From positions 10,199 to 74,198 of the forward strand of contig JBKBUN010000001.1 of the NCBI GenBank assembly GCA_046289925.1: 64,000 nucleotides of DNA. Reading direction: 5' to 3'. The first letter of the stretch is position 1, and each line of letters starts with the position of its first letter. The notes beneath the pieces are model-generated. The model saw only the letters and a list, made by a program, of their open reading frames with translations, was not told where the DNA came from and did no database searches. The position numbers and the translations under genes were made by a program. This DNA comes from Burkholderiaceae bacterium (GTDB lineage Bacteria > Pseudomonadota > Gammaproteobacteria > Burkholderiales > Burkholderiaceae_C). Shown here in pieces: positions 1-64,000 of this stretch.

Positions 1-1732
1 CGATGATGCGACCAGCCTCCATCACCAGGATTTCGTGCGCGTCCACCACGGTGGACAGCCGGTGCGCGATCAGCAGCGTGGTCTTGCCCTGAGCGGCGCT
101 TTGCAGTTCGGCCTGGATGGCGCGTTCGTTGGCCGAGTCGAGCGCGCTCGTGGCCTCGTCAAAGATCAGGATCGGCGGGTTCTTGAGCAGCGTGCGCGCA
201 ATGGCCACGCGCTGCTTTTCGCCGCCCGAGAGTTTGAGCCCGCGCTCACCCACCATGGTGGCATAGCCCTTGGGCGTGCCCGCGATGAAGTCGTGGATGC
301 GCGCGGCGCGCGCGGCGGCCTCGATCTCGGCCTGGGTTGCGTCGGTACAGCCATAGGCGATGTTGTAGGCCACGGTGTCGTTGAACAGCACGGTGTCCTG
401 CGGCACGATGCCGATGGAGCGGCGCAGGCTGGTCTGCGTGACGCTGCGGATGTCCTGCCCCGCAATGCGGATCGCGCCCTGCTGGACGTCATAAAACCGG
501 TAAAGCAGCCGCGCCAGCGTGCTCTTACCCGAGCCCGAAGGGCCGACCACGGCCACCGTCTTGCCCGCGGGAATTTCAAAGCTCACGCCCTGCAGGATGG
601 GCCGCGCCGGGTCGTAGGCAAAGTGCACATCGTCAAAACGCACGGTAGGCTCGTCCAGCCCGACCAAGGCGGGCGCGCCGGGGGCGTCGGCCACTTCCCG
701 CTCCTTGTCCATGAGCACGAACATCTTGTCCAGATCGGTCAGGCTCTGCTTGATCTCGCGGTAGATCACGCCCAGGAAGTTGAGCGGGATGTAGAGCTGG
801 ATCATGAAGGCATTGACCATGACCAGGTCGCCCAGGGTCATGCGGCCATCGACCACGCCCTGCGTGGCCCGCCAAAGCATGGCCACCAGGCCCACGGCAA
901 TGATGAGCTGCTGCCCGGCGTTGAGCATGGACAGCGTGGTCTGGCTCTTGAGCCGCGCACGGCGCAGACGCTCCAGGCTCTCGTCGTAGCGGCGCGCCTC
1001 GAAGGCTTCGTTGTTGAAGTACTTGACGGTCTCGTAGTTGAGCAGCGAATCCACCGCCTTGGTGTGCGCGGCAGAGTCGAACTCGTTGGCCTCGCGGCGG
1101 AACTTGGTGCGCCATTCGGTCACCACCACCGTGTAAGCGATGTAGCAAACCAGCGCACACAGCGTGATCCAGGCGAACCAGACATCGAACTTGACGGCCA
1201 GCACGCTGAGCACCAGCACCACCTCGACCAGCGTGGCCGCCACGTTGAACAGCGAGAACGAGATCAGCGATTCAATGCCGCGCACGCCGCGCTCGATGTC
1301 GCGCGTCATGCCGCCCGTCTGGCGCTCCAGGTGAAAGCGCAGACTCAGGCTGTGCAGGTGCTCAAACGTCTGCAGCGCGATGCTGCGCGCCGCGCCCTGC
1401 GTGGCTTTGGCAAACACCAGTTCGCGCAGTTCGGTGAACAGCGAGGCCGACAGGCGCAACAGCCCATAGGCCAGCAGCAGGCCCGCGGGCACCACCAGCA
1501 CGGCCGTGGGATGGCCCACGGGCAGATCCATCGCATCGACCAATTGCTTGAGCAGCACCGGCACGCCCACGTTGGCAAGCTTGGCCCCCACCATGAAGAC
1601 GATGGCCGCGAGCACGCGCCACTTGTATTGCCACAAATAGGGCCAGAGCCGGCCGAGCGTGGCCCAGTCGGAGCGCGCCGGCGCAGCCCCGGGGGCAGAA
1701 GGGGAAGCAGAAGATTCGCCGCTGCGGCGCAT
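1..1732 (-). CDS. ABCB/ATM1-like ABC transporter (fused permease + ATPase), 3' end outside window
   Basis: Own translation from ATG at 1732 (MRRSGESS...DWATLGRLWPYLWQYKWRV); TM region, Walker A GPSGSGKS, signature LSGGEKQR, Walker B ILIFDEAT; absent from ORF track because it runs off the edge. Confidence 0.92.
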   Translation of the reverse strand, partial: MRRSGESSASPSAPGAAPARSDWATLGRLWPYLWQYKWRVLAAIVFMVGAKLANVGVPVLLKQLVDAMDLPVGHPTAVLVVPAGLLLAYGLLRLSASLFTELRELVFAKATQGAARSIALQTFEHLHSLSLRFHLERQTGGMTRDIERGVRGIESLISFSLFNVAATLVEVVLVLSVLAVKFDVWFAWITLCALVCYIAYTVVVTEWRTKFRREANEFDSAAHTKAVDSLLNYETVKYFNNEAFEARRYDESLERLRRARLKSQTTLSMLNAGQQLIIAVGLVAMLWRATQGVVDGRMTLGDLVMVNAFMIQLYIPLNFLGVIYREIKQSLTDLDKMFVLMDKEREVADAPGAPALVGLDEPTVRFDDVHFAYDPARPILQGVSFEIPAGKTVAVVGPSGSGKSTLARLLYRFYDVQQGAIRIAGQDIRSVTQTSLRRSIGIVPQDTVLFNDTVAYNIAYGCTDATQAEIEAAARAARIHDFIAGTPKGYATMVGERGLKLSGGEKQRVAIARTLLKNPPILIFDEATSALDSANERAIQAELQSAAQGKTTLLIAHRLSTVVDAHEILVMEAGRII

Positions 1733-1832
1733 GGGGGACAATTCCGGGCTTGTTGTTGTGCTGGCGGCGCGCTGCGGCCGCAGGCACCCCACGGCAACGC
1801 CCTGCGGCGCTGCCCCAACCGAGATTGTGCCC

Positions 1833-2261
1833 ATGTCCGAGAAATTCAGCCCCCCCGCCGCCCAGTTGCCCGTCGACAAGGAACTGGTGCTCAAGGTCAT
1901 CCCCATGCCAGCCGACACCAACGGCAATGGCGACATCTTTGGCGGCTGGGTCATGGCCCAGGTCGATCTGGCCGGCTCCGTGCTGCCCGCGCGCCATATC
2001 CAAGGCCGCATGGCCACCGTGGCCGTCAACGAATTCATCTTCAAGCAGCCGGTGCGCGTGGGCGACATCCTGTCGTTCTACGCCGCGGTCACACGCATCG
2101 GCAACACCTCGGTCACCGTAGAGGTCGAAGTGTTCGCCGAGCGCTTTGCCACGCAGGGCCAGTTTGTGAAGGTGACCGAAGCGCGTCTGACCTACGTCGC
2201 CATCGACGCGCAGGGCCGCCCGCGCCCGGTACCCAAGCCCGCCGCGCCGCTGGCCGGCTGA
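1833..2261 (+). CDS. Acyl-CoA thioesterase, YciA-like hotdog fold
   Basis: MPADTNGNGDIFGGWVMAQVDLAG motif; F..PVRVGD. Confidence 0.92.
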   Translation: MSEKFSPPAAQLPVDKELVLKVIPMPADTNGNGDIFGGWVMAQVDLAGSVLPARHIQGRMATVAVNEFIFKQPVRVGDILSFYAAVTRIGNTSVTVEVEVFAERFATQGQFVKVTEARLTYVAIDAQGRPRPVPKPAAPLAG

Positions 2262-2274
2262 AGGCGGGGCGGCA

Positions 2275-2838
2275 TCAAGCCTCAACCAGCGTGGACTCGG
2301 TGCGCGGCAACGCGGGCACGGTGCCCGCCACGCGCGTCGCACTCAGGTGGGCCGATTCGATCTCGCCTGCGAGCTGCCCGCCCTCTTCCACCACCAGCTT
2401 GCCGTAGCGGATCTTGCCGCTGACCTTGCCCGTGCCGTGGATCACCAGCTTCTGGCGCACGGTGAGCGTGCCGTGGAACTCACCATGGATCTCGGCAATG
2501 TCGATCTCGGCCGAGCCGCGAAACGCGCCTTGCTCCGCGATCTGGATCACGCGCGAATCCATCGTGGCCTCGACGATGCCCTCGACGACCAGCGTGTCGC
2601 AGTCGGTGATCTCTACGCCCTTGAGCTTGATGTTCGGGCCCACGGTGAGCTTGCTGCCGCCCGCGCCCGCGGCACTGCCGCTGCCCGCAGGCGCAGCCGC
2701 TTTCGCCACAGCCGATGCCGCGGCGGCGGGCGGGCTGGCCTGACTGCCCAGCCCGGCCAGTGGCCCGGCAGGCGGGGCGCTGCGCGCCCCCAAAGACTCA
2801 GGGTCGCGTTTGCCAAAAAACGGGGTTTGTACGGCCAT
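2275..2838 (-). CDS. Bactofilin (polymer-forming cytoskeletal protein)
   Basis: Disordered N-terminus then beta-helical repeats VGPNIKLKG/LVVEG/AEIHG/VSGKIRYGKLVVEEGG; AAGGAG RBS. Confidence 0.9.
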   Translation of the reverse strand: MAVQTPFFGKRDPESLGARSAPPAGPLAGLGSQASPPAAAASAVAKAAAPAGSGSAAGAGGSKLTVGPNIKLKGVEITDCDTLVVEGIVEATMDSRVIQIAEQGAFRGSAEIDIAEIHGEFHGTLTVRQKLVIHGTGKVSGKIRYGKLVVEEGGQLAGEIESAHLSATRVAGTVPALPRTESTLVEA

Positions 2839-3003
2839 CGGATCTCCTTGACAAAAAGAAACCCATGCTAGTCCTCAGCCTGGCCGCGGTCTGCGGGCCT
2901 TGTGCAAGGTGCGTAACCAAACCGCTCGGCCGTTGCATGCGTTTGCACGCCTTGCACTGGCTCACAGGCGCACCGTGGCCGTGGCACTCGGCGCAGTCAA
3001 CCC

Positions 3004-3168
3004 AGGAGCCTGTCGGACTTGGGGCGTCGAAAGCGAAAATGAGCCCCAGCGAGGACAGTTTTCGCCATGTTGGCAGCCCCATAGCGGGGCTATGGGGCCA
3101 AAAGACGGTGAAAATTGGACCGCTGCGGCTCATTTGCAGCCGACGATTCCCAAGTCCGACAGGCTCCT
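3004..3168. repeat. ~165 bp palindromic MITE/REPIN-like element with 20-bp perfect terminal inverted repeats
   Basis: AGGAGCCTGTCGGACTTGGG (3004-3023) is the reverse complement of 3149-3168; nested inner inverted repeats; partial inverted copy at 4004-4055. Confidence 0.85.
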
Positions 3169-3172
3169 AGGT

Positions 3173-3658
3173 TCAAGACACGATGTAAGCCGCAGCCCCC
3201 GCCGACATGAGCTGCCCGTCGGGCCCGACGAACTCCATGCGCGTGGTGGCCACGCGCGAGCCCAGGCGCAGCACCTCGGCGCGCAGGCCAAAGTGCGTAC
3301 CAATGCCCGGGCGCAGGTAGTCGATGCGCAGGTCAATGGTGCCCAACTTGGCAAAGCGGTGCAGGCGCTGCTCGGGCGGCTCGTCCATGTGCTTGGCGCC
3401 AATGGCCACCATCACCGCCAGGCCGCCCATGGCGTCCAGCGCCGCGCTGATCACGCCGCCGTGGATGCGGTTGTACGCGTAGTGGCCCACCAGATCGGGC
3501 CGCATGTCGATGCGCGCCTGCACCGCATCGGGCTGCAGCGTCACGATCTTGAGACCCAGCACCTGGTTGAAGACGATCTTTTCTTCAAAGATGACGCGCA
3601 GACCTTCGACGAACTCGGGCTCGAACGCAGTCACTGCAGGGGCTGTGGCAGGGCGCAT
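3173..3658 (-). CDS. PaaI-family thioesterase
   Basis: IHGGVISAALD and TIDLRIDYLRP motifs; start uncertain. Confidence 0.88.
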   Translation of the reverse strand: MRPATAPAVTAFEPEFVEGLRVIFEEKIVFNQVLGLKIVTLQPDAVQARIDMRPDLVGHYAYNRIHGGVISAALDAMGGLAVMVAIGAKHMDEPPEQRLHRFAKLGTIDLRIDYLRPGIGTHFGLRAEVLRLGSRVATTRMEFVGPDGQLMSAGAAAYIVS

Positions 3659-3700
3659 GGTGAGGGGCTCTCCGCTGAAAAACCTGAAGAACAGGGTTTT

Positions 3701-3753
3701 GCTATCAAAAACATAGCTGCTCGTGCTTGACTTTCCAGCACGAACAGCCATTT
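3701..3753. repeat. Dispersed double-hairpin repeat, family A
   Basis: GCTATC-N6-ATAGC-TGCTCGTGCTTG...AGCACG; collinear copies at 28937, 54495, 58677 and a degenerate one at 14698. Confidence 0.8.
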
Positions 3754-3759
3754 GCGTTC

Positions 3760-3997
3760 AACCTAGAAACCGCAGTTGGATGCGCCCGCCAGTGCCATGA
3801 TCGGCGCGCCAGGCAAGGCGAGACGACGCGGCGCACTCCTGTGCGCAAGGAGGCACAACGCCGCATGGCGCGGCTAGCATGGTGCTGGCGGGCGCATAGC
3901 GCTTTCGCCCAGAAGGTGAGCATGCCCACAAGGCGCAAGTTCAACGGACATTAGAACTTTTCAGTGTGAACAAGCGGTCAACTGCGGTTTCTAGGTT
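3760..3997. mobile_element. Non-autonomous MITE-like element with 19-bp perfect terminal inverted repeats
   Basis: AACCTAGAAACCGCAGTTG (3760-3778) / CAACTGCGGTTTCTAGGTT (3979-3997); internal hairpin ATGCGCCCGCCAG...CTGGCGGGCGCAT; no transposase. Confidence 0.65.
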
Positions 3998-4003
3998 CAA
4001 CCC

Positions 4004-4074
4004 AGGAGCCTGTCGGACTTGGGAATCGTCGGCTGCAAATGGGCCGCAGCGGTCCACTGCCGTTTCCAGGTTCA
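4004..4074. repeat. Partial inverted copy of the 3004-3168 element fused to a degenerate end of the 3760-3997 element
   Basis: 4004-4055 matches the reverse complement of ~3116-3168 with one mismatch; 4051-4074 resembles 3976-3999. Confidence 0.75.
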
Positions 4075-4848
4075 GATCTTGCTGAAGTCGGGATGGCGCT
4101 TTTCCATGAACGCGTTGAAGGCTTCGCGGGCGGCGGGCTCGCGCAGCATGCGGCCGAAGCTCTGGCCCTCTTCGGCCATGACGGCCAGCACCTGGGCCTG
4201 CTGGCCTTTTTTCATCAAGCGCTTGGTCTCGATCAGGGACGACAGCGGCTTGGCCGCCAGCTTGCGGGCCTGGGCCTGGGCGTAGGCATTGCACTCGGTG
4301 GGCGGCAGCACGCGGTTGACCAGGCCGACTTCGAGTGCGGCCTCGGCCATGAAGGGCTCGCCCAGCATCAGCGCCTCGGCGGCGCGGTGGTAGCCCAGCA
4401 TCTGGGGCACGAGCAGGCTCGACGCCGCCTCGGGGCACAGCCCCAGGTTGACAAAGGGCATAGAAAACGCGGCGTTGTCGCCGGCATACACCAGGTCGCA
4501 GTGAAACAGCATGGTGGTGCCAATGCCCACGGCCGGGCCGCAGACGGCGGCGATCACCGGCTTGGTGAAGCCCGCCAGGCCGCGCAGGAAGCGGAACACG
4601 GGCGAATCCTGCGACGCCGGGGGCTGCTGCAGGAAGTCGCCGATGTCGTTGCCCGCGCTGAAGATGGCCACGTCGCCCTGGAACACCACCACGCGCACGG
4701 CGGCGTCGGCCTCGGCCGCGGCCAGCGCATCGGCCATGGCCGCGTACATGGCGGTGGTGATGGAGTTCTTCTTGTCCACGCGGTCGAAGGTGAGGGTGGT
4801 CACACCGTCTTCGGTGTGCACGCGGATGTCGGCGGTAGCGGTGCTCAT
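4072..4848 (-). CDS. Enoyl-CoA hydratase/isomerase family protein
   Basis: FSAGNDI, KPVIAAVCGPAVGIG, LGLCPEAASS crotonase motifs; AGGAG RBS. Confidence 0.93.
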   Translation of the reverse strand: MSTATADIRVHTEDGVTTLTFDRVDKKNSITTAMYAAMADALAAAEADAAVRVVVFQGDVAIFSAGNDIGDFLQQPPASQDSPVFRFLRGLAGFTKPVIAAVCGPAVGIGTTMLFHCDLVYAGDNAAFSMPFVNLGLCPEAASSLLVPQMLGYHRAAEALMLGEPFMAEAALEVGLVNRVLPPTECNAYAQAQARKLAAKPLSSLIETKRLMKKGQQAQVLAVMAEEGQSFGRMLREPAAREAFNAFMEKRHPDFSKI

Positions 4849-4918
4849 GAAAGGTCTCCTGGGGGGTGCATGCAATGCCCGGGGTGGCGGCACGCAGACT
4901 GCGGGCCGCGCGCCGGGT

Positions 4919-5743
4919 TCATTCCTTGTAGTACACGATCTGGTGGCTGGTGGCCAGCAGCGTGCCGGCCTCGTTCCACAGTTGCGCGGTCTGGTCGAAA
5001 AAGCCGTTGCGGAATTCCTGCGCGCGGGCCTGGCCCAGCACGAAGCCCGTGCCCGTGGCCGCAAGCTGCGCAGCGTCGGCGTGGTAGTACACCGTGAGCG
5101 ACACGGTGCCTGCCGGCACCTGGCGCGCGCGGCGCAGCCATACGCGCGGAAAGAACACGTCGGCCAGCGCCGTGAGCGCCGGAAAATCCAGCGCCCGTGC
5201 GGGGGCGTCGCGCATCCACAGGCGGCTCAGGCTGTGGTCGCCGCCGCCGTCCCATACCTGCGGAATCACGCCGCTGACCGGGCGCATTTCGTAGCGCTGC
5301 AGCCAGGCCATGGCGGCCGCGGGGGCCAGGGGGGGCAGCGTGCCGGGCGCGGGCACTTCGGGCATGGGCGTGTCGGCCATGCTCCAGGTCTCGCGCCGCA
5401 CGGCCGTGACCGCGGTGCCCGTGGTCGCCACCACCGCCGCGCCATCGGGGCCGGACTGCAGCAAGGTGAGCGTCCAGTGCTGGGTGGAGCGGTTGGTGCG
5501 CACGGGCACCGCTTCCACGGTGAACGGGCCTTCGCCCACGGCCCCGGCAAAGTTCACCGTGAGCGAGAGCGGATCGCCCAGGCGCTGCGGGTGCTGCAGC
5601 AGCGCCTGCAGCAGCGTGGCCGCCGTGATGCCCCCGAACGGGCCCACCATGTTCCAGTAGCCCGCGTGCGACTGGCCGCGGAACGCATGCGCGGCGGTGG
5701 CTTCGAGCGCCACCGCTTGATCAAAAGGATGTGCGTGGGTCAT
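4919..5743 (-). CDS. Double-hotdog thioesterase (TesB-like)
   Basis: GPFGGITAA; ALADVFFP; GFFDQTAQLW. Confidence 0.85.
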   Translation of the reverse strand: MTHAHPFDQAVALEATAAHAFRGQSHAGYWNMVGPFGGITAATLLQALLQHPQRLGDPLSLTVNFAGAVGEGPFTVEAVPVRTNRSTQHWTLTLLQSGPDGAAVVATTGTAVTAVRRETWSMADTPMPEVPAPGTLPPLAPAAAMAWLQRYEMRPVSGVIPQVWDGGGDHSLSRLWMRDAPARALDFPALTALADVFFPRVWLRRARQVPAGTVSLTVYYHADAAQLAATGTGFVLGQARAQEFRNGFFDQTAQLWNEAGTLLATSHQIVYYKE

Positions 5744-5811
5744 GCGTCCGAGTGTGCCGGGTTTCGGGTGGGGCGGCCGTCCTGCCTGCGACTGTGGGCG
5801 CTACGCCGCAG

Positions 5812-5836
5812 AAAAAAGGCCACCCGAAGGTGGCCT
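5812..5836 (-). terminator. Rho-independent terminator after thiolase
   Basis: AGGCCACC-TTCG-GGTGGCCT followed by a T run on the minus strand. Confidence 0.85.
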
Positions 5837-5851
5837 GTGCGGGCGCCGTGC

Positions 5852-7045
5852 TTACAGCGCCTCGATGATGCCGGCCGCGCCCTGGCCCGTGCCCACGCAC
5901 ATGGTGACCATGCCGTACTTGAGCTTGTGGCGGCGCAGCGCATGCACCACGGTGGCCGCACGGATCGCACCCGTGGCGCCCAGCGGGTGGCCCAGGGCGA
6001 TGGCACCGCCCATGGGATTGACCTTGGACGGATCCAGGCCCAGTGTGTTGATCACGGCCAGCGACTGCGCGGCAAAGGCTTCGTTGAGCTCGAACCAGCC
6101 GATGTCTTCGTGCTTCAGGCCCGCATAGCGCAGCGCGGCCGGAATGGCCTCGATCGGGCCAATGCCCATGATTTCGGGCGGCACACCGCGTGCGGCATAG
6201 CTCACAAAGCGGGCCAGCGGCGTCAAGCCGAACTGCTTGACGGCCTTTTCGCTGGCCACGATCAGCGCGCCCGCGCCATCACTGGTCTGCGAACTGTTGC
6301 CCGCCGTCACGCTGCCACGGGCGGCAAACACGGGCTTGAGCTTGGCCAGGCCTTCGAGCGAGGTGTCGGGGCGCGGGCCTTCGTCCAGGTTCACGGTGCG
6401 GCGCTTTTCCACGACCTCGCCGGTGGCCAGGTTGGGCGAACGCTCCACAATCTCGATGGGCGTGATTTCGTCGGTGAACTCGCCGGCCTTCTGGGCTTTG
6501 AGGGCGCGCATGTGGGACTCCAGCGCAAACGCATCCTGCGCTTCGCGGCTCACCTTCCACTGCTTGGCCACCTTCTCAGCCGTCAGGCCCATGCCGTAGG
6601 CGATGCCCACGTTCTCGTCCTTGGCAAAGATTTCGGGGTTGAACGACGGCTTGTTGCCGCCCATGGGCACCATGCTCATGGACTCGGCACCGCCAGCGAT
6701 CAGCACATCGGCCTCGCCCACGCGGATACGGTCGGCCGCCATCTGCAACGCGGTAATGCCCGATGCGCAGAAGCGGTTCACCGTCACGCCGCCCACGGGG
6801 TGGTCGAACGCCAGGCCCATCGCTATGCGCGCCATGTTCATGCCCTGCTCGCCTTCAGGGAACGAGCAGCCGATGATCGCGTCTTCGATCGCCTTCGGGT
6901 CCAGCGTGGGCACCTGCAGCATGGCGGCCTTGATGGAGGCCACCAGCAGGTCGTCCGGGCGGGTGTTCTTGAAGTAGCCCCGGCCCGAGCGCCCAATGGG
7001 CGTGCGCGTGGCGGCAACGATGTAGGCGTCTTGCACTTGTTTCAT
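5852..7045 (-). CDS. fadA: Acetyl-CoA C-acyltransferase (3-ketoacyl-CoA thiolase)
   Basis: NRFCASG, NEAFA, GHPLGATG, MCVGTGQG catalytic motifs. Confidence 0.95.
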   Translation of the reverse strand: MKQVQDAYIVAATRTPIGRSGRGYFKNTRPDDLLVASIKAAMLQVPTLDPKAIEDAIIGCSFPEGEQGMNMARIAMGLAFDHPVGGVTVNRFCASGITALQMAADRIRVGEADVLIAGGAESMSMVPMGGNKPSFNPEIFAKDENVGIAYGMGLTAEKVAKQWKVSREAQDAFALESHMRALKAQKAGEFTDEITPIEIVERSPNLATGEVVEKRRTVNLDEGPRPDTSLEGLAKLKPVFAARGSVTAGNSSQTSDGAGALIVASEKAVKQFGLTPLARFVSYAARGVPPEIMGIGPIEAIPAALRYAGLKHEDIGWFELNEAFAAQSLAVINTLGLDPSKVNPMGGAIALGHPLGATGAIRAATVVHALRRHKLKYGMVTMCVGTGQGAAGIIEAL

Positions 7046-7079
7046 GATCAGATCCTGTCCTTGTTGGGGGTGGGGGCGG

Positions 7080-7655
7080 TCAGGCCCCGGGCCGCGCGGT
7101 GGCGGCGTCGGCCGCGCCCGCAGGGCGTGTGTTTTTGCCCGAGGGCACCCAGGCCCAGACGAATGCGCACTCGACCGGCTCGGCACCCGACTCGTCGAAT
7201 ACCTGCACAGGCACCGTGACCTCGCCCTTGTCGGCCTGCTGCATGTGCAGGCGCTGGGCGTCGGTCAGCGTGGCCACGGCGCGCAGGCTGCCCTGCGCCC
7301 GGCGGCGAAACGCCACCTTCAGCTCCTTGGCCAGCGGCAGGCAGTCGTCGCGCACGTTCATGCCCACCACCATGCCGGTGGCCGTCTCAGCCAGCAGCGT
7401 CATGGCGGCGGCGTGCACGCCGCCGATGTGGTTCTGCACGCGGCGTTCGTTGGCCACGGCAATCTCCACGCGCTCCGGGCTCATCAGCTCAAAGCGCAGC
7501 TTGGCAGTGCCGGTGAACGGCACAGCGCGACGCAACACGAGGTTGCGCGCCCAGCCCCGCGCGAAGGCCGGCACCTGGTCCAGTTGGGCCAGGCTGCGGG
7601 CCAGCCGGTTGGGCCGACCCTGGGCTGTGACGGGTGCCACGGCAGTCTGTGCCAT
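7080..7655 (-). CDS. DUF4442/YiiD-like hotdog-fold protein
   Basis: VQNHIGGVHAAAMTLLAE; inside the beta-oxidation operon. Confidence 0.8.
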   Translation of the reverse strand: MAQTAVAPVTAQGRPNRLARSLAQLDQVPAFARGWARNLVLRRAVPFTGTAKLRFELMSPERVEIAVANERRVQNHIGGVHAAAMTLLAETATGMVVGMNVRDDCLPLAKELKVAFRRRAQGSLRAVATLTDAQRLHMQQADKGEVTVPVQVFDESGAEPVECAFVWAWVPSGKNTRPAGAADAATARPGA

Positions 7656-7656
7656 G

Positions 7657-10059
7657 TCAGTTGCGCACCGGCTTGCCGGTGTTCAGCATGCCCAGAATGC
7701 GCTCGTGCGTCTTGGGCTGGGCGATCAGGTGGCAGAACACCTTGCGCTCCAGCGCGAGCAGGTATTCCTCGCTCACCAGCGAACCTGCGTCCACATCACC
7801 GCCGCAGACCACCTCGGCGATCATCGCGCCGATCTTGAAGTCATAGGCACTGATGAAGCCGCCATCGCGCATGTTCACAAGCTGCGCCTTGATGGTCGCG
7901 ATGCCGCTGCGGCCTGCCACCGGGAACAGGCGCTTGTGCGGCGCGCGCCAGCCGCTGGCGGCCATGGACTTGGCTTCGTTGATTGCGACGAACAAGAGTT
8001 CGTCCTTGTGGGGCACGATGATGTCGGACTCCAGCAGGTAGCCCAGCTTGCGCGACTCCAGCGCGCTGGTGCCCACCTTGGCCATGGCCGCAGCGGTGAA
8101 GCCTTCGGTCAGGAAGGGCAGCAAGTCCTTGCTCGTCGAAGCGGCCATGTTCTCGGCCGCGCGGCGGGCAATGTAGGTCAGGCCGCCGGCGCCAGGCACC
8201 AGGCCCACGCCCACTTCCACCAGGCCGATGTAGCTTTCCATGTGGGCCACGCGCTTGGCGGAATACACGGCCAGTTCGCAGCCACCGCCCAGCGCCATGC
8301 CATGGATGGCAGCCACCACCGGCACCTGGGCGTAGCGAATGCGCATCATCAGGTTCTGCAGTTCCTGCTCGATGCTCTCCACTGCGTCAGGGCCGCCCAC
8401 GGCAAAGGCTGGCATGGTGGCTTCGAGGTCGGCCCCCACACTAAAGGGTGCATCGCCCGACCAGATGACCATGCCGTCGTATTCGCGCTCGGCCAGTTCC
8501 AGGGCTTCGGCCAGGCCTTCCATCACTTCAGGGCTGATGGCGTGCATCTTGTTCTTGATGCTGGCAATCAGCACCTTGCCATCAAGCGTCCAGGTGCGCA
8601 GCGCCTTCGACTCGGCCAGGGTGGTGCCAGCCGTACGCCAATCGGGCAGGCTGGTTTCGCCCAGCAGCGGCTCGGGGAAAAGCTGACGCTCGTACACGGG
8701 CAATTGGCGGCGCGGCACAAACCTACCCTGCGACGCGCTCCACGAGCCTTGTGCGGTGTGCACGCCACCGGCTTCGGCCACGGGGCCCTTGAACACCCAC
8801 TCGGGCAGCGGCGCCTTGCACAGCGCCTTGCCGGCGTCGATGTCTTCCTGAACCATCTTGGCCACTTCGAGCCATCCGGCTTCCTGCCAGAGCTCAAACG
8901 GGCCCTGCTTCATGCCGAAGCCCCAGCGCATGGCCTGGTCTACGTCGCGGGCGTTGTCGGCAATGGTGCCCAGATGCACAGCGGCGTAGTGGAAGCTGTT
9001 GCGCAAAATGGCCCACAGGAAGCGGCCTTGCGCGCCCTCAGCGTTGCGCAGCAGCTTCAGGCGCTCGGCGGCGGGCTTTTTGAGCATGCGCCCGTACACC
9101 TCGTCGGCCTTCTGGCCAGCGGGCACGTACGATTCGCTTGCCAGATCGAAGCGCATCACATCACGGCCGACCTTTTTGAAGAAACCGGCCTTGGTCTTCT
9201 GGCCAAGGTTGCCCATCTCCAGCAACTTCTTGAGCACGGCGGGGGTGCCAAAGCTCTCGTAGAAGGGATCGGTCTCCAGGCTCAGGTTGTCCTGCAGCGT
9301 CTTGATCACGTGCGCCATGGTGTCCAGACCCACCACATCGGCGGTGCGGAAGGTGCCGCTCGACGCACGGCCCAGCTTCTTGCCCGTGAGATCGTCCACC
9401 ACGTCGTAAGTGAGGCCGAAGTTCTCCACCTCCTTCATGGTGGACAGCATGCCGGCAATGCCCACGCGGTTGGCGATGAAGTTGGGCGTGTCCTTGGCGC
9501 GCACCACGCCCTTGCCCAGACCGCTGGTCACAAAGGCTTCGAGCTGGTCCAGCACTTCGGGCTGGGTGGTGGGCGTGTTGATCAGCTCCACCAGCGTCAT
9601 GTAGCGCGGCGGGTTGAAGAAGTGAATACCGCAGAAGCGGGGCTTGATGCTGTCGGGCAGCACTTCACTGAGCTTGGTGATCGACAGGCCCGAGGTGTTG
9701 GACGCCAGGATGGCATGCTGGGCCACGTGCGGAGCGATCTTGGTGTACAGGTCGAGCTTCCAGTCCATGCGCTCGGCAATCGCCTCGATCACGAGGTCGC
9801 ATTCCTTGAGCAGGTGCATGTGCTCTTCGTAGTTGGCCTGCTGGATGAGTGCAGCGTCGTCGGCCACGCCCAGGGGCGAGGGCTTGAGCTTCTTCAGGCC
9901 TTCGACGGCCTTGGTCACGATGCCGTTCTTCGGACCTTCCTTGGCAGGCAGGTCGAACAGCACCACGGGGACTTTCACATTGACGAGATGGGCCGCAATC
10001 TGCGCGCCCATCACGCCTGCGCCGAGCACGGCGACTTTCTTGACTTGGAATCGGGACAT
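7657..10059 (-). CDS. 3-hydroxyacyl-CoA dehydrogenase/enoyl-CoA hydratase (FadN-type)
   Basis: GAGVMG Rossmann motif, HFFNPPRYM, C-terminal crotonase FSVGADL/GGGCE; GGAG-like context before ATG 10059. Confidence 0.95.
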   Translation of the reverse strand: MSRFQVKKVAVLGAGVMGAQIAAHLVNVKVPVVLFDLPAKEGPKNGIVTKAVEGLKKLKPSPLGVADDAALIQQANYEEHMHLLKECDLVIEAIAERMDWKLDLYTKIAPHVAQHAILASNTSGLSITKLSEVLPDSIKPRFCGIHFFNPPRYMTLVELINTPTTQPEVLDQLEAFVTSGLGKGVVRAKDTPNFIANRVGIAGMLSTMKEVENFGLTYDVVDDLTGKKLGRASSGTFRTADVVGLDTMAHVIKTLQDNLSLETDPFYESFGTPAVLKKLLEMGNLGQKTKAGFFKKVGRDVMRFDLASESYVPAGQKADEVYGRMLKKPAAERLKLLRNAEGAQGRFLWAILRNSFHYAAVHLGTIADNARDVDQAMRWGFGMKQGPFELWQEAGWLEVAKMVQEDIDAGKALCKAPLPEWVFKGPVAEAGGVHTAQGSWSASQGRFVPRRQLPVYERQLFPEPLLGETSLPDWRTAGTTLAESKALRTWTLDGKVLIASIKNKMHAISPEVMEGLAEALELAEREYDGMVIWSGDAPFSVGADLEATMPAFAVGGPDAVESIEQELQNLMMRIRYAQVPVVAAIHGMALGGGCELAVYSAKRVAHMESYIGLVEVGVGLVPGAGGLTYIARRAAENMAASTSKDLLPFLTEGFTAAAMAKVGTSALESRKLGYLLESDIIVPHKDELLFVAINEAKSMAASGWRAPHKRLFPVAGRSGIATIKAQLVNMRDGGFISAYDFKIGAMIAEVVCGGDVDAGSLVSEEYLLALERKVFCHLIAQPKTHERILGMLNTGKPVRN

Positions 10060-10078
10060 GGAGGTGTGTAGGTTCAAT

Positions 10079-10150
10079 CCGTTCGGGCTGAGCTTGTCGA
10101 AGCCGTGGCGAGATGTGGGTTCTAAGCCCTTCGACAAGCTCAGGGCAAAC
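10079..10150. repeat. REP-like inverted repeat pair
   Basis: CTGAGCTTGTCGAAG ... CTTCGACAAGCTCAG perfect 15-bp inverted repeat in an intergenic gap. Confidence 0.75.
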
Positions 10151-10188
10151 AGGGTGGATGACAGGGTGGATGGACAGTGGGCGCAGGC

Positions 10189-10626
10189 TTACTGCACGCG
10201 CACCCAGGTCTGCGTGCGGCCGAAGGGACCGATCGAGCCCCGGACTTCGAGTTTTTTGCCGCCCTCGATGGGCGTCAGGCGCAGGCTGTAGTTGCGGCCG
10301 TTCTCAGGATCGAGAATCTTGCCGCCTTCCCACACATCCTTGCCTTCGGCTTTCTTCGCGCCGCGGATGATCTCCAGGCCCAGCAGCGGCTTGCCCTTGC
10401 GGTCGTCTGAGCATTCCGTGCAAACATCGTCGGGCTTGGCGTTGGCCGTGAGCCGGCGCTCGAGCACGCCGTTGAGCACACCGCCGCCCACATCGCGGAT
10501 GCGGATCTCGGCCTTGGCCTCACCGGTCTTGTCGTCCACATTGCGCCACAGGCCTTCTGGCGTGGTGTTCGCCGCAGCCGAGGCCACCACCCCGCCCAGC
10601 ACCACGCCGGCCAGCATCTGTCTCAT
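10189..10626 (-). CDS. DUF2147 family exported protein
   Basis: Signal peptide; PEGLWRNVDDKTG, WEGGKILDPENG, GRTQTWVR; AGGAGG RBS. Confidence 0.88.
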   Translation of the reverse strand: MRQMLAGVVLGGVVASAAANTTPEGLWRNVDDKTGEAKAEIRIRDVGGGVLNGVLERRLTANAKPDDVCTECSDDRKGKPLLGLEIIRGAKKAEGKDVWEGGKILDPENGRNYSLRLTPIEGGKKLEVRGSIGPFGRTQTWVRVQ

Positions 10627-10712
10627 GGGAACCTCCTGAAAGAATGTCAGGCAGACAAAAAAAGCAGTGCACCGTGCGGGGCTGCGCCAAAGCGCCGCCC
10701 CGCGCGCGGGCA

Positions 10713-12509
10713 TCAGGCCAGGGCCTGTTCGGTCTCCATCAGCACCTTACTGCCGGCGCGGGCGGTGCGCATCAGCGTCTGCACTTCCGGGAACAGCTTG
10801 GCAAAGTAGAAGCGCGCGGTCTGCAGCTTGGCCTGATAGAACGGGTCGGTGCTGCCAGCCGCAATCTGGCGCAGGGCCACCTGGGCCATACGGGCAAAGA
10901 AGTAACCGAACACCAGATGGCCGGCCACGCGCAGATAGTCCACTGCGGCAGCGCCCACTTCGTCGGGGTTTTGCATGCCCTTGAAGCCGATTTCGGTCGT
11001 GAACTTGGTCATCTGCTCCGCCAGCATGGCCACCGGATTGATGAACTCGGCCATCTTCTCGTTCACGCCTTCTTCTTCGACCAGCTGGCCCACCAGCTTG
11101 CCAAACTTCTTGAGCGTTGCGCCGTTGTTGGCCAGCACCTTGCGGCCCAACAGATCCAGCGACTGGATGGTGTTGGTGCCTTCATAGATCATGTTGATGC
11201 GCGCGTCGCGCACGAACTGCTCCATGCCCCACTCCTTGATGAAGCCATGGCCGCCGAACACCTGCTGGCACATCACGGTGGCCTGCCAGCCGTTGTCGGT
11301 GAGGAAGGCCTTGACGATGGGCGTGAGCAGGGCCAGCAGTTCGGCCGAGTCCTGGCGCACCTTCTCGTCGGGGTGGTTGAGTTCCTTGTCCAGCAGCAGC
11401 GCGCAGTAGCAGGCCAGGGCGCGGCCGCCTTCGGCGTAGGCCTTGGCAGTCAGCAGCATCTTGCGCACGTCGGGGTGCACGATGATCGGGTCGGCAGGCT
11501 TGTCCTTGGCCTTGACGCCCGAGAGGCTGCGCATCTGCAGCCGGTCTTTGGCGTAGGCCAGGGCGTTCTGGTAGGCGACCTCGGTCAAGCCCAGCGACTG
11601 GTTGCCCACCCCCAGACGGGCGGCGTTCATCATCACAAACATCGCAGCCAGACCCTTGTGCGGCTGGCCCACCAGCGTGCCTACGGCACCGTCCAGAATC
11701 ATCTGGCAGGTGGCGTTGCCGTGGATGCCCATCTTGTGCTCCAGCCCCCCGCAGTAGATCGGGTTGCGCTCGCCAATAGAGCCGTCGGCCTTCACAAGGA
11801 ACTTTGGCACGATGAACAGGCTGATGCCCTTGCTGCCGGCAGGCGCATCGGGCAGGCGGGCCAGCACCAGGTGCACGATGTTGGCGGCCAAGTCGTGTTC
11901 ACCGGCGCTGATGAAGATCTTCTGGCCAGTGAGCTTGTAAGTGCCGTCGGCCTGCGGCTCGGCCTTGGTGCGCAGCATGCCCAGGTCGGTACCACAATGG
12001 GGCTCGGTCAGGCACATGGTGCCGGTCCACTCGCCGCTGGTCAGCTTGGGCAGATACAGCTTCTTCTGCTCTTCGGTGCCGTGGGCATGCAGGCACTCAT
12101 AGGCACCGTGGCTCAGGCCTGGGTACATGGTCCAGGCCTGGTTGGCCGAGTTCAGCATTTCGTAGAAGCACTGGTTGACTACGAAGGGCAGCCCCTGTCC
12201 GCCGTACGCCGGATCGCACGACAGCGCGGGCCAGCCCCCCTCGACGTACTTGGCATAGGCTTCCTTGAACCCTGTAGGCGTCTTGACCTCATGCGTGGTC
12301 TTGTCGAGCTTGCAGCCCTCGGTGTCGCCCGAGATGTTCAGCGGGAAGGCCACTTCGGCGGCGAACTTGCCGCCCTCTTCGAGCACGGCGTTGATGGTGT
12401 CCACATCCACCTCGGCATGGGCCGGCAGGGCTTTGTACTCATCGGCCACGTTCAGCACTTCGTGCATCACGAACTGCATGTCGCGCAGCGGCGGCGTATA
12501 GGTGGGCAT
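10713..12509 (-). CDS. Acyl-CoA dehydrogenase (long form with C-terminal extension)
   Basis: GTMCLTEPHCGTDL, GQKIFIS, FGGHGFI, IYEGTN. Confidence 0.95.
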   Translation of the reverse strand: MPTYTPPLRDMQFVMHEVLNVADEYKALPAHAEVDVDTINAVLEEGGKFAAEVAFPLNISGDTEGCKLDKTTHEVKTPTGFKEAYAKYVEGGWPALSCDPAYGGQGLPFVVNQCFYEMLNSANQAWTMYPGLSHGAYECLHAHGTEEQKKLYLPKLTSGEWTGTMCLTEPHCGTDLGMLRTKAEPQADGTYKLTGQKIFISAGEHDLAANIVHLVLARLPDAPAGSKGISLFIVPKFLVKADGSIGERNPIYCGGLEHKMGIHGNATCQMILDGAVGTLVGQPHKGLAAMFVMMNAARLGVGNQSLGLTEVAYQNALAYAKDRLQMRSLSGVKAKDKPADPIIVHPDVRKMLLTAKAYAEGGRALACYCALLLDKELNHPDEKVRQDSAELLALLTPIVKAFLTDNGWQATVMCQQVFGGHGFIKEWGMEQFVRDARINMIYEGTNTIQSLDLLGRKVLANNGATLKKFGKLVGQLVEEEGVNEKMAEFINPVAMLAEQMTKFTTEIGFKGMQNPDEVGAAAVDYLRVAGHLVFGYFFARMAQVALRQIAAGSTDPFYQAKLQTARFYFAKLFPEVQTLMRTARAGSKVLMETEQALA

Positions 12510-12513
12510 GGGT

Positions 12514-13221
12514 TTACTCCTTGGTACGGGTTGGGGTTGGAACAGGTTTGGCTGCAGCCGCATCTGAAGCGCTGTAGCGAGCCAGAATGTTGTGAAAGCC
12601 CGTCACGGCGCGCTGGAGCGAGCCAGGGTTTTGCAGGAAACGGGCTTCGTAGTGCAGGGCCAGGATGAGGCCGTGGATCTCGAAGAGCATCTGCTCCTCG
12701 TCCACGTCGGCGCGCAATTCGCCGCGCTCCTTGCACTGCTGGATGGCGCGCCGCATGGCGGCATGCCAGGTCAGGACCGAGCTGGCCAGCGCATCGCGCA
12801 CAGGTCCGGTGCGGTCGTCGAATTCCACCGCGCCGCTGATGTAAATGCAGCCCGAGTCGATCTCGATCGAGGTGCGCTTCATCCAGTTGTCAAACAAGGC
12901 GCGCAGACGGGCCACGCCGCGCGGCGCGGTCATGGCGGGGTAAAAGACTTCCTGCTCGAAGCGGGTGTGGTACTCGCGGATCACCGAGATCTGCAGTTCC
13001 TCACGCGAGCCAAAGTGGGCGAACACACCCGACTTGCTCATACCCGTGACGTCGGCCAGCGCCCCGATGGACAGGCCCTCAAGCCCGATGTGCGTGGCCA
13101 AGCCCAGCGCCGCCTCGACAATCGCGGCCTTGGTCTGCTGGCCTTTTTGCAGCGCACGGCCACTGGCGGCACGGGCGCGGGGCGCACGGGTGGCGGAGCG
13201 GGTTTCGGTGGTGGCGGGCAT
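12514..13221 (-). CDS. TetR-family regulator, probable FadP-type repressor of fatty acid degradation
   Basis: HTH GMSKSGVFAHFGSREEL; heads the beta-oxidation operon; palindrome upstream. Confidence 0.88.
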   Translation of the reverse strand: MPATTETRSATRAPRARAASGRALQKGQQTKAAIVEAALGLATHIGLEGLSIGALADVTGMSKSGVFAHFGSREELQISVIREYHTRFEQEVFYPAMTAPRGVARLRALFDNWMKRTSIEIDSGCIYISGAVEFDDRTGPVRDALASSVLTWHAAMRRAIQQCKERGELRADVDEEQMLFEIHGLILALHYEARFLQNPGSLQRAVTGFHNILARYSASDAAAAKPVPTPTRTKE

Positions 13222-13230
13222 GCGCAAATA

Positions 13231-13248
13231 AAAACGAACGTTCGTTTT
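13231..13248. promoter_or_regulatory. Palindromic TetR operator
   Basis: AAAACGAACGTTCGTTTT perfect 18-bp palindrome about 10 bp upstream of the TetR start. Confidence 0.8.
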
Positions 13249-13364
13249 ATTTTGCAGCAATTTGCCCAAGAGGCCCAAAGCCCCCACAAGAATAGGGAGC
13301 GCACCCCAAACGGATTTTGCAGTGCAGCACCGCGCCCAGGCACCGCCGCACACCCGCTCGCGGC

Positions 13365-14033
13365 TTACAGCAGGCGCGCCAGACAGGCGTCGAGTTGCTC
13401 GGTGGGCAGGCGGCGAAAGCCCGATCGCACAAACCGCAACAGCCGCCCTTGGGCAAAGGCGGCCAAGGTGCCCGCTGCCACCTGCGCATCCACAGTGGGG
13501 GTGGCCGAGCCCTGGGCCAGCACCACCGGCCGCAGGCACTGGCGCAGCACCGATTCCATGCGGTCGAAGAACTGCGTCATGCGCTGCTGCAGGCGCTCGT
13601 GCTCCAGCAGCAGGGCGTCGCCGACCATCACGCGCACCATGCCGGGATTGCGCTCGCCAAATTGCAGCAACACGGTCACCACACGGGCCGCCTGGCGTGT
13701 GCCCTGCCCAGCGTCCAGCGCCTCGGCGGCATCGCCCTCGGGGCGCTGCGTGATCTGCTGCACCAGGCCCCAGACCGACTGCTCTATGAAATCCAGCAGC
13801 GCCTCGAACATCTGCGCCTTGCTCGCAAAGTGGCGGTACAGCGCGGCCTCGCTCACTTCCAGCCGCGCGGCCAGCGCCGCGGTGGTGATGCGCTCGGCCC
13901 CGGGGGCTTCGAGCATTTGTGCCAGTGTCTGCAGAATCTGGGTACGCCGCTCGCCGGGCCGCGGGCGCTTGCGCACGGCCTCGGGTGCAGGGGCTTCAGG
14001 CGCGGGCAGGGTATCGGGCGGTGTGTCAGACAT
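13365..14033 (-). CDS. slmA: Nucleoid occlusion factor SlmA
   Basis: RITTAALAARLEVSEAALYRHFASKAQMFE; synteny with argB. Confidence 0.9.
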   Translation of the reverse strand: MSDTPPDTLPAPEAPAPEAVRKRPRPGERRTQILQTLAQMLEAPGAERITTAALAARLEVSEAALYRHFASKAQMFEALLDFIEQSVWGLVQQITQRPEGDAAEALDAGQGTRQAARVVTVLLQFGERNPGMVRVMVGDALLLEHERLQQRMTQFFDRMESVLRQCLRPVVLAQGSATPTVDAQVAAGTLAAFAQGRLLRFVRSGFRRLPTEQLDACLARLL

Positions 14034-14132
14034 GACGGGTGGGGCTTGCACAAGGGCCGAAAGGGGCGCACGCAGCGGGCAGCCCCCGGCGCACGGCATG
14101 CGCAAAATTCTCGCACAGCCCCTGCCCCGCGC

Positions 14133-15671
14133 TCAGGAGGGGAAGGTGACCGTGACCACCAACCCACGCCCATGCACGCCCGTGCCGAGCGTGAGTGACG
14201 CCCGGTGCACGCGCGCAATCTCGTCGGCAATGGCCAGGCCCAGACCTGTGCCTTCGCCCACCGTGCCAGGCACGCGGTAGAAACGTTGCATCACCCGGCT
14301 GCGCTCGGCTTCGGGCACGCCAGGGCCGTCGTCCTCGACCTGCAAAAACGCCCGCGGCGGGCCCGCGCGCCCTGGGCGCAGCCCGCAGCGGATGGTGACC
14401 ACGCCGCCGGCCGGGGTGTACTTGATGGCGTTGTCCACCAGGTTCGACAGCAGCTCGCGCAGCAGCCAGCCGTGGCCGGTGACATGCACGGGTGCCACCT
14501 CCAGGCCCAGGTCCAGCCCCTTGCCCGTGGCCGGGTCCAGAAAGGTTTCGAGCAGGGCTTCGCACAGGTCTTTCAGGTCCACGCGCTGCGGCGGCTGGGC
14601 GTCCAGGCTGCGCGCGTCGGCCCGCGACAGCGCCAGAAGCTGGTGCGCCAGCTGCGAGGTGCGACGCGTTGCGTTGCGCAGTTTCTCGATCTGATCTGCT
14701 CCTAAAACAATAGCATCTTGTGGTTTACTTTGCTGGACCAGAGCTGGTTTTGGCTCTGAGCCTGTAGTCCCAGGCCGCGGGGCGGGCTTGGAGGCCTTGG
14801 CCATCATGGCCCAGGCTTCCACCTGCGCCTGCAAGCCGGCCAGCGGAGTGCGCAGCTGGTGCGCGGCATCGGCCACAAAGCGGCGCTGCCCTTCGGCCTG
14901 GGCGTTGACGAGCGCAAACAGCCGGTTCAGCGACTGCACCAGCGGACGCACCTCGGCGGGCGAGGTGGCTTCGTCGATGGGGCTCAAGTCGCGGGGCGAG
15001 CGGTGCTCTACGGCCTCGGCCAATTCCACCAGGGGCCTAAACGCCCGGCCCACCGCCCAGTGGATGGCCAGCGCCGCTGCGGCCACCAAGATCAGGTTGG
15101 GCAGCAGCACGCGCAACAACAGCTGCTGCGCCCACTGCTGGCGGGGGTCCGAGCCGTCGGCCAGCGCCACGACCAGCTCCCCAGCGCCCGTACGGCCACG
15201 CTGCACGGCCACGCGGTAGGTCACACCGCCGAACTCGACGCTGTGGAACTCGGGCACCTGGGTGGTGGGCACGAAGCTGTGCAGCCAGGGCTCTCCGAGC
15301 AGCAGCTTGCCGTGGGTGTCGCGCACGCTGTAGGCCGAGTAGCCTGGGTTGGTGCGCAGAAAATCCTCGATCGGCGGGGCCAACAGCAGCGGCGGGGCCT
15401 CGTTCTCACGCAGCGGCGGGGCCAGCACCGAATCGGCCAGCGCGGGCAGCAGGCGCAGCAGGCGCTGGTCGTGCTGGCTGGCCGCCTCATCGGCCGATCG
15501 GTAGTCGATGGCCACCGCCACCAGCGCCAGCAGGCACAGCGGCACCACCAGCATCAGCAACAAGCGGTTGCGCAGGTCGGCTGTCATGGCCCGCAGCCCG
15601 GGCTGCCGCCAGTGGAAGCGGTCGGGCGCGGCGGGCGCCGGGGGAATGTCTGCTGGCGGAGGGGCCGACAT
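14133..15671 (-). CDS. Sensor histidine kinase (TctE/QseC-like)
   Basis: Two TM segments, H-box ADAAHQLRTPL, N-box NLVDNAIKY, G boxes DDGPG/GTGLGL. Confidence 0.93.
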   Translation of the reverse strand: MSAPPPADIPPAPAAPDRFHWRQPGLRAMTADLRNRLLLMLVVPLCLLALVAVAIDYRSADEAASQHDQRLLRLLPALADSVLAPPLRENEAPPLLLAPPIEDFLRTNPGYSAYSVRDTHGKLLLGEPWLHSFVPTTQVPEFHSVEFGGVTYRVAVQRGRTGAGELVVALADGSDPRQQWAQQLLLRVLLPNLILVAAAALAIHWAVGRAFRPLVELAEAVEHRSPRDLSPIDEATSPAEVRPLVQSLNRLFALVNAQAEGQRRFVADAAHQLRTPLAGLQAQVEAWAMMAKASKPAPRPGTTGSEPKPALVQQSKPQDAIVLGADQIEKLRNATRRTSQLAHQLLALSRADARSLDAQPPQRVDLKDLCEALLETFLDPATGKGLDLGLEVAPVHVTGHGWLLRELLSNLVDNAIKYTPAGGVVTIRCGLRPGRAGPPRAFLQVEDDGPGVPEAERSRVMQRFYRVPGTVGEGTGLGLAIADEIARVHRASLTLGTGVHGRGLVVTVTFPS

Positions 15672-15748
15672 GGCAGAGTGGGCGTCTGGCCAGGCGAGGG
15701 ATGCAGGAGAACCAGGACGCCGCGCGGGCCGGTTGGGGACGCGGGCGC

Positions 15749-16441
15749 CTAGGGCGCCTGCAGCTCCAGGCGATAGCCAAAGCCGCGAATGGACCGCAGC
15801 GCCACGCCATGGGGTTCGAGCTTGCCGCGCAGGCGCGACACATACACCTCGACCGCGTTGGGCGTGATCTCCTTGTCCCAGCCGGTCAGGGCTTGCAGCA
15901 GCTTGTCTTTGCTGGCCGGCTTGGGCGCGTGGATCAGCAGGTATTCGAGTACCGTCCACTCGCGCGGGCCCAGGTCGATGTTCTGCGTGCCCGCCGGGGT
16001 GCGCACGCTGGCACGGCGGCCCGCGGTGTCGAGCTCCAGCGGCCCAAAGCTCAGCACCGCCGACGTGGCCGCCTGCGAGCGGCGCAGCAGCGCGCGCAGC
16101 CGGGCCAGCAGCTCGGGCAGCTCGTAGGGCTTGACCATGTAGTCGTCGGCGCCGAGGTCCAGGCCCTGCACACGGTCGTGCAGCGCGTCGCGCGCGGTCA
16201 GGATCAGCACCGGCATGGACGGGTTGGCCATGTCGGGACGGCGCAGGCGGCGGGTAAGCTCCAGCCCGTCCATCAGCGGCAGGCCAATGTCGATGATCGC
16301 AGCGTCAAACGACTCGGTGCGCAACACCTCTTCGGCACGCTCGCCGCTGCCCACCCAATCGACCGCGTATCCGGCGTCCGACAGGCCGAGCTTGATGCCG
16401 CTGGCCAGCATCACATCGTCTTCCACCAGAAGCAGGCGCAT
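15749..16441 (-). CDS. OmpR-family response regulator
   Basis: MRLLLVEDD, DIGLP, GADDYMVKP, winged helix IRGFGYRL. Confidence 0.94.
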   Translation of the reverse strand: MRLLLVEDDVMLASGIKLGLSDAGYAVDWVGSGERAEEVLRTESFDAAIIDIGLPLMDGLELTRRLRRPDMANPSMPVLILTARDALHDRVQGLDLGADDYMVKPYELPELLARLRALLRRSQAATSAVLSFGPLELDTAGRRASVRTPAGTQNIDLGPREWTVLEYLLIHAPKPASKDKLLQALTGWDKEITPNAVEVYVSRLRGKLEPHGVALRSIRGFGYRLELQAP

Positions 16442-16461
16442 GGGCGTTGCGTCCGTAGCGG

Positions 16462-18540
<2,079 letters not shown>

Positions 18541-18544
<4 letters not shown>

Positions 18545-19329
18545 CGGGCGTCGATCCTAGAGGCAGGCCGACCCGGCTGCGTGAGCAACTGTTGCGCACG
18601 CACAAATGCCGGGGAGCGCCACAGCCGCCACAGACTCTGCAAATGCCAGACCAGATGGCGCAGATTGCGCGAACTGGCCCGCCGCCCGGTGTGCACCACC
18701 TGTACCGCCGAACGGCGCAGCTCCAGCCCGCGCAAACGCAGACGGGCACACAGGTCCACATCCTCGCAATACATGAAGTAACGCTCGTCGAAGCCGCCGA
18801 CCGCCTCCCACACCGGCCGGGCCAGCACCAGACATGCCGCGTTCACCCAGTCCACCCGCTGGGTTTCGGCCTGGCGCTGCACGCGGCGTTTCCATAAGGC
18901 CGAAGGCGTTGGCCAATGGCGCTCGCTGGCCTGCACGCGACCCTGAGCATCGGTCTGCAGCGGGTAGGCGCACCCCACCGCAGGTTGCAGCGCATCCCGG
19001 CACAACGTGGCAAACGGCGCATCCCCCAGCCACTCCACATCGGGGTTGAGCACACAGACGCAATCTTCCTGGGCCCCTCGCAACGCTTTGTTGTGATTGA
19101 CACCGAATCCCAACGCTTGGGGGTTGCGCACCACCTGGAGCACAAACGGCCAGCCCCCCTCGGGAGCCTTGGGTTCGCTCTCGGGCAGATTCTGCGTCAG
19201 CACCACACGGCGCACCACATGCGCAGACGGCTGCGCCAGCGCCCCAAGCAGGCGCTGAACGTCGCGCCCGTGCCCATGGCTGACCACGGACACCACAAGC
19301 GACGGAGGATCCGTGGCGACTCGCAACAT
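18541..19329 (-). CDS. GT2 glycosyltransferase (WbbL-like rhamnosyltransferase)
   Basis: VSVVSHGHG, GFGVNHN, LNPD, GFDERYFMYCEDVDLC. Confidence 0.88.
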
Positions 19330-19390
19330 AGCCGGCTATTGTCACCCACTCCCCGATAAGCGCCCAGAGGCGCGCCGTCATAATCCGCGG

Positions 19391-22300
19391 ATGACCGAGA
19401 AGAACGATACGCTGCATGTGTACGAGCGCTCCATCCGCGACGGCGAACGCACCTCGCTGTCGGTGATCGGGTCGCTGGCCCGCCCCGGGGCGCGCGTGCT
19501 GGACCTGGGCTGCGGCAGCGGATCGCTGGGACGCTACCTGGCCGAAACCAAGCGCTGCGTGGTCGATGGCCTGACGCTCAACGAGGCGGAAGCCGCCCTG
19601 GCCCGCCCCTACTACCGCCGCGTGGAAGTGGCCGACCTTGAAACCGCCGACCTGCTGGGGCTGTTCGGCGCAGGCCAGTACGACCACATCGTGTGCGCCG
19701 ATGTGCTGGAGCACCTGCGCCGCCCCGAGACCCTCCTGAACGCCTGCGAGGCGCTGCTTGCGCCGGGCGGGCGGCTGTTGTATTCGATTCCCAACGCCGC
19801 CTACAGCGGCCTGATTGCCGAACTCATGCAAGGCGAGATCCGGTACCGACCGGAAGGCCTGCTCGATGCCACCCATCTGCGCTTTTTTACGCGCCGCTCG
19901 CTCTGGCGCTTTTTTGGCCACGCGCGCTGGCAGATCGAGGCCATGGAAACCATCGAGCGCGCACTGCCAGAGTCCGAATTCCGCTCGGCCTTCGACGCCC
20001 TACCGCCTGCTGTGGCCCGCTACCTATTGGGCGCCCCCGATGCGCTGACCTACCAACTGGTCGGCAGCGCCTACCCGCACCCCCAGCCGCAACTGCCGCC
20101 AGAGGCCACCCAGGCCCTGCCCGAAGCCGCCGCCCGCTTCACCTGCGAGCTGTACCTGCGCCGAAGCGGCGTATATGCAGAAGCCCGCAAACGCACCCAG
20201 AGCGGTGTCGTGGGCCTGGGCCGTCAAACCCTGCGCTTTGCGCTAGACGCAGGCCTCGATGGTCTGCGGCTTGATCTGGCCGACCGCCCGGGCTTCATGC
20301 ACCTGTTTGCGCTGCGCCTGCTGGCTGCAGACGGCAGCCTGACCTGGGAATGGGACGCACGCAGCGATGCCGGTGATCTGCTGCAACGCTGCGCCCATCA
20401 CCACCTGGTGAGCGCAGCACCGCAACCAAGCGTATTCGACGGCATCATGCTGCTGCTCAGTGGTGACGACCCGTGGCTCGAACTGCCCGTGCCGCCCTCA
20501 GTGTGGCATGGCAGTGCGCTGGCGCAAGGCGGCACCCTCGAAGTCGACCTGGGTTGGCCCATGTCGGCCGACTACCTGGCCCTGAGCCAAAGCGTGCGCC
20601 CCCTGCAAGAAGCGCTGCGACACACCCGCGAGCAGGCAACCCAAGAGCGCGAACAGTTGCAGGCCCGACTGGCAGACACCGCTGCAGCCCTTGCGCTGGC
20701 CCGCCAGCGCGCCGACGGACTCGAAGCCACCAACCTCACGCTCAACCGCGAACGCGCACAGCTGCAAGACGCCACGCGCCGCATACAGCAAGACTTTGAC
20801 GCCTTAGCCCAGCACCTGCGCACCATCGAGAACTCCACCGTGTTCCGCGCAACACGCCCCATCGTCCACGCCAAGATGCGGATAGACCGCTGGCTCGGGC
20901 GCGGTACTGCGCCCGCATCCACCACGACACCCCCCCCCACACCCACCCCCATCACACCGCCCGCGCAGCCGGTGGACGTGATCGTGCCTGTGTACCGGGG
21001 CCTGGAAGACACGCGCCGCTGCATTGAATCGGTGCTCTCCAGCTCCTGCCACACCGACTACCGGCTCGTGGTCATCAACGATGCAAGCCCAGAGCCCGAA
21101 GTGACCGCCTGGCTGCGCGAACGCGCAGCGACCGACGCACGCATCACCCTGCTGGAAAACGAGCACAACCTGGGCTTCGTGGGCACCGTCAACCGCGGTA
21201 TGGCCCTGAACGCAGACCATGACGTGCTGCTGCTCAACAGCGACACCGAAGTGGCCAACGACTGGCTCGACCGCATTCGCCGCGCCGCCTACGCCGACCG
21301 GCGCATCGCATCGGTCACGCCGTTTTCCAACAACGCCACCATCTGCAGCTACCCGCGCTTTTGCGCCGACAACGCGTTGCCGTCCGGCTACGACACCGCC
21401 CGACTCGATGCACTGTGCCGCGACACCTTGGCCGGTCAGGCGGTGGATGTGCCCACGGGCGTCGGCTTTTGCATGTACCTGCGGCGCGATGCGCTGTCCG
21501 ATGTCGGCCTGTTCGACACCGAGCATTTCGGCAAAGGTTATGGCGAAGAAAACGACTTTTGCCAGCGCGCCGCCAACCGAGGCTGGCGCAATCTGCACCT
21601 GCTCGACACCTTTGTGCTGCACACGGGCGGCGTCAGTTTCGGAGCCAGCAAGAGTCCGCGCGAAATCGCCGCCATGGAAACCCTGCGCCGCCTGCACCCG
21701 GGCTACGAACCGGCCGTGCACCGCTTCGTGCAGGAAGACCCGGCCCGCGAGGCACGGCTGCAACTCGACCTCGCGCGCATGCGGGCCTCAGGCCTGCCCG
21801 TTGTGCTGGCCGTGCTGCACGACCGCGGGGGCGGCACGCTGCGCCATGTGCGCGAGCTGGCCGCCCAGCTGGCCGACCGGTGCACCACGCTCACGCTCAG
21901 CCCGCGCCCCCAGCGCTGTGTTGCACTGAAGTGGGCGGGCGAGCAGGAAGCCTTTGAACTGCTGTTCCGCTTGGACGACCAGTGGGACGACCTGCTGGCC
22001 ACTCTGCGCGCCGTGGGCGTGCGGCACGTTCACTACCACCACTTGCTGGGCCACGAGGCACCCATGCTTTCGCTGGCGGCTCAGTTGGGCGTGCGTTACG
22101 ACTTCACGGCGCACGACTACTACAGCTTCTGCACCCGTATCTCAATGACGGGCAACGACAACCGATTCCAGGGCGAGCCCGTACCCGGCCTGTGCGCCTG
22201 CTGCCAACCGCACGACCAGGCGCCCGATGGCGGCACGGTAGAGGCGTGGCGCAACCGCCACCGCGACTTCCTGCGATCGGCTCGCTATGTCATTGCACCG

Positions 22301-23149
22301 AGTGCCGACACCGCCCGTCGCATGGCCGACTTTGCGCCCGGCGCACGGGTACTGGCCGTGCCGCACCCAGAGCCGGTTCTGGCACAACCGCCCGCCCCCC
22401 ACGCCCCCCGGGTGCTCGACAGCAGTGCCACACTCAAAGTGGCCGTGATCGGAGCACTGAGCGCCATCAAAGGAGCCGACGTGCTGGAAGCCGTGGCGCT
22501 GGAAGCCGCGCGCCAGCGTGCGCCGGTCGAGTTCCACCTGCTGGGCTACGGCTACCGCCACCTGCAAACGCAGCCCCGCTCGCACCTCACCGTACACGGC
22601 CCATATGCCGAAGACGACCTTACAGGCCTGCTGCGGTGGCTGCAACCCGATCTGGTGTGGTTCCCTGCCCAGTGGCCCGAGACCTACAGCTACACCCTCA
22701 GCGCGAGCCTGGCTGAGGGTCTGCCGGTGCTGGTGCCCGACATTGGGGCCATGGCCGAGCGCGTCGCAGGCCGTCCGTGGTCGTGGATCGCCCCATGGGA
22801 CCAAACGCCCGGTCAGTGGCTTCAGCAGATACTGGCCCTGCGCGAAGCCCACTTCGCCACGGGCGCAGCACCTGCGGGCGCACCGGGCACGGCACCTACC
22901 TACCCCGACTGGCACTACACCAGCACCTACCTGCAAGACTGGCCCAGCCCGGCCATCACCGACACGCCCGCTGTGCTAGACGCAGCCTTCCTGCGCGCCC
23001 ATGCACCACGCCAGCAGCCCGCCAACGCAGCCAAGGGCGTACTGCTCGAAACCGTAGTGCGCCTGCGCTCCCACCCACTGTTGCGCGGTGTGGCCCGGCG
23101 CATTCCGCTGCACTGGCAGCGGCGGGTCAAGAGCTGGCTGCAACGATGA
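19391..23149 (+). CDS. Fusion: SAM methyltransferase + beta domain + coiled coil + GT2 + GT-B glycosyltransferase
   Basis: VLDLGCGSG/ADVLEHL; heptad region ~20580-20835; DVIVPVY/LLNSD/GYGEENDF; WPETYSYTL..GLPV. Confidence 0.9.
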   Translation: MTEKNDTLHVYERSIRDGERTSLSVIGSLARPGARVLDLGCGSGSLGRYLAETKRCVVDGLTLNEAEAALARPYYRRVEVADLETADLLGLFGAGQYDHIVCADVLEHLRRPETLLNACEALLAPGGRLLYSIPNAAYSGLIAELMQGEIRYRPEGLLDATHLRFFTRRSLWRFFGHARWQIEAMETIERALPESEFRSAFDALPPAVARYLLGAPDALTYQLVGSAYPHPQPQLPPEATQALPEAAARFTCELYLRRSGVYAEARKRTQSGVVGLGRQTLRFALDAGLDGLRLDLADRPGFMHLFALRLLAADGSLTWEWDARSDAGDLLQRCAHHHLVSAAPQPSVFDGIMLLLSGDDPWLELPVPPSVWHGSALAQGGTLEVDLGWPMSADYLALSQSVRPLQEALRHTREQATQEREQLQARLADTAAALALARQRADGLEATNLTLNRERAQLQDATRRIQQDFDALAQHLRTIENSTVFRATRPIVHAKMRIDRWLGRGTAPASTTTPPPTPTPITPPAQPVDVIVPVYRGLEDTRRCIESVLSSSCHTDYRLVVINDASPEPEVTAWLRERAATDARITLLENEHNLGFVGTVNRGMALNADHDVLLLNSDTEVANDWLDRIRRAAYADRRIASVTPFSNNATICSYPRFCADNALPSGYDTARLDALCRDTLAGQAVDVPTGVGFCMYLRRDALSDVGLFDTEHFGKGYGEENDFCQRAANRGWRNLHLLDTFVLHTGGVSFGASKSPREIAAMETLRRLHPGYEPAVHRFVQEDPAREARLQLDLARMRASGLPVVLAVLHDRGGGTLRHVRELAAQLADRCTTLTLSPRPQRCVALKWAGEQEAFELLFRLDDQWDDLLATLRAVGVRHVHYHHLLGHEAPMLSLAAQLGVRYDFTAHDYYSFCTRISMTGNDNRFQGEPVPGLCACCQPHDQAPDGGTVEAWRNRHRDFLRSARYVIAPSADTARRMADFAPGARVLAVPHPEPVLAQPPAPHAPRVLDSSATLKVAVIGALSAIKGADVLEAVALEAARQRAPVEFHLLGYGYRHLQTQPRSHLTVHGPYAEDDLTGLLRWLQPDLVWFPAQWPETYSYTLSASLAEGLPVLVPDIGAMAERVAGRPWSWIAPWDQTPGQWLQQILALREAHFATGAAPAGAPGTAPTYPDWHYTSTYLQDWPSPAITDTPAVLDAAFLRAHAPRQQPANAAKGVLLETVVRLRSHPLLRGVARRIPLHWQRRVKSWLQR

Positions 23150-24474
23150 ACGACACCCCGGACACCATGAACACTGCCACCGACCCCAACCTGCCACTCA
23201 TCGAGCGTGCCCGCCTCGCCATTGAAAACGGCCAGCTCGCCGAAGCCGCCGCAGTACTGAACCAGGCCCGTGCACAGCTTCCCAATGACCCGCGGGTGTA
23301 CATGATGGGCGGCCTCATGGCCGAAAAGGCGGGCAACATCAACGGCGCGTTCCAGCTCATGGAGCGGGGGCTGTCCATCGCACCCGATTGGGCCCCAGGC
23401 ATCATCGTGCTCGCACAACTGCAGGCCCGCCAAGGGCAGTACCCCGAAGCACAGGAAAATGCTGCGATTGCGGTAGCACTGGAAGCGCGCAACCCTGTCG
23501 TGCTCGATGGTGCGATTGAAGTAGCGCACCGCACCGGCAACCTCGACCAAGCTGTGGCCTACCTGCGCAAAGCCCTGGAGGTGCAGCCCAACGACCGCCG
23601 CCTGCGCCTGCTGCTGGCCAAAGACCTGAGCCAGCTCGGCCAGCACGAAGAAGCCATGGCACTGTCCGCGGCCGTGACCACCGAAGTCCCCGAAGACCGA
23701 GCGACCCTCGAAGAGCGCATGCACATCCTGCTGGCAGCGGGCCAGATGGACGACGCCGCGCAGGTCACCGCCACGCTGCTGGCACTGGACCCTGGCAACG
23801 CCATTTACACCTACTACCATGCACGCGCCCGGGGCGAAACGCCCGCCCACCAGCCCGCAGAGATCAACCGCACGCTGTTCGACCGCACGGCCCACCTGTT
23901 CGACCAGCACCTACAGCAAGGCCTGCGTTACCGCCTGCCCCAGCAAACGGCCCAGAAGATCCTGGCCTTGTACCCTCAGAAAAAGCTCAACCTGCTCGAT
24001 TTGGGTTGCGGCACCGGCCTGCTGGGTGCGCAACTGGGCAAGATCGACGGACAGATGGTCGGCACCGACGTATCGCCCAAGATGCTGGAGCAAGCCAAAC
24101 GCCGCCAGCTCTACACCCGCCTGGAGGTGGCCGAACTGCACGACACCCTGCGCAGCACCCCGCCCGGCACCTACGACCTGATTGCCGCGCTGGACGTGTG
24201 CGTGTACGTGGGCGACCTGCGCGACGCCATTCCAGCCGCTTGGCAGGCGCTGGTGCCGGGTGGCCGGCTGGTGTTCTCGTGCGAAATCGGCCTGGAAGAC
24301 GGCCCCGACCTGCACCTCAACCCCGCCACCGAACGCTACGTGCACAAGCGCAGCCACGTCGAGGCGCTGTGCCAGGCCGCCGGGTTTGCGGTCGAGACGG
24401 AGCTGACCGTGCTGCGCTACGAAAAAGGCCAGCCGGTGCAGGGCTTTGTGATCTGGGCGCGCAAGGCGTCCTGA
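23146..24474 (+). CDS. TPR-repeat protein with C-terminal SAM methyltransferase
   Basis: Helical TPR-like N-terminus; LDLGCGTGL, DVCVYVGDL; ATGA overlap with the upstream gene. Confidence 0.88.
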   Translation: MNDTPDTMNTATDPNLPLIERARLAIENGQLAEAAAVLNQARAQLPNDPRVYMMGGLMAEKAGNINGAFQLMERGLSIAPDWAPGIIVLAQLQARQGQYPEAQENAAIAVALEARNPVVLDGAIEVAHRTGNLDQAVAYLRKALEVQPNDRRLRLLLAKDLSQLGQHEEAMALSAAVTTEVPEDRATLEERMHILLAAGQMDDAAQVTATLLALDPGNAIYTYYHARARGETPAHQPAEINRTLFDRTAHLFDQHLQQGLRYRLPQQTAQKILALYPQKKLNLLDLGCGTGLLGAQLGKIDGQMVGTDVSPKMLEQAKRRQLYTRLEVAELHDTLRSTPPGTYDLIAALDVCVYVGDLRDAIPAAWQALVPGGRLVFSCEIGLEDGPDLHLNPATERYVHKRSHVEALCQAAGFAVETELTVLRYEKGQPVQGFVIWARKAS

Positions 24475-24544
24475 CCCTGATCGCCTCTGATCGACGGCGC
24501 TCCCGGCCACGCCACCGCATCGCCACACGCGCCGAGCGCCCCAC

Positions 24545-25405
24545 TCAAGGCCGCTGCAGCAGCAAGAAGATCTCGTTGTTCAACAGCCAGTCGTCTGGAT
24601 AGCGCCCCTGCAGCGCCTGCGGAATCGGCATATCCAGGTAGCGGCGCTCCTCGCGCAGCACTGCGAAGCCCGCCTCGCGCGCCAATGCCACCAGTTCGTC
24701 GGCGGTCAGACGGTTCAACGCGCGGTATTCGTTGAACACAAAGCGCTTGTAGCCCTCCACACCGAAGTCGGCAAAGCCGAAGTCCACCTCGGCCGCGTCC
24801 ATAGGCCCCTGGTGCGCCTCGATCACCTTCCACAACGCGTCTTCGGTCGCCAGCAGGTGATGCCAGGGCACATCGTCGTACCGACGCAGGTGCGAACCCC
24901 AGGGTGAATGGAACAGCGGCTCGATCTGCAAAAAGAACACACCGCCCGGCCGCAGGCACTCCCGCAAGTCGCGCAAGATAGGCAACAGCTGGGCGCGCTG
25001 CACGTGCTCGAAGGTAGACCAGCTCATGATGCCATCCACCGGCGCATGGCGGTCTGCCAGCGGCGTGCCTGGGGCGATGGTCTCGAACGTCAGCGCGCAG
25101 GGCACACGCCGCATGCCCAGTTGCTCGCGGGCAATGCGCGGCAACTTCTCGTATTCACGGCGAATGTCAATGCCATGGATACGCGTGGCCCCGTGGCGCA
25201 ATACCAGCGCCAAGTCGGTAATGCCATCGCCACAGCCAAAGTTTAGCAACCGTGCGGTGCGCAAATCCAGCGCTGCGCCCATCCAGTAATGCACCACGTC
25301 TGCGGCGTAGTCGAAGTGCGCGCGAAACCACTCGTCGCTGATGCGCGAAGCGTCCCAGGGCGCGATACCCCATAGCCACTCCTGCAGTTGTGTCCAGATT
25401 CGCAT
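24545..25405 (-). CDS. Class I SAM-dependent methyltransferase
   Basis: LLNFGCGDG, WSTFEHV, LRPGG. Confidence 0.85.
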   Translation of the reverse strand: MRIWTQLQEWLWGIAPWDASRISDEWFRAHFDYAADVVHYWMGAALDLRTARLLNFGCGDGITDLALVLRHGATRIHGIDIRREYEKLPRIAREQLGMRRVPCALTFETIAPGTPLADRHAPVDGIMSWSTFEHVQRAQLLPILRDLRECLRPGGVFFLQIEPLFHSPWGSHLRRYDDVPWHHLLATEDALWKVIEAHQGPMDAAEVDFGFADFGVEGYKRFVFNEYRALNRLTADELVALAREAGFAVLREERRYLDMPIPQALQGRYPDDWLLNNEIFLLLQRP

Positions 25406-25458
25406 GTGAAAAACTGTGTGTGGATGCGGTCTTAGCAGGCCCTCTGCGGCGCAAAGCC

Positions 25459-26394
25459 TCAGACCACCGCCACAGCGCTGTGGTCGCCGCCGCTCGGCTT
25501 GCGCAGCACGTAGGCGTCTTGGTGGTTCCAGAAATGCACACGCGCCTCGTGCACCAGGCACGGCAAGCCCATGGTTTCGGCAATGCGCGCGTGCACAAAG
25601 GCCGGCGAGGTGAAGCTCGTGCCGTACTCGTTCACATCAATGGCCCGCGACTCGCTCGACGGTGCAAAAAAGAAGCCCTCGGCATCCAGCGACACATGGT
25701 CGTATGCAGCAGCCTTCTCGCCATGGGTGCTGAACACCAGCAACCCGCCCGGGGCCACGGCATCCCACAACACCCGAAGCCAACGCCCCCAGGTGCTGCG
25801 TGGCAGGTGGCTGAACAGCGACAGCACGAACACCAGGTCATACCGCTGCGGCCACTCCAGCGCTTCCGGCAGCACCGACGACACCAAGCCCTGCACGCCA
25901 AAAGTCTGGCGCGCAAAGTCCACGGCATCGGGCACCACGTCAGAAACCGTCACCCGCTCGGCCCCCAGCACCTTGACCAAGTGCCGCGTGAAGCGGCCAT
26001 GGCCGCTGGCAAACTCCAGCACCGAGCCGGTCTTGAGCAGCGGCTGTTCTACCGCTTCAAGCAGCAGCATCAGCTCCGACAGCGTGCGCCAACCGTCGGC
26101 AAAGTAATCGCGCAGCGGGTTGCGGCTGGAGGGATGCCCGGCAAAAAAACCAAAGATATCGTCCTGCGACGAAACGGTGCAGTCCAGGCCCATGATGTTG
26201 GCAAACGAGCCATTCAGCGCATGCTGCTCGATCAACGCATGGGCAGCCAGCATGGTATCGGGCTCAGCGCGGGCGCGCTGCAGCACCTGGGCGGCGGCCT
26301 CTCGCTGGCCCATTTGCAGCAGTCGCCGTCCTTCTTCCAGCAAAGCCGCTCCGGGGCCTGCTGCGGAACGTTCGGTCAAGGGCGTCAAAGTCAT
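25459..26394 (-). CDS. Class I SAM-dependent methyltransferase
   Basis: VLEFASGHGRF, SLFSHL, VAPGGLLVFSTHG. Confidence 0.85.
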   Translation of the reverse strand: MTLTPLTERSAAGPGAALLEEGRRLLQMGQREAAAQVLQRARAEPDTMLAAHALIEQHALNGSFANIMGLDCTVSSQDDIFGFFAGHPSSRNPLRDYFADGWRTLSELMLLLEAVEQPLLKTGSVLEFASGHGRFTRHLVKVLGAERVTVSDVVPDAVDFARQTFGVQGLVSSVLPEALEWPQRYDLVFVLSLFSHLPRSTWGRWLRVLWDAVAPGGLLVFSTHGEKAAAYDHVSLDAEGFFFAPSSESRAIDVNEYGTSFTSPAFVHARIAETMGLPCLVHEARVHFWNHQDAYVLRKPSGGDHSAVAVV

Positions 26395-26476
26395 GGGTGC
26401 GGATTATCGGTGGCGCGCGGCGCGGCGCGGCTGCAGCAGGGCCTGCGACAGTACAGCAGGAGGCGTTGCGCGCCGC

Positions 26477-27778
26477 TCAAGACCAATGGTGCGGCAACCG
26501 CACCAAACCCGGCAGGGGCTTCGGAAAGATGAAACGGAAGTGCAGGAACTGAAACCACTGGTCGTATACCGCCAGCCCCGTTTCGTCGAACAGGAACGCG
26601 CTGATCACATAGTCCCCGCTGTGCAGCGGCAGGTCGGGGAATGTCAGCACCGACCGCCAAGTACCATCGGGCAGCGCCTGCGGCGCCGCACCGTCTTCGT
26701 GCGTGGCCAGCGATGTAATGCCCACGCCTTTGGACTGCTCGATCATGAAACCGATATGGGGCCGCTCAGCCCCACGGCCACGGGCAGTGATGGTCACCAC
26801 CAGGTCCTGGCCTTGCAGCACAGGCGGCTGGCCGTCCTGCGGCTCGGTCAGGTTGGCAACCTCCACCGAAAGAATGCAGGCGCCCCCGTGGTCGGCTGGC
26901 GATGCAGTCGGGCGTGCGGCTGCCGCATCGCTGGCCGGCGCCGGGGCTACAAGTTCGCTCGCAGAGTCGGCTTCGACCGCCCCCGCCGGCAGACCATCTG
27001 CCGCGTCGCGCGCACGGGTGTGCACGTCGTAGGCAGCCAGCACGGGCTCGGTAGGCCCGAACATGGCCACCTCTCCTTTGCGCAACCATAGCGCCTGGTC
27101 GCACAAGTGTCGGATGTGGTACGGGCTGTGCGAGCAAAACAGAATCGTGCAGCCGTTGTTGCGAAAAGCCGTGATGCGCTCCACGCACTTCTTCTGAAAG
27201 TGCTGGTCGCCCACAGCCAGCGCCTCGTCAATGATCAGCACATCAGGCTGCACCGCCGTGACCAGCGCAAACGCCAGGCGAACCGTCATGCCCGAGGAAT
27301 AGGTTTTCACCGGACGGTCCAGCGCTTCGCCCAGTTCGCAAAACTCGATGATGGAAGGCTCAAGCCGCTGCATCTCATCGCGGTCGATGCCGATCAGGCT
27401 GCCACCGAAGTACAAATTGTCGCGGCCGCTGAAGTCAGGGTGAAAGCCTGCGCCCAACTCCAGAATGGCCGTCACACGGCCCACGCGGTCGATGCGACCT
27501 TCACTGGGCTGCAGCGTGCCCGCCAACAGCTTGAGCAACGAACTCTTGCCCGCCCCGTTGTCACCGATCACGCCAATGCACTGGCCACGCTGCAATTCAA
27601 ACGACACATTGCGCAAGGCCCAGTGGCTGCGATAGGTGACATGCCCGGCAAGCAGCGCACGCAGCCGAGCCCGGGGGGAAGGGTACAGACGGTATTCCTT
27701 GCCCACACCCTGCACGCGCAACACGGTGTCGGCCGAAGGCGCAGCGGCGCTCGCCATTAGGGGGGAGTGCGCACTCAT
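26477..27778 (-). CDS. wzt: Polysaccharide ABC exporter ATPase with C-terminal Wzt_C domain
   Basis: GDNGAGKS, YSSGM, IIDEALAVGD; extra beta-rich C-terminal domain. Confidence 0.93.
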   Translation of the reverse strand: MSAHSPLMASAAAPSADTVLRVQGVGKEYRLYPSPRARLRALLAGHVTYRSHWALRNVSFELQRGQCIGVIGDNGAGKSSLLKLLAGTLQPSEGRIDRVGRVTAILELGAGFHPDFSGRDNLYFGGSLIGIDRDEMQRLEPSIIEFCELGEALDRPVKTYSSGMTVRLAFALVTAVQPDVLIIDEALAVGDQHFQKKCVERITAFRNNGCTILFCSHSPYHIRHLCDQALWLRKGEVAMFGPTEPVLAAYDVHTRARDAADGLPAGAVEADSASELVAPAPASDAAAARPTASPADHGGACILSVEVANLTEPQDGQPPVLQGQDLVVTITARGRGAERPHIGFMIEQSKGVGITSLATHEDGAAPQALPDGTWRSVLTFPDLPLHSGDYVISAFLFDETGLAVYDQWFQFLHFRFIFPKPLPGLVRLPHHWS

Positions 27779-28578
27779 AGCCAGTCCACCAATTGGTCGC
27801 GGCTGCGCGCCACCAGCAGCGACAGCACGCCCGCCAGCAGCAGCACCCAAGCCAGGGTGACACCCCAGGTGGCCAGGGGCGGCCACGCCCCTTGCAGCAG
27901 CACTTGCTGGTAGCCCTGCACAAGCCCCGTCATGGGATTGAGCCACAGCGCCCAGCGCCAGCGCTCAGGAAACAGCGCCATCGGAAACAGAATGGGCGAC
28001 AGGTAAACACCCACCGAGAGTGCAAAACCCACAGCCTGCACCGTGTCGCGCAGCGCCGCCGCCAAGATGGCCAGCACATACGCCAACAGCAGGCACAGCA
28101 ACAATTGAAGCCCCAACAGCGCCGGCAGTGCCAGCCAGAATGCGGGCGCGCCCCGGTGCAGCGGCCAGTAGGCCAGCGCCACCAGCAGCAGCAACGGGCC
28201 GTACACCACCGCACTGGCCATCACCGCACGGGCCATGAAAAGCACGGGCGGCAGCGGGTTCTTCTGCAGCAGCCCGCCTGCATCGATCAGGCTGCTCATG
28301 CCGCGCGAAACGGCGTCACAAAACGCCATCCAAGGCAAGGCGCCCACCACCAAAAATGCACCGACGGCCCGCGTGGGCGCGTTGTCGCCCAGGCGCATGT
28401 TGAACACCACGTCGAACACCAAATAGAAGGCGGCCACCGTCAGCAGGGGCTGTAGGTAGGGCCACACAATGCCCATGGCCGTGCCACTGTGGCGGGCGGC
28501 CACTTCACGCCGCGTGAGCACCCACACCAGTCGACGGCCGCGCCACAGGGCCTGGCATTCGTTCCACAAAGCGGTCAT
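27775..28578 (-). CDS. wzm: Polysaccharide ABC exporter permease
   Basis: ABC-2 permease: GIVWPYLQPL, SPILFP, LNPM; overlaps the wzt start. Confidence 0.92.
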   Translation of the reverse strand: MTALWNECQALWRGRRLVWVLTRREVAARHSGTAMGIVWPYLQPLLTVAAFYLVFDVVFNMRLGDNAPTRAVGAFLVVGALPWMAFCDAVSRGMSSLIDAGGLLQKNPLPPVLFMARAVMASAVVYGPLLLLVALAYWPLHRGAPAFWLALPALLGLQLLLCLLLAYVLAILAAALRDTVQAVGFALSVGVYLSPILFPMALFPERWRWALWLNPMTGLVQGYQQVLLQGAWPPLATWGVTLAWVLLLAGVLSLLVARSRDQLVDWL

Positions 28579-28936
28579 GCAAACAAAGAGGTTGGACGGT
28601 TGGGGTTGAAAAAGCGCTCGCGTCAGGCGGGCGTCACAGGGCTTGGGCCATGCGTGGGCGCACAGGCGGCCAGCGCCCGGCGGAGTCAGCTTTGCGCCAG
28701 CCGGGGCCCGACGACCAAGCCCCTCGGTCCGCCTGCACCACGCCCACACCGGCTGCAGTCTGCCGCCTGCCGCTCGCGCGTGGCTGCCGATTGTCCACGA
28801 CTCGGGCACCACCACGGCCACGGCAACACCCGGTGCAGTGCGAAGGCTCAGACCACAGCCCCCTTCCCGCAGGCCGCGTGCTGGCAACGTGCGCTGCCGC
28901 TGCGTCGATCAGCCTGCTTGACCCAGACACCCAACC

Positions 28937-28992
28937 GCTATCAGATTGATAGCTGCTTGTGCTTGGTTTACAAGCACGAGCGGCCGATTCGA
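28937..28992. repeat. Dispersed double-hairpin repeat, family A
   Basis: GCTATCAGATTGATAGCTGCTTGTGCTTGGTTTACAAGCACGAGC. Confidence 0.8.
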
Positions 28993-29159
28993 CCCATAAG
29001 CCATCCGAACAAGACGCCGCCTATTCACCCCCCGCCCAGGGGGGCAAAGACCCGCGTGGGCCTGGGCCCAATGGGTCATGACAGGCTCCTAGGAGCCTGT
29101 AGGCGGGCCCAGCGCGACCGCTGTCGCCACGACGGCAGGGCCCGGCGGGCGCAAACGCC

Positions 29160-30122
29160 TTACTGCCGGGGGGCCACGGCGCGCTGTGCCGCGGGCACGG
29201 CGGCTTCGTAGCGCTTGGCAAAGGCTTCGATGGCCGCGGCATCGGGCTTGGCATTGGCCTGCAGACGCTGGGCTTCGGCCACGCGGGCGTCCTGGATGAT
29301 GCTGGCACGCACCTCCTTCACCAAATCGTCTTTCACCTCATCAAACGGGCGCACACCGGCGGGCTTGCGGTCCAGCAGTTGGATGATGTGGTAGCCGAAC
29401 TGCGACTCGACCAGATCGCTCATGTCGTTCGCATTCTTCAGGGCAAACGCTGCTTGCTCGAACGAAGGCACCATACGGCCCCGGGCAAAAAAGCCCAGAT
29501 CACCGCCCTTTTCAGCACTGCCCTTGTCGGCCGACTTTTCAGTCGCCAGTTTGGCAAAGTCGGCGCCGCCCTTGAGGTCTTGGAGAATCTTTTCGGCTTC
29601 TGCCTTGGACTCGGGCGTGGTGCCCGAAATCAAGATGTGGCGCACCCGAACCTGCTCATCGGCCTTGAAGCGGTCTGGGTTGGCGCGGTACAGCGTGCGG
29701 GCCTTCGCCTCGGCGGCTTCTTGGGAGGGCGCGGCCTTTTGGTCAATACGCTCGATCAGCGCATCGGACAGCACCTTGTCCATGGCCACCTTCAGCGTGG
29801 CAGCCACCACCGGATCTTTGTCCAGGCCTTGGGCCAATGCCTCTGCCGCCATGGCACGGCGCACATACAAGTTGTGGGCCACCTGGCCCACCGTTTGAGG
29901 ACGCGACAGCACCAGCGGCCGCATTTCGGGCGGCATGCGCAGCGCGTCGGCCTGAATGTCCAGCGTGGTAATGGAAATCTTGTCGCCCTGCACCAGGGGC
30001 ACAGCGTCGTTGGCCTGGGCTGCAAACGCAGCACCGCCCAGCAGCGCCATCACCGCCACGGCACGAAGGGGGCGCAGCGCGCGGCCCCGGGTCATGTCAA
30101 CACACAAGCTCATAGTCACCAT
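29160..30122 (-). CDS. Periplasmic parvulin-type peptidyl-prolyl isomerase
   Basis: Signal peptide ...AFAAQA; RHILI, FAKLATEKS, GGDLG, SQFGYHII; start could be 30095 or 30113. Confidence 0.92.
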   Translation of the reverse strand: MVTMSLCVDMTRGRALRPLRAVAVMALLGGAAFAAQANDAVPLVQGDKISITTLDIQADALRMPPEMRPLVLSRPQTVGQVAHNLYVRRAMAAEALAQGLDKDPVVAATLKVAMDKVLSDALIERIDQKAAPSQEAAEAKARTLYRANPDRFKADEQVRVRHILISGTTPESKAEAEKILQDLKGGADFAKLATEKSADKGSAEKGGDLGFFARGRMVPSFEQAAFALKNANDMSDLVESQFGYHIIQLLDRKPAGVRPFDEVKDDLVKEVRASIIQDARVAEAQRLQANAKPDAAAIEAFAKRYEAAVPAAQRAVAPRQ

Positions 30123-30146
30123 GCAAGAAGAAGTGAATTCACCAAT

Positions 30147-30176
30147 AAAAAAGGCGGGGGTCGCCCCCCGCCTTTT
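30147..30176 (-). terminator. Strong Rho-independent terminator after the surface protein gene
   Basis: AAAAAAGGCGGGGG-TCGC-CCCCCGCCTTTT. Confidence 0.88.
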
Positions 30177-30209
30177 GAGATCGCATTGCTGCGATTAAGT
30201 GCCCACGAA

Positions 30210-31919
30210 TTACTTCGTGAAGCGGTGCGGCCAGGTGATACCGTAGGTACCGGCCTTGCCAGCCGAAGCTTGCGGGTTCTCCAGCTTGATGAACGAAGCG
30301 CCCAGGATCGGCAGACCCTTGCCACCGTTGGCGGTGTTGAGCACGCCCCAGCCGTTTTCGTACGAACCGGTCGTCACAGTACGGCGAGCAACGCTGGCGC
30401 CCAGAACCGAGGTGCCCGTGTCACGGAAGGCCAGCACGCTGACTTCACCGCAGAACTGCACGCTGGTGGACGTACCAGGCGAGAACACCGGCACCGTGCT
30501 GCCCGTCGTTTCTTCGCGGTCGAAGAACTTCTGGCTGTCTGCACGCACGCAGATGTTGCCATTGGCATCGACGCTGGTGTTACCAGCCTCGATCGGCGCA
30601 CCTGCTTGTGCGGGGTAGAACATGTCGTCAGCGTGACCCCCTGCGCCCAGGTCAGAGAACAGGCGATACTGTGTCGAAGCCGTTGCCAGGGCCAGCGTGG
30701 TGCCAGCAGCGTAATTGGCGGCCACATTGTAACGGCGGGTGGGCATCGAGAACACCCAGTCGGTCTTGGCCGAGATCACGGCGTCGTTGGCGTACTGGTT
30801 GGTCACCGAGTTCACGCGCAGAGCAGCTTGCAGGGCCTGGGCTTGTGCCAGGGGGGCCGCAGCTCCAGGAGCAGCGTAGAACGGGGTCGACATGTCGGGC
30901 AGGTCGAAGTTCAGCAGGGCCAGCGCAGGCACAGAGGTGGGAGCCGCGTTGGCATTCGTCACCACTTGCGTCGTGCGGAACAGCGGGTCGGCCGTCAGGG
31001 TGTTGGCATCGGCAGTCACCGCCACAGCAGGCGTGTCCAACTGCGGGAAGTGCACGAAGTTACCGCGAGTACCACCGGTCAACTGGATGGCCGTAGCGGC
31101 ACCAGAGAACGTGGTGGTTTGAGGCACGTTGATGATGTACCAGTCACCCATCAAACCCGTGGTGGGGGTCTGCAGACCACGTTGAGCTGCAGCAGCTTCG
31201 GTAGTGAAGCTGGTCGTTGCAATGGTGTCGACCAGCGTACGGGCTGCCGAGCCTGCCACCGAGCAAGGCGCCGTGCCGTTCACGTGCTTGGTAGCGGTGT
31301 ACAGGGGCGAACGCTGCGTACCAGCAGCCGAGGCGGTGCCGTCAGCAGTCCAGGCCGTCACGTTGGTGATGTCGGCCATGTTGAAGATTTCAACATAACC
31401 TTCGCGGGTCAGGTTGGCCTTGGTGGCAGCGTCAGCGTACGAGGGCAGACGGGTTTGCACGAAAGGCTGGGCCACGTTCTTGGTCAGGGCGGGCACCGTG
31501 CAGGTGTTGTCGGCCGTGATGATGTTGGCCACGCCATCGGCGCCAGCCATCACAGCAGCGGTCCACACATCGCCAGGCGACATGAACACCTGGAAGTCCA
31601 GCACGTCATCAGAGTTGGAGGCGCTGCGGAAGCGAACCTTCACCAGCTTGCCGTTGGCTTGGTCGGTGTTGGTCACGTGCAGAACGGTCATGTTGCCGTT
31701 TTGCGCGTTGTAGTAGGGCACCACCAGAGCGTGACCCACGCCGCCTTCGGCCACAGCCAGGCCGGTAGCGTCGCGCGCGGCCATCTTGCCGTCGGTAGCA
31801 ATGGTTGTCGCATCGACAGCCGCACCAGTACCGGCGATTACGCCAGCCAGGGCAGAGCTAGCGAAGCCCAGGCCACCAATCATGGCAGCAATGCTCAGGG
31901 CCATCACATTTTTCTTCAT
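30210..31919 (-). CDS. Exported Ala/Thr/Gly-rich cell surface protein, candidate S-layer subunit
   Basis: Sec signal MKKNVMALSIAAMIGGLGFASSALA; GGAG RBS; frequent GCT/GGT/CGT codons; own terminator; no catalytic motifs seen. Confidence 0.75.
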   Translation of the reverse strand: MKKNVMALSIAAMIGGLGFASSALAGVIAGTGAAVDATTIATDGKMAARDATGLAVAEGGVGHALVVPYYNAQNGNMTVLHVTNTDQANGKLVKVRFRSASNSDDVLDFQVFMSPGDVWTAAVMAGADGVANIITADNTCTVPALTKNVAQPFVQTRLPSYADAATKANLTREGYVEIFNMADITNVTAWTADGTASAAGTQRSPLYTATKHVNGTAPCSVAGSAARTLVDTIATTSFTTEAAAAQRGLQTPTTGLMGDWYIINVPQTTTFSGAATAIQLTGGTRGNFVHFPQLDTPAVAVTADANTLTADPLFRTTQVVTNANAAPTSVPALALLNFDLPDMSTPFYAAPGAAAPLAQAQALQAALRVNSVTNQYANDAVISAKTDWVFSMPTRRYNVAANYAAGTTLALATASTQYRLFSDLGAGGHADDMFYPAQAGAPIEAGNTSVDANGNICVRADSQKFFDREETTGSTVPVFSPGTSTSVQFCGEVSVLAFRDTGTSVLGASVARRTVTTGSYENGWGVLNTANGGKGLPILGASFIKLENPQASAGKAGTYGITWPHRFTK

Positions 31920-31979
31920 ATCAAGAACTCCAGTTAAAAAGTTGGTAAGCGCAACTACCACGATTGATTACGCTTAGGC

Positions 31980-31988
31980 ATCGTAGCA
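31980..31988 (-). promoter_or_regulatory. Putative extended -10 promoter for the surface protein gene
   Basis: Minus strand TGcTACGAT about 60 bp upstream of ATG; no clear -35. Confidence 0.4.
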
Positions 31989-32126
31989 CAGCGCGTTGAG
32001 GGCTTGTACAGCGGGCGGCCGGTGAAACCGCCTGTTGTTGATGAAAAGCAACACTGGTCAGAGCGGTGTGGCAGAACCTCCTTCGCAGGGACTAGTGGCA
32101 ACGTTGCAAGACCGGATCAACACCGT

Positions 32127-32549
32127 TCACAGGTCTTGGTGACGCCACCACTGGCCGTCTTCGAGCAACCACGTCTCGTCCACGTACGTGTCAATCGTAC
32201 CCAAATTCATTCCCAGCAGGGCGGGTTTGGCGCTCAATTTCATGCGGGCCGTGCACTTTTCCCCACTTTCGCAGGTGACCTTGAAGGGAGTGGCAGCCTC
32301 AATGGTGACACCCGCGCCAAATTGGCGGCGGAACTGTTCGGCATCTTTGAGCTTGCGGTAGGCGGGCGTGGAAAGCGCCCAGGCTTTTTCGTATTGGCCC
32401 GCGATGCGAGCCTTCCAGTAGTCGGTGGCGCGCTGGGCCACCATTTCTTCTGGCGTGGCCGATGACATGCCGGCACAACCCGACAAAGCGAGCACAGACG
32501 CCGACAAGGCAATGGTGGCCCAGGTACGGGCACGGTGGTGCAGGGTCAT
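32127..32549 (-). CDS. Small lipoprotein of unknown function
   Basis: Lipobox LSGC after hydrophobic stretch; GGAG RBS; Cys pair CESGEKC. Confidence 0.82.
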   Translation of the reverse strand: MTLHHRARTWATIALSASVLALSGCAGMSSATPEEMVAQRATDYWKARIAGQYEKAWALSTPAYRKLKDAEQFRRQFGAGVTIEAATPFKVTCESGEKCTARMKLSAKPALLGMNLGTIDTYVDETWLLEDGQWWRHQDL

Positions 32550-32811
32550 GGTGTGTTTCGACTCCTTTGGGTGAATGCGACGGCCAGTCGGCCGAACGAG
32601 AGAAAAGCGTCAGAAAAAAGCATCAGAAAAACATCAGGCGCTTGCAACACCCGCCATGACGCTGCAGAGCACCCCAAGCGCGGTGCTGAAGGCGGCTGTG
32701 GCATGGGGCTGTGGCATGGGCGGCCCCGACTGCCAGGCAGCAGCCCCACCGACGCCTGCCACCACCACGGCGGCGCGTTCGTTGTCCATTTGTTTCATTT
32801 GTTCGTATCAC

Positions 32812-35301
32812 TCACTGCGGTGCAGCATTGGGCGACGGGGTGGGCGTGGGGCCCGGTGCGCGGCGTGTGGCGGCTTCCTGCTCTTTGAGCTCCAGCACGC
32901 GCAGGCCGCGCAGGCGGTCGCGCAGGTCGTCGCTGACTTCGCGGATGTCCACGTCCGAGCGCACCACCCGCGGCGTGATGACCACGAGCAGTTCCGTCCG
33001 CCGACTTGTGTTCTCGGTAGTGCCAAAAAGGTTCCCAAGTATCGGCACGTTGCTCAGGCCGGGCAGGCCCGATTTGCCGGAGGTGCCGTTTTCTTGAATG
33101 AGGCCGCCCATGACGATCGACTCGCCCGAACGCACCGCCACCTTGCTGGACACCTGGCGCTGCAAGAACTGGCGCTGGCCTGTGGCTTCGGTATCAACCG
33201 CCCCCACGTCGGTGACGGACTGCTCCACCTGCATGGTGACGATGTTGCCCGCATTGACCGATGGCGTGACGCTGAGGTTGACCCCGGTGTCTTTGTATTG
33301 GATGTTGGTGGTGCGCACGTTGCCTTCGGTGCTGACGGTTTCGCCGGTCTTGATGGGCTGCTGCGTGCCCACAGAAATGGCGGCGGTGTGGTTGTCCAGC
33401 ACCATCAGCGAGGGACTGGCGAGCACCTTGACAAAGGTTTTCTTGGACAAAGCGTTGAGCACGGCCCGCACATCGCCCGCGGGGCTGCGCAGCGTGTACG
33501 AGAAACCTGCAGGCGGGTTGGAGAATACGCCATTGGCCGCATTGGCCAGCGCCCCCCGGCCACGCCAGTCGGTGGTGGAGCGGCTGTCGTTGAAGGCCCA
33601 CTGCAAACCAAAGCTCAGGTCGTCTGTGAGCGAGACTTCGATGATGCTGGCCTCGATCATGACCTGGGTGGGCGGCAGATCGAGCCGCTTGAGCGTGGCT
33701 TCGATCTTGTGGTAGTCGGTGCGCGTACCCCACACCAGCACAGAGTTGTTCAACTCGTCTGCCATCACGCGGATACCGCCAATGTTGGCCACGGCAGCAC
33801 TCTGCTGAGCGTTGTTGGTGCCGAGCTGGTTTTGCGTGGCTGTGCGGCCCAGCAGGCCCGTGTTGCCAAAGCCGGTGCCTGTGGTGCCGCCCAGGCGGTT
33901 GGCGGTATTGCCCAGCGCTGAGCTGGAGCCGAGCGTACCGAAACCGCTGGTACCCAAAGTGCTCTGCCCCATGGTAGAGCCCGAGAACGTGCCCAGCCCG
34001 GGCGCTACGCCGCTGTTGGCCTGGGGCGTGGCGGTGGTGCCGGTGCCGCCAAAGATGCCGCTGAGCACCGTAGCCAAGTGGCGCGCATTGCCGTTTTGCA
34101 CCTGGTAGATGAACAGTTGCGGCTCTGCACTGTTGTCGCTGGGCTGGTCCAGACGCTCAATCCAGCGGCGGGCTTCGTCCAGATAAGCCGCACGCGGAGT
34201 GACCACCAGAATGCTATTGATACGCTCGATGGGCATGATGCGCAGCGCACCAAACAGGGGGTTGCCCTCGCCCAGCATGGCATTGCCTTGCGCCGACGCC
34301 GCGTTGGCCGCTGCTGCATTGGCGCTGCCGCTGGCCACCGGGCTTGCTCCGGCCGCAGCGCCACCGCTGACCAGCCGCAAGGCTGCCTCGACCTCGCGGG
34401 TGGTGGCGTGCTTGAGCGGAAACACACCGACCGACATGCCTTTGAGCAGATCCACGTCGAAGGTGTTGATGAGGTCCATCCAGCCTTCGGTCTGGCTGCG
34501 GGTGCCTGCGAGCACGAGCAGGTTGCGCACGGTGTCCACGCGTACCAGCGCATCGCTGGGCATCAAGGGCCGCAGAATGGCTGCCATTTCGGCGGCGCCA
34601 ATGTATTGCAGTGTGACCACCACCGCACCGTAGCCCGGCGGCAACCCGGGCGAAGCCGGACCTGCCTGGCGCACGGCGGCACCGATCGAGCGCAGCACTT
34701 CGGGGCGGCCGACCTGGTAGGCACCGCGAGCGTCGCGGCTCAAAGCCAGGCCGTTGGCCTGCAAAGCGCTTTCCAGCAGGAACACGGCTTGGTCAGGTGG
34801 CACTGGGCGGCGCGTGGACAAAGTGACCGTGCCCGCAATGGGCGGGTGCAGCACGAAGTTGAAGCCCAGCATGTCGCCCAGGATGGTGCGCACCACCTCG
34901 GCCACTGGAGCGTCTCCACCCTCGAACGATACAGGCGCGCCTTCAATGGGGGGTACCTGTTTGGGGGCGGCAATGACCTGATCGTTGCCGCGAAGTATGC
35001 GGGGTTCGCCGGCCGAAGCCGCAGCGGACTTGGCGGCACTGCCCGCAGCCGCACCGTCGCCAGCAGGGGATGCTGTTGCACGCACGGCCGCGGCCGGTGC
35101 GGCCTGAGAGCCGGATTGCGCAGCAGCCGGTGCAGCAACGGCGCTGGCCCCAGCGGGCTGTACGGCCGCAGGAGCCCCCCCCTCAGGCTGGGTGACCATG
35201 TTGGTGCCACCACCAAAGGTGGCCGCCGGTGGCTGCTGGGCCACGGCGACCTGGCACACGGCGAGCGCAATGGCACCCAGAGCGAAACGGTAAGAGGTCA
35301 T
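32812..35301 (-). CDS. gspD: Type II secretion secretin
   Basis: QVMIEASIIEV, VLASPSLMVLDN, LSNVPILGNLF, ELLVVITPRVV. Confidence 0.95.
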   Translation of the reverse strand: MTSYRFALGAIALAVCQVAVAQQPPAATFGGGTNMVTQPEGGAPAAVQPAGASAVAAPAAAQSGSQAAPAAAVRATASPAGDGAAAGSAAKSAAASAGEPRILRGNDQVIAAPKQVPPIEGAPVSFEGGDAPVAEVVRTILGDMLGFNFVLHPPIAGTVTLSTRRPVPPDQAVFLLESALQANGLALSRDARGAYQVGRPEVLRSIGAAVRQAGPASPGLPPGYGAVVVTLQYIGAAEMAAILRPLMPSDALVRVDTVRNLLVLAGTRSQTEGWMDLINTFDVDLLKGMSVGVFPLKHATTREVEAALRLVSGGAAAGASPVASGSANAAAANAASAQGNAMLGEGNPLFGALRIMPIERINSILVVTPRAAYLDEARRWIERLDQPSDNSAEPQLFIYQVQNGNARHLATVLSGIFGGTGTTATPQANSGVAPGLGTFSGSTMGQSTLGTSGFGTLGSSSALGNTANRLGGTTGTGFGNTGLLGRTATQNQLGTNNAQQSAAVANIGGIRVMADELNNSVLVWGTRTDYHKIEATLKRLDLPPTQVMIEASIIEVSLTDDLSFGLQWAFNDSRSTTDWRGRGALANAANGVFSNPPAGFSYTLRSPAGDVRAVLNALSKKTFVKVLASPSLMVLDNHTAAISVGTQQPIKTGETVSTEGNVRTTNIQYKDTGVNLSVTPSVNAGNIVTMQVEQSVTDVGAVDTEATGQRQFLQRQVSSKVAVRSGESIVMGGLIQENGTSGKSGLPGLSNVPILGNLFGTTENTSRRTELLVVITPRVVRSDVDIREVSDDLRDRLRGLRVLELKEQEAATRRAPGPTPTPSPNAAPQ

Positions 35302-35347
35302 GGGAACACGCATGGTTCGATGATCGGTGGGGCAGTGGGGCAGGTCG

Positions 35348-36076
35348 TCAACGGGCGCTTCCGCCAAACACAGGGCGCGGCGCGGTGGCTGCGGAGGCCG
35401 CCGGCGCTGCCGTTGCAGGGGGTGTCGCAGCCTCCGCCCTGGGCGCAGGGGCACCCCCTGCGTTTTGCGCTGCGGCTGCCGCAGCGGCGGCCTGCACGGC
35501 GGCCTGCACGGCGGACGGCACGGCAGCACGGCCCGGCGGGGGGGCTGGCTGGCCGGTGGCAACCGGTTGGGCCACGCCGGTGAATTGGGTGAGCGCTGCC
35601 CGCTGCAGGGGCACGGCACGGGTTTCGTCGCCACGGGAGAAGGTGGCCTCGCGTGCGCCCACGGAGCGCAGCGTCCAGCCTTCTACGGCCTGGCCCACGC
35701 GCAAGCGGCGGTGTTTGCCATCGAGCGTGAGAATCAAGCCAGACACGTGCCCTTGGAAGATGCCGGAAATCTTGATGTCCTGAAGACGGTCCACCTGCTC
35801 GGCCACCACGGGTTTGGGCGGCGGCGGGGGCGGCGGCGGGCGGCGGGTGGGCGAAAACAGCGGACGCTCCAGCATGGCCAGCAGCGCAGCGGGGTCGACA
35901 GGCTGGGCGTCGGGCACCTGCGGGATGAGCGAGGCCACGTCTGTGCGACGGGCCAGCGGCGGATCCCACTGGGCGTTACGCAGTTGACCCTCGGGTGTGA
36001 ACCACATCCAAGCCAGAACGAACGCAGCGGCGGCACTGGCGATCCACAAAACGGGGGCGGGGCGCAGCACAGTCAT
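35348..36076 (-). CDS. T2SS GspC/XpsN-like inner-membrane protein
   Basis: N-terminal TM, RPLFSPTRRP + polyPro, HR-like domain; located between gspM and gspD. Confidence 0.75.
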   Translation of the reverse strand: MTVLRPAPVLWIASAAAAFVLAWMWFTPEGQLRNAQWDPPLARRTDVASLIPQVPDAQPVDPAALLAMLERPLFSPTRRPPPPPPPPKPVVAEQVDRLQDIKISGIFQGHVSGLILTLDGKHRRLRVGQAVEGWTLRSVGAREATFSRGDETRAVPLQRAALTQFTGVAQPVATGQPAPPPGRAAVPSAVQAAVQAAAAAAAAQNAGGAPAPRAEAATPPATAAPAASAATAPRPVFGGSAR

Positions 36077-36642
36077 CACTGGCCCCTCATCACTGTCAGG
36101 TTGAACTGGGTGGTCAACCGGGGTGCCACCGCCGGGTTGCCATTGAGCAAACCACCCGCCACCTGTGCGTCTACGTCGTTGACGATGATGACGGGGCGTA
36201 CAGAGTCAAGCGCTGACAGGGCCGCGTAGAACGCAGCGGCCTCGCCCTCTGCTCGCACTACGATGGTGATGCGGTCGTGGAACTTGTCGGTCTTGGCGGG
36301 CATGACCTGGCTGCTGACGACCGTGAGCCCGGCAGCCGTGAACAGGTCACGCACCCGCTGCTGGGCGACGTTGCCGGTCTGGGTGGCGTCCTGCGAGGCG
36401 GGGTACACTAGCTTGGCATGCAGCGCACGGACCGCCTCCAATCCGGACGTCCAGTCAGACGCTTGCTCTCGCAGCCCCTGCAGGCGGGCGTAGCGCGGCT
36501 CCAACTCTGCCATGCGGGCCTCTGCCCAACGGTGCTTGTGGTAGATGTACCAGCCTCCCACAGCCAAGGGGGTGAGCACCAGCGCGAGCAGCAAGACGCC
36601 CACCAGGGCTGGGCGCAGTGAGGTCAGGGAACTCGCATTCAT
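36076..36642 (-). CDS. gspM: T2SS protein M
   Basis: TM + coiled coil + ferredoxin-like domain; operon position. Confidence 0.82.
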   Translation of the reverse strand: MNASSLTSLRPALVGVLLLALVLTPLAVGGWYIYHKHRWAEARMAELEPRYARLQGLREQASDWTSGLEAVRALHAKLVYPASQDATQTGNVAQQRVRDLFTAAGLTVVSSQVMPAKTDKFHDRITIVVRAEGEAAAFYAALSALDSVRPVIIVNDVDAQVAGGLLNGNPAVAPRLTTQFNLTVMRGQ

Positions 36643-38009
36643 GGCTTGGTAGGAGCAGAGGCCGGAGTGGCGGGCTTGGCGGCAGGCGAGGCCCCGAAGG
36701 TGGCACCGCCCCCGAATACCGCCCCTCCCGTGCTGGCTGACGGCGTGCGCGCCACAGCGGGCACGGAAGCGGGGACAGAGGCAGGCACCGCGGCCGGCGC
36801 TGATGCCAAGCCCGATGCTGGTGCAGACGGCGGCATAGCTGCCGGGACGGCAGCGGGCACGGAGGCTGGTGCAGCAGCGGCAGCAGAGGTCGCGCCTTCG
36901 GGTGACGACGGTACCGATGCAGCGGACGCCGCGCCAGAGACTGCCGCCGCAGGAGGCATCCTGGCGTAGAGCGCAGCGTCAAGCTGAAGTTCCACCACAA
37001 ACTGTTCTTTGTTGGTGACGCCGTACCGCGTGGCCGGAGTGGGTGCCTTCACATCCCGAAACCCGGGCTGGTCGCCCAGCAGTTGCATCAAGGCCGAGGC
37101 ATTGCCGGTCAGGCCTGAAAGCGTGAGCTTGGCTCCCTGGAGTTTGAAGCTCTGAATGGCGGTGTCATCGGGCAGAATGCGTGTGAGGGTGTCGAGCAGT
37201 TTGAGTGCGTCGTACTGGCCTTCGATCAACTCCGTGACTTCGCGGATTTGCTCGACTGTGCGCAGCAACTGCTCGCGCTCTGCCACCACCGGGTAGGTAG
37301 CGCGCACCAGTTCATCGTAGGCATGCACTGCATCGATGGCGCGCAGGCGCAACTGCGCAGTGGGCGTTACGGCGATGGCCAACAGCAACGCCAGCAGCAG
37401 TCCAACCAACGCCAGCATACCGCCCTGCCGGCGCTGAGCATGCGCGCGGCGGGCGGCTTCGCCAAACCCAGGCAGCACAATGACATCACCCGGACGGCCC
37501 TGGGATACGGGCACCCAAACTTCTGGCACGATGCCTTGGGGCAGGCGTGCAGCCTGCGTGGCCAGGTAGGCCTCAATTTGCGGACGCGAGGCCATGACCA
37601 GTTCGGCCATGGAGCGCCCCGTGGATGCATCGGCCTGCCGGTGAAAGGCCCAGACCAGATCGGTCGCCACGAAGGGGCTATGGGCACGCGCTTCCAGAGC
37701 CATGGCGGCGCTCTGATTGTCGGGGGACAGATCGTCAGGCAGCGGCAGCGTGCGGCGCAATACCCAGTCTTCCGGCAGTTCTACCGCCACGAAGCGCGGA
37801 GCAGGCGCCCGGGGGTCTCGGGTGCGGATACCCGCGGACGTCCAGAGCACTTCATCGCCGCGCGCACGCACATACCGTACGTCGGCAGACGGCATCAGCC
37901 ACCGCCCTAGACGGGAAGACTGGAAGAACTGCCCGAGTGCGCGCAGGGCGTTGCCCGCCATCCGGAGATCGAGACCGAAGAGTTTGGGCTCCGAGGAAAG
38001 GGCTGGCAT
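36639..38009 (-). CDS. gspL: T2SS protein L (PilN-like periplasmic domain) with Ala/Pro-rich tail
   Basis: Cytoplasmic actin-like part, TM, LDTLTRILPDDT; operon position. Confidence 0.82.
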   Translation of the reverse strand: MPALSSEPKLFGLDLRMAGNALRALGQFFQSSRLGRWLMPSADVRYVRARGDEVLWTSAGIRTRDPRAPAPRFVAVELPEDWVLRRTLPLPDDLSPDNQSAAMALEARAHSPFVATDLVWAFHRQADASTGRSMAELVMASRPQIEAYLATQAARLPQGIVPEVWVPVSQGRPGDVIVLPGFGEAARRAHAQRRQGGMLALVGLLLALLLAIAVTPTAQLRLRAIDAVHAYDELVRATYPVVAEREQLLRTVEQIREVTELIEGQYDALKLLDTLTRILPDDTAIQSFKLQGAKLTLSGLTGNASALMQLLGDQPGFRDVKAPTPATRYGVTNKEQFVVELQLDAALYARMPPAAAVSGAASAASVPSSPEGATSAAAAAPASVPAAVPAAMPPSAPASGLASAPAAVPASVPASVPAVARTPSASTGGAVFGGGATFGASPAAKPATPASAPTKP

Positions 38010-38015
38010 GAAATC

Positions 38016-38891
38016 TCAGGGGTTGGAGGGGCGCACAGGAACGAAATCGCGATGCGTATGAAATGTGCGCCAAGGCAGACCTTCACGGATGCTGGCCGAC
38101 CCGCCAAGTTCCACCCACCGGATGGTGCGGGCCACTCGGCCGTCTTGCAACCGGACCTGCGCTTCGATGCGCAATCTCCGGACTGCCCCATTGTCGATCC
38201 ACTCTGCAGACAAACCACTCAGGTCTTGCAGACCGTCTCCAGCCTCACGCCGCTGCGCAAACTGCTGGGCAGCGGCGATATTGCCGCCCGCCAACACCGC
38301 AAGTACCGGCACCGGTGCTGCCATGGGGTTGACCCGCCCACTGCCGCGAGCGTCGACTGTCACGAGCGGCGCGAGTCTAGCATAGAGGTCCTCGGACATT
38401 CCGGGCACTCGCATAAGGTCCTCAATGGCGTCGAACCGCTCGCGGACACTGCCCTGCACAGTGCCCAAACGGTAGGACACGATGGCATCCACTACGGCCT
38501 GGGCCGGTGCTTCGGCCAGCCCGCCAGCGACACGTAACAATTGCAACAGCAAGCTAGGTGGGGCGCGGTTGAGGTCCACATAGCCATTCAGCGGCGTACT
38601 CTCTACCACGATGGTCTGCCCGCGGTATGGCACCTCGACACGCACTGCACGCTGCGTGACTTCAGGACGCTGATACACCTGTTGTAGAAAGAGCATCAGT
38701 GCGGCATCGCCCTGCGCCCCTGCCTCAACCTGCTGGCGCAGGGCTCCCAGCAGTTGGGCTTCTTGCCGCACAGAAGCCACAGCGCCGGTGGCGATGATGG
38801 ACAGCGCCACCACCAACCACAGCACAGCGATCAACACCATGCCTCGCAGGCGGCGTGTGCCACGGCCCCGAATCGGACGAACGCGCATCAA
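38016..38891 (-). CDS. gspK: T2SS minor pseudopilin K
   Basis: RG|MVLIAVLW lacking E5; VDLNRA, EDLMRVPGM, VNPMAAP. Confidence 0.88.
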   Translation of the reverse strand: MMRVRPIRGRGTRRLRGMVLIAVLWLVVALSIIATGAVASVRQEAQLLGALRQQVEAGAQGDAALMLFLQQVYQRPEVTQRAVRVEVPYRGQTIVVESTPLNGYVDLNRAPPSLLLQLLRVAGGLAEAPAQAVVDAIVSYRLGTVQGSVRERFDAIEDLMRVPGMSEDLYARLAPLVTVDARGSGRVNPMAAPVPVLAVLAGGNIAAAQQFAQRREAGDGLQDLSGLSAEWIDNGAVRRLRIEAQVRLQDGRVARTIRWVELGGSASIREGLPWRTFHTHRDFVPVRPSNP

Positions 38892-39571
38892 GAGCCCCCT
38901 CCACCGAACACGGCCTCTGCGGAGGTAGCGTCGCCGCCAGGCAGCGCCCGCAGCGGTACTACGACGGGCATCCAGGGACCACCTGCGCTTTCCAGCCGCA
39001 GGACGACGCGGGCGGGAAAACGGTCAGCATACGGCCAGTTGTCTGTCCAGACGGCGGGCTGCACCGAGGTATCCTCATAGCTCAGGCGCAAACTGCGCAC
39101 CTCGCGCACCAGTTCAATCGAGGCGGCCAAGTCCCAGACCGGTGGTACTGCAGGCACGGCCCACGGCTGGTACCGCAGGACCAACACCTTGCCTTGGGGG
39201 CGCGTTTCAACAGCCAGACGCATGAAGTGCCGCCCGCCAATTCCGGGGCGAACCGGCATCACCCCGACCCACTCCAGGGATGCATTCTCGGCAGCAAACC
39301 ACACGCTCCGCTGGGAACCACCTTCGGGGCTCGGGGGACGACGCTCTGCCGATACACGGGACAACACGGTACGAAGGAAGGCCGTGGCCACGCGCACATC
39401 GTCGGACTGGGCGAGGCGGATTTCCACCCGCTCTTGCGTCTGCGCGGCCGTGCGCAAAGCAGAGGCCATGGCCAGTACCACCAGCGAGAGCAAAGTCATG
39501 ACGACCAGGAGTTCGAGCAGGGTGAACCCCCTCATGGGACCCCCGACTGGTATCGCCGCCCGAACTTTCAT
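38888..39571 (-). CDS. gspJ: T2SS minor pseudopilin J
   Basis: RG|FTLLELLV prepilin motif. Confidence 0.88.
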   Translation of the reverse strand: MKVRAAIPVGGPMRGFTLLELLVVMTLLSLVVLAMASALRTAAQTQERVEIRLAQSDDVRVATAFLRTVLSRVSAERRPPSPEGGSQRSVWFAAENASLEWVGVMPVRPGIGGRHFMRLAVETRPQGKVLVLRYQPWAVPAVPPVWDLAASIELVREVRSLRLSYEDTSVQPAVWTDNWPYADRFPARVVLRLESAGGPWMPVVVPLRALPGGDATSAEAVFGGGGS

Positions 39572-39963
39572 GGGCGGCTCCCGGGTGGTGGTGGCTTGCG
39601 CTCCGGCCGGACGGTGTGAATCACCCACTCGCGATCACGTCTGCCATCGGACCAGCGCAGCACCAATTCGATGTCGTGCAGGCGCGGGGCCTGGGGATCA
39701 GCCGCAGGAGCCAGCACTGTGCTACGCACCGTCCACCGGAAGCCGGATGCCTCACCTGCTTCGTTCCATCCGTCCTCGAACACAGCATCTTTCTGGGCCA
39801 GCAGGGAGTCGGCCAAGGTCACCGCCTGCTGGTAGCGGCTTAAGTCGCCTGTATTGCGCGCAGTACCGCCCAAGGTCTGGTAAATGAGCCCCAGCGCAAG
39901 CGCCAGGATGGACAAGGCGACCAATGACTCCAGGAGGGTAAAGCCGCGCTGCGAAGGCCTCAT
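39568..39963 (-). CDS. gspI: T2SS minor pseudopilin I
   Basis: QRG|FTLLESLV; ATGA overlaps. Confidence 0.88.
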   Translation of the reverse strand: MRPSQRGFTLLESLVALSILALALGLIYQTLGGTARNTGDLSRYQQAVTLADSLLAQKDAVFEDGWNEAGEASGFRWTVRSTVLAPAADPQAPRLHDIELVLRWSDGRRDREWVIHTVRPERKPPPPGSRP

Positions 39964-40406
39964 GGAAGCAAAGGCTCCAGACTGACTTTGCCCGATAGCC
40001 AATCCACCCTGAGCCGCGTGCCGCTGCCCGCCGGACGCAGTACCTCGATGCTGCCCCCTGTGGCACCACCACTTGGCAGAAAACGGATCACCGCATCACG
40101 CCCGTTGGATTCCGTGCCTGCCACGGTGGCACGCAACTGTAGGGGCTCAGGCACGACCCAGGGTCGCCCCTGATCGATTCGGTAGGAGCGGTCTTGTAGC
40201 GACACCATAAAACGCACCTCGCGCCCTTCGACCTGGGCCGTGGCACGTGCTGCACGCAGTTGCGACGTCATGGAGCGAACGGTTTCGCGGTAGTCTGACG
40301 ATTCCTTGAATCGGTCGAATGCGACCGGCGCGAGCGACAGCAGTGCAGCGCCGATCGCGAACACGACCAGCAACTCAATCAGGGTAAAACCGCGCGCTGG
40401 GCGCAT
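39960..40406 (-). CDS. gspH: T2SS minor pseudopilin H
   Basis: RG|FTLIELLV; IRFLPSGGATGG. Confidence 0.88.
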   Translation of the reverse strand: MRPARGFTLIELLVVFAIGAALLSLAPVAFDRFKESSDYRETVRSMTSQLRAARATAQVEGREVRFMVSLQDRSYRIDQGRPWVVPEPLQLRATVAGTESNGRDAVIRFLPSGGATGGSIEVLRPAGSGTRLRVDWLSGKVSLEPLLP

Positions 40407-40415
40407 GCCCAACTG

Positions 40416-40871
40416 TCAGGGCTTGTTGCGGATGTCGGCGGCCTCGCCTTCTCCGCCTGGGGCCCCGTCAGAGCCCAGCGAGAGAATTTCGACCGCACCG
40501 GCTGTGTTGGTGTAACGGTATGCATTGCCCCACGGATCTTTCGGCACCTCGCCCTTAAGGTATGGCCCGGCCCAACCATTGACATTGCCAGGACGCTTGA
40601 TCAGCGCATCCAGGCCTTCCTCATTGCTGGGGTAACGCCCCACGTCAAGCTTGAACAGCTCCAGCGCTTTGTCGATGTCCGCAATCTGGATGCTGGCGGT
40701 CTTGGACTTGGCCCCACCCAATTGATTCAGCACCCGAGGGCCGACCAGGCCCGCCAGCAGCGCCAGAATGGCCAGCACCACCAGCAGCTCGATGAGTGTG
40801 AAGCCCGCTGCACGGCGAATACGATGGGGCCGAGGCAGTGAAAACAGACGGAAACAGGCCATGGGCAGCAT
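40416..40871 (-). CDS. gspG: T2SS major pseudopilin G
   Basis: AG|FTLIELLV; GRYPS, PKDPWGNAY, SLGSDG; start uncertain. Confidence 0.93.
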   Translation of the reverse strand: MLPMACFRLFSLPRPHRIRRAAGFTLIELLVVLAILALLAGLVGPRVLNQLGGAKSKTASIQIADIDKALELFKLDVGRYPSNEEGLDALIKRPGNVNGWAGPYLKGEVPKDPWGNAYRYTNTAGAVEILSLGSDGAPGGEGEAADIRNKP

Positions 40872-40889
40872 CCTGAAGCAAACCAAAAA

Positions 40890-42131
40890 TTATAAAGCGA
40901 GGTCATTCACCGCCAGAATGCCCATCAAAATCGAGACGATGATGGTGGCAATGACCAGCCCCATGACCAAGATGAGGGCAGGCTCCAGCAGGGTCAGCAG
41001 GCGTTTGATGCCGTTTTCCACGTCGCGGTTCAATATGTTGGCAAGTTCCAGCATCATCGGGCCGATACGCCCTGTTTCTTCGCCGACGCGGATCAGATTG
41101 ATGGCCAGGGGCTCGAAAATGCCGGTGGCCACAGCCGCCTGCACCACACGCCCCCCTTCCTTGACGATGGGCGCCACCTTGGCTAGTGCCTGACGCAACA
41201 CCACATTGCTGACGGTCTCTGTGGCGATGTGCACGGCGGCGAGCAAAGGCACACCGTTGCCTAGCAGTGTCCCCAGAGAGCGAGAGAACAGCGTGAGCTG
41301 GTACTTGAGCACCAGCGGCCCTACGAGTGGGAGCCCCAGAAGTCGCACTTGCCACCATTGCCGCCCGGCGGGTGTCTTCCACCAACGCGCCACCCAGACG
41401 CCGACCAGGCCCAAGCCTGCGGCGATGAAAAGCCCATAACTCCGAAACACATCACCCGCCATCACCACCAACCGGGTCGGCAGCGGCAAGGCGTCGCCCA
41501 TGTCGGCGAAAAGCTTCTGAAACTGCGGCACCACGAAACCCAACATGACCGTCACCGACAACACGGCAACCACCAGCAGGATGGTGGGATAGATGGTGGC
41601 GGACACGACGTTGTCGCGCAGTGCACGCTGTCGCTCCATGTGCTCGACAAGGCGGTCGAGTACTGCCGACAGTTGGCCGCTGGCTTCACCCGAGCGGATC
41701 ATGTTGACGTAGAAATCGCCAAAGAGATCCGGGTGCCTGGCAAGCGCGCGGCTCAACGGGGTGCCTGTCTTGACAGCGGCCAGCACGCCCTCCAGAAGAG
41801 TCCGCACACTGGCCTTGTAGCTCATTTCGATGAGCACGCGCAGAGCGTTGTCGAGCGCCAGTCCGGCGCGCAGCATGATGGCCAGCTCTGAGGTCAGAGT
41901 CAGCACATCGGCGGCGTTTGCAGGCCCGCGAGACGACCGCGAGGACGGCCGCTGAACGCCGATACCGGGTAATTCGCCCGACACGGCAGCACCAACCGTC
42001 GTCTCCAGCGCGATCGGCGTGAGCCCCTGCGCCCGCAATTGCCGCAGCAGGGCGGCTTCACTTGCGGCGCTGGTGCGGCCTTCCTGTACTTTGCCGGATG
42101 CCGACACCGCCTTCCATGCGAAATCAGGCAT
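40890..42131 (-). CDS. gspF: T2SS inner-membrane platform protein F
   Basis: GEASGQL, VVPQF, LPLPT, GEETG, LLEP. Confidence 0.94.
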   Translation of the reverse strand: MPDFAWKAVSASGKVQEGRTSAASEAALLRQLRAQGLTPIALETTVGAAVSGELPGIGVQRPSSRSSRGPANAADVLTLTSELAIMLRAGLALDNALRVLIEMSYKASVRTLLEGVLAAVKTGTPLSRALARHPDLFGDFYVNMIRSGEASGQLSAVLDRLVEHMERQRALRDNVVSATIYPTILLVVAVLSVTVMLGFVVPQFQKLFADMGDALPLPTRLVVMAGDVFRSYGLFIAAGLGLVGVWVARWWKTPAGRQWWQVRLLGLPLVGPLVLKYQLTLFSRSLGTLLGNGVPLLAAVHIATETVSNVVLRQALAKVAPIVKEGGRVVQAAVATGIFEPLAINLIRVGEETGRIGPMMLELANILNRDVENGIKRLLTLLEPALILVMGLVIATIIVSILMGILAVNDLAL

Positions 42132-43851
42132 CGTTCTGGTCCTGGGTGACACGGGCCAGTTCGTCCAATGTGGTCACGCCGGCCGCAACTTTGCGAAGCC
42201 CGTCTTCATGCAGGCTCAACATGCCTCGATCGGCTGCCAAGCTGTGCAAGGCTGCGGCATCCCGGCCTTCGAGCACGGCCTGCCGCATGACGTCGTCCAG
42301 CACCAGCAACTCATGGATGCCTGTACGGCCGCGGTATCCGGTGCCACGGCAGTGATCGCAGCCTACGGCCTTGTACAAAGGCGCACCGGGCTGCATGAAC
42401 CGCTCAAGCCCCGTCGCTTGCAGCAGATCTTGCGACGCGGGCTCAGACTGCTTGCATTGCTCGCACAAAGTACGCACCAGCCGCTGGGCCAGGACACCGT
42501 TGACAGCAGAGGTTATCAAATAACGCTCTACGCCCATGTCCTGCATGCGGATGACCGCACCTGCTGCCGTGTTGGTGTGCAGCGTGGACAGCACCAGATG
42601 CCCGGTCAGCGCCGACTGCACCGCGATCTGCGCCGTTTCCCCGTCGCGCATTTCGCCGATCATGATGATGTCGGGGTCCTGGCGCAGAATGGAGCGCAGT
42701 GCGTTCGCAAAAGTCAGATTGATCTGGGAATGGACCTGGATTTGATTGATGCCTTCGAGTTGGTACTCGACAGGGTCCTCCACCGTGATGATCTTCTGCA
42801 CGCTGGAATCGAGCTTGGACAAAGCCGCGTAAAGAGTCGTCGTCTTGCCGGAGCCGGTCGGGCCTGTGACCAGCAGGATGCCGTGTGGCCGCTCCAGAAG
42901 CTCACGAAACCGGGAGAGCGTGTCCTGCGCAAAGCCCATCGTGTCGAGTTCAAGGCGCACGCTGGCACGATCCAGCACACGCATGACCACGCTCTCGCCG
43001 TGAACGGTGGGAACGGTGGACACACGCAGATCCAGCTCACGTCCTTTGACGCGGGTCTTGATACGCCCGTCCTGGGGCAAGCGTCGCTCGGCAATGTCGA
43101 GATGCGCAAGCAGTTTGATCCGCGAACTGACCGCTGCTCCATGGCGCGGCGCAATCACCTCGGCGTTGTGGATCACACCGTCGACTCGGTAACGCACATG
43201 CACACCATCGTCGAAAGGCTCCAAGTGGATATCGGACGCACGCAACTCCGTCACACGCCCAATGATGGTGTTGACCAGGCGAATCACCGGCGCTTCGCTG
43301 GCCAGGTCTTTCAAATGCTCAACAAACTCGCCCGAATCAAACTCTCCGGCTACGCCTGATTCGCCTTCATCCGCTGCCCCAGGGTCGGACAGCGCGCGCT
43401 CGATATCGGACTCCAGAGCCAGATGGGGGCGCACTGCGCGGCCAGATGCCAGACGAAGAGCCTTGATAACAAATATATCCTGGGGTGTCGTCATGGCCAC
43501 ATCCAGAAAACGCTCGTCAAAACCCAGTACGCACACCCCGTGGGTCTGCAGGAAATCTGGCAACACCCCTGGCACCTCGGGCATCACCGCCGGGAAGGCG
43601 TCTGCAGCCACAAAAGGGATTTCCAACTGCCGTGACAACGTCTGTGCAACATCCAGTTCCGACACCAAACCCAGTTGAATGAGCACACGCCCCAGCAGGC
43701 TGCCCATTTCAGCCTGCGCGGACAACGCCCGCTCCAGGTCGCGCGCGTTGATCTTCCCGGCCTCCAGGAGAAGTTCCCCCAGGCGTGGGCGGGATGCAGC
43801 GGGGTGTCCGGAGGGCTCTCCGGGACGGGTTTCAAGGAGTTCCGTGGTCAT
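42124..43851 (-). CDS. gspE: T2SS ATPase E with MshEN-like N-terminal domain
   Basis: RLGELLL..G; GPTGSGKTT; LRQDPDIIMIGE; Cys4 motif. Confidence 0.95.
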   Translation of the reverse strand: MTTELLETRPGEPSGHPAASRPRLGELLLEAGKINARDLERALSAQAEMGSLLGRVLIQLGLVSELDVAQTLSRQLEIPFVAADAFPAVMPEVPGVLPDFLQTHGVCVLGFDERFLDVAMTTPQDIFVIKALRLASGRAVRPHLALESDIERALSDPGAADEGESGVAGEFDSGEFVEHLKDLASEAPVIRLVNTIIGRVTELRASDIHLEPFDDGVHVRYRVDGVIHNAEVIAPRHGAAVSSRIKLLAHLDIAERRLPQDGRIKTRVKGRELDLRVSTVPTVHGESVVMRVLDRASVRLELDTMGFAQDTLSRFRELLERPHGILLVTGPTGSGKTTTLYAALSKLDSSVQKIITVEDPVEYQLEGINQIQVHSQINLTFANALRSILRQDPDIIMIGEMRDGETAQIAVQSALTGHLVLSTLHTNTAAGAVIRMQDMGVERYLITSAVNGVLAQRLVRTLCEQCKQSEPASQDLLQATGLERFMQPGAPLYKAVGCDHCRGTGYRGRTGIHELLVLDDVMRQAVLEGRDAAALHSLAADRGMLSLHEDGLRKVAAGVTTLDELARVTQDQNDA

Positions 43852-43975
43852 ACGTTGTCTGCGCAACAGGGAGGGGGGTCTGCGCGCTGTAAAGGCCAGC
43901 CGGTGTGGCGGCGCATGCAAGTGTAGCCGCCGTGCGTTAGCCAAGTTGCGCGCCTGCCGAGGCACACTGGAGGGC

Positions 43976-45871
43976 ATGCCCGATCAACTAGAAGCTTCTG
44001 AGAACATCTGTGTGCACACGCCACTGCGCATTGCACAGTACTCCGCTGCCATCGCCGTTCTGGTCGCAGGCGCTGCGGGCGTCATGCTGCATGGACAACC
44101 TTGGGCACAAACCCACACTGCGGAGCGCTTGCTGCTGGCACCCATGATCGGTGTGCTGGAGCCCTGCATTCTCACGGGATTCCCCGAGGGTAACCGGAAC
44201 GCGCCTGAGGATCTTGAGACTCTCTGCGCGGGCCCCGACGGATCGGCGGCCGCTCTGGTGGAAAGTACGCTCCAGGCCATCGACGACAGGATATCGCCAC
44301 CACGGTTTCCGGTGGGATATACGCTTGCAGTTCCCCTGCTGCATCTGTTTCGCCAAGAGGCGGGGCACTGGGTGATCGACACTACAGTGCGAGACCGCTT
44401 CCTGCGGACGGTACAACACACGGATCGCCCAGTGGTGCTGTACCTCTTTTCGACCCACTTTTCGACGACGTCGCCTCTGGAAAAGTTACTGGCCGCCGAT
44501 CCCCGCAACCTCGCAGAAACAGCGCAGGGGCCGATGGGCCCGGACCAGTACTACGGCGCGCCCATTCACCACTGGAGCGTTGCCCGGATGGACAACGACA
44601 TCACACTGCGCCGCGAGCAGGCCGTCGATGCGCTGATGGCCGGCATCTGTGCGCTGCCTCCGAAAGACCGTCGCAAGATCCGCGCCGTCACCATATTGGG
44701 CGAGACACATCATTTTTTCCCGCAGTTTGAAACCGGCATGGGATTTGCACGCCCGTACCGTATGTCGGACTACTCCCGCGCGTCGCTTGAAGGCTTTCGA
44801 CACTTTCTGCGCAAACGTTTCGGTGAGGTGGCAGCACTCAACCAAGCGCTCGGGAGCTCTTTTGCCGCCTTCGACGACGTGCCCGCACCGTCTCGCGATA
44901 TCCGCAGCGAGACCCTCAGCCACGTTTTTGAACATCTGGATGGATTCGCCGGTGGTGTGCTGCCCGTCAGCGGCTGGATGCATGCGCCAGACGAACCGGT
45001 CGTCACCTTGCAGTTGTGGCGCAATGGCGCCCTGGAGGCCACGACGCACAACCATCTGAACCGGCAGGATGTGCTGGAGGCAAAGCCCGAGTTGGGCCAT
45101 GCGCTGACCGGCTGGCGCTGGGACTTGGACGTACGTCACTGGCCCCGAGGCCAGCATCGTCTCGACATCTACGCCAAGACCCGGCAAGGCCTCCACCATC
45201 TGGGCACACGGCATGTGACCTACATGGAGCGCGATCAACAACCGGTGCTGCCGCAACCGGTGCGTCCACTCCCCGCAGCGCTCCCCCCCCCCGCGCACTG
45301 GTCTTTTGCGTGGGATCACCCGGCTGAGGCGCTGGATGTCTTCTACAACCCGCTGGTTCCGCTGTGGCACGCGTTCCGCGAAGAGCAGGTGCGCGACTAT
45401 CTCCAGCATTTTGCGCAGCGGGCACGGCAGGCATGCCCATCACTGGCTGCGCCGATGTCGACCCACCAGATCTTCCCCTACGCCAACCCGAGTTGGGATG
45501 CGCACAAGTTCGCCGTGGGGGCGTCACTCGACCGCAGCAGCGGTCTTGCGCTCGGCGTGAGTCTGTATGGTGAAGCCGCCTATGGGTCGTCGTTCAAGCG
45601 TTGGTGGGCTGCCAGCGCGCACCGCAGCTACGGCGTGACAGAGTTTCACCCGCTGAAACCTCTGACCGCCAAGGAACTTCACGCCGTCCTGGCTGCCCAC
45701 GAACGCCAGGGGGCACGGTTCGTGTCGTTTTTTCTGGAGCCCCGCTGGCAAGGGCGTCTGCTCGAACGTGGTCACAACCCCTTTTCCTTCGACCCGGATA
45801 ACACCGCACATGCGTCTGACGTGCTGTACCGCTCCACGCAGCAGTTGCTTCAAGGACGCCCGAATCCCTGA
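43976..45871 (+). CDS. Exported/anchored GH42-like (clan GH-A) glycoside hydrolase-fold protein
   Basis: N-terminal hydrophobic helix; FRHFLRKRFGEVAALNQALG resembles GH42; LGE and VTEF candidate catalytic glutamates; start uncertain. Confidence 0.6.
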   Translation: MPDQLEASENICVHTPLRIAQYSAAIAVLVAGAAGVMLHGQPWAQTHTAERLLLAPMIGVLEPCILTGFPEGNRNAPEDLETLCAGPDGSAAALVESTLQAIDDRISPPRFPVGYTLAVPLLHLFRQEAGHWVIDTTVRDRFLRTVQHTDRPVVLYLFSTHFSTTSPLEKLLAADPRNLAETAQGPMGPDQYYGAPIHHWSVARMDNDITLRREQAVDALMAGICALPPKDRRKIRAVTILGETHHFFPQFETGMGFARPYRMSDYSRASLEGFRHFLRKRFGEVAALNQALGSSFAAFDDVPAPSRDIRSETLSHVFEHLDGFAGGVLPVSGWMHAPDEPVVTLQLWRNGALEATTHNHLNRQDVLEAKPELGHALTGWRWDLDVRHWPRGQHRLDIYAKTRQGLHHLGTRHVTYMERDQQPVLPQPVRPLPAALPPPAHWSFAWDHPAEALDVFYNPLVPLWHAFREEQVRDYLQHFAQRARQACPSLAAPMSTHQIFPYANPSWDAHKFAVGASLDRSSGLALGVSLYGEAAYGSSFKRWWAASAHRSYGVTEFHPLKPLTAKELHAVLAAHERQGARFVSFFLEPRWQGRLLERGHNPFSFDPDNTAHASDVLYRSTQQLLQGRPNP

Positions 45872-45895
45872 ACCAAGCACTTGCTCGCGGATCGC

Positions 45896-46441
45896 TCAGG
45901 CAAAAAACTCCGCGTCCTGCCACAGCGGCGCCGCCGCGTCCTTGCCCGACAACTGCGGCGCTCCGTCAAAAGGCCACTCGATGCCGATGTGAGGGTCGTC
46001 CCACCGCACCGCGCGCTCATGGGCGGGGGCATAGTAGTCGGTGGTCTTGTAGAGAAAGTCCGCCGTCTCGCTGAGCACCACAAAGCCGTGGGCAAAACCC
46101 GGTGGAACCCAGAGCTGGTGCTGGTTATCCTCGCTCAACTCGGCCCCCACCCAGCGGCCGAAGGTGGGTGATGAGCGGCGCATGTCCACTGCCACATCAA
46201 ATACCCGGCCGCGGGCGACGCGCACCAGCTTGCCCTGGGCCTGACGGATCTGGTAGTGCAGCCCACGCAGCACCCCACGGGCGCTGCGGCTGTGGTTGTC
46301 CTGCACGAACTGATACTGGGTGCCCGTGACCTCGTCAAAGGCTTTCTGGTTGAAGCTTTCGAAGAAGAATCCACGGCTATCACCGAACACCTGAGGTTCG
46401 ATGAGCACCACTTCGGGGATGGCGAGGCGCGTTGCCTTCAT
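45896..46441 (-). CDS. rfbC: dTDP-4-dehydrorhamnose 3,5-epimerase
   Basis: DSRGFFFE, LRGLHYQ, GFAHGF. Confidence 0.96.
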   Translation of the reverse strand: MKATRLAIPEVVLIEPQVFGDSRGFFFESFNQKAFDEVTGTQYQFVQDNHSRSARGVLRGLHYQIRQAQGKLVRVARGRVFDVAVDMRRSSPTFGRWVGAELSEDNQHQLWVPPGFAHGFVVLSETADFLYKTTDYYAPAHERAVRWDDPHIGIEWPFDGAPQLSGKDAAAPLWQDAEFFA

Positions 46442-47325
46442 CAATAGACCTTTTCTTTGAGCAAGCGCTGCAGGTACTGGCCGTAGCCGTTCTTGGCCAG
46501 GGGGGCGGCTAGCTTCTCAAGCTGCGCGGCGTCGATCCAGCCGTTGCGCCAGGCGATTTCTTCGGGGCAGGCGATCTTCAGGCCCTGGCGGTGTTCCAGC
46601 GTGGCGATGAATTGTCCGGCCTCCAGCAGGCTTTCGTGCGTGCCTGTGTCGAGCCACGCGTAGCCCCGGCCCATGATCTCCACGCTCAGTTGCCCCTGCT
46701 CCAGGTACAGGCGGTTCAGGTCGGTGATTTCCAGTTCGCCCCGGGCAGACGGTTTGAGGCGTTGGGCCAGTTCCACCACTTGGGCGTCGTAGAAGTACAG
46801 ACCCGTCACCGCGTAACTGGAGCGTGGCTGCGCAGGCTTTTCTTCGATGCTGAGCACCCGGCCGGTTGCGTCGAACTCCGCCACGCCGTAGCGCTCGGGA
46901 TCGTTCACGTGGTAGGCAAACACGCTGGCACCCTGCGTGCGGGACATGGCGTGGCCCAGCAGCTCATGGAAATCATGGCCGTAGAAAATGTTGTCGCCCA
47001 GCACGAGGGCGCTGGGGCTGCCCGCCAGGAAGGCCTCGCCGATCAGGAACGCCTGGGCCAAACCGTCTGGGCTGGGCTGCACGGCGTACTGCAGGTTCAA
47101 CCCCCATTGGTGACCGTTGCCCAATAGCTGTTCAAAGCGCGGGGTGTCTTGCGGGGTGCTGATGAGAAGGATGTCCCGGATGCCTGCCAGCATCAGTGTG
47201 CTCAGCGGGTAGTACACCATGGGCTTGTCGTACACCGGCAGCAGTTGTTTGCTGATGGCCAGCGTGGCCGGGTGTAAACGGGTGCCGGAACCTCCGGCGA
47301 GGATGATGCCTTTGCGTGCGTTCAT
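46441..47325 (-). CDS. rfbA: Glucose-1-phosphate thymidylyltransferase
   Basis: [23 protein letters not shown]. Confidence 0.97.
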
Positions 47326-48227
47326 AGCGTCTCTTGCAGCATGCGGGCCACGCCTTGCTGCCAGTGAGGCAAGCGCAGGCCGAACGTGGACTGAAGCTTG
47401 TCGGCGGCCAGGCGCGAATTGTGCGGTCGTACGGCGGGCGTGGGGAAGGCGCTGGTGGGCACAGGGGCCACTTCGGATACCTTCCAGGGCAGGTCTGGCC
47501 GCAGGGCGCGCGCCTGGTCGATGACGAAGCGCGCGTAGCGGTTCCAGGTGGTCTCGCCCTGCGCCACCAGGTGATAGAGGCCTCCGTCCTGCGGGCTGCG
47601 CAGCAAGTGGCGCACGGCATGTGCCGTGACATCGGCCAGCAGTTCAGCCCCCGTGGGAGCGCCCCACTGGTCGTCGATGACGGTCAGGCGCTCGCGCTCC
47701 TGGGCCAGGCGCAGCATGGTCTTGGCAAAGTTGCCGCCGCGGGCGGCGTACACCCAGCTGGTGCGCAGAATCAGGTGCTGGCAACCAGACGCCTGGATCG
47801 CACGCTCTCCCTCCAGCTTGGTGCGACCGTACACCGACAGCGGGGCCGGTGTGTCCCCCTCCCGCCACGGACGTTCGCCACTGCCGTCAAACACATAGTC
47901 GGTGCTGTAGTGCACCAGCCAGGCACCGATGCGTGCGGCGGCTTCCGCCAGCACTGCGGGAGCGGTGGCGTTGATCGTGCGGGCCAGATCGGGTTCGCTC
48001 TCGGCCTTGTCCACCGCGGTGTGGGCGGCGGCGTTGACGATGAGCTGCGGAGCCAGCGCCCGAACCGTTGCGGCCAGCTCGTCGGGACGCGTGAAATCAC
48101 CGCAGAAGTCGGTGCTGTCATGGTCCAGGGCCGTGACCTCTCCCAGTGGCGCGAGGCTTCGCTGAAGCTCCCAGCCCACCTGCCCGCCCTTGCCGAGCAG
48201 CAGGATGCGCAGCGGCGCGCCGCTCAT
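47322..48227 (-). CDS. rfbD: dTDP-4-dehydrorhamnose reductase
   Basis: [20 protein letters not shown]. Confidence 0.96.
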
Positions 48228-49297
48228 GCTGCCGCCCCAGCCTCTGCGTATTGGGTTTGCACCCACTGACGATAGGCCCCGGTCTGCACCTGGGCCACCC
48301 AGTCGGCGTTGTCCAGATACCAGCGCACCGTTTTGCGGATGCCGGTCTCGAAAGTCTCTGCTGGCTTCCAGCCCAGTTCGCGCTCGATCTTGCGGGCGTC
48401 AATCGCATACCGGCGGTCGTGTCCCGGCCGATCTTTCACATAGGTGATCTGGGTGCGGTAGCTCTGCCCGTCGCTGCGGGGTCGCAGTTCATCAAGCAGC
48501 GTACAGATGGTGTGGACGATCTCGATATTGGGCTTTTCGTTCCAGCCGCCCACGTTGTAGGTCTCGCCCGGCTGCCCGGCCTCCAGCACGCGGCGGATGG
48601 CGCTGCAGTGGTCGCGCACATAGAGCCAGTCGCGGATCTGCTGACCGTCGCCATACACCGGCAGCGACTTGCCCGCGAGGGCGTTCACGATCATCAGCGG
48701 AATCAGCTTCTCGGGAAAGTGATAGGGCCCATAGTTGTTGCTGCAGTGGGTGGTGAGTACCGGCAGGCCGAAGGTGTGGTGCCAGGCACGCACCAGATGG
48801 TCCGACGCCGCCTTGCTGGCGCTGTAGGGGCTGTTGGGCTCGTAGCGGTGCTGCTCTGTAAACGCGGGCGCTGCGGCCTCGAGCGAGCCATACACCTCGT
48901 CCGTGGAGACATGCAGCAAGCGGAAGGCTGCGCGCGCCGCGTCGTCCAGCCCCGCCCAATGGCCGCGCACCGATTCCAGCAGACGGAACGTGCCTACCAC
49001 GTTGGTCTGGATGAAGTCTTCCGGACCGTGGATGGATCGGTCCACATGCGACTCGGCCGCAAAGTTGATGACCGCACGGGGCCGGTGCTGCGCGAGCAAC
49101 TGCCCCACCAGCGCGGTATCGCCGATATCGCCTTGCACAAAGATGTGCCGTGCATCGCTCTGCAGGCTGGCAAGGTTATGCAGGTTGCCAGCGTAGGTGA
49201 GCTTGTCGAGATTGACGACCGGCTCGTCATAGTGCGCGAGCCAGTCCAGCACGAAGTTGGCGCCGATGAAGCCGGCGCCGCCAGTGACCAAAATCAT
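48224..49297 (-). CDS. rfbB: dTDP-glucose 4,6-dehydratase
   Basis: [30 protein letters not shown]. Confidence 0.97.
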
Positions 49298-49393
49298 GGG
49301 AAAGGGCGGTGCGATGCGCCTTGCGGCAAAGCGCAGATTATCCCACCCTGACCACGCGTGCGCCGCCCGCACACCGGGCGGCGGACACAGGCC

Positions 49394-51379
49394 TCAGAAG
49401 TGGATGCCGCGCATCATCTGCTGCAGGGCCAGTGCTTCGGCCGACAGCTGCGGCTTGGCCTCTTTGCCACCCTGGGCCGCCGCGGAGTCTGGGAACATGC
49501 GGAAGCTGGTGTTCATCACGATCTGCGCGACGCGCGGCACCAGCGCGTGCAGCACCTGGCCCGTGATACCCAGGCGCGTGGCAATGCGCACCGGCTTGAA
49601 GATGCAGGCCTGAGCGACCAGGTCTGCAGCTTCCTCGGGGCTGAGCGTGGGCACGTTGTTGTAGATCTTGGTGGGCGCAATCATGGGGGTGCGCACCAAG
49701 GGCATGTTGATGGTGGTGAAGGTGATGCCCTGGTCCGCGAACTCGCTCGATGCGCAGCGCGTCCACGCGTCCAACGCCGCCTTGCTGGCCACGTAAGCCG
49801 AAAAGCGCGGCGCGTTGGTGAGCACGCCGATGGAGCTGATGTTGACGATGTGGCCCTTGCGCTTTTGCACCATGGAGGGCAGCAGCCCCATGGTCACGCG
49901 CAGGCAGCCGAAGTAGTTGAGCTGCATGGTGCGCTCGAAGTCGTGGAAGCGGTCGTAGCTCGACTCGATGGCGCGGCGAATGGACCGCCCGGCGTTGTTG
50001 ATGAGGAAATCCACCCCCCCATGGTCGGCAATGAGCTGCCGCACGAAGCGGTCGCAGTCCTGCATGTCGGCAATGTCCACGGCATATGCGATGAAGGCAT
50101 AGCCCTTGTCTTGGGCCTCCTGGCAGGCGGCGTCGAGCTTGTCTTGGTCGCGTCCGCAGATGATGGTGGTGGCACCCGCCTCGGCAAACTTGTGCGCCGC
50201 CGCCAGGCCGATGCCCGAAGAGCCGCCCGTGACCAGCACCACCTTGCCTGCCACCGTGCCTTTGAGCGAGCGGTCGATGAACAGCTCGGGGTCGAGATGG
50301 CGCTCCCAGTAGTCCCACAACCGCCAGGCATAGTCGCGCAGGTTGGGGCAGCTCACGCCCGAGCCCTTGAGTGCCGCCAGCGTCTCACGGCAGTCAAAGC
50401 GCGTGGGGTAGTTCACGAAGGTGAGCATGTCCTCTGGCAGACCCAGGTCCTTCATGATGGCGTTGCGCACGCGGCGCACCGGCGCCAGCGCCATCAGGCT
50501 CTTTTTCACGCCCTTGGGAATGAAGCCCAACAGCGCGGCATTGACGAACAGGTTCATGCGTGGCGCATGCGCAGCGCGGCTGAAGATGTCGAGTACATCG
50601 CCCACGCGGTAGCCCACGGGGTCCACCAGGTGGTAGCACTTGCGGTCGATGGCCTGCTGGTGGCTGATGACGGCCAGCGCGTTGACCACGAAATCCACGG
50701 GGACGATGTTCACCCGCCCGCCTTCCAGCCCCACCGACGGCATCCAGGGCGGCAGCAGCTGGCGCAGGCGCTGGATCAGCTTGAAGAAGTAGTACGGGCC
50801 GTCGATCTTGTCCATCTCGCCCGTGGTGCTGTCGCCCACCACCATGGCCGGGCGGTATACCGTCCAGGGCACCTTGCAGTCTTCGCGCACGATGCGCTCG
50901 CTCTCGTGCTTGGTGCGAAAGTACGGATGGTCCAGGCCCTCGGCCTCTTCGAACATGTCTTCGCGGAACACGCCTTCATACAGACCCGCGGCCGCGATGG
51001 ACGACACATGGTGCAGGCGAGCTGCGTCGATGGCCTTGGCCAGGTCGATGGTGTTGCGCGTGCCGTCGACGTTGACCGCGATCTGCGACTCTTCGTCGGC
51101 CGACAAGTCGTAGATAGCGGCCAAATGATAGAAGTGGTCCACCTGCCCTTTGAGCTTCTTGATGTCCTCGGCCGATACGCCGAGCTTTTTGGCCTTCAGG
51201 TCACCGTACACCGGCACCGCACGGCTCGGCCCTACGCCCCAGTAGGCGCGCAGATCGGCCACTTTGTCGGCGCTTTCCTTGCGCAACAAAAAATGCACGA
51301 CCGTGCCTTTGCGCTCGAGCAGCTTCTTGACCAGCCGCTTGCCAATGAACCCCGTTGCACCCGTCACGAAATACTGCAT
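49394..51379 (-). CDS. Two-domain SDR, fatty acyl-CoA reductase-like
   Basis: N-terminal TGATGFIG/YFRTK and C-terminal TGGSSGIG/NNAGRSIRR/YVASK; AGGAG RBS. Confidence 0.88.
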   Translation of the reverse strand: MQYFVTGATGFIGKRLVKKLLERKGTVVHFLLRKESADKVADLRAYWGVGPSRAVPVYGDLKAKKLGVSAEDIKKLKGQVDHFYHLAAIYDLSADEESQIAVNVDGTRNTIDLAKAIDAARLHHVSSIAAAGLYEGVFREDMFEEAEGLDHPYFRTKHESERIVREDCKVPWTVYRPAMVVGDSTTGEMDKIDGPYYFFKLIQRLRQLLPPWMPSVGLEGGRVNIVPVDFVVNALAVISHQQAIDRKCYHLVDPVGYRVGDVLDIFSRAAHAPRMNLFVNAALLGFIPKGVKKSLMALAPVRRVRNAIMKDLGLPEDMLTFVNYPTRFDCRETLAALKGSGVSCPNLRDYAWRLWDYWERHLDPELFIDRSLKGTVAGKVVLVTGGSSGIGLAAAHKFAEAGATTIICGRDQDKLDAACQEAQDKGYAFIAYAVDIADMQDCDRFVRQLIADHGGVDFLINNAGRSIRRAIESSYDRFHDFERTMQLNYFGCLRVTMGLLPSMVQKRKGHIVNISSIGVLTNAPRFSAYVASKAALDAWTRCASSEFADQGITFTTINMPLVRTPMIAPTKIYNNVPTLSPEEAADLVAQACIFKPVRIATRLGITGQVLHALVPRVAQIVMNTSFRMFPDSAAAQGGKEAKPQLSAEALALQQMMRGIHF

Positions 51380-51591
51380 AACCACTCCTGTGAGAACGGG
51401 CCATTCTTGCGCAAGCGCGAAAGCCGCCGATTCAGCAAAAACCCGTGGCGCGGGCCGCAGACTGTAGACGGGCGGCTCTACGTTTTTAGGATCGCACGCC
51501 TACACCTGCACGGGCTCGCGGCGTACAGTGCATGCATGGGCCGGGGGCACCACCGCACCGGCTTACCCGTTCACCCATCCCGGAGGTTCCC

Positions 51592-52233
51592 ATGGTCAAG
51601 AAACTGCAAAAACTCAGCAACGACAAGAAGAAGGGCAGCCACTCGCAGCTGTCGAACACCGTCAAGGATTCGGCCCAGCAGATCTGGCTGGCCGGTCTGG
51701 GGGCCTTTGCCAAGGCGCAAGTCGAAGGCGGCAAGGTGTTTGAGGCACTGGTCAAGGAAGGCCTGACTCTGCAACGCAAGACCCAGGCCGTGGCCGAAGA
51801 AAAGATCTCCGAAGCGACGAGCCGCATGAGCACCATGGCCAACGACATCGGCTCGCGCGCCGCCGGCCAATGGGACAAGCTGGAAACCATTTTTGAAGAC
51901 CGCGTAGCCAAGGCCCTGGCCAAGCTGGGCGTGCCCTCGGCACGTGACCTCGAAGCCCTGAGCGCCCGTGTGGACGCGCTGGCCAAGAGCGTGGGCAAGG
52001 CAGCCCCCAAGGCAGAAGCCAAGCCCGCCGCGGCTGCCAAGAAGGTCGCCACCAAGCCCGTGGCCCCAAAGGCCGCCGCCAAGCCCGCTGCCAAGCCCGC
52101 TGCCGTGAAGCCGGCCGCCAAGAAGACCGCCCCGGCCAAGAAGGCCGCCGCCAAGCCCCGCGCGCCCTTCCCCAAGGTGGCCCCTCGCACCGAGGCCGCT
52201 GCCGAGACGGCCGCGACGCCTGCAGCCAACTGA
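51592..52233 (+). CDS. Granule-associated phasin, PhaF-like, with AAKP-rich tail
   Basis: QIWLAGLGAF, WDKLETIFEDRV, AAKP repeats; GGAGG RBS. Confidence 0.88.
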   Translation: MVKKLQKLSNDKKKGSHSQLSNTVKDSAQQIWLAGLGAFAKAQVEGGKVFEALVKEGLTLQRKTQAVAEEKISEATSRMSTMANDIGSRAAGQWDKLETIFEDRVAKALAKLGVPSARDLEALSARVDALAKSVGKAAPKAEAKPAAAAKKVATKPVAPKAAAKPAAKPAAVKPAAKKTAPAKKAAAKPRAPFPKVAPRTEAAAETAATPAAN

Positions 52234-52268
52234 CCCCAAGGCGGGCGCTTGCGCCCTGCCCGTCCCTG

Positions 52269-52304
52269 AAGGCCGTCCCGCTCCACGCGCGACGGCCTTT
52301 TTTT
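52269..52304 (+). terminator. Rho-independent terminator after the phasin gene
   Basis: AAGGCCGTC...GACGGCC followed by T7. Confidence 0.8.
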
Positions 52305-52431
52305 GCGCCAGCCTCCGGGTTGACCACGAGGCGCGGCGCGCACGCACGGCGCCAGGCCCGGGCGCTGCTGCGTTAGAGTAGCCACACCACTATCGCCCTT
52401 ACCACCCAGAACCGCCAAGGGGACAGCACGC

Positions 52432-53097
52432 ATGGTCAAAAAAGCGCCCAGACGCACGGCCGAACGCATCCTGGAAGTCACGCTCGATCTGTTCAACCGC
52501 TTCGGCGAGCCCAATGTCTCGACCACGCTGATCTCGGCCGAACTGCGCATCAGCCCGGGCAACCTGTACTACCACTACCCGGCCAAGGACGAGCTGATCA
52601 ACGCGCTGTTCGACCGCTACGAACGGTCGCTGAACGAGCTGCTGGGCGCGGCCGACGGTGTGCGCAACGTAGAGGACGCCTGGTTCTTCATGCACACGCT
52701 GTTCGAGCTGATCTGGCAGTACCGGTTTCTGTACCGCGACCTCAACGACCTGCTGTCCAAGAACCGGCGGCTCGAAACCGCGTTCCAGGTCATCCTCAAG
52801 AACAAGACGCGCGCCGTGCGCTCCATGCTCGACGGCATGGGCCGCAACGACACTGTGCACATCGACCCGCGCGAACTCGAAGCCACTGCCACCAGCATGG
52901 TGGTGGTGCTCACCTACTGGCTGAGTTTCGAGTATGTGCGCGACCCGCGCCGCGCGCTGGAACCCGACAGCGCACAGGCCGCCCTGCTGCGTGGCGCGCA
53001 CCATGTGCTGAATCTGCTCATGCCCTACCTTGAATCCGAACAGCGCCTGCACCTGCTGCGCCTGGTGGGCGCATACGCACCGCAGGCGCAGGGCTGA
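52432..53097 (+). CDS. TetR-family regulator, PhaD-like
   Basis: FNRFGEPNVST..IS.EL.ISPGNLYYHY; YRFLYRDLNDLL. Confidence 0.88.
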   Translation: MVKKAPRRTAERILEVTLDLFNRFGEPNVSTTLISAELRISPGNLYYHYPAKDELINALFDRYERSLNELLGAADGVRNVEDAWFFMHTLFELIWQYRFLYRDLNDLLSKNRRLETAFQVILKNKTRAVRSMLDGMGRNDTVHIDPRELEATATSMVVVLTYWLSFEYVRDPRRALEPDSAQAALLRGAHHVLNLLMPYLESEQRLHLLRLVGAYAPQAQG

Positions 53098-53108
53098 GCC
53101 AGCACCGA

Positions 53109-53138
53109 CCACAACCACAACCACAACCACAACCACAA
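53109..53138. repeat. (CCACAA)5 microsatellite
   Basis: Five perfect hexamer copies in an intergenic gap. Confidence 0.9.
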
Positions 53139-53168
53139 CAATCCACCGAACTGCACAGGAGACACACC

Positions 53169-53945
53169 ATGGCCAAATGGACCGCATTCCCCCACGCCGG
53201 CGACTACCGCTTCGATGCCGCCAGCACCAAAAAGCACTGGGCACGGCTGCACGCGGGCGATGCGGAACCCTGCCCCAAGGATGCGGCACTGCTGGAAGCC
53301 TGGGCCCTGTTCCACAACGGCGACTTTGAAGGTGCCACCGCCGCCGGACTGGCCTTGGGCGGCCGCGGCATCACCGTGGCCAACAAGGCCACAGCGATCT
53401 ACGCCAACTACCTCGAACCCAAAGAGAAAACGCGCCTGGACCTGTTCATGACTGTGGCCGAGCGCGCCCAAGCACAAGCCGCCGAAACACCCGACGACGC
53501 CAACGCCCACTACTGGAACGCGTACGCCCTGGGCCGCTACAGCCAGGGCATCAGCGTGGCCAAGGCACTGGCCCAGGGTCTGGGCAGCAAGGTCAAAGAA
53601 TCGCTGGAGCGCGCCATTGCCTTGGAGCCCAAGCACGCTGACGCCCGCATTGCGCTGGGAGCCTTCCATGCCGAAGTCATCGACAAGGTGGGCTCGCTGA
53701 TCGGGGGCATGACCTACGGTGCCAAGAAGGACGTGGGGCTCAAGCTGTTCCAGGAAGCGCTCAAGCTCAACCCCGGCTCGGCCATCGCCATGATCGAGTA
53801 CGCCAACGCATTGGTGATGCTGGACGGCGACAAGAAGATGAAGGAGGCCACCGCGCTGTACGAAAAGGCGGCCGCTTGCACGCCCCAGGACGCGATGGAG
53901 CGCCTGGATGTCGAGATGGCGAAAGCGGAACTCGAAGGGGAGTAA
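53169..53945 (+). CDS. Conserved hypothetical TPR-like protein
   Basis: All-helical TPR-like repeats; AGGAG RBS; typical codon bias. Confidence 0.82.
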   Translation: MAKWTAFPHAGDYRFDAASTKKHWARLHAGDAEPCPKDAALLEAWALFHNGDFEGATAAGLALGGRGITVANKATAIYANYLEPKEKTRLDLFMTVAERAQAQAAETPDDANAHYWNAYALGRYSQGISVAKALAQGLGSKVKESLERAIALEPKHADARIALGAFHAEVIDKVGSLIGGMTYGAKKDVGLKLFQEALKLNPGSAIAMIEYANALVMLDGDKKMKEATALYEKAAACTPQDAMERLDVEMAKAELEGE

Positions 53946-53953
53946 GGGGGCAT

Positions 53954-54450
53954 CCCCCTGAGGCGCTGCGCGCCTTCCCCCTTCTCTCGAACGGCTGCGC
54001 CGTTCGGGAAGGGGGACGCAGCCCTCGCTGCGGGGCGGCCCTTGCTTGGCTGCCCTGGCTCTTGGGCTGCGCCAGTTTTTTGCCGCCATGACGAAGCGGG
54101 CGCTGGTGGGTGCCGGGCTTCGCCGGCCCGGGGGGGCTGGCGCCCTCACCAGGCCGAGCGCAGCGATGGCCCGCCCCGCCCCCTTCAGGATGCGCCGAGG
54201 CGCGCAGCGTCTGGGGTGGCCTGCGTGCCGTAGGACACGCAGGCTTCGTCAACTGACTCGCCGCATTGGTCCGAACGCAGCGCCGCAGGCGCGAAGTCCG
54301 TTATGCGGCGCACCCCAGGCGCGAGCACCGCAGCTTGCCCGGAGCGAAGCGCAGGGTCGCAGCCTGTAGGGTCGCCTTTTCTTTGGTGACTTTCTTTTGG
54401 CGACCCAAAAGAAAGTCACTGCGCCGCCGGGCGCACATCCCGGCTCCGGA
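53954..54450. repeat. Stacked, highly structured non-coding palindromic elements
   Basis: Hairpin 53976-54016; perfect 15-bp stem 54386-54419; several smaller hairpins; no credible ORF. Confidence 0.6.
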
Positions 54451-54494
54451 CCACAAAACGCCCCAGCGGTCTACTACCACCAAAGAACGAAAAC

Positions 54495-54547
54495 GCTATG
54501 AATTCCATAGCTGCTCGTGCTTGATCCAAAAGCACGAGCGGCCATTC
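54495..54547. repeat. Dispersed double-hairpin repeat, family A
   Basis: GCTATGAATTCCATAGCTGCTCGTGCTTGATCCAAAAGCACGAGCGGCCATT. Confidence 0.8.
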
Positions 54548-54557
54548 TTCGGCCTCC

Positions 54558-55853
54558 TCAAACCGCCGCCAAGGCCTGCTCCAGATCGGCCAGCAAATCG
54601 TCGATGTGCTCAATCCCGACCGACAGCCGCACCGCGTCCTCCGGCACCCCTGCCCGCGCCAGCTCCTCAGGCGAGAGCTGGCGGTGCGTGGTCGAGGCCG
54701 GGTGCGTGGCCAGCGACTTCGCATCGCCAATGTTGACCAGGCGCGTGAAAAGCTGCAGCGCATCCAGGAAGCGCGCCCCGGCAGCGCGGCCGTCGCCGTC
54801 GCGCGGCTTGACGCCGAAGGTGAGCAGGCCCGAAGCCTTGCCGCCCAGATAGCGCTGCGCCAGCGCATGGTCGGGGTGATGGGGCAGGCCCGCGTAGTTG
54901 ACCCAGCCCACGCGCGCGTGCTGCGCCAGGAACTGCGCCACGCGCAGCGTGTTGGCGTTGATGCGCTCCATGCGCAGGGCCAGGGTTTCAATGCCTTGCA
55001 AGATGAGGAAGGCGTTGAACGGCGAGATCGCCGCGCCCGTGTTGCGCAGCGGCACCACGCGCGCACGGCCGATGTAGGCGGCCGAGCCCAAGGCCTCGGT
55101 GTAGACCACGCCGTGGTAGCTCACGTCGGGTTCGTTCAGGCGCTTGAAGCGCTCTTTGTGCTCGGCCCACGGAAACTTGCCGCTGTCCACAATGGCCCCG
55201 CCGATGCTGGTGCCATGCCCGCCCAGGTACTTGGTGAGCGAATGCACCACGATGTCGGCCCCGTGCTCGATGGGGCGCAGCAGGTAGGGCGACGCCACGG
55301 TGTTGTCCACGATCAGCGGCACGCCATGGCGGTGGGCGATGGCGGCCACCGCGGCGATGTCGGTGATGTTGCCCTGCGGATTGCCGATGGACTCGACAAA
55401 GATCGCCTTGGTGCGCGCATCGATCAGCGGCTCGAAGCTGGCCGGGTTGCGGTGGTCGGCAAAGCGCGTGGTGATGCCGAACTGCGGCAGCGTGTGCGCC
55501 AGCAGGTTGTAAGTGCCGCCGTACAGCGCGGTGCTGGAGACGATGTTGTCCCCAGCCTCGGCGATGGTCTGGATGGCGTAGGTCACAGCCGCCTGCCCCG
55601 AGGCCAGCGCCAGCGCCGCGATGCCGCCTTCCAGCGCCGCCACGCGTTGCTCCAGCACGTCCTGCGTGGGGTTCATGATGCGGGTGTAGATGTTGCCCGG
55701 CACCTTCAGGTCGAACAGGTCAGCGCCGTGCTGCGCGCTGTCGAACGCGTACGCCGCCGTTTGGTAGATGGGCACCGCCACGGCGCGTGTGGTGGGGTCG
55801 GGCCGGTAACCGGCGTGCACGGAGCGGGTTTCAAACTTCCACGCAGAAGACAT
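54558..55853 (-). CDS. metY: O-acetylhomoserine aminocarboxypropyltransferase (sulfhydrylase)
   Basis: IYTRIMNPT, PLP lysine HSLTKYLGGHG, HPASTTH. Confidence 0.93.
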   Translation of the reverse strand: MSSAWKFETRSVHAGYRPDPTTRAVAVPIYQTAAYAFDSAQHGADLFDLKVPGNIYTRIMNPTQDVLEQRVAALEGGIAALALASGQAAVTYAIQTIAEAGDNIVSSTALYGGTYNLLAHTLPQFGITTRFADHRNPASFEPLIDARTKAIFVESIGNPQGNITDIAAVAAIAHRHGVPLIVDNTVASPYLLRPIEHGADIVVHSLTKYLGGHGTSIGGAIVDSGKFPWAEHKERFKRLNEPDVSYHGVVYTEALGSAAYIGRARVVPLRNTGAAISPFNAFLILQGIETLALRMERINANTLRVAQFLAQHARVGWVNYAGLPHHPDHALAQRYLGGKASGLLTFGVKPRDGDGRAAGARFLDALQLFTRLVNIGDAKSLATHPASTTHRQLSPEELARAGVPEDAVRLSVGIEHIDDLLADLEQALAAV

Positions 55854-55921
55854 GGGATCGGTCCTTTCGTTGTTGCATACGGATCAGGGGGGCCATCCAA
55901 GGGGTGCGGATCGGCGGTGCA

Positions 55922-56029
55922 TCAGGCTGCGGCCAGCGCCACGGCATTGCGGGCCACGGCCGCCGGGTGGGCCGGCCGTAGCAGGCCCAGGTGCTCGCGC
56001 AGCGTGCGGCCATGGTAACGGGTGCGGCA
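55922..56029 (-). pseudogene. Probable 3' remnant of an NtaA/DszA-type flavin monooxygenase gene
   Basis: RTRYHGRTLREHLGLLRPAHP resembles the family C-terminal R.EY.G.TLR..LGL.RP; upstream part missing. Confidence 0.55.
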
Positions 56030-56242
56030 CCGAGGCCTGGGCCTGCGCGGCCAGCAAACGCCAAAGCCAGCATTCAAGGCGCGGTGTGCAGACGCTGGCC
56101 TGTGGCGCTGTCGGCGTGGGCATTTCAAGATCTTCAGGCATACCCGGCACGCACAGAGCCAGGCCCTGCCAATGCGGGGGGCTGCCAGCACACCGATGGA
56201 TGGGCACGGCGAGGCTCCAGCGGCTGCGCAAGCGGTACGCGC

Positions 56243-57262
56243 TTACTTCTTGGTGAAGATCTGGTCGAACACCGCGCCGTCGGCAAAGTGCTGCTTGCTG
56301 GCCGCAGCCCAGCCGCCAAAGGCTTCGTCGATGGTGAACAGCGGAATCTTGGGCAATTGCTTGGCGTACTTGGCCTGGGCTTTTTCAGAGCGCGGACGGT
56401 AGAAGTGCTTGCCGATCAGGTCCTGGGCTTCTTCGGTGTAGAGGAACTTCAGGTACTCCTCGGCCACGGCGCGCGTGCCCTTCTTGTCCACATTCCGGTC
56501 CACCAGCGTCACGGCGGGCTCGGCCAGGATGGAGAGCGACGGATAAACGAAGTCCACCTTGTTGCCGAATTCCTTTTCCAGCAGGTAGGCCTCGTTCTCC
56601 CAGGCGATGAGCACATCGCCCTGGTTGCGCTGCGCAAAGGTGACGGTGGAGCCGCGGGCGCCGGTGTCCAGAACGGGCACGTTCTGGTAGAGCTTGGCCA
56701 CGAACTCCTTGGCCTTGGCGTCGCCGCCGTACTTGCGCTTGGCAAATTCCCAAGCGGCCAGGTAGTTCCAGCGTGCGCCGCCCGACGTCTTGGGGTTGGG
56801 CGTGATCACCTTCACGTCGGCGCGCACCAGGTCGTCCCAGTTCTTGATCTGCTTGGGATTGCCCTGGCGCACCACCAGCACGATGGTCGAGGTGTAGGGC
56901 GCGCTGTTGTGCGGCAGGCGTTTTTGCCAGTCTTTTGGAATCCACTGGCCATTGGTGTGCAGTGCGTCGGTGTCACCGGCCAGGGCCAGCGTGGCCACGT
57001 CCGCGTCCAGCCCGTCGATGATCGAGCGGGCCTGCTTGCCCGAGCCGCCGTGCGACTGCTTGATGGTCACCTCCTGGCCGGTCTTGGCCTTCCAGTGGCG
57101 GGCAAACGCGGCATTGATGTCCACGTACAGCTCGCGGGTGGGGTCGTAGCTCACGTTCAGCAGATTCACAGGCGCTGGCTGCGCCTGCACCGGCAGGCTG
57201 GTGAGAGGCGCCAGGGTGGCAATGCCCAGCAGGGCAGCGAGAAAAGGGCGGCGGCGGTTCAT
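56243..57262 (-). CDS. sbp: Sulfate ABC transporter substrate-binding protein
   Basis: [35 protein letters not shown]. Confidence 0.95.
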
Positions 57263-57338
57263 GTGCGGTGCTCTTCCCAACAACAAGCAGACCCCGATGG
57301 CCTGCGGATGAGCGAATGGTCCGCACTTCGCTTTAGAA

Positions 57339-58334
57339 ATGGAACGAATACTTTTTTGGTTCTATATCGCCAAAACATCTGTAGAGCGCAACATCCGGTC
57401 GGGCGACCCCGTTCGCCATGCGGCTGCCAGCGCTGCCCAGCAGGCGCTGGCCGACTGGTACAGCCGCCAGTACCGGCAAGCCTACAAGGCAGCAGTGCAA
57501 CCTGCCCTGCGCCATGTGCTGCGCGCCGGGCGCAATGCGCTGGACCGCTGGCACTGGCTGGCGCGCATGCAGCCCGCGCTGGCTGCGCCTGAGGCGGGGC
57601 CAGCGCGCAACAGCCTGGACATCGGCGCGAGCAGCGGCGAGACCGTGGCGCTGATGCGCCACTTGGGCTGGCACGCCACCGGCATCGAGCCGCATCAGGG
57701 ATACGCCCAGCACGCGCGCGAGGCGCTGGACCTGCCGGTGCGCTGCGGCACGCTGCTCGAGCAGATCGAACACACGCCGCCGGCCTCGCAGCAGCTGGTG
57801 ACCATGTTCCATGTGCTCGAACACCTGGCCGACCCGCTGGCCGCGCTGCGCAAGATTGCGCGCACGCTCGCACCCGGCGGGCGGCTGTTCATCGAAGTGC
57901 CCAACGCCACGCGCCTGTGCTCGCCGCACTACATGTTCTTCCGGGCCCATACGCTGTACTTCACGCAACCGTCGCTGCACGGGCTCATGCAGCGCGCGGG
58001 CCTGCAGATAGTGGCGGCCAGCGAACCCGATGCCGACAACCTGCGCGTGGTGGTGGAAGTCGCTCCTGCCGCGCCTGCGCTGGCGGCGGTGGCCATTGAC
58101 CGGGCCGACACGCTGGTGCAGGCGCAGCAGCGCCGCCGCTGGCTGCCGTATCTGCTGGAGCAACTGCGCACCGCACGACCGTTGCACAAACTGATGGCGC
58201 GGCAGGAAGAAAAGCGCACCGCGGCCCGCTATGCCAACGGACGCGAGTTGCTGCAGGCGCTGTACGGCGCACAGGGCGGCCCGCGTGGCAACGGCGGGCC
58301 TGCGATGCTATCGGGCCGTGCGTTCAGCGGCTGA
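57339..58334 (+). CDS. Class I SAM methyltransferase, N-terminus doubtful or truncated
   Basis: [29 protein letters not shown]; first ~20 codons lie in AT-rich promoter-like DNA. Confidence 0.65.
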
Positions 58335-58389
58335 CGGTCCACGCCCGGTGGCACGCAACCGTCGCGCTGCCCAGGAACACCCCGGCAAG

Positions 58390-58421
58390 AAAAAAGCCCC
58401 TGTGGAAACACAAGGGCTTTT
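58390..58421 (-). terminator. Terminator downstream of tRNA-Arg (possibly bidirectional)
   Basis: AAAAAAGCCCCTGTG-GAAA-CACAAGGGCTTTT. Confidence 0.75.
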
Positions 58422-58446
58422 GTATCTGGAGATCCTTTACAGAGGG

Positions 58447-58522
58447 TGGCGCGGCTGGCGGGGATCGAACCCACGACCCTTGGCTTCGGAGGCCAATACT
58501 CTATCCACTGAGCTACAGCCGC
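58447..58522 (-). tRNA. tRNA-Arg (anticodon CCG)
   Basis: 76-nt cloverleaf: GCGGCTG/CAGCCGC acceptor, TTGGC-CTCCGAA-GCCAA anticodon arm, TTCGA T loop, encoded CCA. Confidence 0.97.
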
Positions 58523-58676
58523 GCGGGCTGGCGCGCCAAGGGCGTGCCAGGGGCGCTAGTGTAACCCGAGTCCCGCCGCGGCCGGGGCGGCCACAGGATC
58601 GGTGGGTCCAAGGCTCTGCAGGCCCCCTGCACCACCGACACCCGGACAGCGGCCAGCTTCCGACAGCGCCATGCGC

Positions 58677-58730
58677 GCTATCAAAACAGGAGCTGGTTGT
58701 GCTTGATTTTGCTGGATGAGCGGCCCAAAC
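58677..58730. repeat. Degenerate family A repeat
   Basis: GCTATCAAAACAGGAGCTGGTTGTGCTTGATTTTGCTGGATGAGCGGCCC aligns without gaps to the 3701 copy. Confidence 0.65.
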
Positions 58731-58786
58731 GACTTGCAAACCCACGGCAGTGTCGCTGCGTGTGTGTGTGAGGGGGGCCGCACCAC

Positions 58787-59437
58787 TCACCCGCCGCTGC
58801 GCGGGCAGGGAACCTCTGCCCATTGCAGGCCCAAACCACGCAAAAAGGTGTCGCACGCGCCGCGCCCCACAGCGCGCAGGTCGAAGCCGCCTTCCGTCAG
58901 CAGCCAGTTGCGAATCAGTCCGTCAAACAGGGCGTGCAAGGCGGTGGCCGCAGCGTCGGCGGACATTGGGAGTGGACGGCCCAGGGCCTGTTCGGCCAGC
59001 GCAAAGTCGCGGGCGATGGTCTCGGTGAAGGCAAGGCTCGCCGCGATGTGGCGATCGCGCACGCCCACCAGCTCGCTCACGTACTCGACACGGAACAGCG
59101 CGATCTCGAACACGCGGCGCGTGTGGGCATCGGTGGCCACCTGCTCCAGCAGCACCCGCATGACGCCGCGCAGGCGCTGCACCGGGTCTAGCCCGGCGCA
59201 GTTGTCGAACTCGCCACACGCCTGCTCCAGCGGCAGGGTCACGCGGTCCATCATGGCGTTGAACAGGTCGGCCTTGTCCTTGAAGTGCCAGTAAATCGCA
59301 CCCCGCGTGGCCCCCGCGGTCAGCGCGATCTCGTGCAACGACGCACGCGAGACGCCGCGCTCGTGGAACACGGTCTCCGCAGCGTCGAGCAGGCTGTGGC
59401 GGGTGGCGTTGGCGTCTTCTTTGGTGCGGCGAACCAT
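58787..59437 (-). CDS. acrR: AcrR-like TetR repressor
   Basis: MVRRTKEDA, GATRGAIYWHFKDK; divergent from the RND operon. Confidence 0.9.
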   Translation of the reverse strand: MVRRTKEDANATRHSLLDAAETVFHERGVSRASLHEIALTAGATRGAIYWHFKDKADLFNAMMDRVTLPLEQACGEFDNCAGLDPVQRLRGVMRVLLEQVATDAHTRRVFEIALFRVEYVSELVGVRDRHIAASLAFTETIARDFALAEQALGRPLPMSADAAATALHALFDGLIRNWLLTEGGFDLRAVGRGACDTFLRGLGLQWAEVPCPRSGG

Positions 59438-59498
59438 GGGCGCGTGTCTCCTGAAGGCGGTGTGGGCTGGGCCTCAACCCAGCGGGGACGTGACGGTC

Positions 59499-59526
59499 AT
59501 TATACATTCACGAATGTATGTATAAT
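59499..59526. promoter_or_regulatory. AcrR operator overlapping a TATAAT -10 box
   Basis: ATACATTCACGAATGTATGTA closely matches the E. coli AcrR site; TATAAT at 59521-59526. Confidence 0.85.
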
Positions 59527-59644
59527 CCGCCACTTCCTGTTGTGTTGCTGCGCTGGCCCGTGTGCGGCCTGCCGGCTTCAGGGCTGGGCAGGCACTCTGC
59601 GTGCCGTGCGCCCTCGCCCGCCTGCACCACCCGAAAGGATTTGC

Positions 59645-60928
59645 ATGACTCCCCAGCCTGCTGTTCTGTCCGCCGCGCCCCGGGTGCGGCATTTGCACCC
59701 GGCCTTGCGCGGGACAATCGCCTCGGCTCTGCTGGCCGCGCTGGCCGCCTGCGGCAAAGGGGACCATGCGCCCCCTGCTGCCGGTGGCGGCGGCATGCCG
59801 CCCGTGCAGGTGGGGGTGGTCGTGGCCACGCCCGGCGACGTGGGCCTGGTGACCGAGCTGCCCGGCCGGGTCGAAGCCTCACGCGTGGCCGAGGTGCGCG
59901 CGCGGGCAGCGGGCATCCTGCAGCAGCGCCTGTTCCGCGAGGGCAGCGACGTCAAGGCCGGCCAACCGCTGTTCCGCATCGACCCCGCTCCCTACGCCGC
60001 GGCGCTGGACAGCGCGCGCGCCAGCCAGGCCCGCGCAGAGGCCAACCTGGCCCAGGCCGCCGCGCAACTGGAGCGCTACCGCCCGCTGGTCGAGGCCAAC
60101 GCGGTGAGCCGCCAGGAGTTTGTGAACGCAGAGGCCGCGCACAAGCAGGCGCTGGCCGATGTGGCCGCCACCAAGGCCGCGGTGCGCACGGCCGAAATCA
60201 ACCTGGGCCATGCCAACGTGGTGTCGCCGCTGTCGGGCCGCATTGGCCGCGCGCTGGTGACCGAGGGCGCACTGGTGGGCCAGGGCGAGGCCACGGCGCT
60301 GGCCGTGGTGCAGCAGATCGACCCGGTGTACATCAACTTCACGCAGTCGGCTGCCGAAGTGCTTCGCCTGCGGCGTGCGCTTGAGGCCGGCCAACTGCGC
60401 CGCGCCCAGGGCGCCGAGGCGGCGAGCGTGCGCGTGGTGCTGGACGACGGCACCGAGTACGCGCGCGCCGGACGGCTGCTGTTTTCGGACCTGAGCGTGG
60501 ACACCGCCACCGGCCAGGTCACGCTGCGCGCCGAAGTGCCCAACCCCAAGGGCGAGCTGCTGCCCGGCCTGTTCGTGCGCGTGCGGCTGGAGCAGGCGCA
60601 GGCCACCAACGCCATCACACTGCCGCAGCAGGCGGTGACGCGCACGCAGCAGGGCGACGTGGTGCAGGTGGTGGATGCCGAAGGCAAGGTGAGTCCGCGC
60701 ACCGTCCAAGTCACGCGCGCCCAAGGCAACCGCTGGCTGGTGCAAGACGGCCTGCAGCCCGGAGAGCGAGTGATGGTGGACGGTTTCCAGAAGCTGCAGA
60801 TGCTGCCACCGGGCACGCCCGTGAAGGCGGTGCCGTGGGAGCCGCCCGCTCAAGCTGCCAGCGCAGCGGCAACACCGGCCCCTGCCGCATCGGGCGCACA
60901 AGCGCCGGCCAGCGCGGCCGCACGCTGA
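59645..60928 (+). CDS. acrA: RND efflux periplasmic adaptor lipoprotein
   Basis: Lipobox LAAC; ELPGR, AEVRAR, LLPGLFV. Confidence 0.92.
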   Translation: MTPQPAVLSAAPRVRHLHPALRGTIASALLAALAACGKGDHAPPAAGGGGMPPVQVGVVVATPGDVGLVTELPGRVEASRVAEVRARAAGILQQRLFREGSDVKAGQPLFRIDPAPYAAALDSARASQARAEANLAQAAAQLERYRPLVEANAVSRQEFVNAEAAHKQALADVAATKAAVRTAEINLGHANVVSPLSGRIGRALVTEGALVGQGEATALAVVQQIDPVYINFTQSAAEVLRLRRALEAGQLRRAQGAEAASVRVVLDDGTEYARAGRLLFSDLSVDTATGQVTLRAEVPNPKGELLPGLFVRVRLEQAQATNAITLPQQAVTRTQQGDVVQVVDAEGKVSPRTVQVTRAQGNRWLVQDGLQPGERVMVDGFQKLQMLPPGTPVKAVPWEPPAQAASAAATPAPAASGAQAPASAAAR

Positions 60929-60941
60929 AGGGAGCCGTACC

Positions 60942-63900
60942 GTGGCCAAGTTCTTCATCGAGCGCCCCATCTTTGCCTGGGTGATTGCGCTGTTCATCAT
61001 GGTGCTGGGCGCAGTGTCCATCACCCAACTGCCGATTGCGCAGTACCCGCCGGTTGCGCCGCCGTCCATCGTCATCAACGCAGCCTACCCTGGCGCGTCG
61101 GCCCAGACGCTGGAAGACAGCGTGCTGTCCGTCATCGAGCGCGAGATGAACGGATCGCCGGGTCTGATTTACATGGAATCGGTGGCCCAGGCCGACGGCT
61201 CGGGCAGCATCACGCTGAGCTTTCAGCCCGGCACCAACGCCGACCTGGCCCAGGTGGACGTGCAGAACCGCCTCTCGCGCGCATCGCCCCGCCTGCCTGC
61301 GGCCGTGACACAGCAGGGCGTGCGCGTGGACAAGGCGCGCAGCAACTTCTTGCTGTTCACCATGCTGTCGTCCACCGACCCCAAGACCAACACGGTGGCG
61401 CTGGGCGACTACGCGGCGCGCAACGTGGTGCCCGAGCTGCAGCGCCTGCCCGGCATCGGCCAGGTGCAGTTGTTCGGATCCGAGCGGGCCATGCGCATTT
61501 GGCTGGATCCGGCCAAGCTCAACGGTTTTCGCCTGTCGTCGGCCGAAGTGATTGCCGCCATCCGCGCGCAGAACGCGCAGGTGGCCAGCGGTGCCATTGG
61601 CGATCTGCCCAACATCGCCGGCCAGGGCATTGCGGCCACGGTGGTGGTCAAGGGCCAGCTCTCCAGCGTGGAAGAGTTTGGCAACATCGTGCTGCGCGCC
61701 AGCAGCACGGGCGCCACCGTGCGCCTGCGCGACGTGGCCCGCATCGAACTCGGCGGCCAGGCCTATGCCACCGCCGCGCGCCTGAACGGCACACCCGCCG
61801 TGGGCATTGGCGTGCAGCTTGCGCCCAGCGGCAACGCGCTCGAAGCCGCCAAGGCCGTGCGCGCCAAGATGGGCGAGCTGTCGCGCTTCTTCCCGGCGGG
61901 CATGGATTGGACGATTCCGTACGACAGCTCGCGCTTCATCGACATCTCGATCACGCAGGTGGCCAAGACCTTGCTCGAAGCCGTGGTGCTGGTGTTTCTG
62001 GTGATGTTCCTGTTCCTGCAGAACTGGCGCTACACGGTCATTCCGACCATCGTGGTGCCCATTGCGCTGCTGGGCACATTTGCCACGCTGCTCGCGCTGG
62101 GCTTTTCGATCAACGTACTGACCATGTTCGGCATGGTGCTGGTCATCGGCATCGTGGTGGACGACGCCATCGTGGTGGTCGAGAACGTCGAGCGCATCAT
62201 GACCGAAGAAGGCCTGTCGCCGCGCGAGGCGACGCGCAAGGCCATGCGGCAAATCTCCGGCGCGATCATCGGCGTGACGGTGGTGCTGGTGTCGGTGTTC
62301 GTGCCGCTGGCGTTTTTCTCGGGCTCCACGGGCAATATCTACCGTCAGTTTGCAGCGGTGATGGTGGCGTCCATCGCGTTCTCGGCCTTCATGGCGCTGT
62401 CGCTCACGCCTGCGCTGTGCGCCACGCTGCTCAAGCCCGCGCCGGCCGGGCACCACGAGCGCAAGGGTTTCTTCGGCCGCTTCAACCGCGGATTCGCAAG
62501 CGCCACCCAGCGCTACGAAGGCTGGGTGGCGCGGCTGCTGCACCGCGCGGGCCGCACGCTCATCGTGTACGCGGCCATCGTGGGCGCGGCTGTGGTGCTC
62601 TACCAGCGCCTGCCCACCTCGTTCTTGCCGTCTGAAGACCAGGGCAACCTGATCGTGAACGTGCAACTGCCCCCGGGCGCCACCCAAGAGCGCACCCTGG
62701 CCGTGATGCAGCAGGTGGAAGGCTTCATGCTCGCGCAGCCCGAAGTACAGAGCATGGTGGGCGTGCTGGGCTTCAGCTTCTCGGGCCAGGGGCAGAACGC
62801 GGCGCTTGCGTTCGTCACGCTCAAGGACTGGGCGCAGCGCCAGGGGCCAGGCCAGAGCGCCCAGGCCGTGGCGCAGCGGGCCTTTGGCGCGCTCATGGGC
62901 GTGCGCGATGCGTTCATCTTCCCGCTGAGCCCGCCGCCCATTCCCGAGCTGGGCAACGCCAGCGGCTTCAGCTTCCGCCTGCAAGACCGCGGCGGCCTGG
63001 GCCACGACGCGTTGATCAACGCACGCAACCAATTGCTGGGCATGGCCAGCAAGAGCCCGGTGCTCGCCCAAGTGCGCCCCGACGGTCTGGAAGACGCACC
63101 GCAGCTGCGCATCGACATCGACCGCGACAAGGCCGCGGCGCTGGGCGTGACGTTTGACGCGATCAACAGCGCGCTCTCGACCGCGCTGGGCTCCAGCTAT
63201 GTCAACGACTTCCCCAACCGCGGGCGCCTGCAGCGCGTGATCGTGCAGGCCGATGCGCCCGCACGCATGCAGCCCGACGACCTGCTGCGCATCGACGCCG
63301 TCAACAGCCAGGGCAAGCCCGTGCCGCTGTCGGCCTTTGCGACCACCCAGTGGGTCAAGGGCGCGCAGCAAACGGTGCGCTACAACGGCTATCCGGCCAT
63401 CCGCATCTCCGGCGCTCCAGCACCGGGCTACAGCACAGGCGCGGCCATGGCCGAGATGGAACGCCTGGCCGCACAGCTGCCGCAAGGCTTCGGCTACGAA
63501 TGGACCGGCCAGTCGCGCGAAGAGAAGCTGGCGGGTGCGCAGTCGCTCATCTTGTATGGCTTTGCAGTGCTGGCGGTGTTCCTGTGCCTGGCAGCGCTGT
63601 ATGAGAGCTGGTCGATTCCGCTGGCCGTGATCCTGGTGGTGCCGCTGGGCGTGCTGGGCGTGCTGCTGGCCACGCTGTTGCGCGGTTATTCCAATGATGT
63701 GTATTTCCAGGTCGGGCTGATCACCATCATCGGGCTGTCGGCCAAGAACGCCATCCTGATCATCGAGTTCGCGAAAGACCTGCATGCACAAGGCAGGAGC
63801 CTGGTCGACGCCGCACTCGAAGCCGCGCACCTGCGCTTTCGCCCGATCGTCATGACCTCGCTGGCCTTCGGCCTGGGCGTGGTGCCACTGGCCATTGCCA

Positions 63901-64000
63901 CGGGTGCGGGCTCGGCCAGCCAGCGTGCGATTGGCACGGGCGTGCTGGGCGGGATGATCACCGGCACCGTGCTGGCCGTGTTCTTCGTGCCGGCGTTCTT
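60942..64000 (+). CDS. acrB: RND efflux transporter, 3' end outside window
   Basis: GTG start, AKFFIERPIFAWVIA, GIVVDDAIVVVENVER, AKNAILIIEFAK. Confidence 0.95.
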   Translation, partial: MAKFFIERPIFAWVIALFIMVLGAVSITQLPIAQYPPVAPPSIVINAAYPGASAQTLEDSVLSVIEREMNGSPGLIYMESVAQADGSGSITLSFQPGTNADLAQVDVQNRLSRASPRLPAAVTQQGVRVDKARSNFLLFTMLSSTDPKTNTVALGDYAARNVVPELQRLPGIGQVQLFGSERAMRIWLDPAKLNGFRLSSAEVIAAIRAQNAQVASGAIGDLPNIAGQGIAATVVVKGQLSSVEEFGNIVLRASSTGATVRLRDVARIELGGQAYATAARLNGTPAVGIGVQLAPSGNALEAAKAVRAKMGELSRFFPAGMDWTIPYDSSRFIDISITQVAKTLLEAVVLVFLVMFLFLQNWRYTVIPTIVVPIALLGTFATLLALGFSINVLTMFGMVLVIGIVVDDAIVVVENVERIMTEEGLSPREATRKAMRQISGAIIGVTVVLVSVFVPLAFFSGSTGNIYRQFAAVMVASIAFSAFMALSLTPALCATLLKPAPAGHHERKGFFGRFNRGFASATQRYEGWVARLLHRAGRTLIVYAAIVGAAVVLYQRLPTSFLPSEDQGNLIVNVQLPPGATQERTLAVMQQVEGFMLAQPEVQSMVGVLGFSFSGQGQNAALAFVTLKDWAQRQGPGQSAQAVAQRAFGALMGVRDAFIFPLSPPPIPELGNASGFSFRLQDRGGLGHDALINARNQLLGMASKSPVLAQVRPDGLEDAPQLRIDIDRDKAAALGVTFDAINSALSTALGSSYVNDFPNRGRLQRVIVQADAPARMQPDDLLRIDAVNSQGKPVPLSAFATTQWVKGAQQTVRYNGYPAIRISGAPAPGYSTGAAMAEMERLAAQLPQGFGYEWTGQSREEKLAGAQSLILYGFAVLAVFLCLAALYESWSIPLAVILVVPLGVLGVLLATLLRGYSNDVYFQVGLITIIGLSAKNAILIIEFAKDLHAQGRSLVDAALEAAHLRFRPIVMTSLAFGLGVVPLAIATGAGSASQRAIGTGVLGGMITGTVLAVFFVPAF

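Follow-up and report, generated by a model that had tools for sequence, protein, structure and literature searches.

An NpdA orthologue encoded beside type II secretion genes as the likely S-layer protein of a Burkholderiaceae bacterium

An NpdA-family protein, encoded on the minus strand at positions 31919..30210 of the window, very probably forms the crystalline S-layer of its source, a Burkholderiaceae bacterium; it would be made in bulk from what is likely its own promoter and is likely exported by an adjacent type II secretion system (T2SS). The window is the whole 64,000-nt stretch of DNA that was analysed (contig JBKBUN010000001.1, assembly GCA_046289925.1). Our explanation rests on sequence homology, on the order of the genes and on expression signals that are conserved in relatives. 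In the proposed pathway, NpdA would be produced in large amounts, cross the inner membrane by Sec, fold in the periplasm with two disulfides, perhaps helped by the adjacent peptidyl-prolyl isomerase (PPIase), and leave the cell through the adjacent GspD of the T2SS. It would then dock on O-polysaccharide supplied by the products of rml and wzm/wzt on either side and assemble into an LPS-bound lattice, the subunit of which would comprise two predicted TM1070/ASRT-like β-sandwiches with insertions. By analogy with relatives, the coat likely serves as a barrier against Bdellovibrio-type predators and as a sheath for vesicle nanopods.

Deletion of npdA in P. citrulli and Delftia Cs1-4 is reported to remove both the bead-like S-layer and the nanopods, and the NpdA of these relatives is described as an SDS-resistant oligomer of more than 150 kDa. 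The Delftia lattice is reported to be tetragonal and to reassemble only with LPS, and protection against Bdellovibrio is reported from work on a P. citrulli mutant, as cited in later papers; the studies by Engelhardt et al. and Aharon et al. are likewise used as cited there.

Table 1. Features of the npdA locus and its flanks (window coordinates)
Feature	Position	Strand	Basis
npdA orthologue, 569-aa likely S-layer protein	30210..31919	-	59% identity (342/576) to P0289; single copy
Predicted Sec signal peptide, residues 1-25	31845..31919	-	21/25 residues as in the SignalP-6-predicted signal of NpdA
Predicted N-terminal β-sandwich with insertions, mature residues 36-255	31080..31739	-	model
Predicted C-terminal β-sandwich with insertions, residues 350-569	30213..30872	-	model
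Extended -10 promoter candidate	31980..31990	-	TGnTAnnnT conserved in relatives
Conserved 54-nt leader, predicted 5' UTR	31920..31973	-	strong sequence conservation
GGAG ribosome-binding site	31928..31931	-	sequence; 50/52 relatives
Intrinsic terminator	30144..30176	-	12-bp stem, -25.2 kcal/mol; similar hairpin in relatives
140-aa predicted lipoprotein between gspD and npdA	32127..32549	-	51/51 loci; Atlas 'putative lipoprotein'
Type II secretion cluster gspE-F-G-H-I-J-K-L-M-C-D	32812..43851	-	profile matches, several below curated cut-offs
rmlBDAC dTDP-rhamnose genes, upstream of gsp cluster	45896..49297	-	all four above NCBIfam cut-offs
Parvulin-type PPIase	29160..30122	-	PF13616; 46/48 loci
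wzm-wzt polysaccharide ABC exporter with Wzt_C domain	26477..28578	-	PF01061, PF00005, PF14524; 48/48 loci each
Methyltransferases, large methyltransferase/glycosyltransferase, GT2, WecA-like initiating transferase	17441..26394	.	large methyltransferase/glycosyltransferase and one methyltransferase each in 43/48 loci

Identity of the gene product and its neighbourhood

The open reading frame is the sole NpdA-family member found in the source assembly, which is 88% complete. Its alignment with P0289, the NpdA of Paracidovorax citrulli AAC00-1, pairs residues 1-569 with residues 1-529 at 547 bits. P0289 is recorded as ABM34689.1 / UniProt A1TUQ1_PARC0, in which we take PARC0 to denote strain AAC00-1, and it clusters with the orthologue of P. 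citrulli DSM 17060 (L010). The computed mature mass of P0289 is 52,393.6 Da, against 52,394 Da published for the NpdA of AAC00-1, in which npdA deletion abolishes the S-layer (PMC10765051); the other two members of the P0289 cluster for which masses were computed give 52,398.6 and 52,562.7. The query and the AAC00-1 protein (AAVE_RS20655) also share four aligned cysteines, a 25-aa signal, an upstream gsp cluster and the lack of a Pfam match, whereas the query is 36 residues longer, the differences lie in variable loops, and lattice and nanopods are here predictions.

Global identity is 55% to the orthologue of the D. acidovorans type strain, which is reported as verified by mass spectrometry, and 62% to that of A. 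delafieldii 2AN; nanopods are described for both strains. The comparison with D. acidovorans Cs1-4 NpdA was made by description, and Delftia orthologues of 46-65% identity were found. A quick tree, from which L002, L012, L041, L044 and L055 were left out, places the query among NpdA orthologues, and among Atlas clusters it scores best, at 0.98, with 'surface layer protein NpdA'. At least 2560 homologues were recognized among 7998 candidates scored, and most of those that carry a name are an Acidovorax or Delftia 'cell surface protein'. Family membership was defined by BLASTP in PMC10765051; here, near full-length homology, a predicted Sec signal of about 25 residues, the lack of a conserved domain and the upstream gsp cluster were all found together. 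Judged by its sequence, the 569-aa protein is thus an NpdA orthologue, and at 59% full-length identity to a member of a described family it likely builds the coat of the source bacterium. The initial annotation had proposed an abundant structural T2SS substrate, possibly of a poorly described S-layer fold. Homology, the mass-matched reference and the tree bear out the S-layer proposal; 'poorly described' holds for the atomic fold, but not for the family, which was described in 2011 and 2023, so that only the atomic fold of NpdA is still undescribed.

The protein is rich in Ala (17.0%), Thr (12.3%), Gly (9.0%) and Asn (5.6%), with 5.8% Ser, and contains four cysteines (140, 219, 457 and 490), each conserved in 143-145 of 148 diverse relatives; both composition and cysteine count had been read correctly beforehand. 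The same is true of the clean Sec signal, which is predicted here as a basic, then hydrophobic stretch followed by A-x-A, with 21 of the first 25 residues identical to the published 25-aa signal of NpdA, and of the TAA stop, which recurs in 48 of 51 relatives. As also claimed, the C-terminal Phe typical of outer-membrane barrels is missing: the last residue is Lys, and Phe ends only one of 149 aligned sequences. Pfam and NCBIfam profiles gave no match at E≤0.01, which agrees with the claimed lack of an enzyme motif, and a PDB sequence search returned one chance match (E 0.37) for the single protein and none for a 149-row profile.

The gsp cluster and the lipoprotein gene lie upstream of the npdA orthologue and are co-oriented with it. 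Among the 54 related loci examined, 51 have at least 4.5 kb of upstream flank, and GspD and the lipoprotein are present in all 51; about 12 gsp genes cluster upstream of the published npdA (PMC10765051). The source genome encodes a second GspD above cut-off elsewhere, apparently split over two contig ends, and therefore the adjacent T2SS could be dedicated to NpdA. The 140-aa lipoprotein has no Pfam match; of the Atlas clusters that carry a family, those closest to it are DUF4019, DUF4864, DUF4878 and DUF4440/SnoaL_3, and we regard it as a candidate secretin pilotin. GspE (42124-43851, minus strand) carries an N-terminal MshE-type c-di-GMP-binding motif (NF053729, 57.6 bits against a cut-off of 38), and this sequence motif suggests c-di-GMP control of S-layer export. 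A 631-aa gene (43976-45871, plus strand) between rmlC and gspE shows a weak, below-cut-off GH42-like match (E 5e-4).

On the downstream side, for which 48 loci with at least 5 kb of flank were counted, PPIase and wzm/wzt are conserved neighbours. The initial view that the terminator insulates npdA from the genes beyond it can stand for transcription, but not for the genomic association, and the PPIase and wzm/wzt probably belong to the same surface system as the npdA orthologue. One member of the glycan cluster, a TPR-methyltransferase gene (23146-24474, plus strand), is shared by only one of the 48 related loci. In its main text, the 2023 NpdA paper (PMC10765051) presents the gsp side only and no polysaccharide-export cluster, while its supplement may show downstream genes.

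The presence of wzm/wzt at every one of these loci is also what could be expected under a rather unlikely alternative, namely that the exporter, methyltransferases and glycosyltransferases make a glycan attached to the S-layer protein and not the anchoring LPS O-chain. The Thr and Ser content given above and the migration of native NpdA above 150 kDa can be cited for it; however, the published work reads these bands as SDS-resistant oligomers and finds LPS necessary for reassembly, the LPS of Delftia Cs1-4 is reported to contain 49% rhamnose, fitting a supply from rmlBDAC to LPS, and the neighbours scanned include no oligosaccharyltransferase. Moreover, deletion of the equivalent wzt in A. hydrophila AH-1 abolishes the O-antigen according to the published account, and that strain, with VapA as its S-layer protein, has the same reported order of rmlBDAC, T2SS, S-layer gene, wzm and wzt. 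Docking on LPS O-polysaccharide hence remains our preferred reading.

Similar arrangements are described elsewhere. The gene for AvsA of A. veronii Hm21 likewise has a T2SS secretin gene on one side and an O-antigen gene on the other; compared by description, AvsA has 460 codons and three predicted domains, two of them Ig-like, whereas the query has two predicted TM1070-like domains. The Aeromonas loci differ in that the source locus has the lipoprotein and PPIase genes flanking the S-layer gene and the 631-aa gene between rml and gsp. Also compared by description, Slr4 of Pseudoalteromonas tunicata shares a Sec signal and a gene position directly after a T2SS cluster, and PMC10765051 treats it as a separate, mainly marine family. 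Published facts used in this account also derive from PMC2739507, PMC3110197, PMC4572682, PMC4413209, PMC12827227, PMC7821379 and bioRxiv 10.1101/2025.04.15.648961.

Distribution and divergence of npdA

Among 60 sampled relatives, npdA is patchy, with a match in five. The nearest homologues of the query, at 88-90% identity, include an Acidovorax metagenome-assembled genome, while in a genome of the same genus (G001; locus L080, G001:C4:40000-59000) the gene order is retained, yet NpdA is only 42% and GspD 60% identical to the source proteins. On sequence comparison, this suggests that the coat gene diverges fast or is exchanged. One locus (L078, G027:C1:3186000-3205000) holds a tandem array of four npdA paralogues (locus positions 7800-14353) with 33-35% identity to the query and no gsp or wzm/wzt match within 19 kb; the same genome also has a canonical locus (L079), and the four copies could act as cassettes for varying the coat. 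For A. avenae, four npdA copies are reported. A 418-bp scaffold in an actinobacterial Isoptericola assembly (L055), with a 60% match to NpdA, is probably contamination.

Fast divergence of this kind bears on whether the orthologue still forms a lattice. That it is abundant at the surface or secreted in the source lineage and yet builds no ordered array is improbable, even though P. valerianellae, whose orthologue (L004) shares 64% identity with the query, carries npdA without a clear beaded layer. Against this single case, an NpdA-like layer was reported for 15 of 16 further npdA-bearing cultures, and both operon context and expression signals are complete at the source locus, in keeping with a lattice-forming NpdA.

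Expression signals of the npdA orthologue

Two conserved peptide patterns served to collect the related loci, which, being kin, do not give independent counts; for the motif counts, 52 loci were used, excluding L002, L012 and L055, which have no usable start. The extended -10 motif TGnTAnnnT occurs 40-110 nt upstream in 52/52 relatives and in only 42 of 2459 genes of the source genome. Relatives show little conservation of a -35-like hexamer that is separated from the motif by a 19-nt spacer, and a standard sigma-70 -35/-10 scan yielded no site. The GGAG claimed as ribosome-binding site sits 8 nt 5' of the ATG. The leader is nearly invariant across Acidovorax-type genomes whose NpdA proteins share only 50-60% identity; a structured RNA was rejected because its folding is not unusual (z 0.28) and no Rfam match was found, and the leader may bind a protein or enhance translation. 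A second conserved box with CAACA (32033-32047, minus strand), some 50 nt 5' of the extended -10 in most relatives, is possibly an activator site or upstream promoter. Behind the stop codon, the strong terminator that had been predicted was confirmed: none of 200 shuffles is equally stable (z -4.85), and a terminator-like hairpin follows the gene in 49 of 50 relatives.

Codon use was compared with ten ribosomal-protein genes around the L2 match, among 2595 genes called in the source genome by a simple in-house caller; the names of the reference genes other than L2 are our presumed assignments. By the ribosomal-versus-genome codon log-ratio, only four of the 2595 genes score above the npdA orthologue, which ranks fifth, and three of these four belong to the reference set. 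Its classic codon adaptation index (CAI), the check originally proposed, is 0.684 and ranks only 513th, probably because CAI rewards the GC-ending codons common to all genes here. GCT makes up 37 of 97 Ala codons and GGT 23 of 51 Gly codons, compared with 7% and 13% genome-wide, so that the asserted contrast with neighbouring genes is real for these two codons; it fails for CGT, which at 8/20 is ribosome-like but matches gspE (18/47) and gspC (8/20). TAA is the stop codon of 333 of the 2595 called genes; among the 60 genes whose codon use is most ribosome-like, it is the stop of 28.

Twenty RNA runs were found, each with a word share of at most 0.10, and four of them were taken for alignment to the locus. 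In all four, contigs cover the ORF; they come from relatives and are mostly less than 95% identical. The ORF has far greater contig depth than the neighbouring genes; as such data cannot rank genes, the depth was left out as expression evidence. These contigs reach upstream to 32065-32173 in 4/4 runs and thus pass the promoter candidate, so that the npdA orthologue may also be transcribed by read-through from the gsp operon; the proposal of an own extended -10 promoter is upheld by conservation, though perhaps not as the sole source of transcript.

Predicted fold and significance

The structure model (pLDDT 90.7) is β-rich with short strands. Foldseek returned no match at E≤0.001 for the whole model (PDB, BFVD) or for the C-terminal half (PDB), whereas VIA-align gave the TM1070/ASRT fold as the top structural match of both predicted halves, at 6-11% identity. 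No S-layer chain appears among the VIA-align matches listed, which does not show that the folds differ. A homodimer prediction (mature residues 24-520, two copies) scored 0.00 and speaks neither for nor against binding. The structural check proposed at the outset thus produced no confident enzyme or porin match, and a secreted enzyme or outer-membrane porin is effectively refuted by these fold searches, whose half-model matches are β-sandwiches and not barrels, by the profile and PDB searches, by the missing C-terminal aromatic residue and by full-length homology to a proven S-layer protein.

Both halves point to the ASRAH superfamily (TM1070, PDB 1NC7; ASRT, PDB 2II7; PF07100), the published hallmarks of which are an eight-stranded β-sandwich, a conserved Trp where strand 1 begins and an Asn where strand 2 ends. 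By eye, an invariant N84 ends the second strand of the N-terminal half, and no Trp precedes the first strand. In contrast to known members, NpdA has large insertions and gives no match to the PF07100 profile, and its hhalign probability against ASRT is below 1%, within shuffled scores, for a template with only four similar sequences. No sequence repeat between the halves was detected (hhalign probability 0.12%). Secreted ASRAH proteins are described as dyads or tetrads predicted to bind surface sugars, and three families described in the ASRAH paper do not include NpdA. From the model, we tentatively suggest that NpdA might consist of tandem, diverged ASRAH sugar-binding β-sandwiches, with which the lattice would grip a methyl-capped, rhamnose-containing O-polysaccharide from the flanking rml and wzm/wzt genes. 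If true, sugar binding would account for the dependence of Delftia layer assembly on LPS, and NpdA would be the first S-layer of ASRAH fold. A search of the open-access literature found no link between S-layers or Delftia and ASRT, 1NC7 or sensory rhodopsin transducer. The main texts of an S-layer structural review and an AlphaFold S-layer survey (PMC12175726, bioRxiv 10.1101/2024.05.28.596244) do not include Delftia, Comamonas or Acidovorax.

The gene itself is ordinary, being one more npdA in a Comamonadaceae-type genome. For the organism, the NpdA orthologue predicts a protein coat and, likely, Bdellovibrio resistance and nanopod formation, and the conserved polysaccharide-export cluster beside npdA offers a testable anchor. 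For S-layer structural biology, it provides a confident model of NpdA that has no close solved relative and points twice to TM1070/ASRT.
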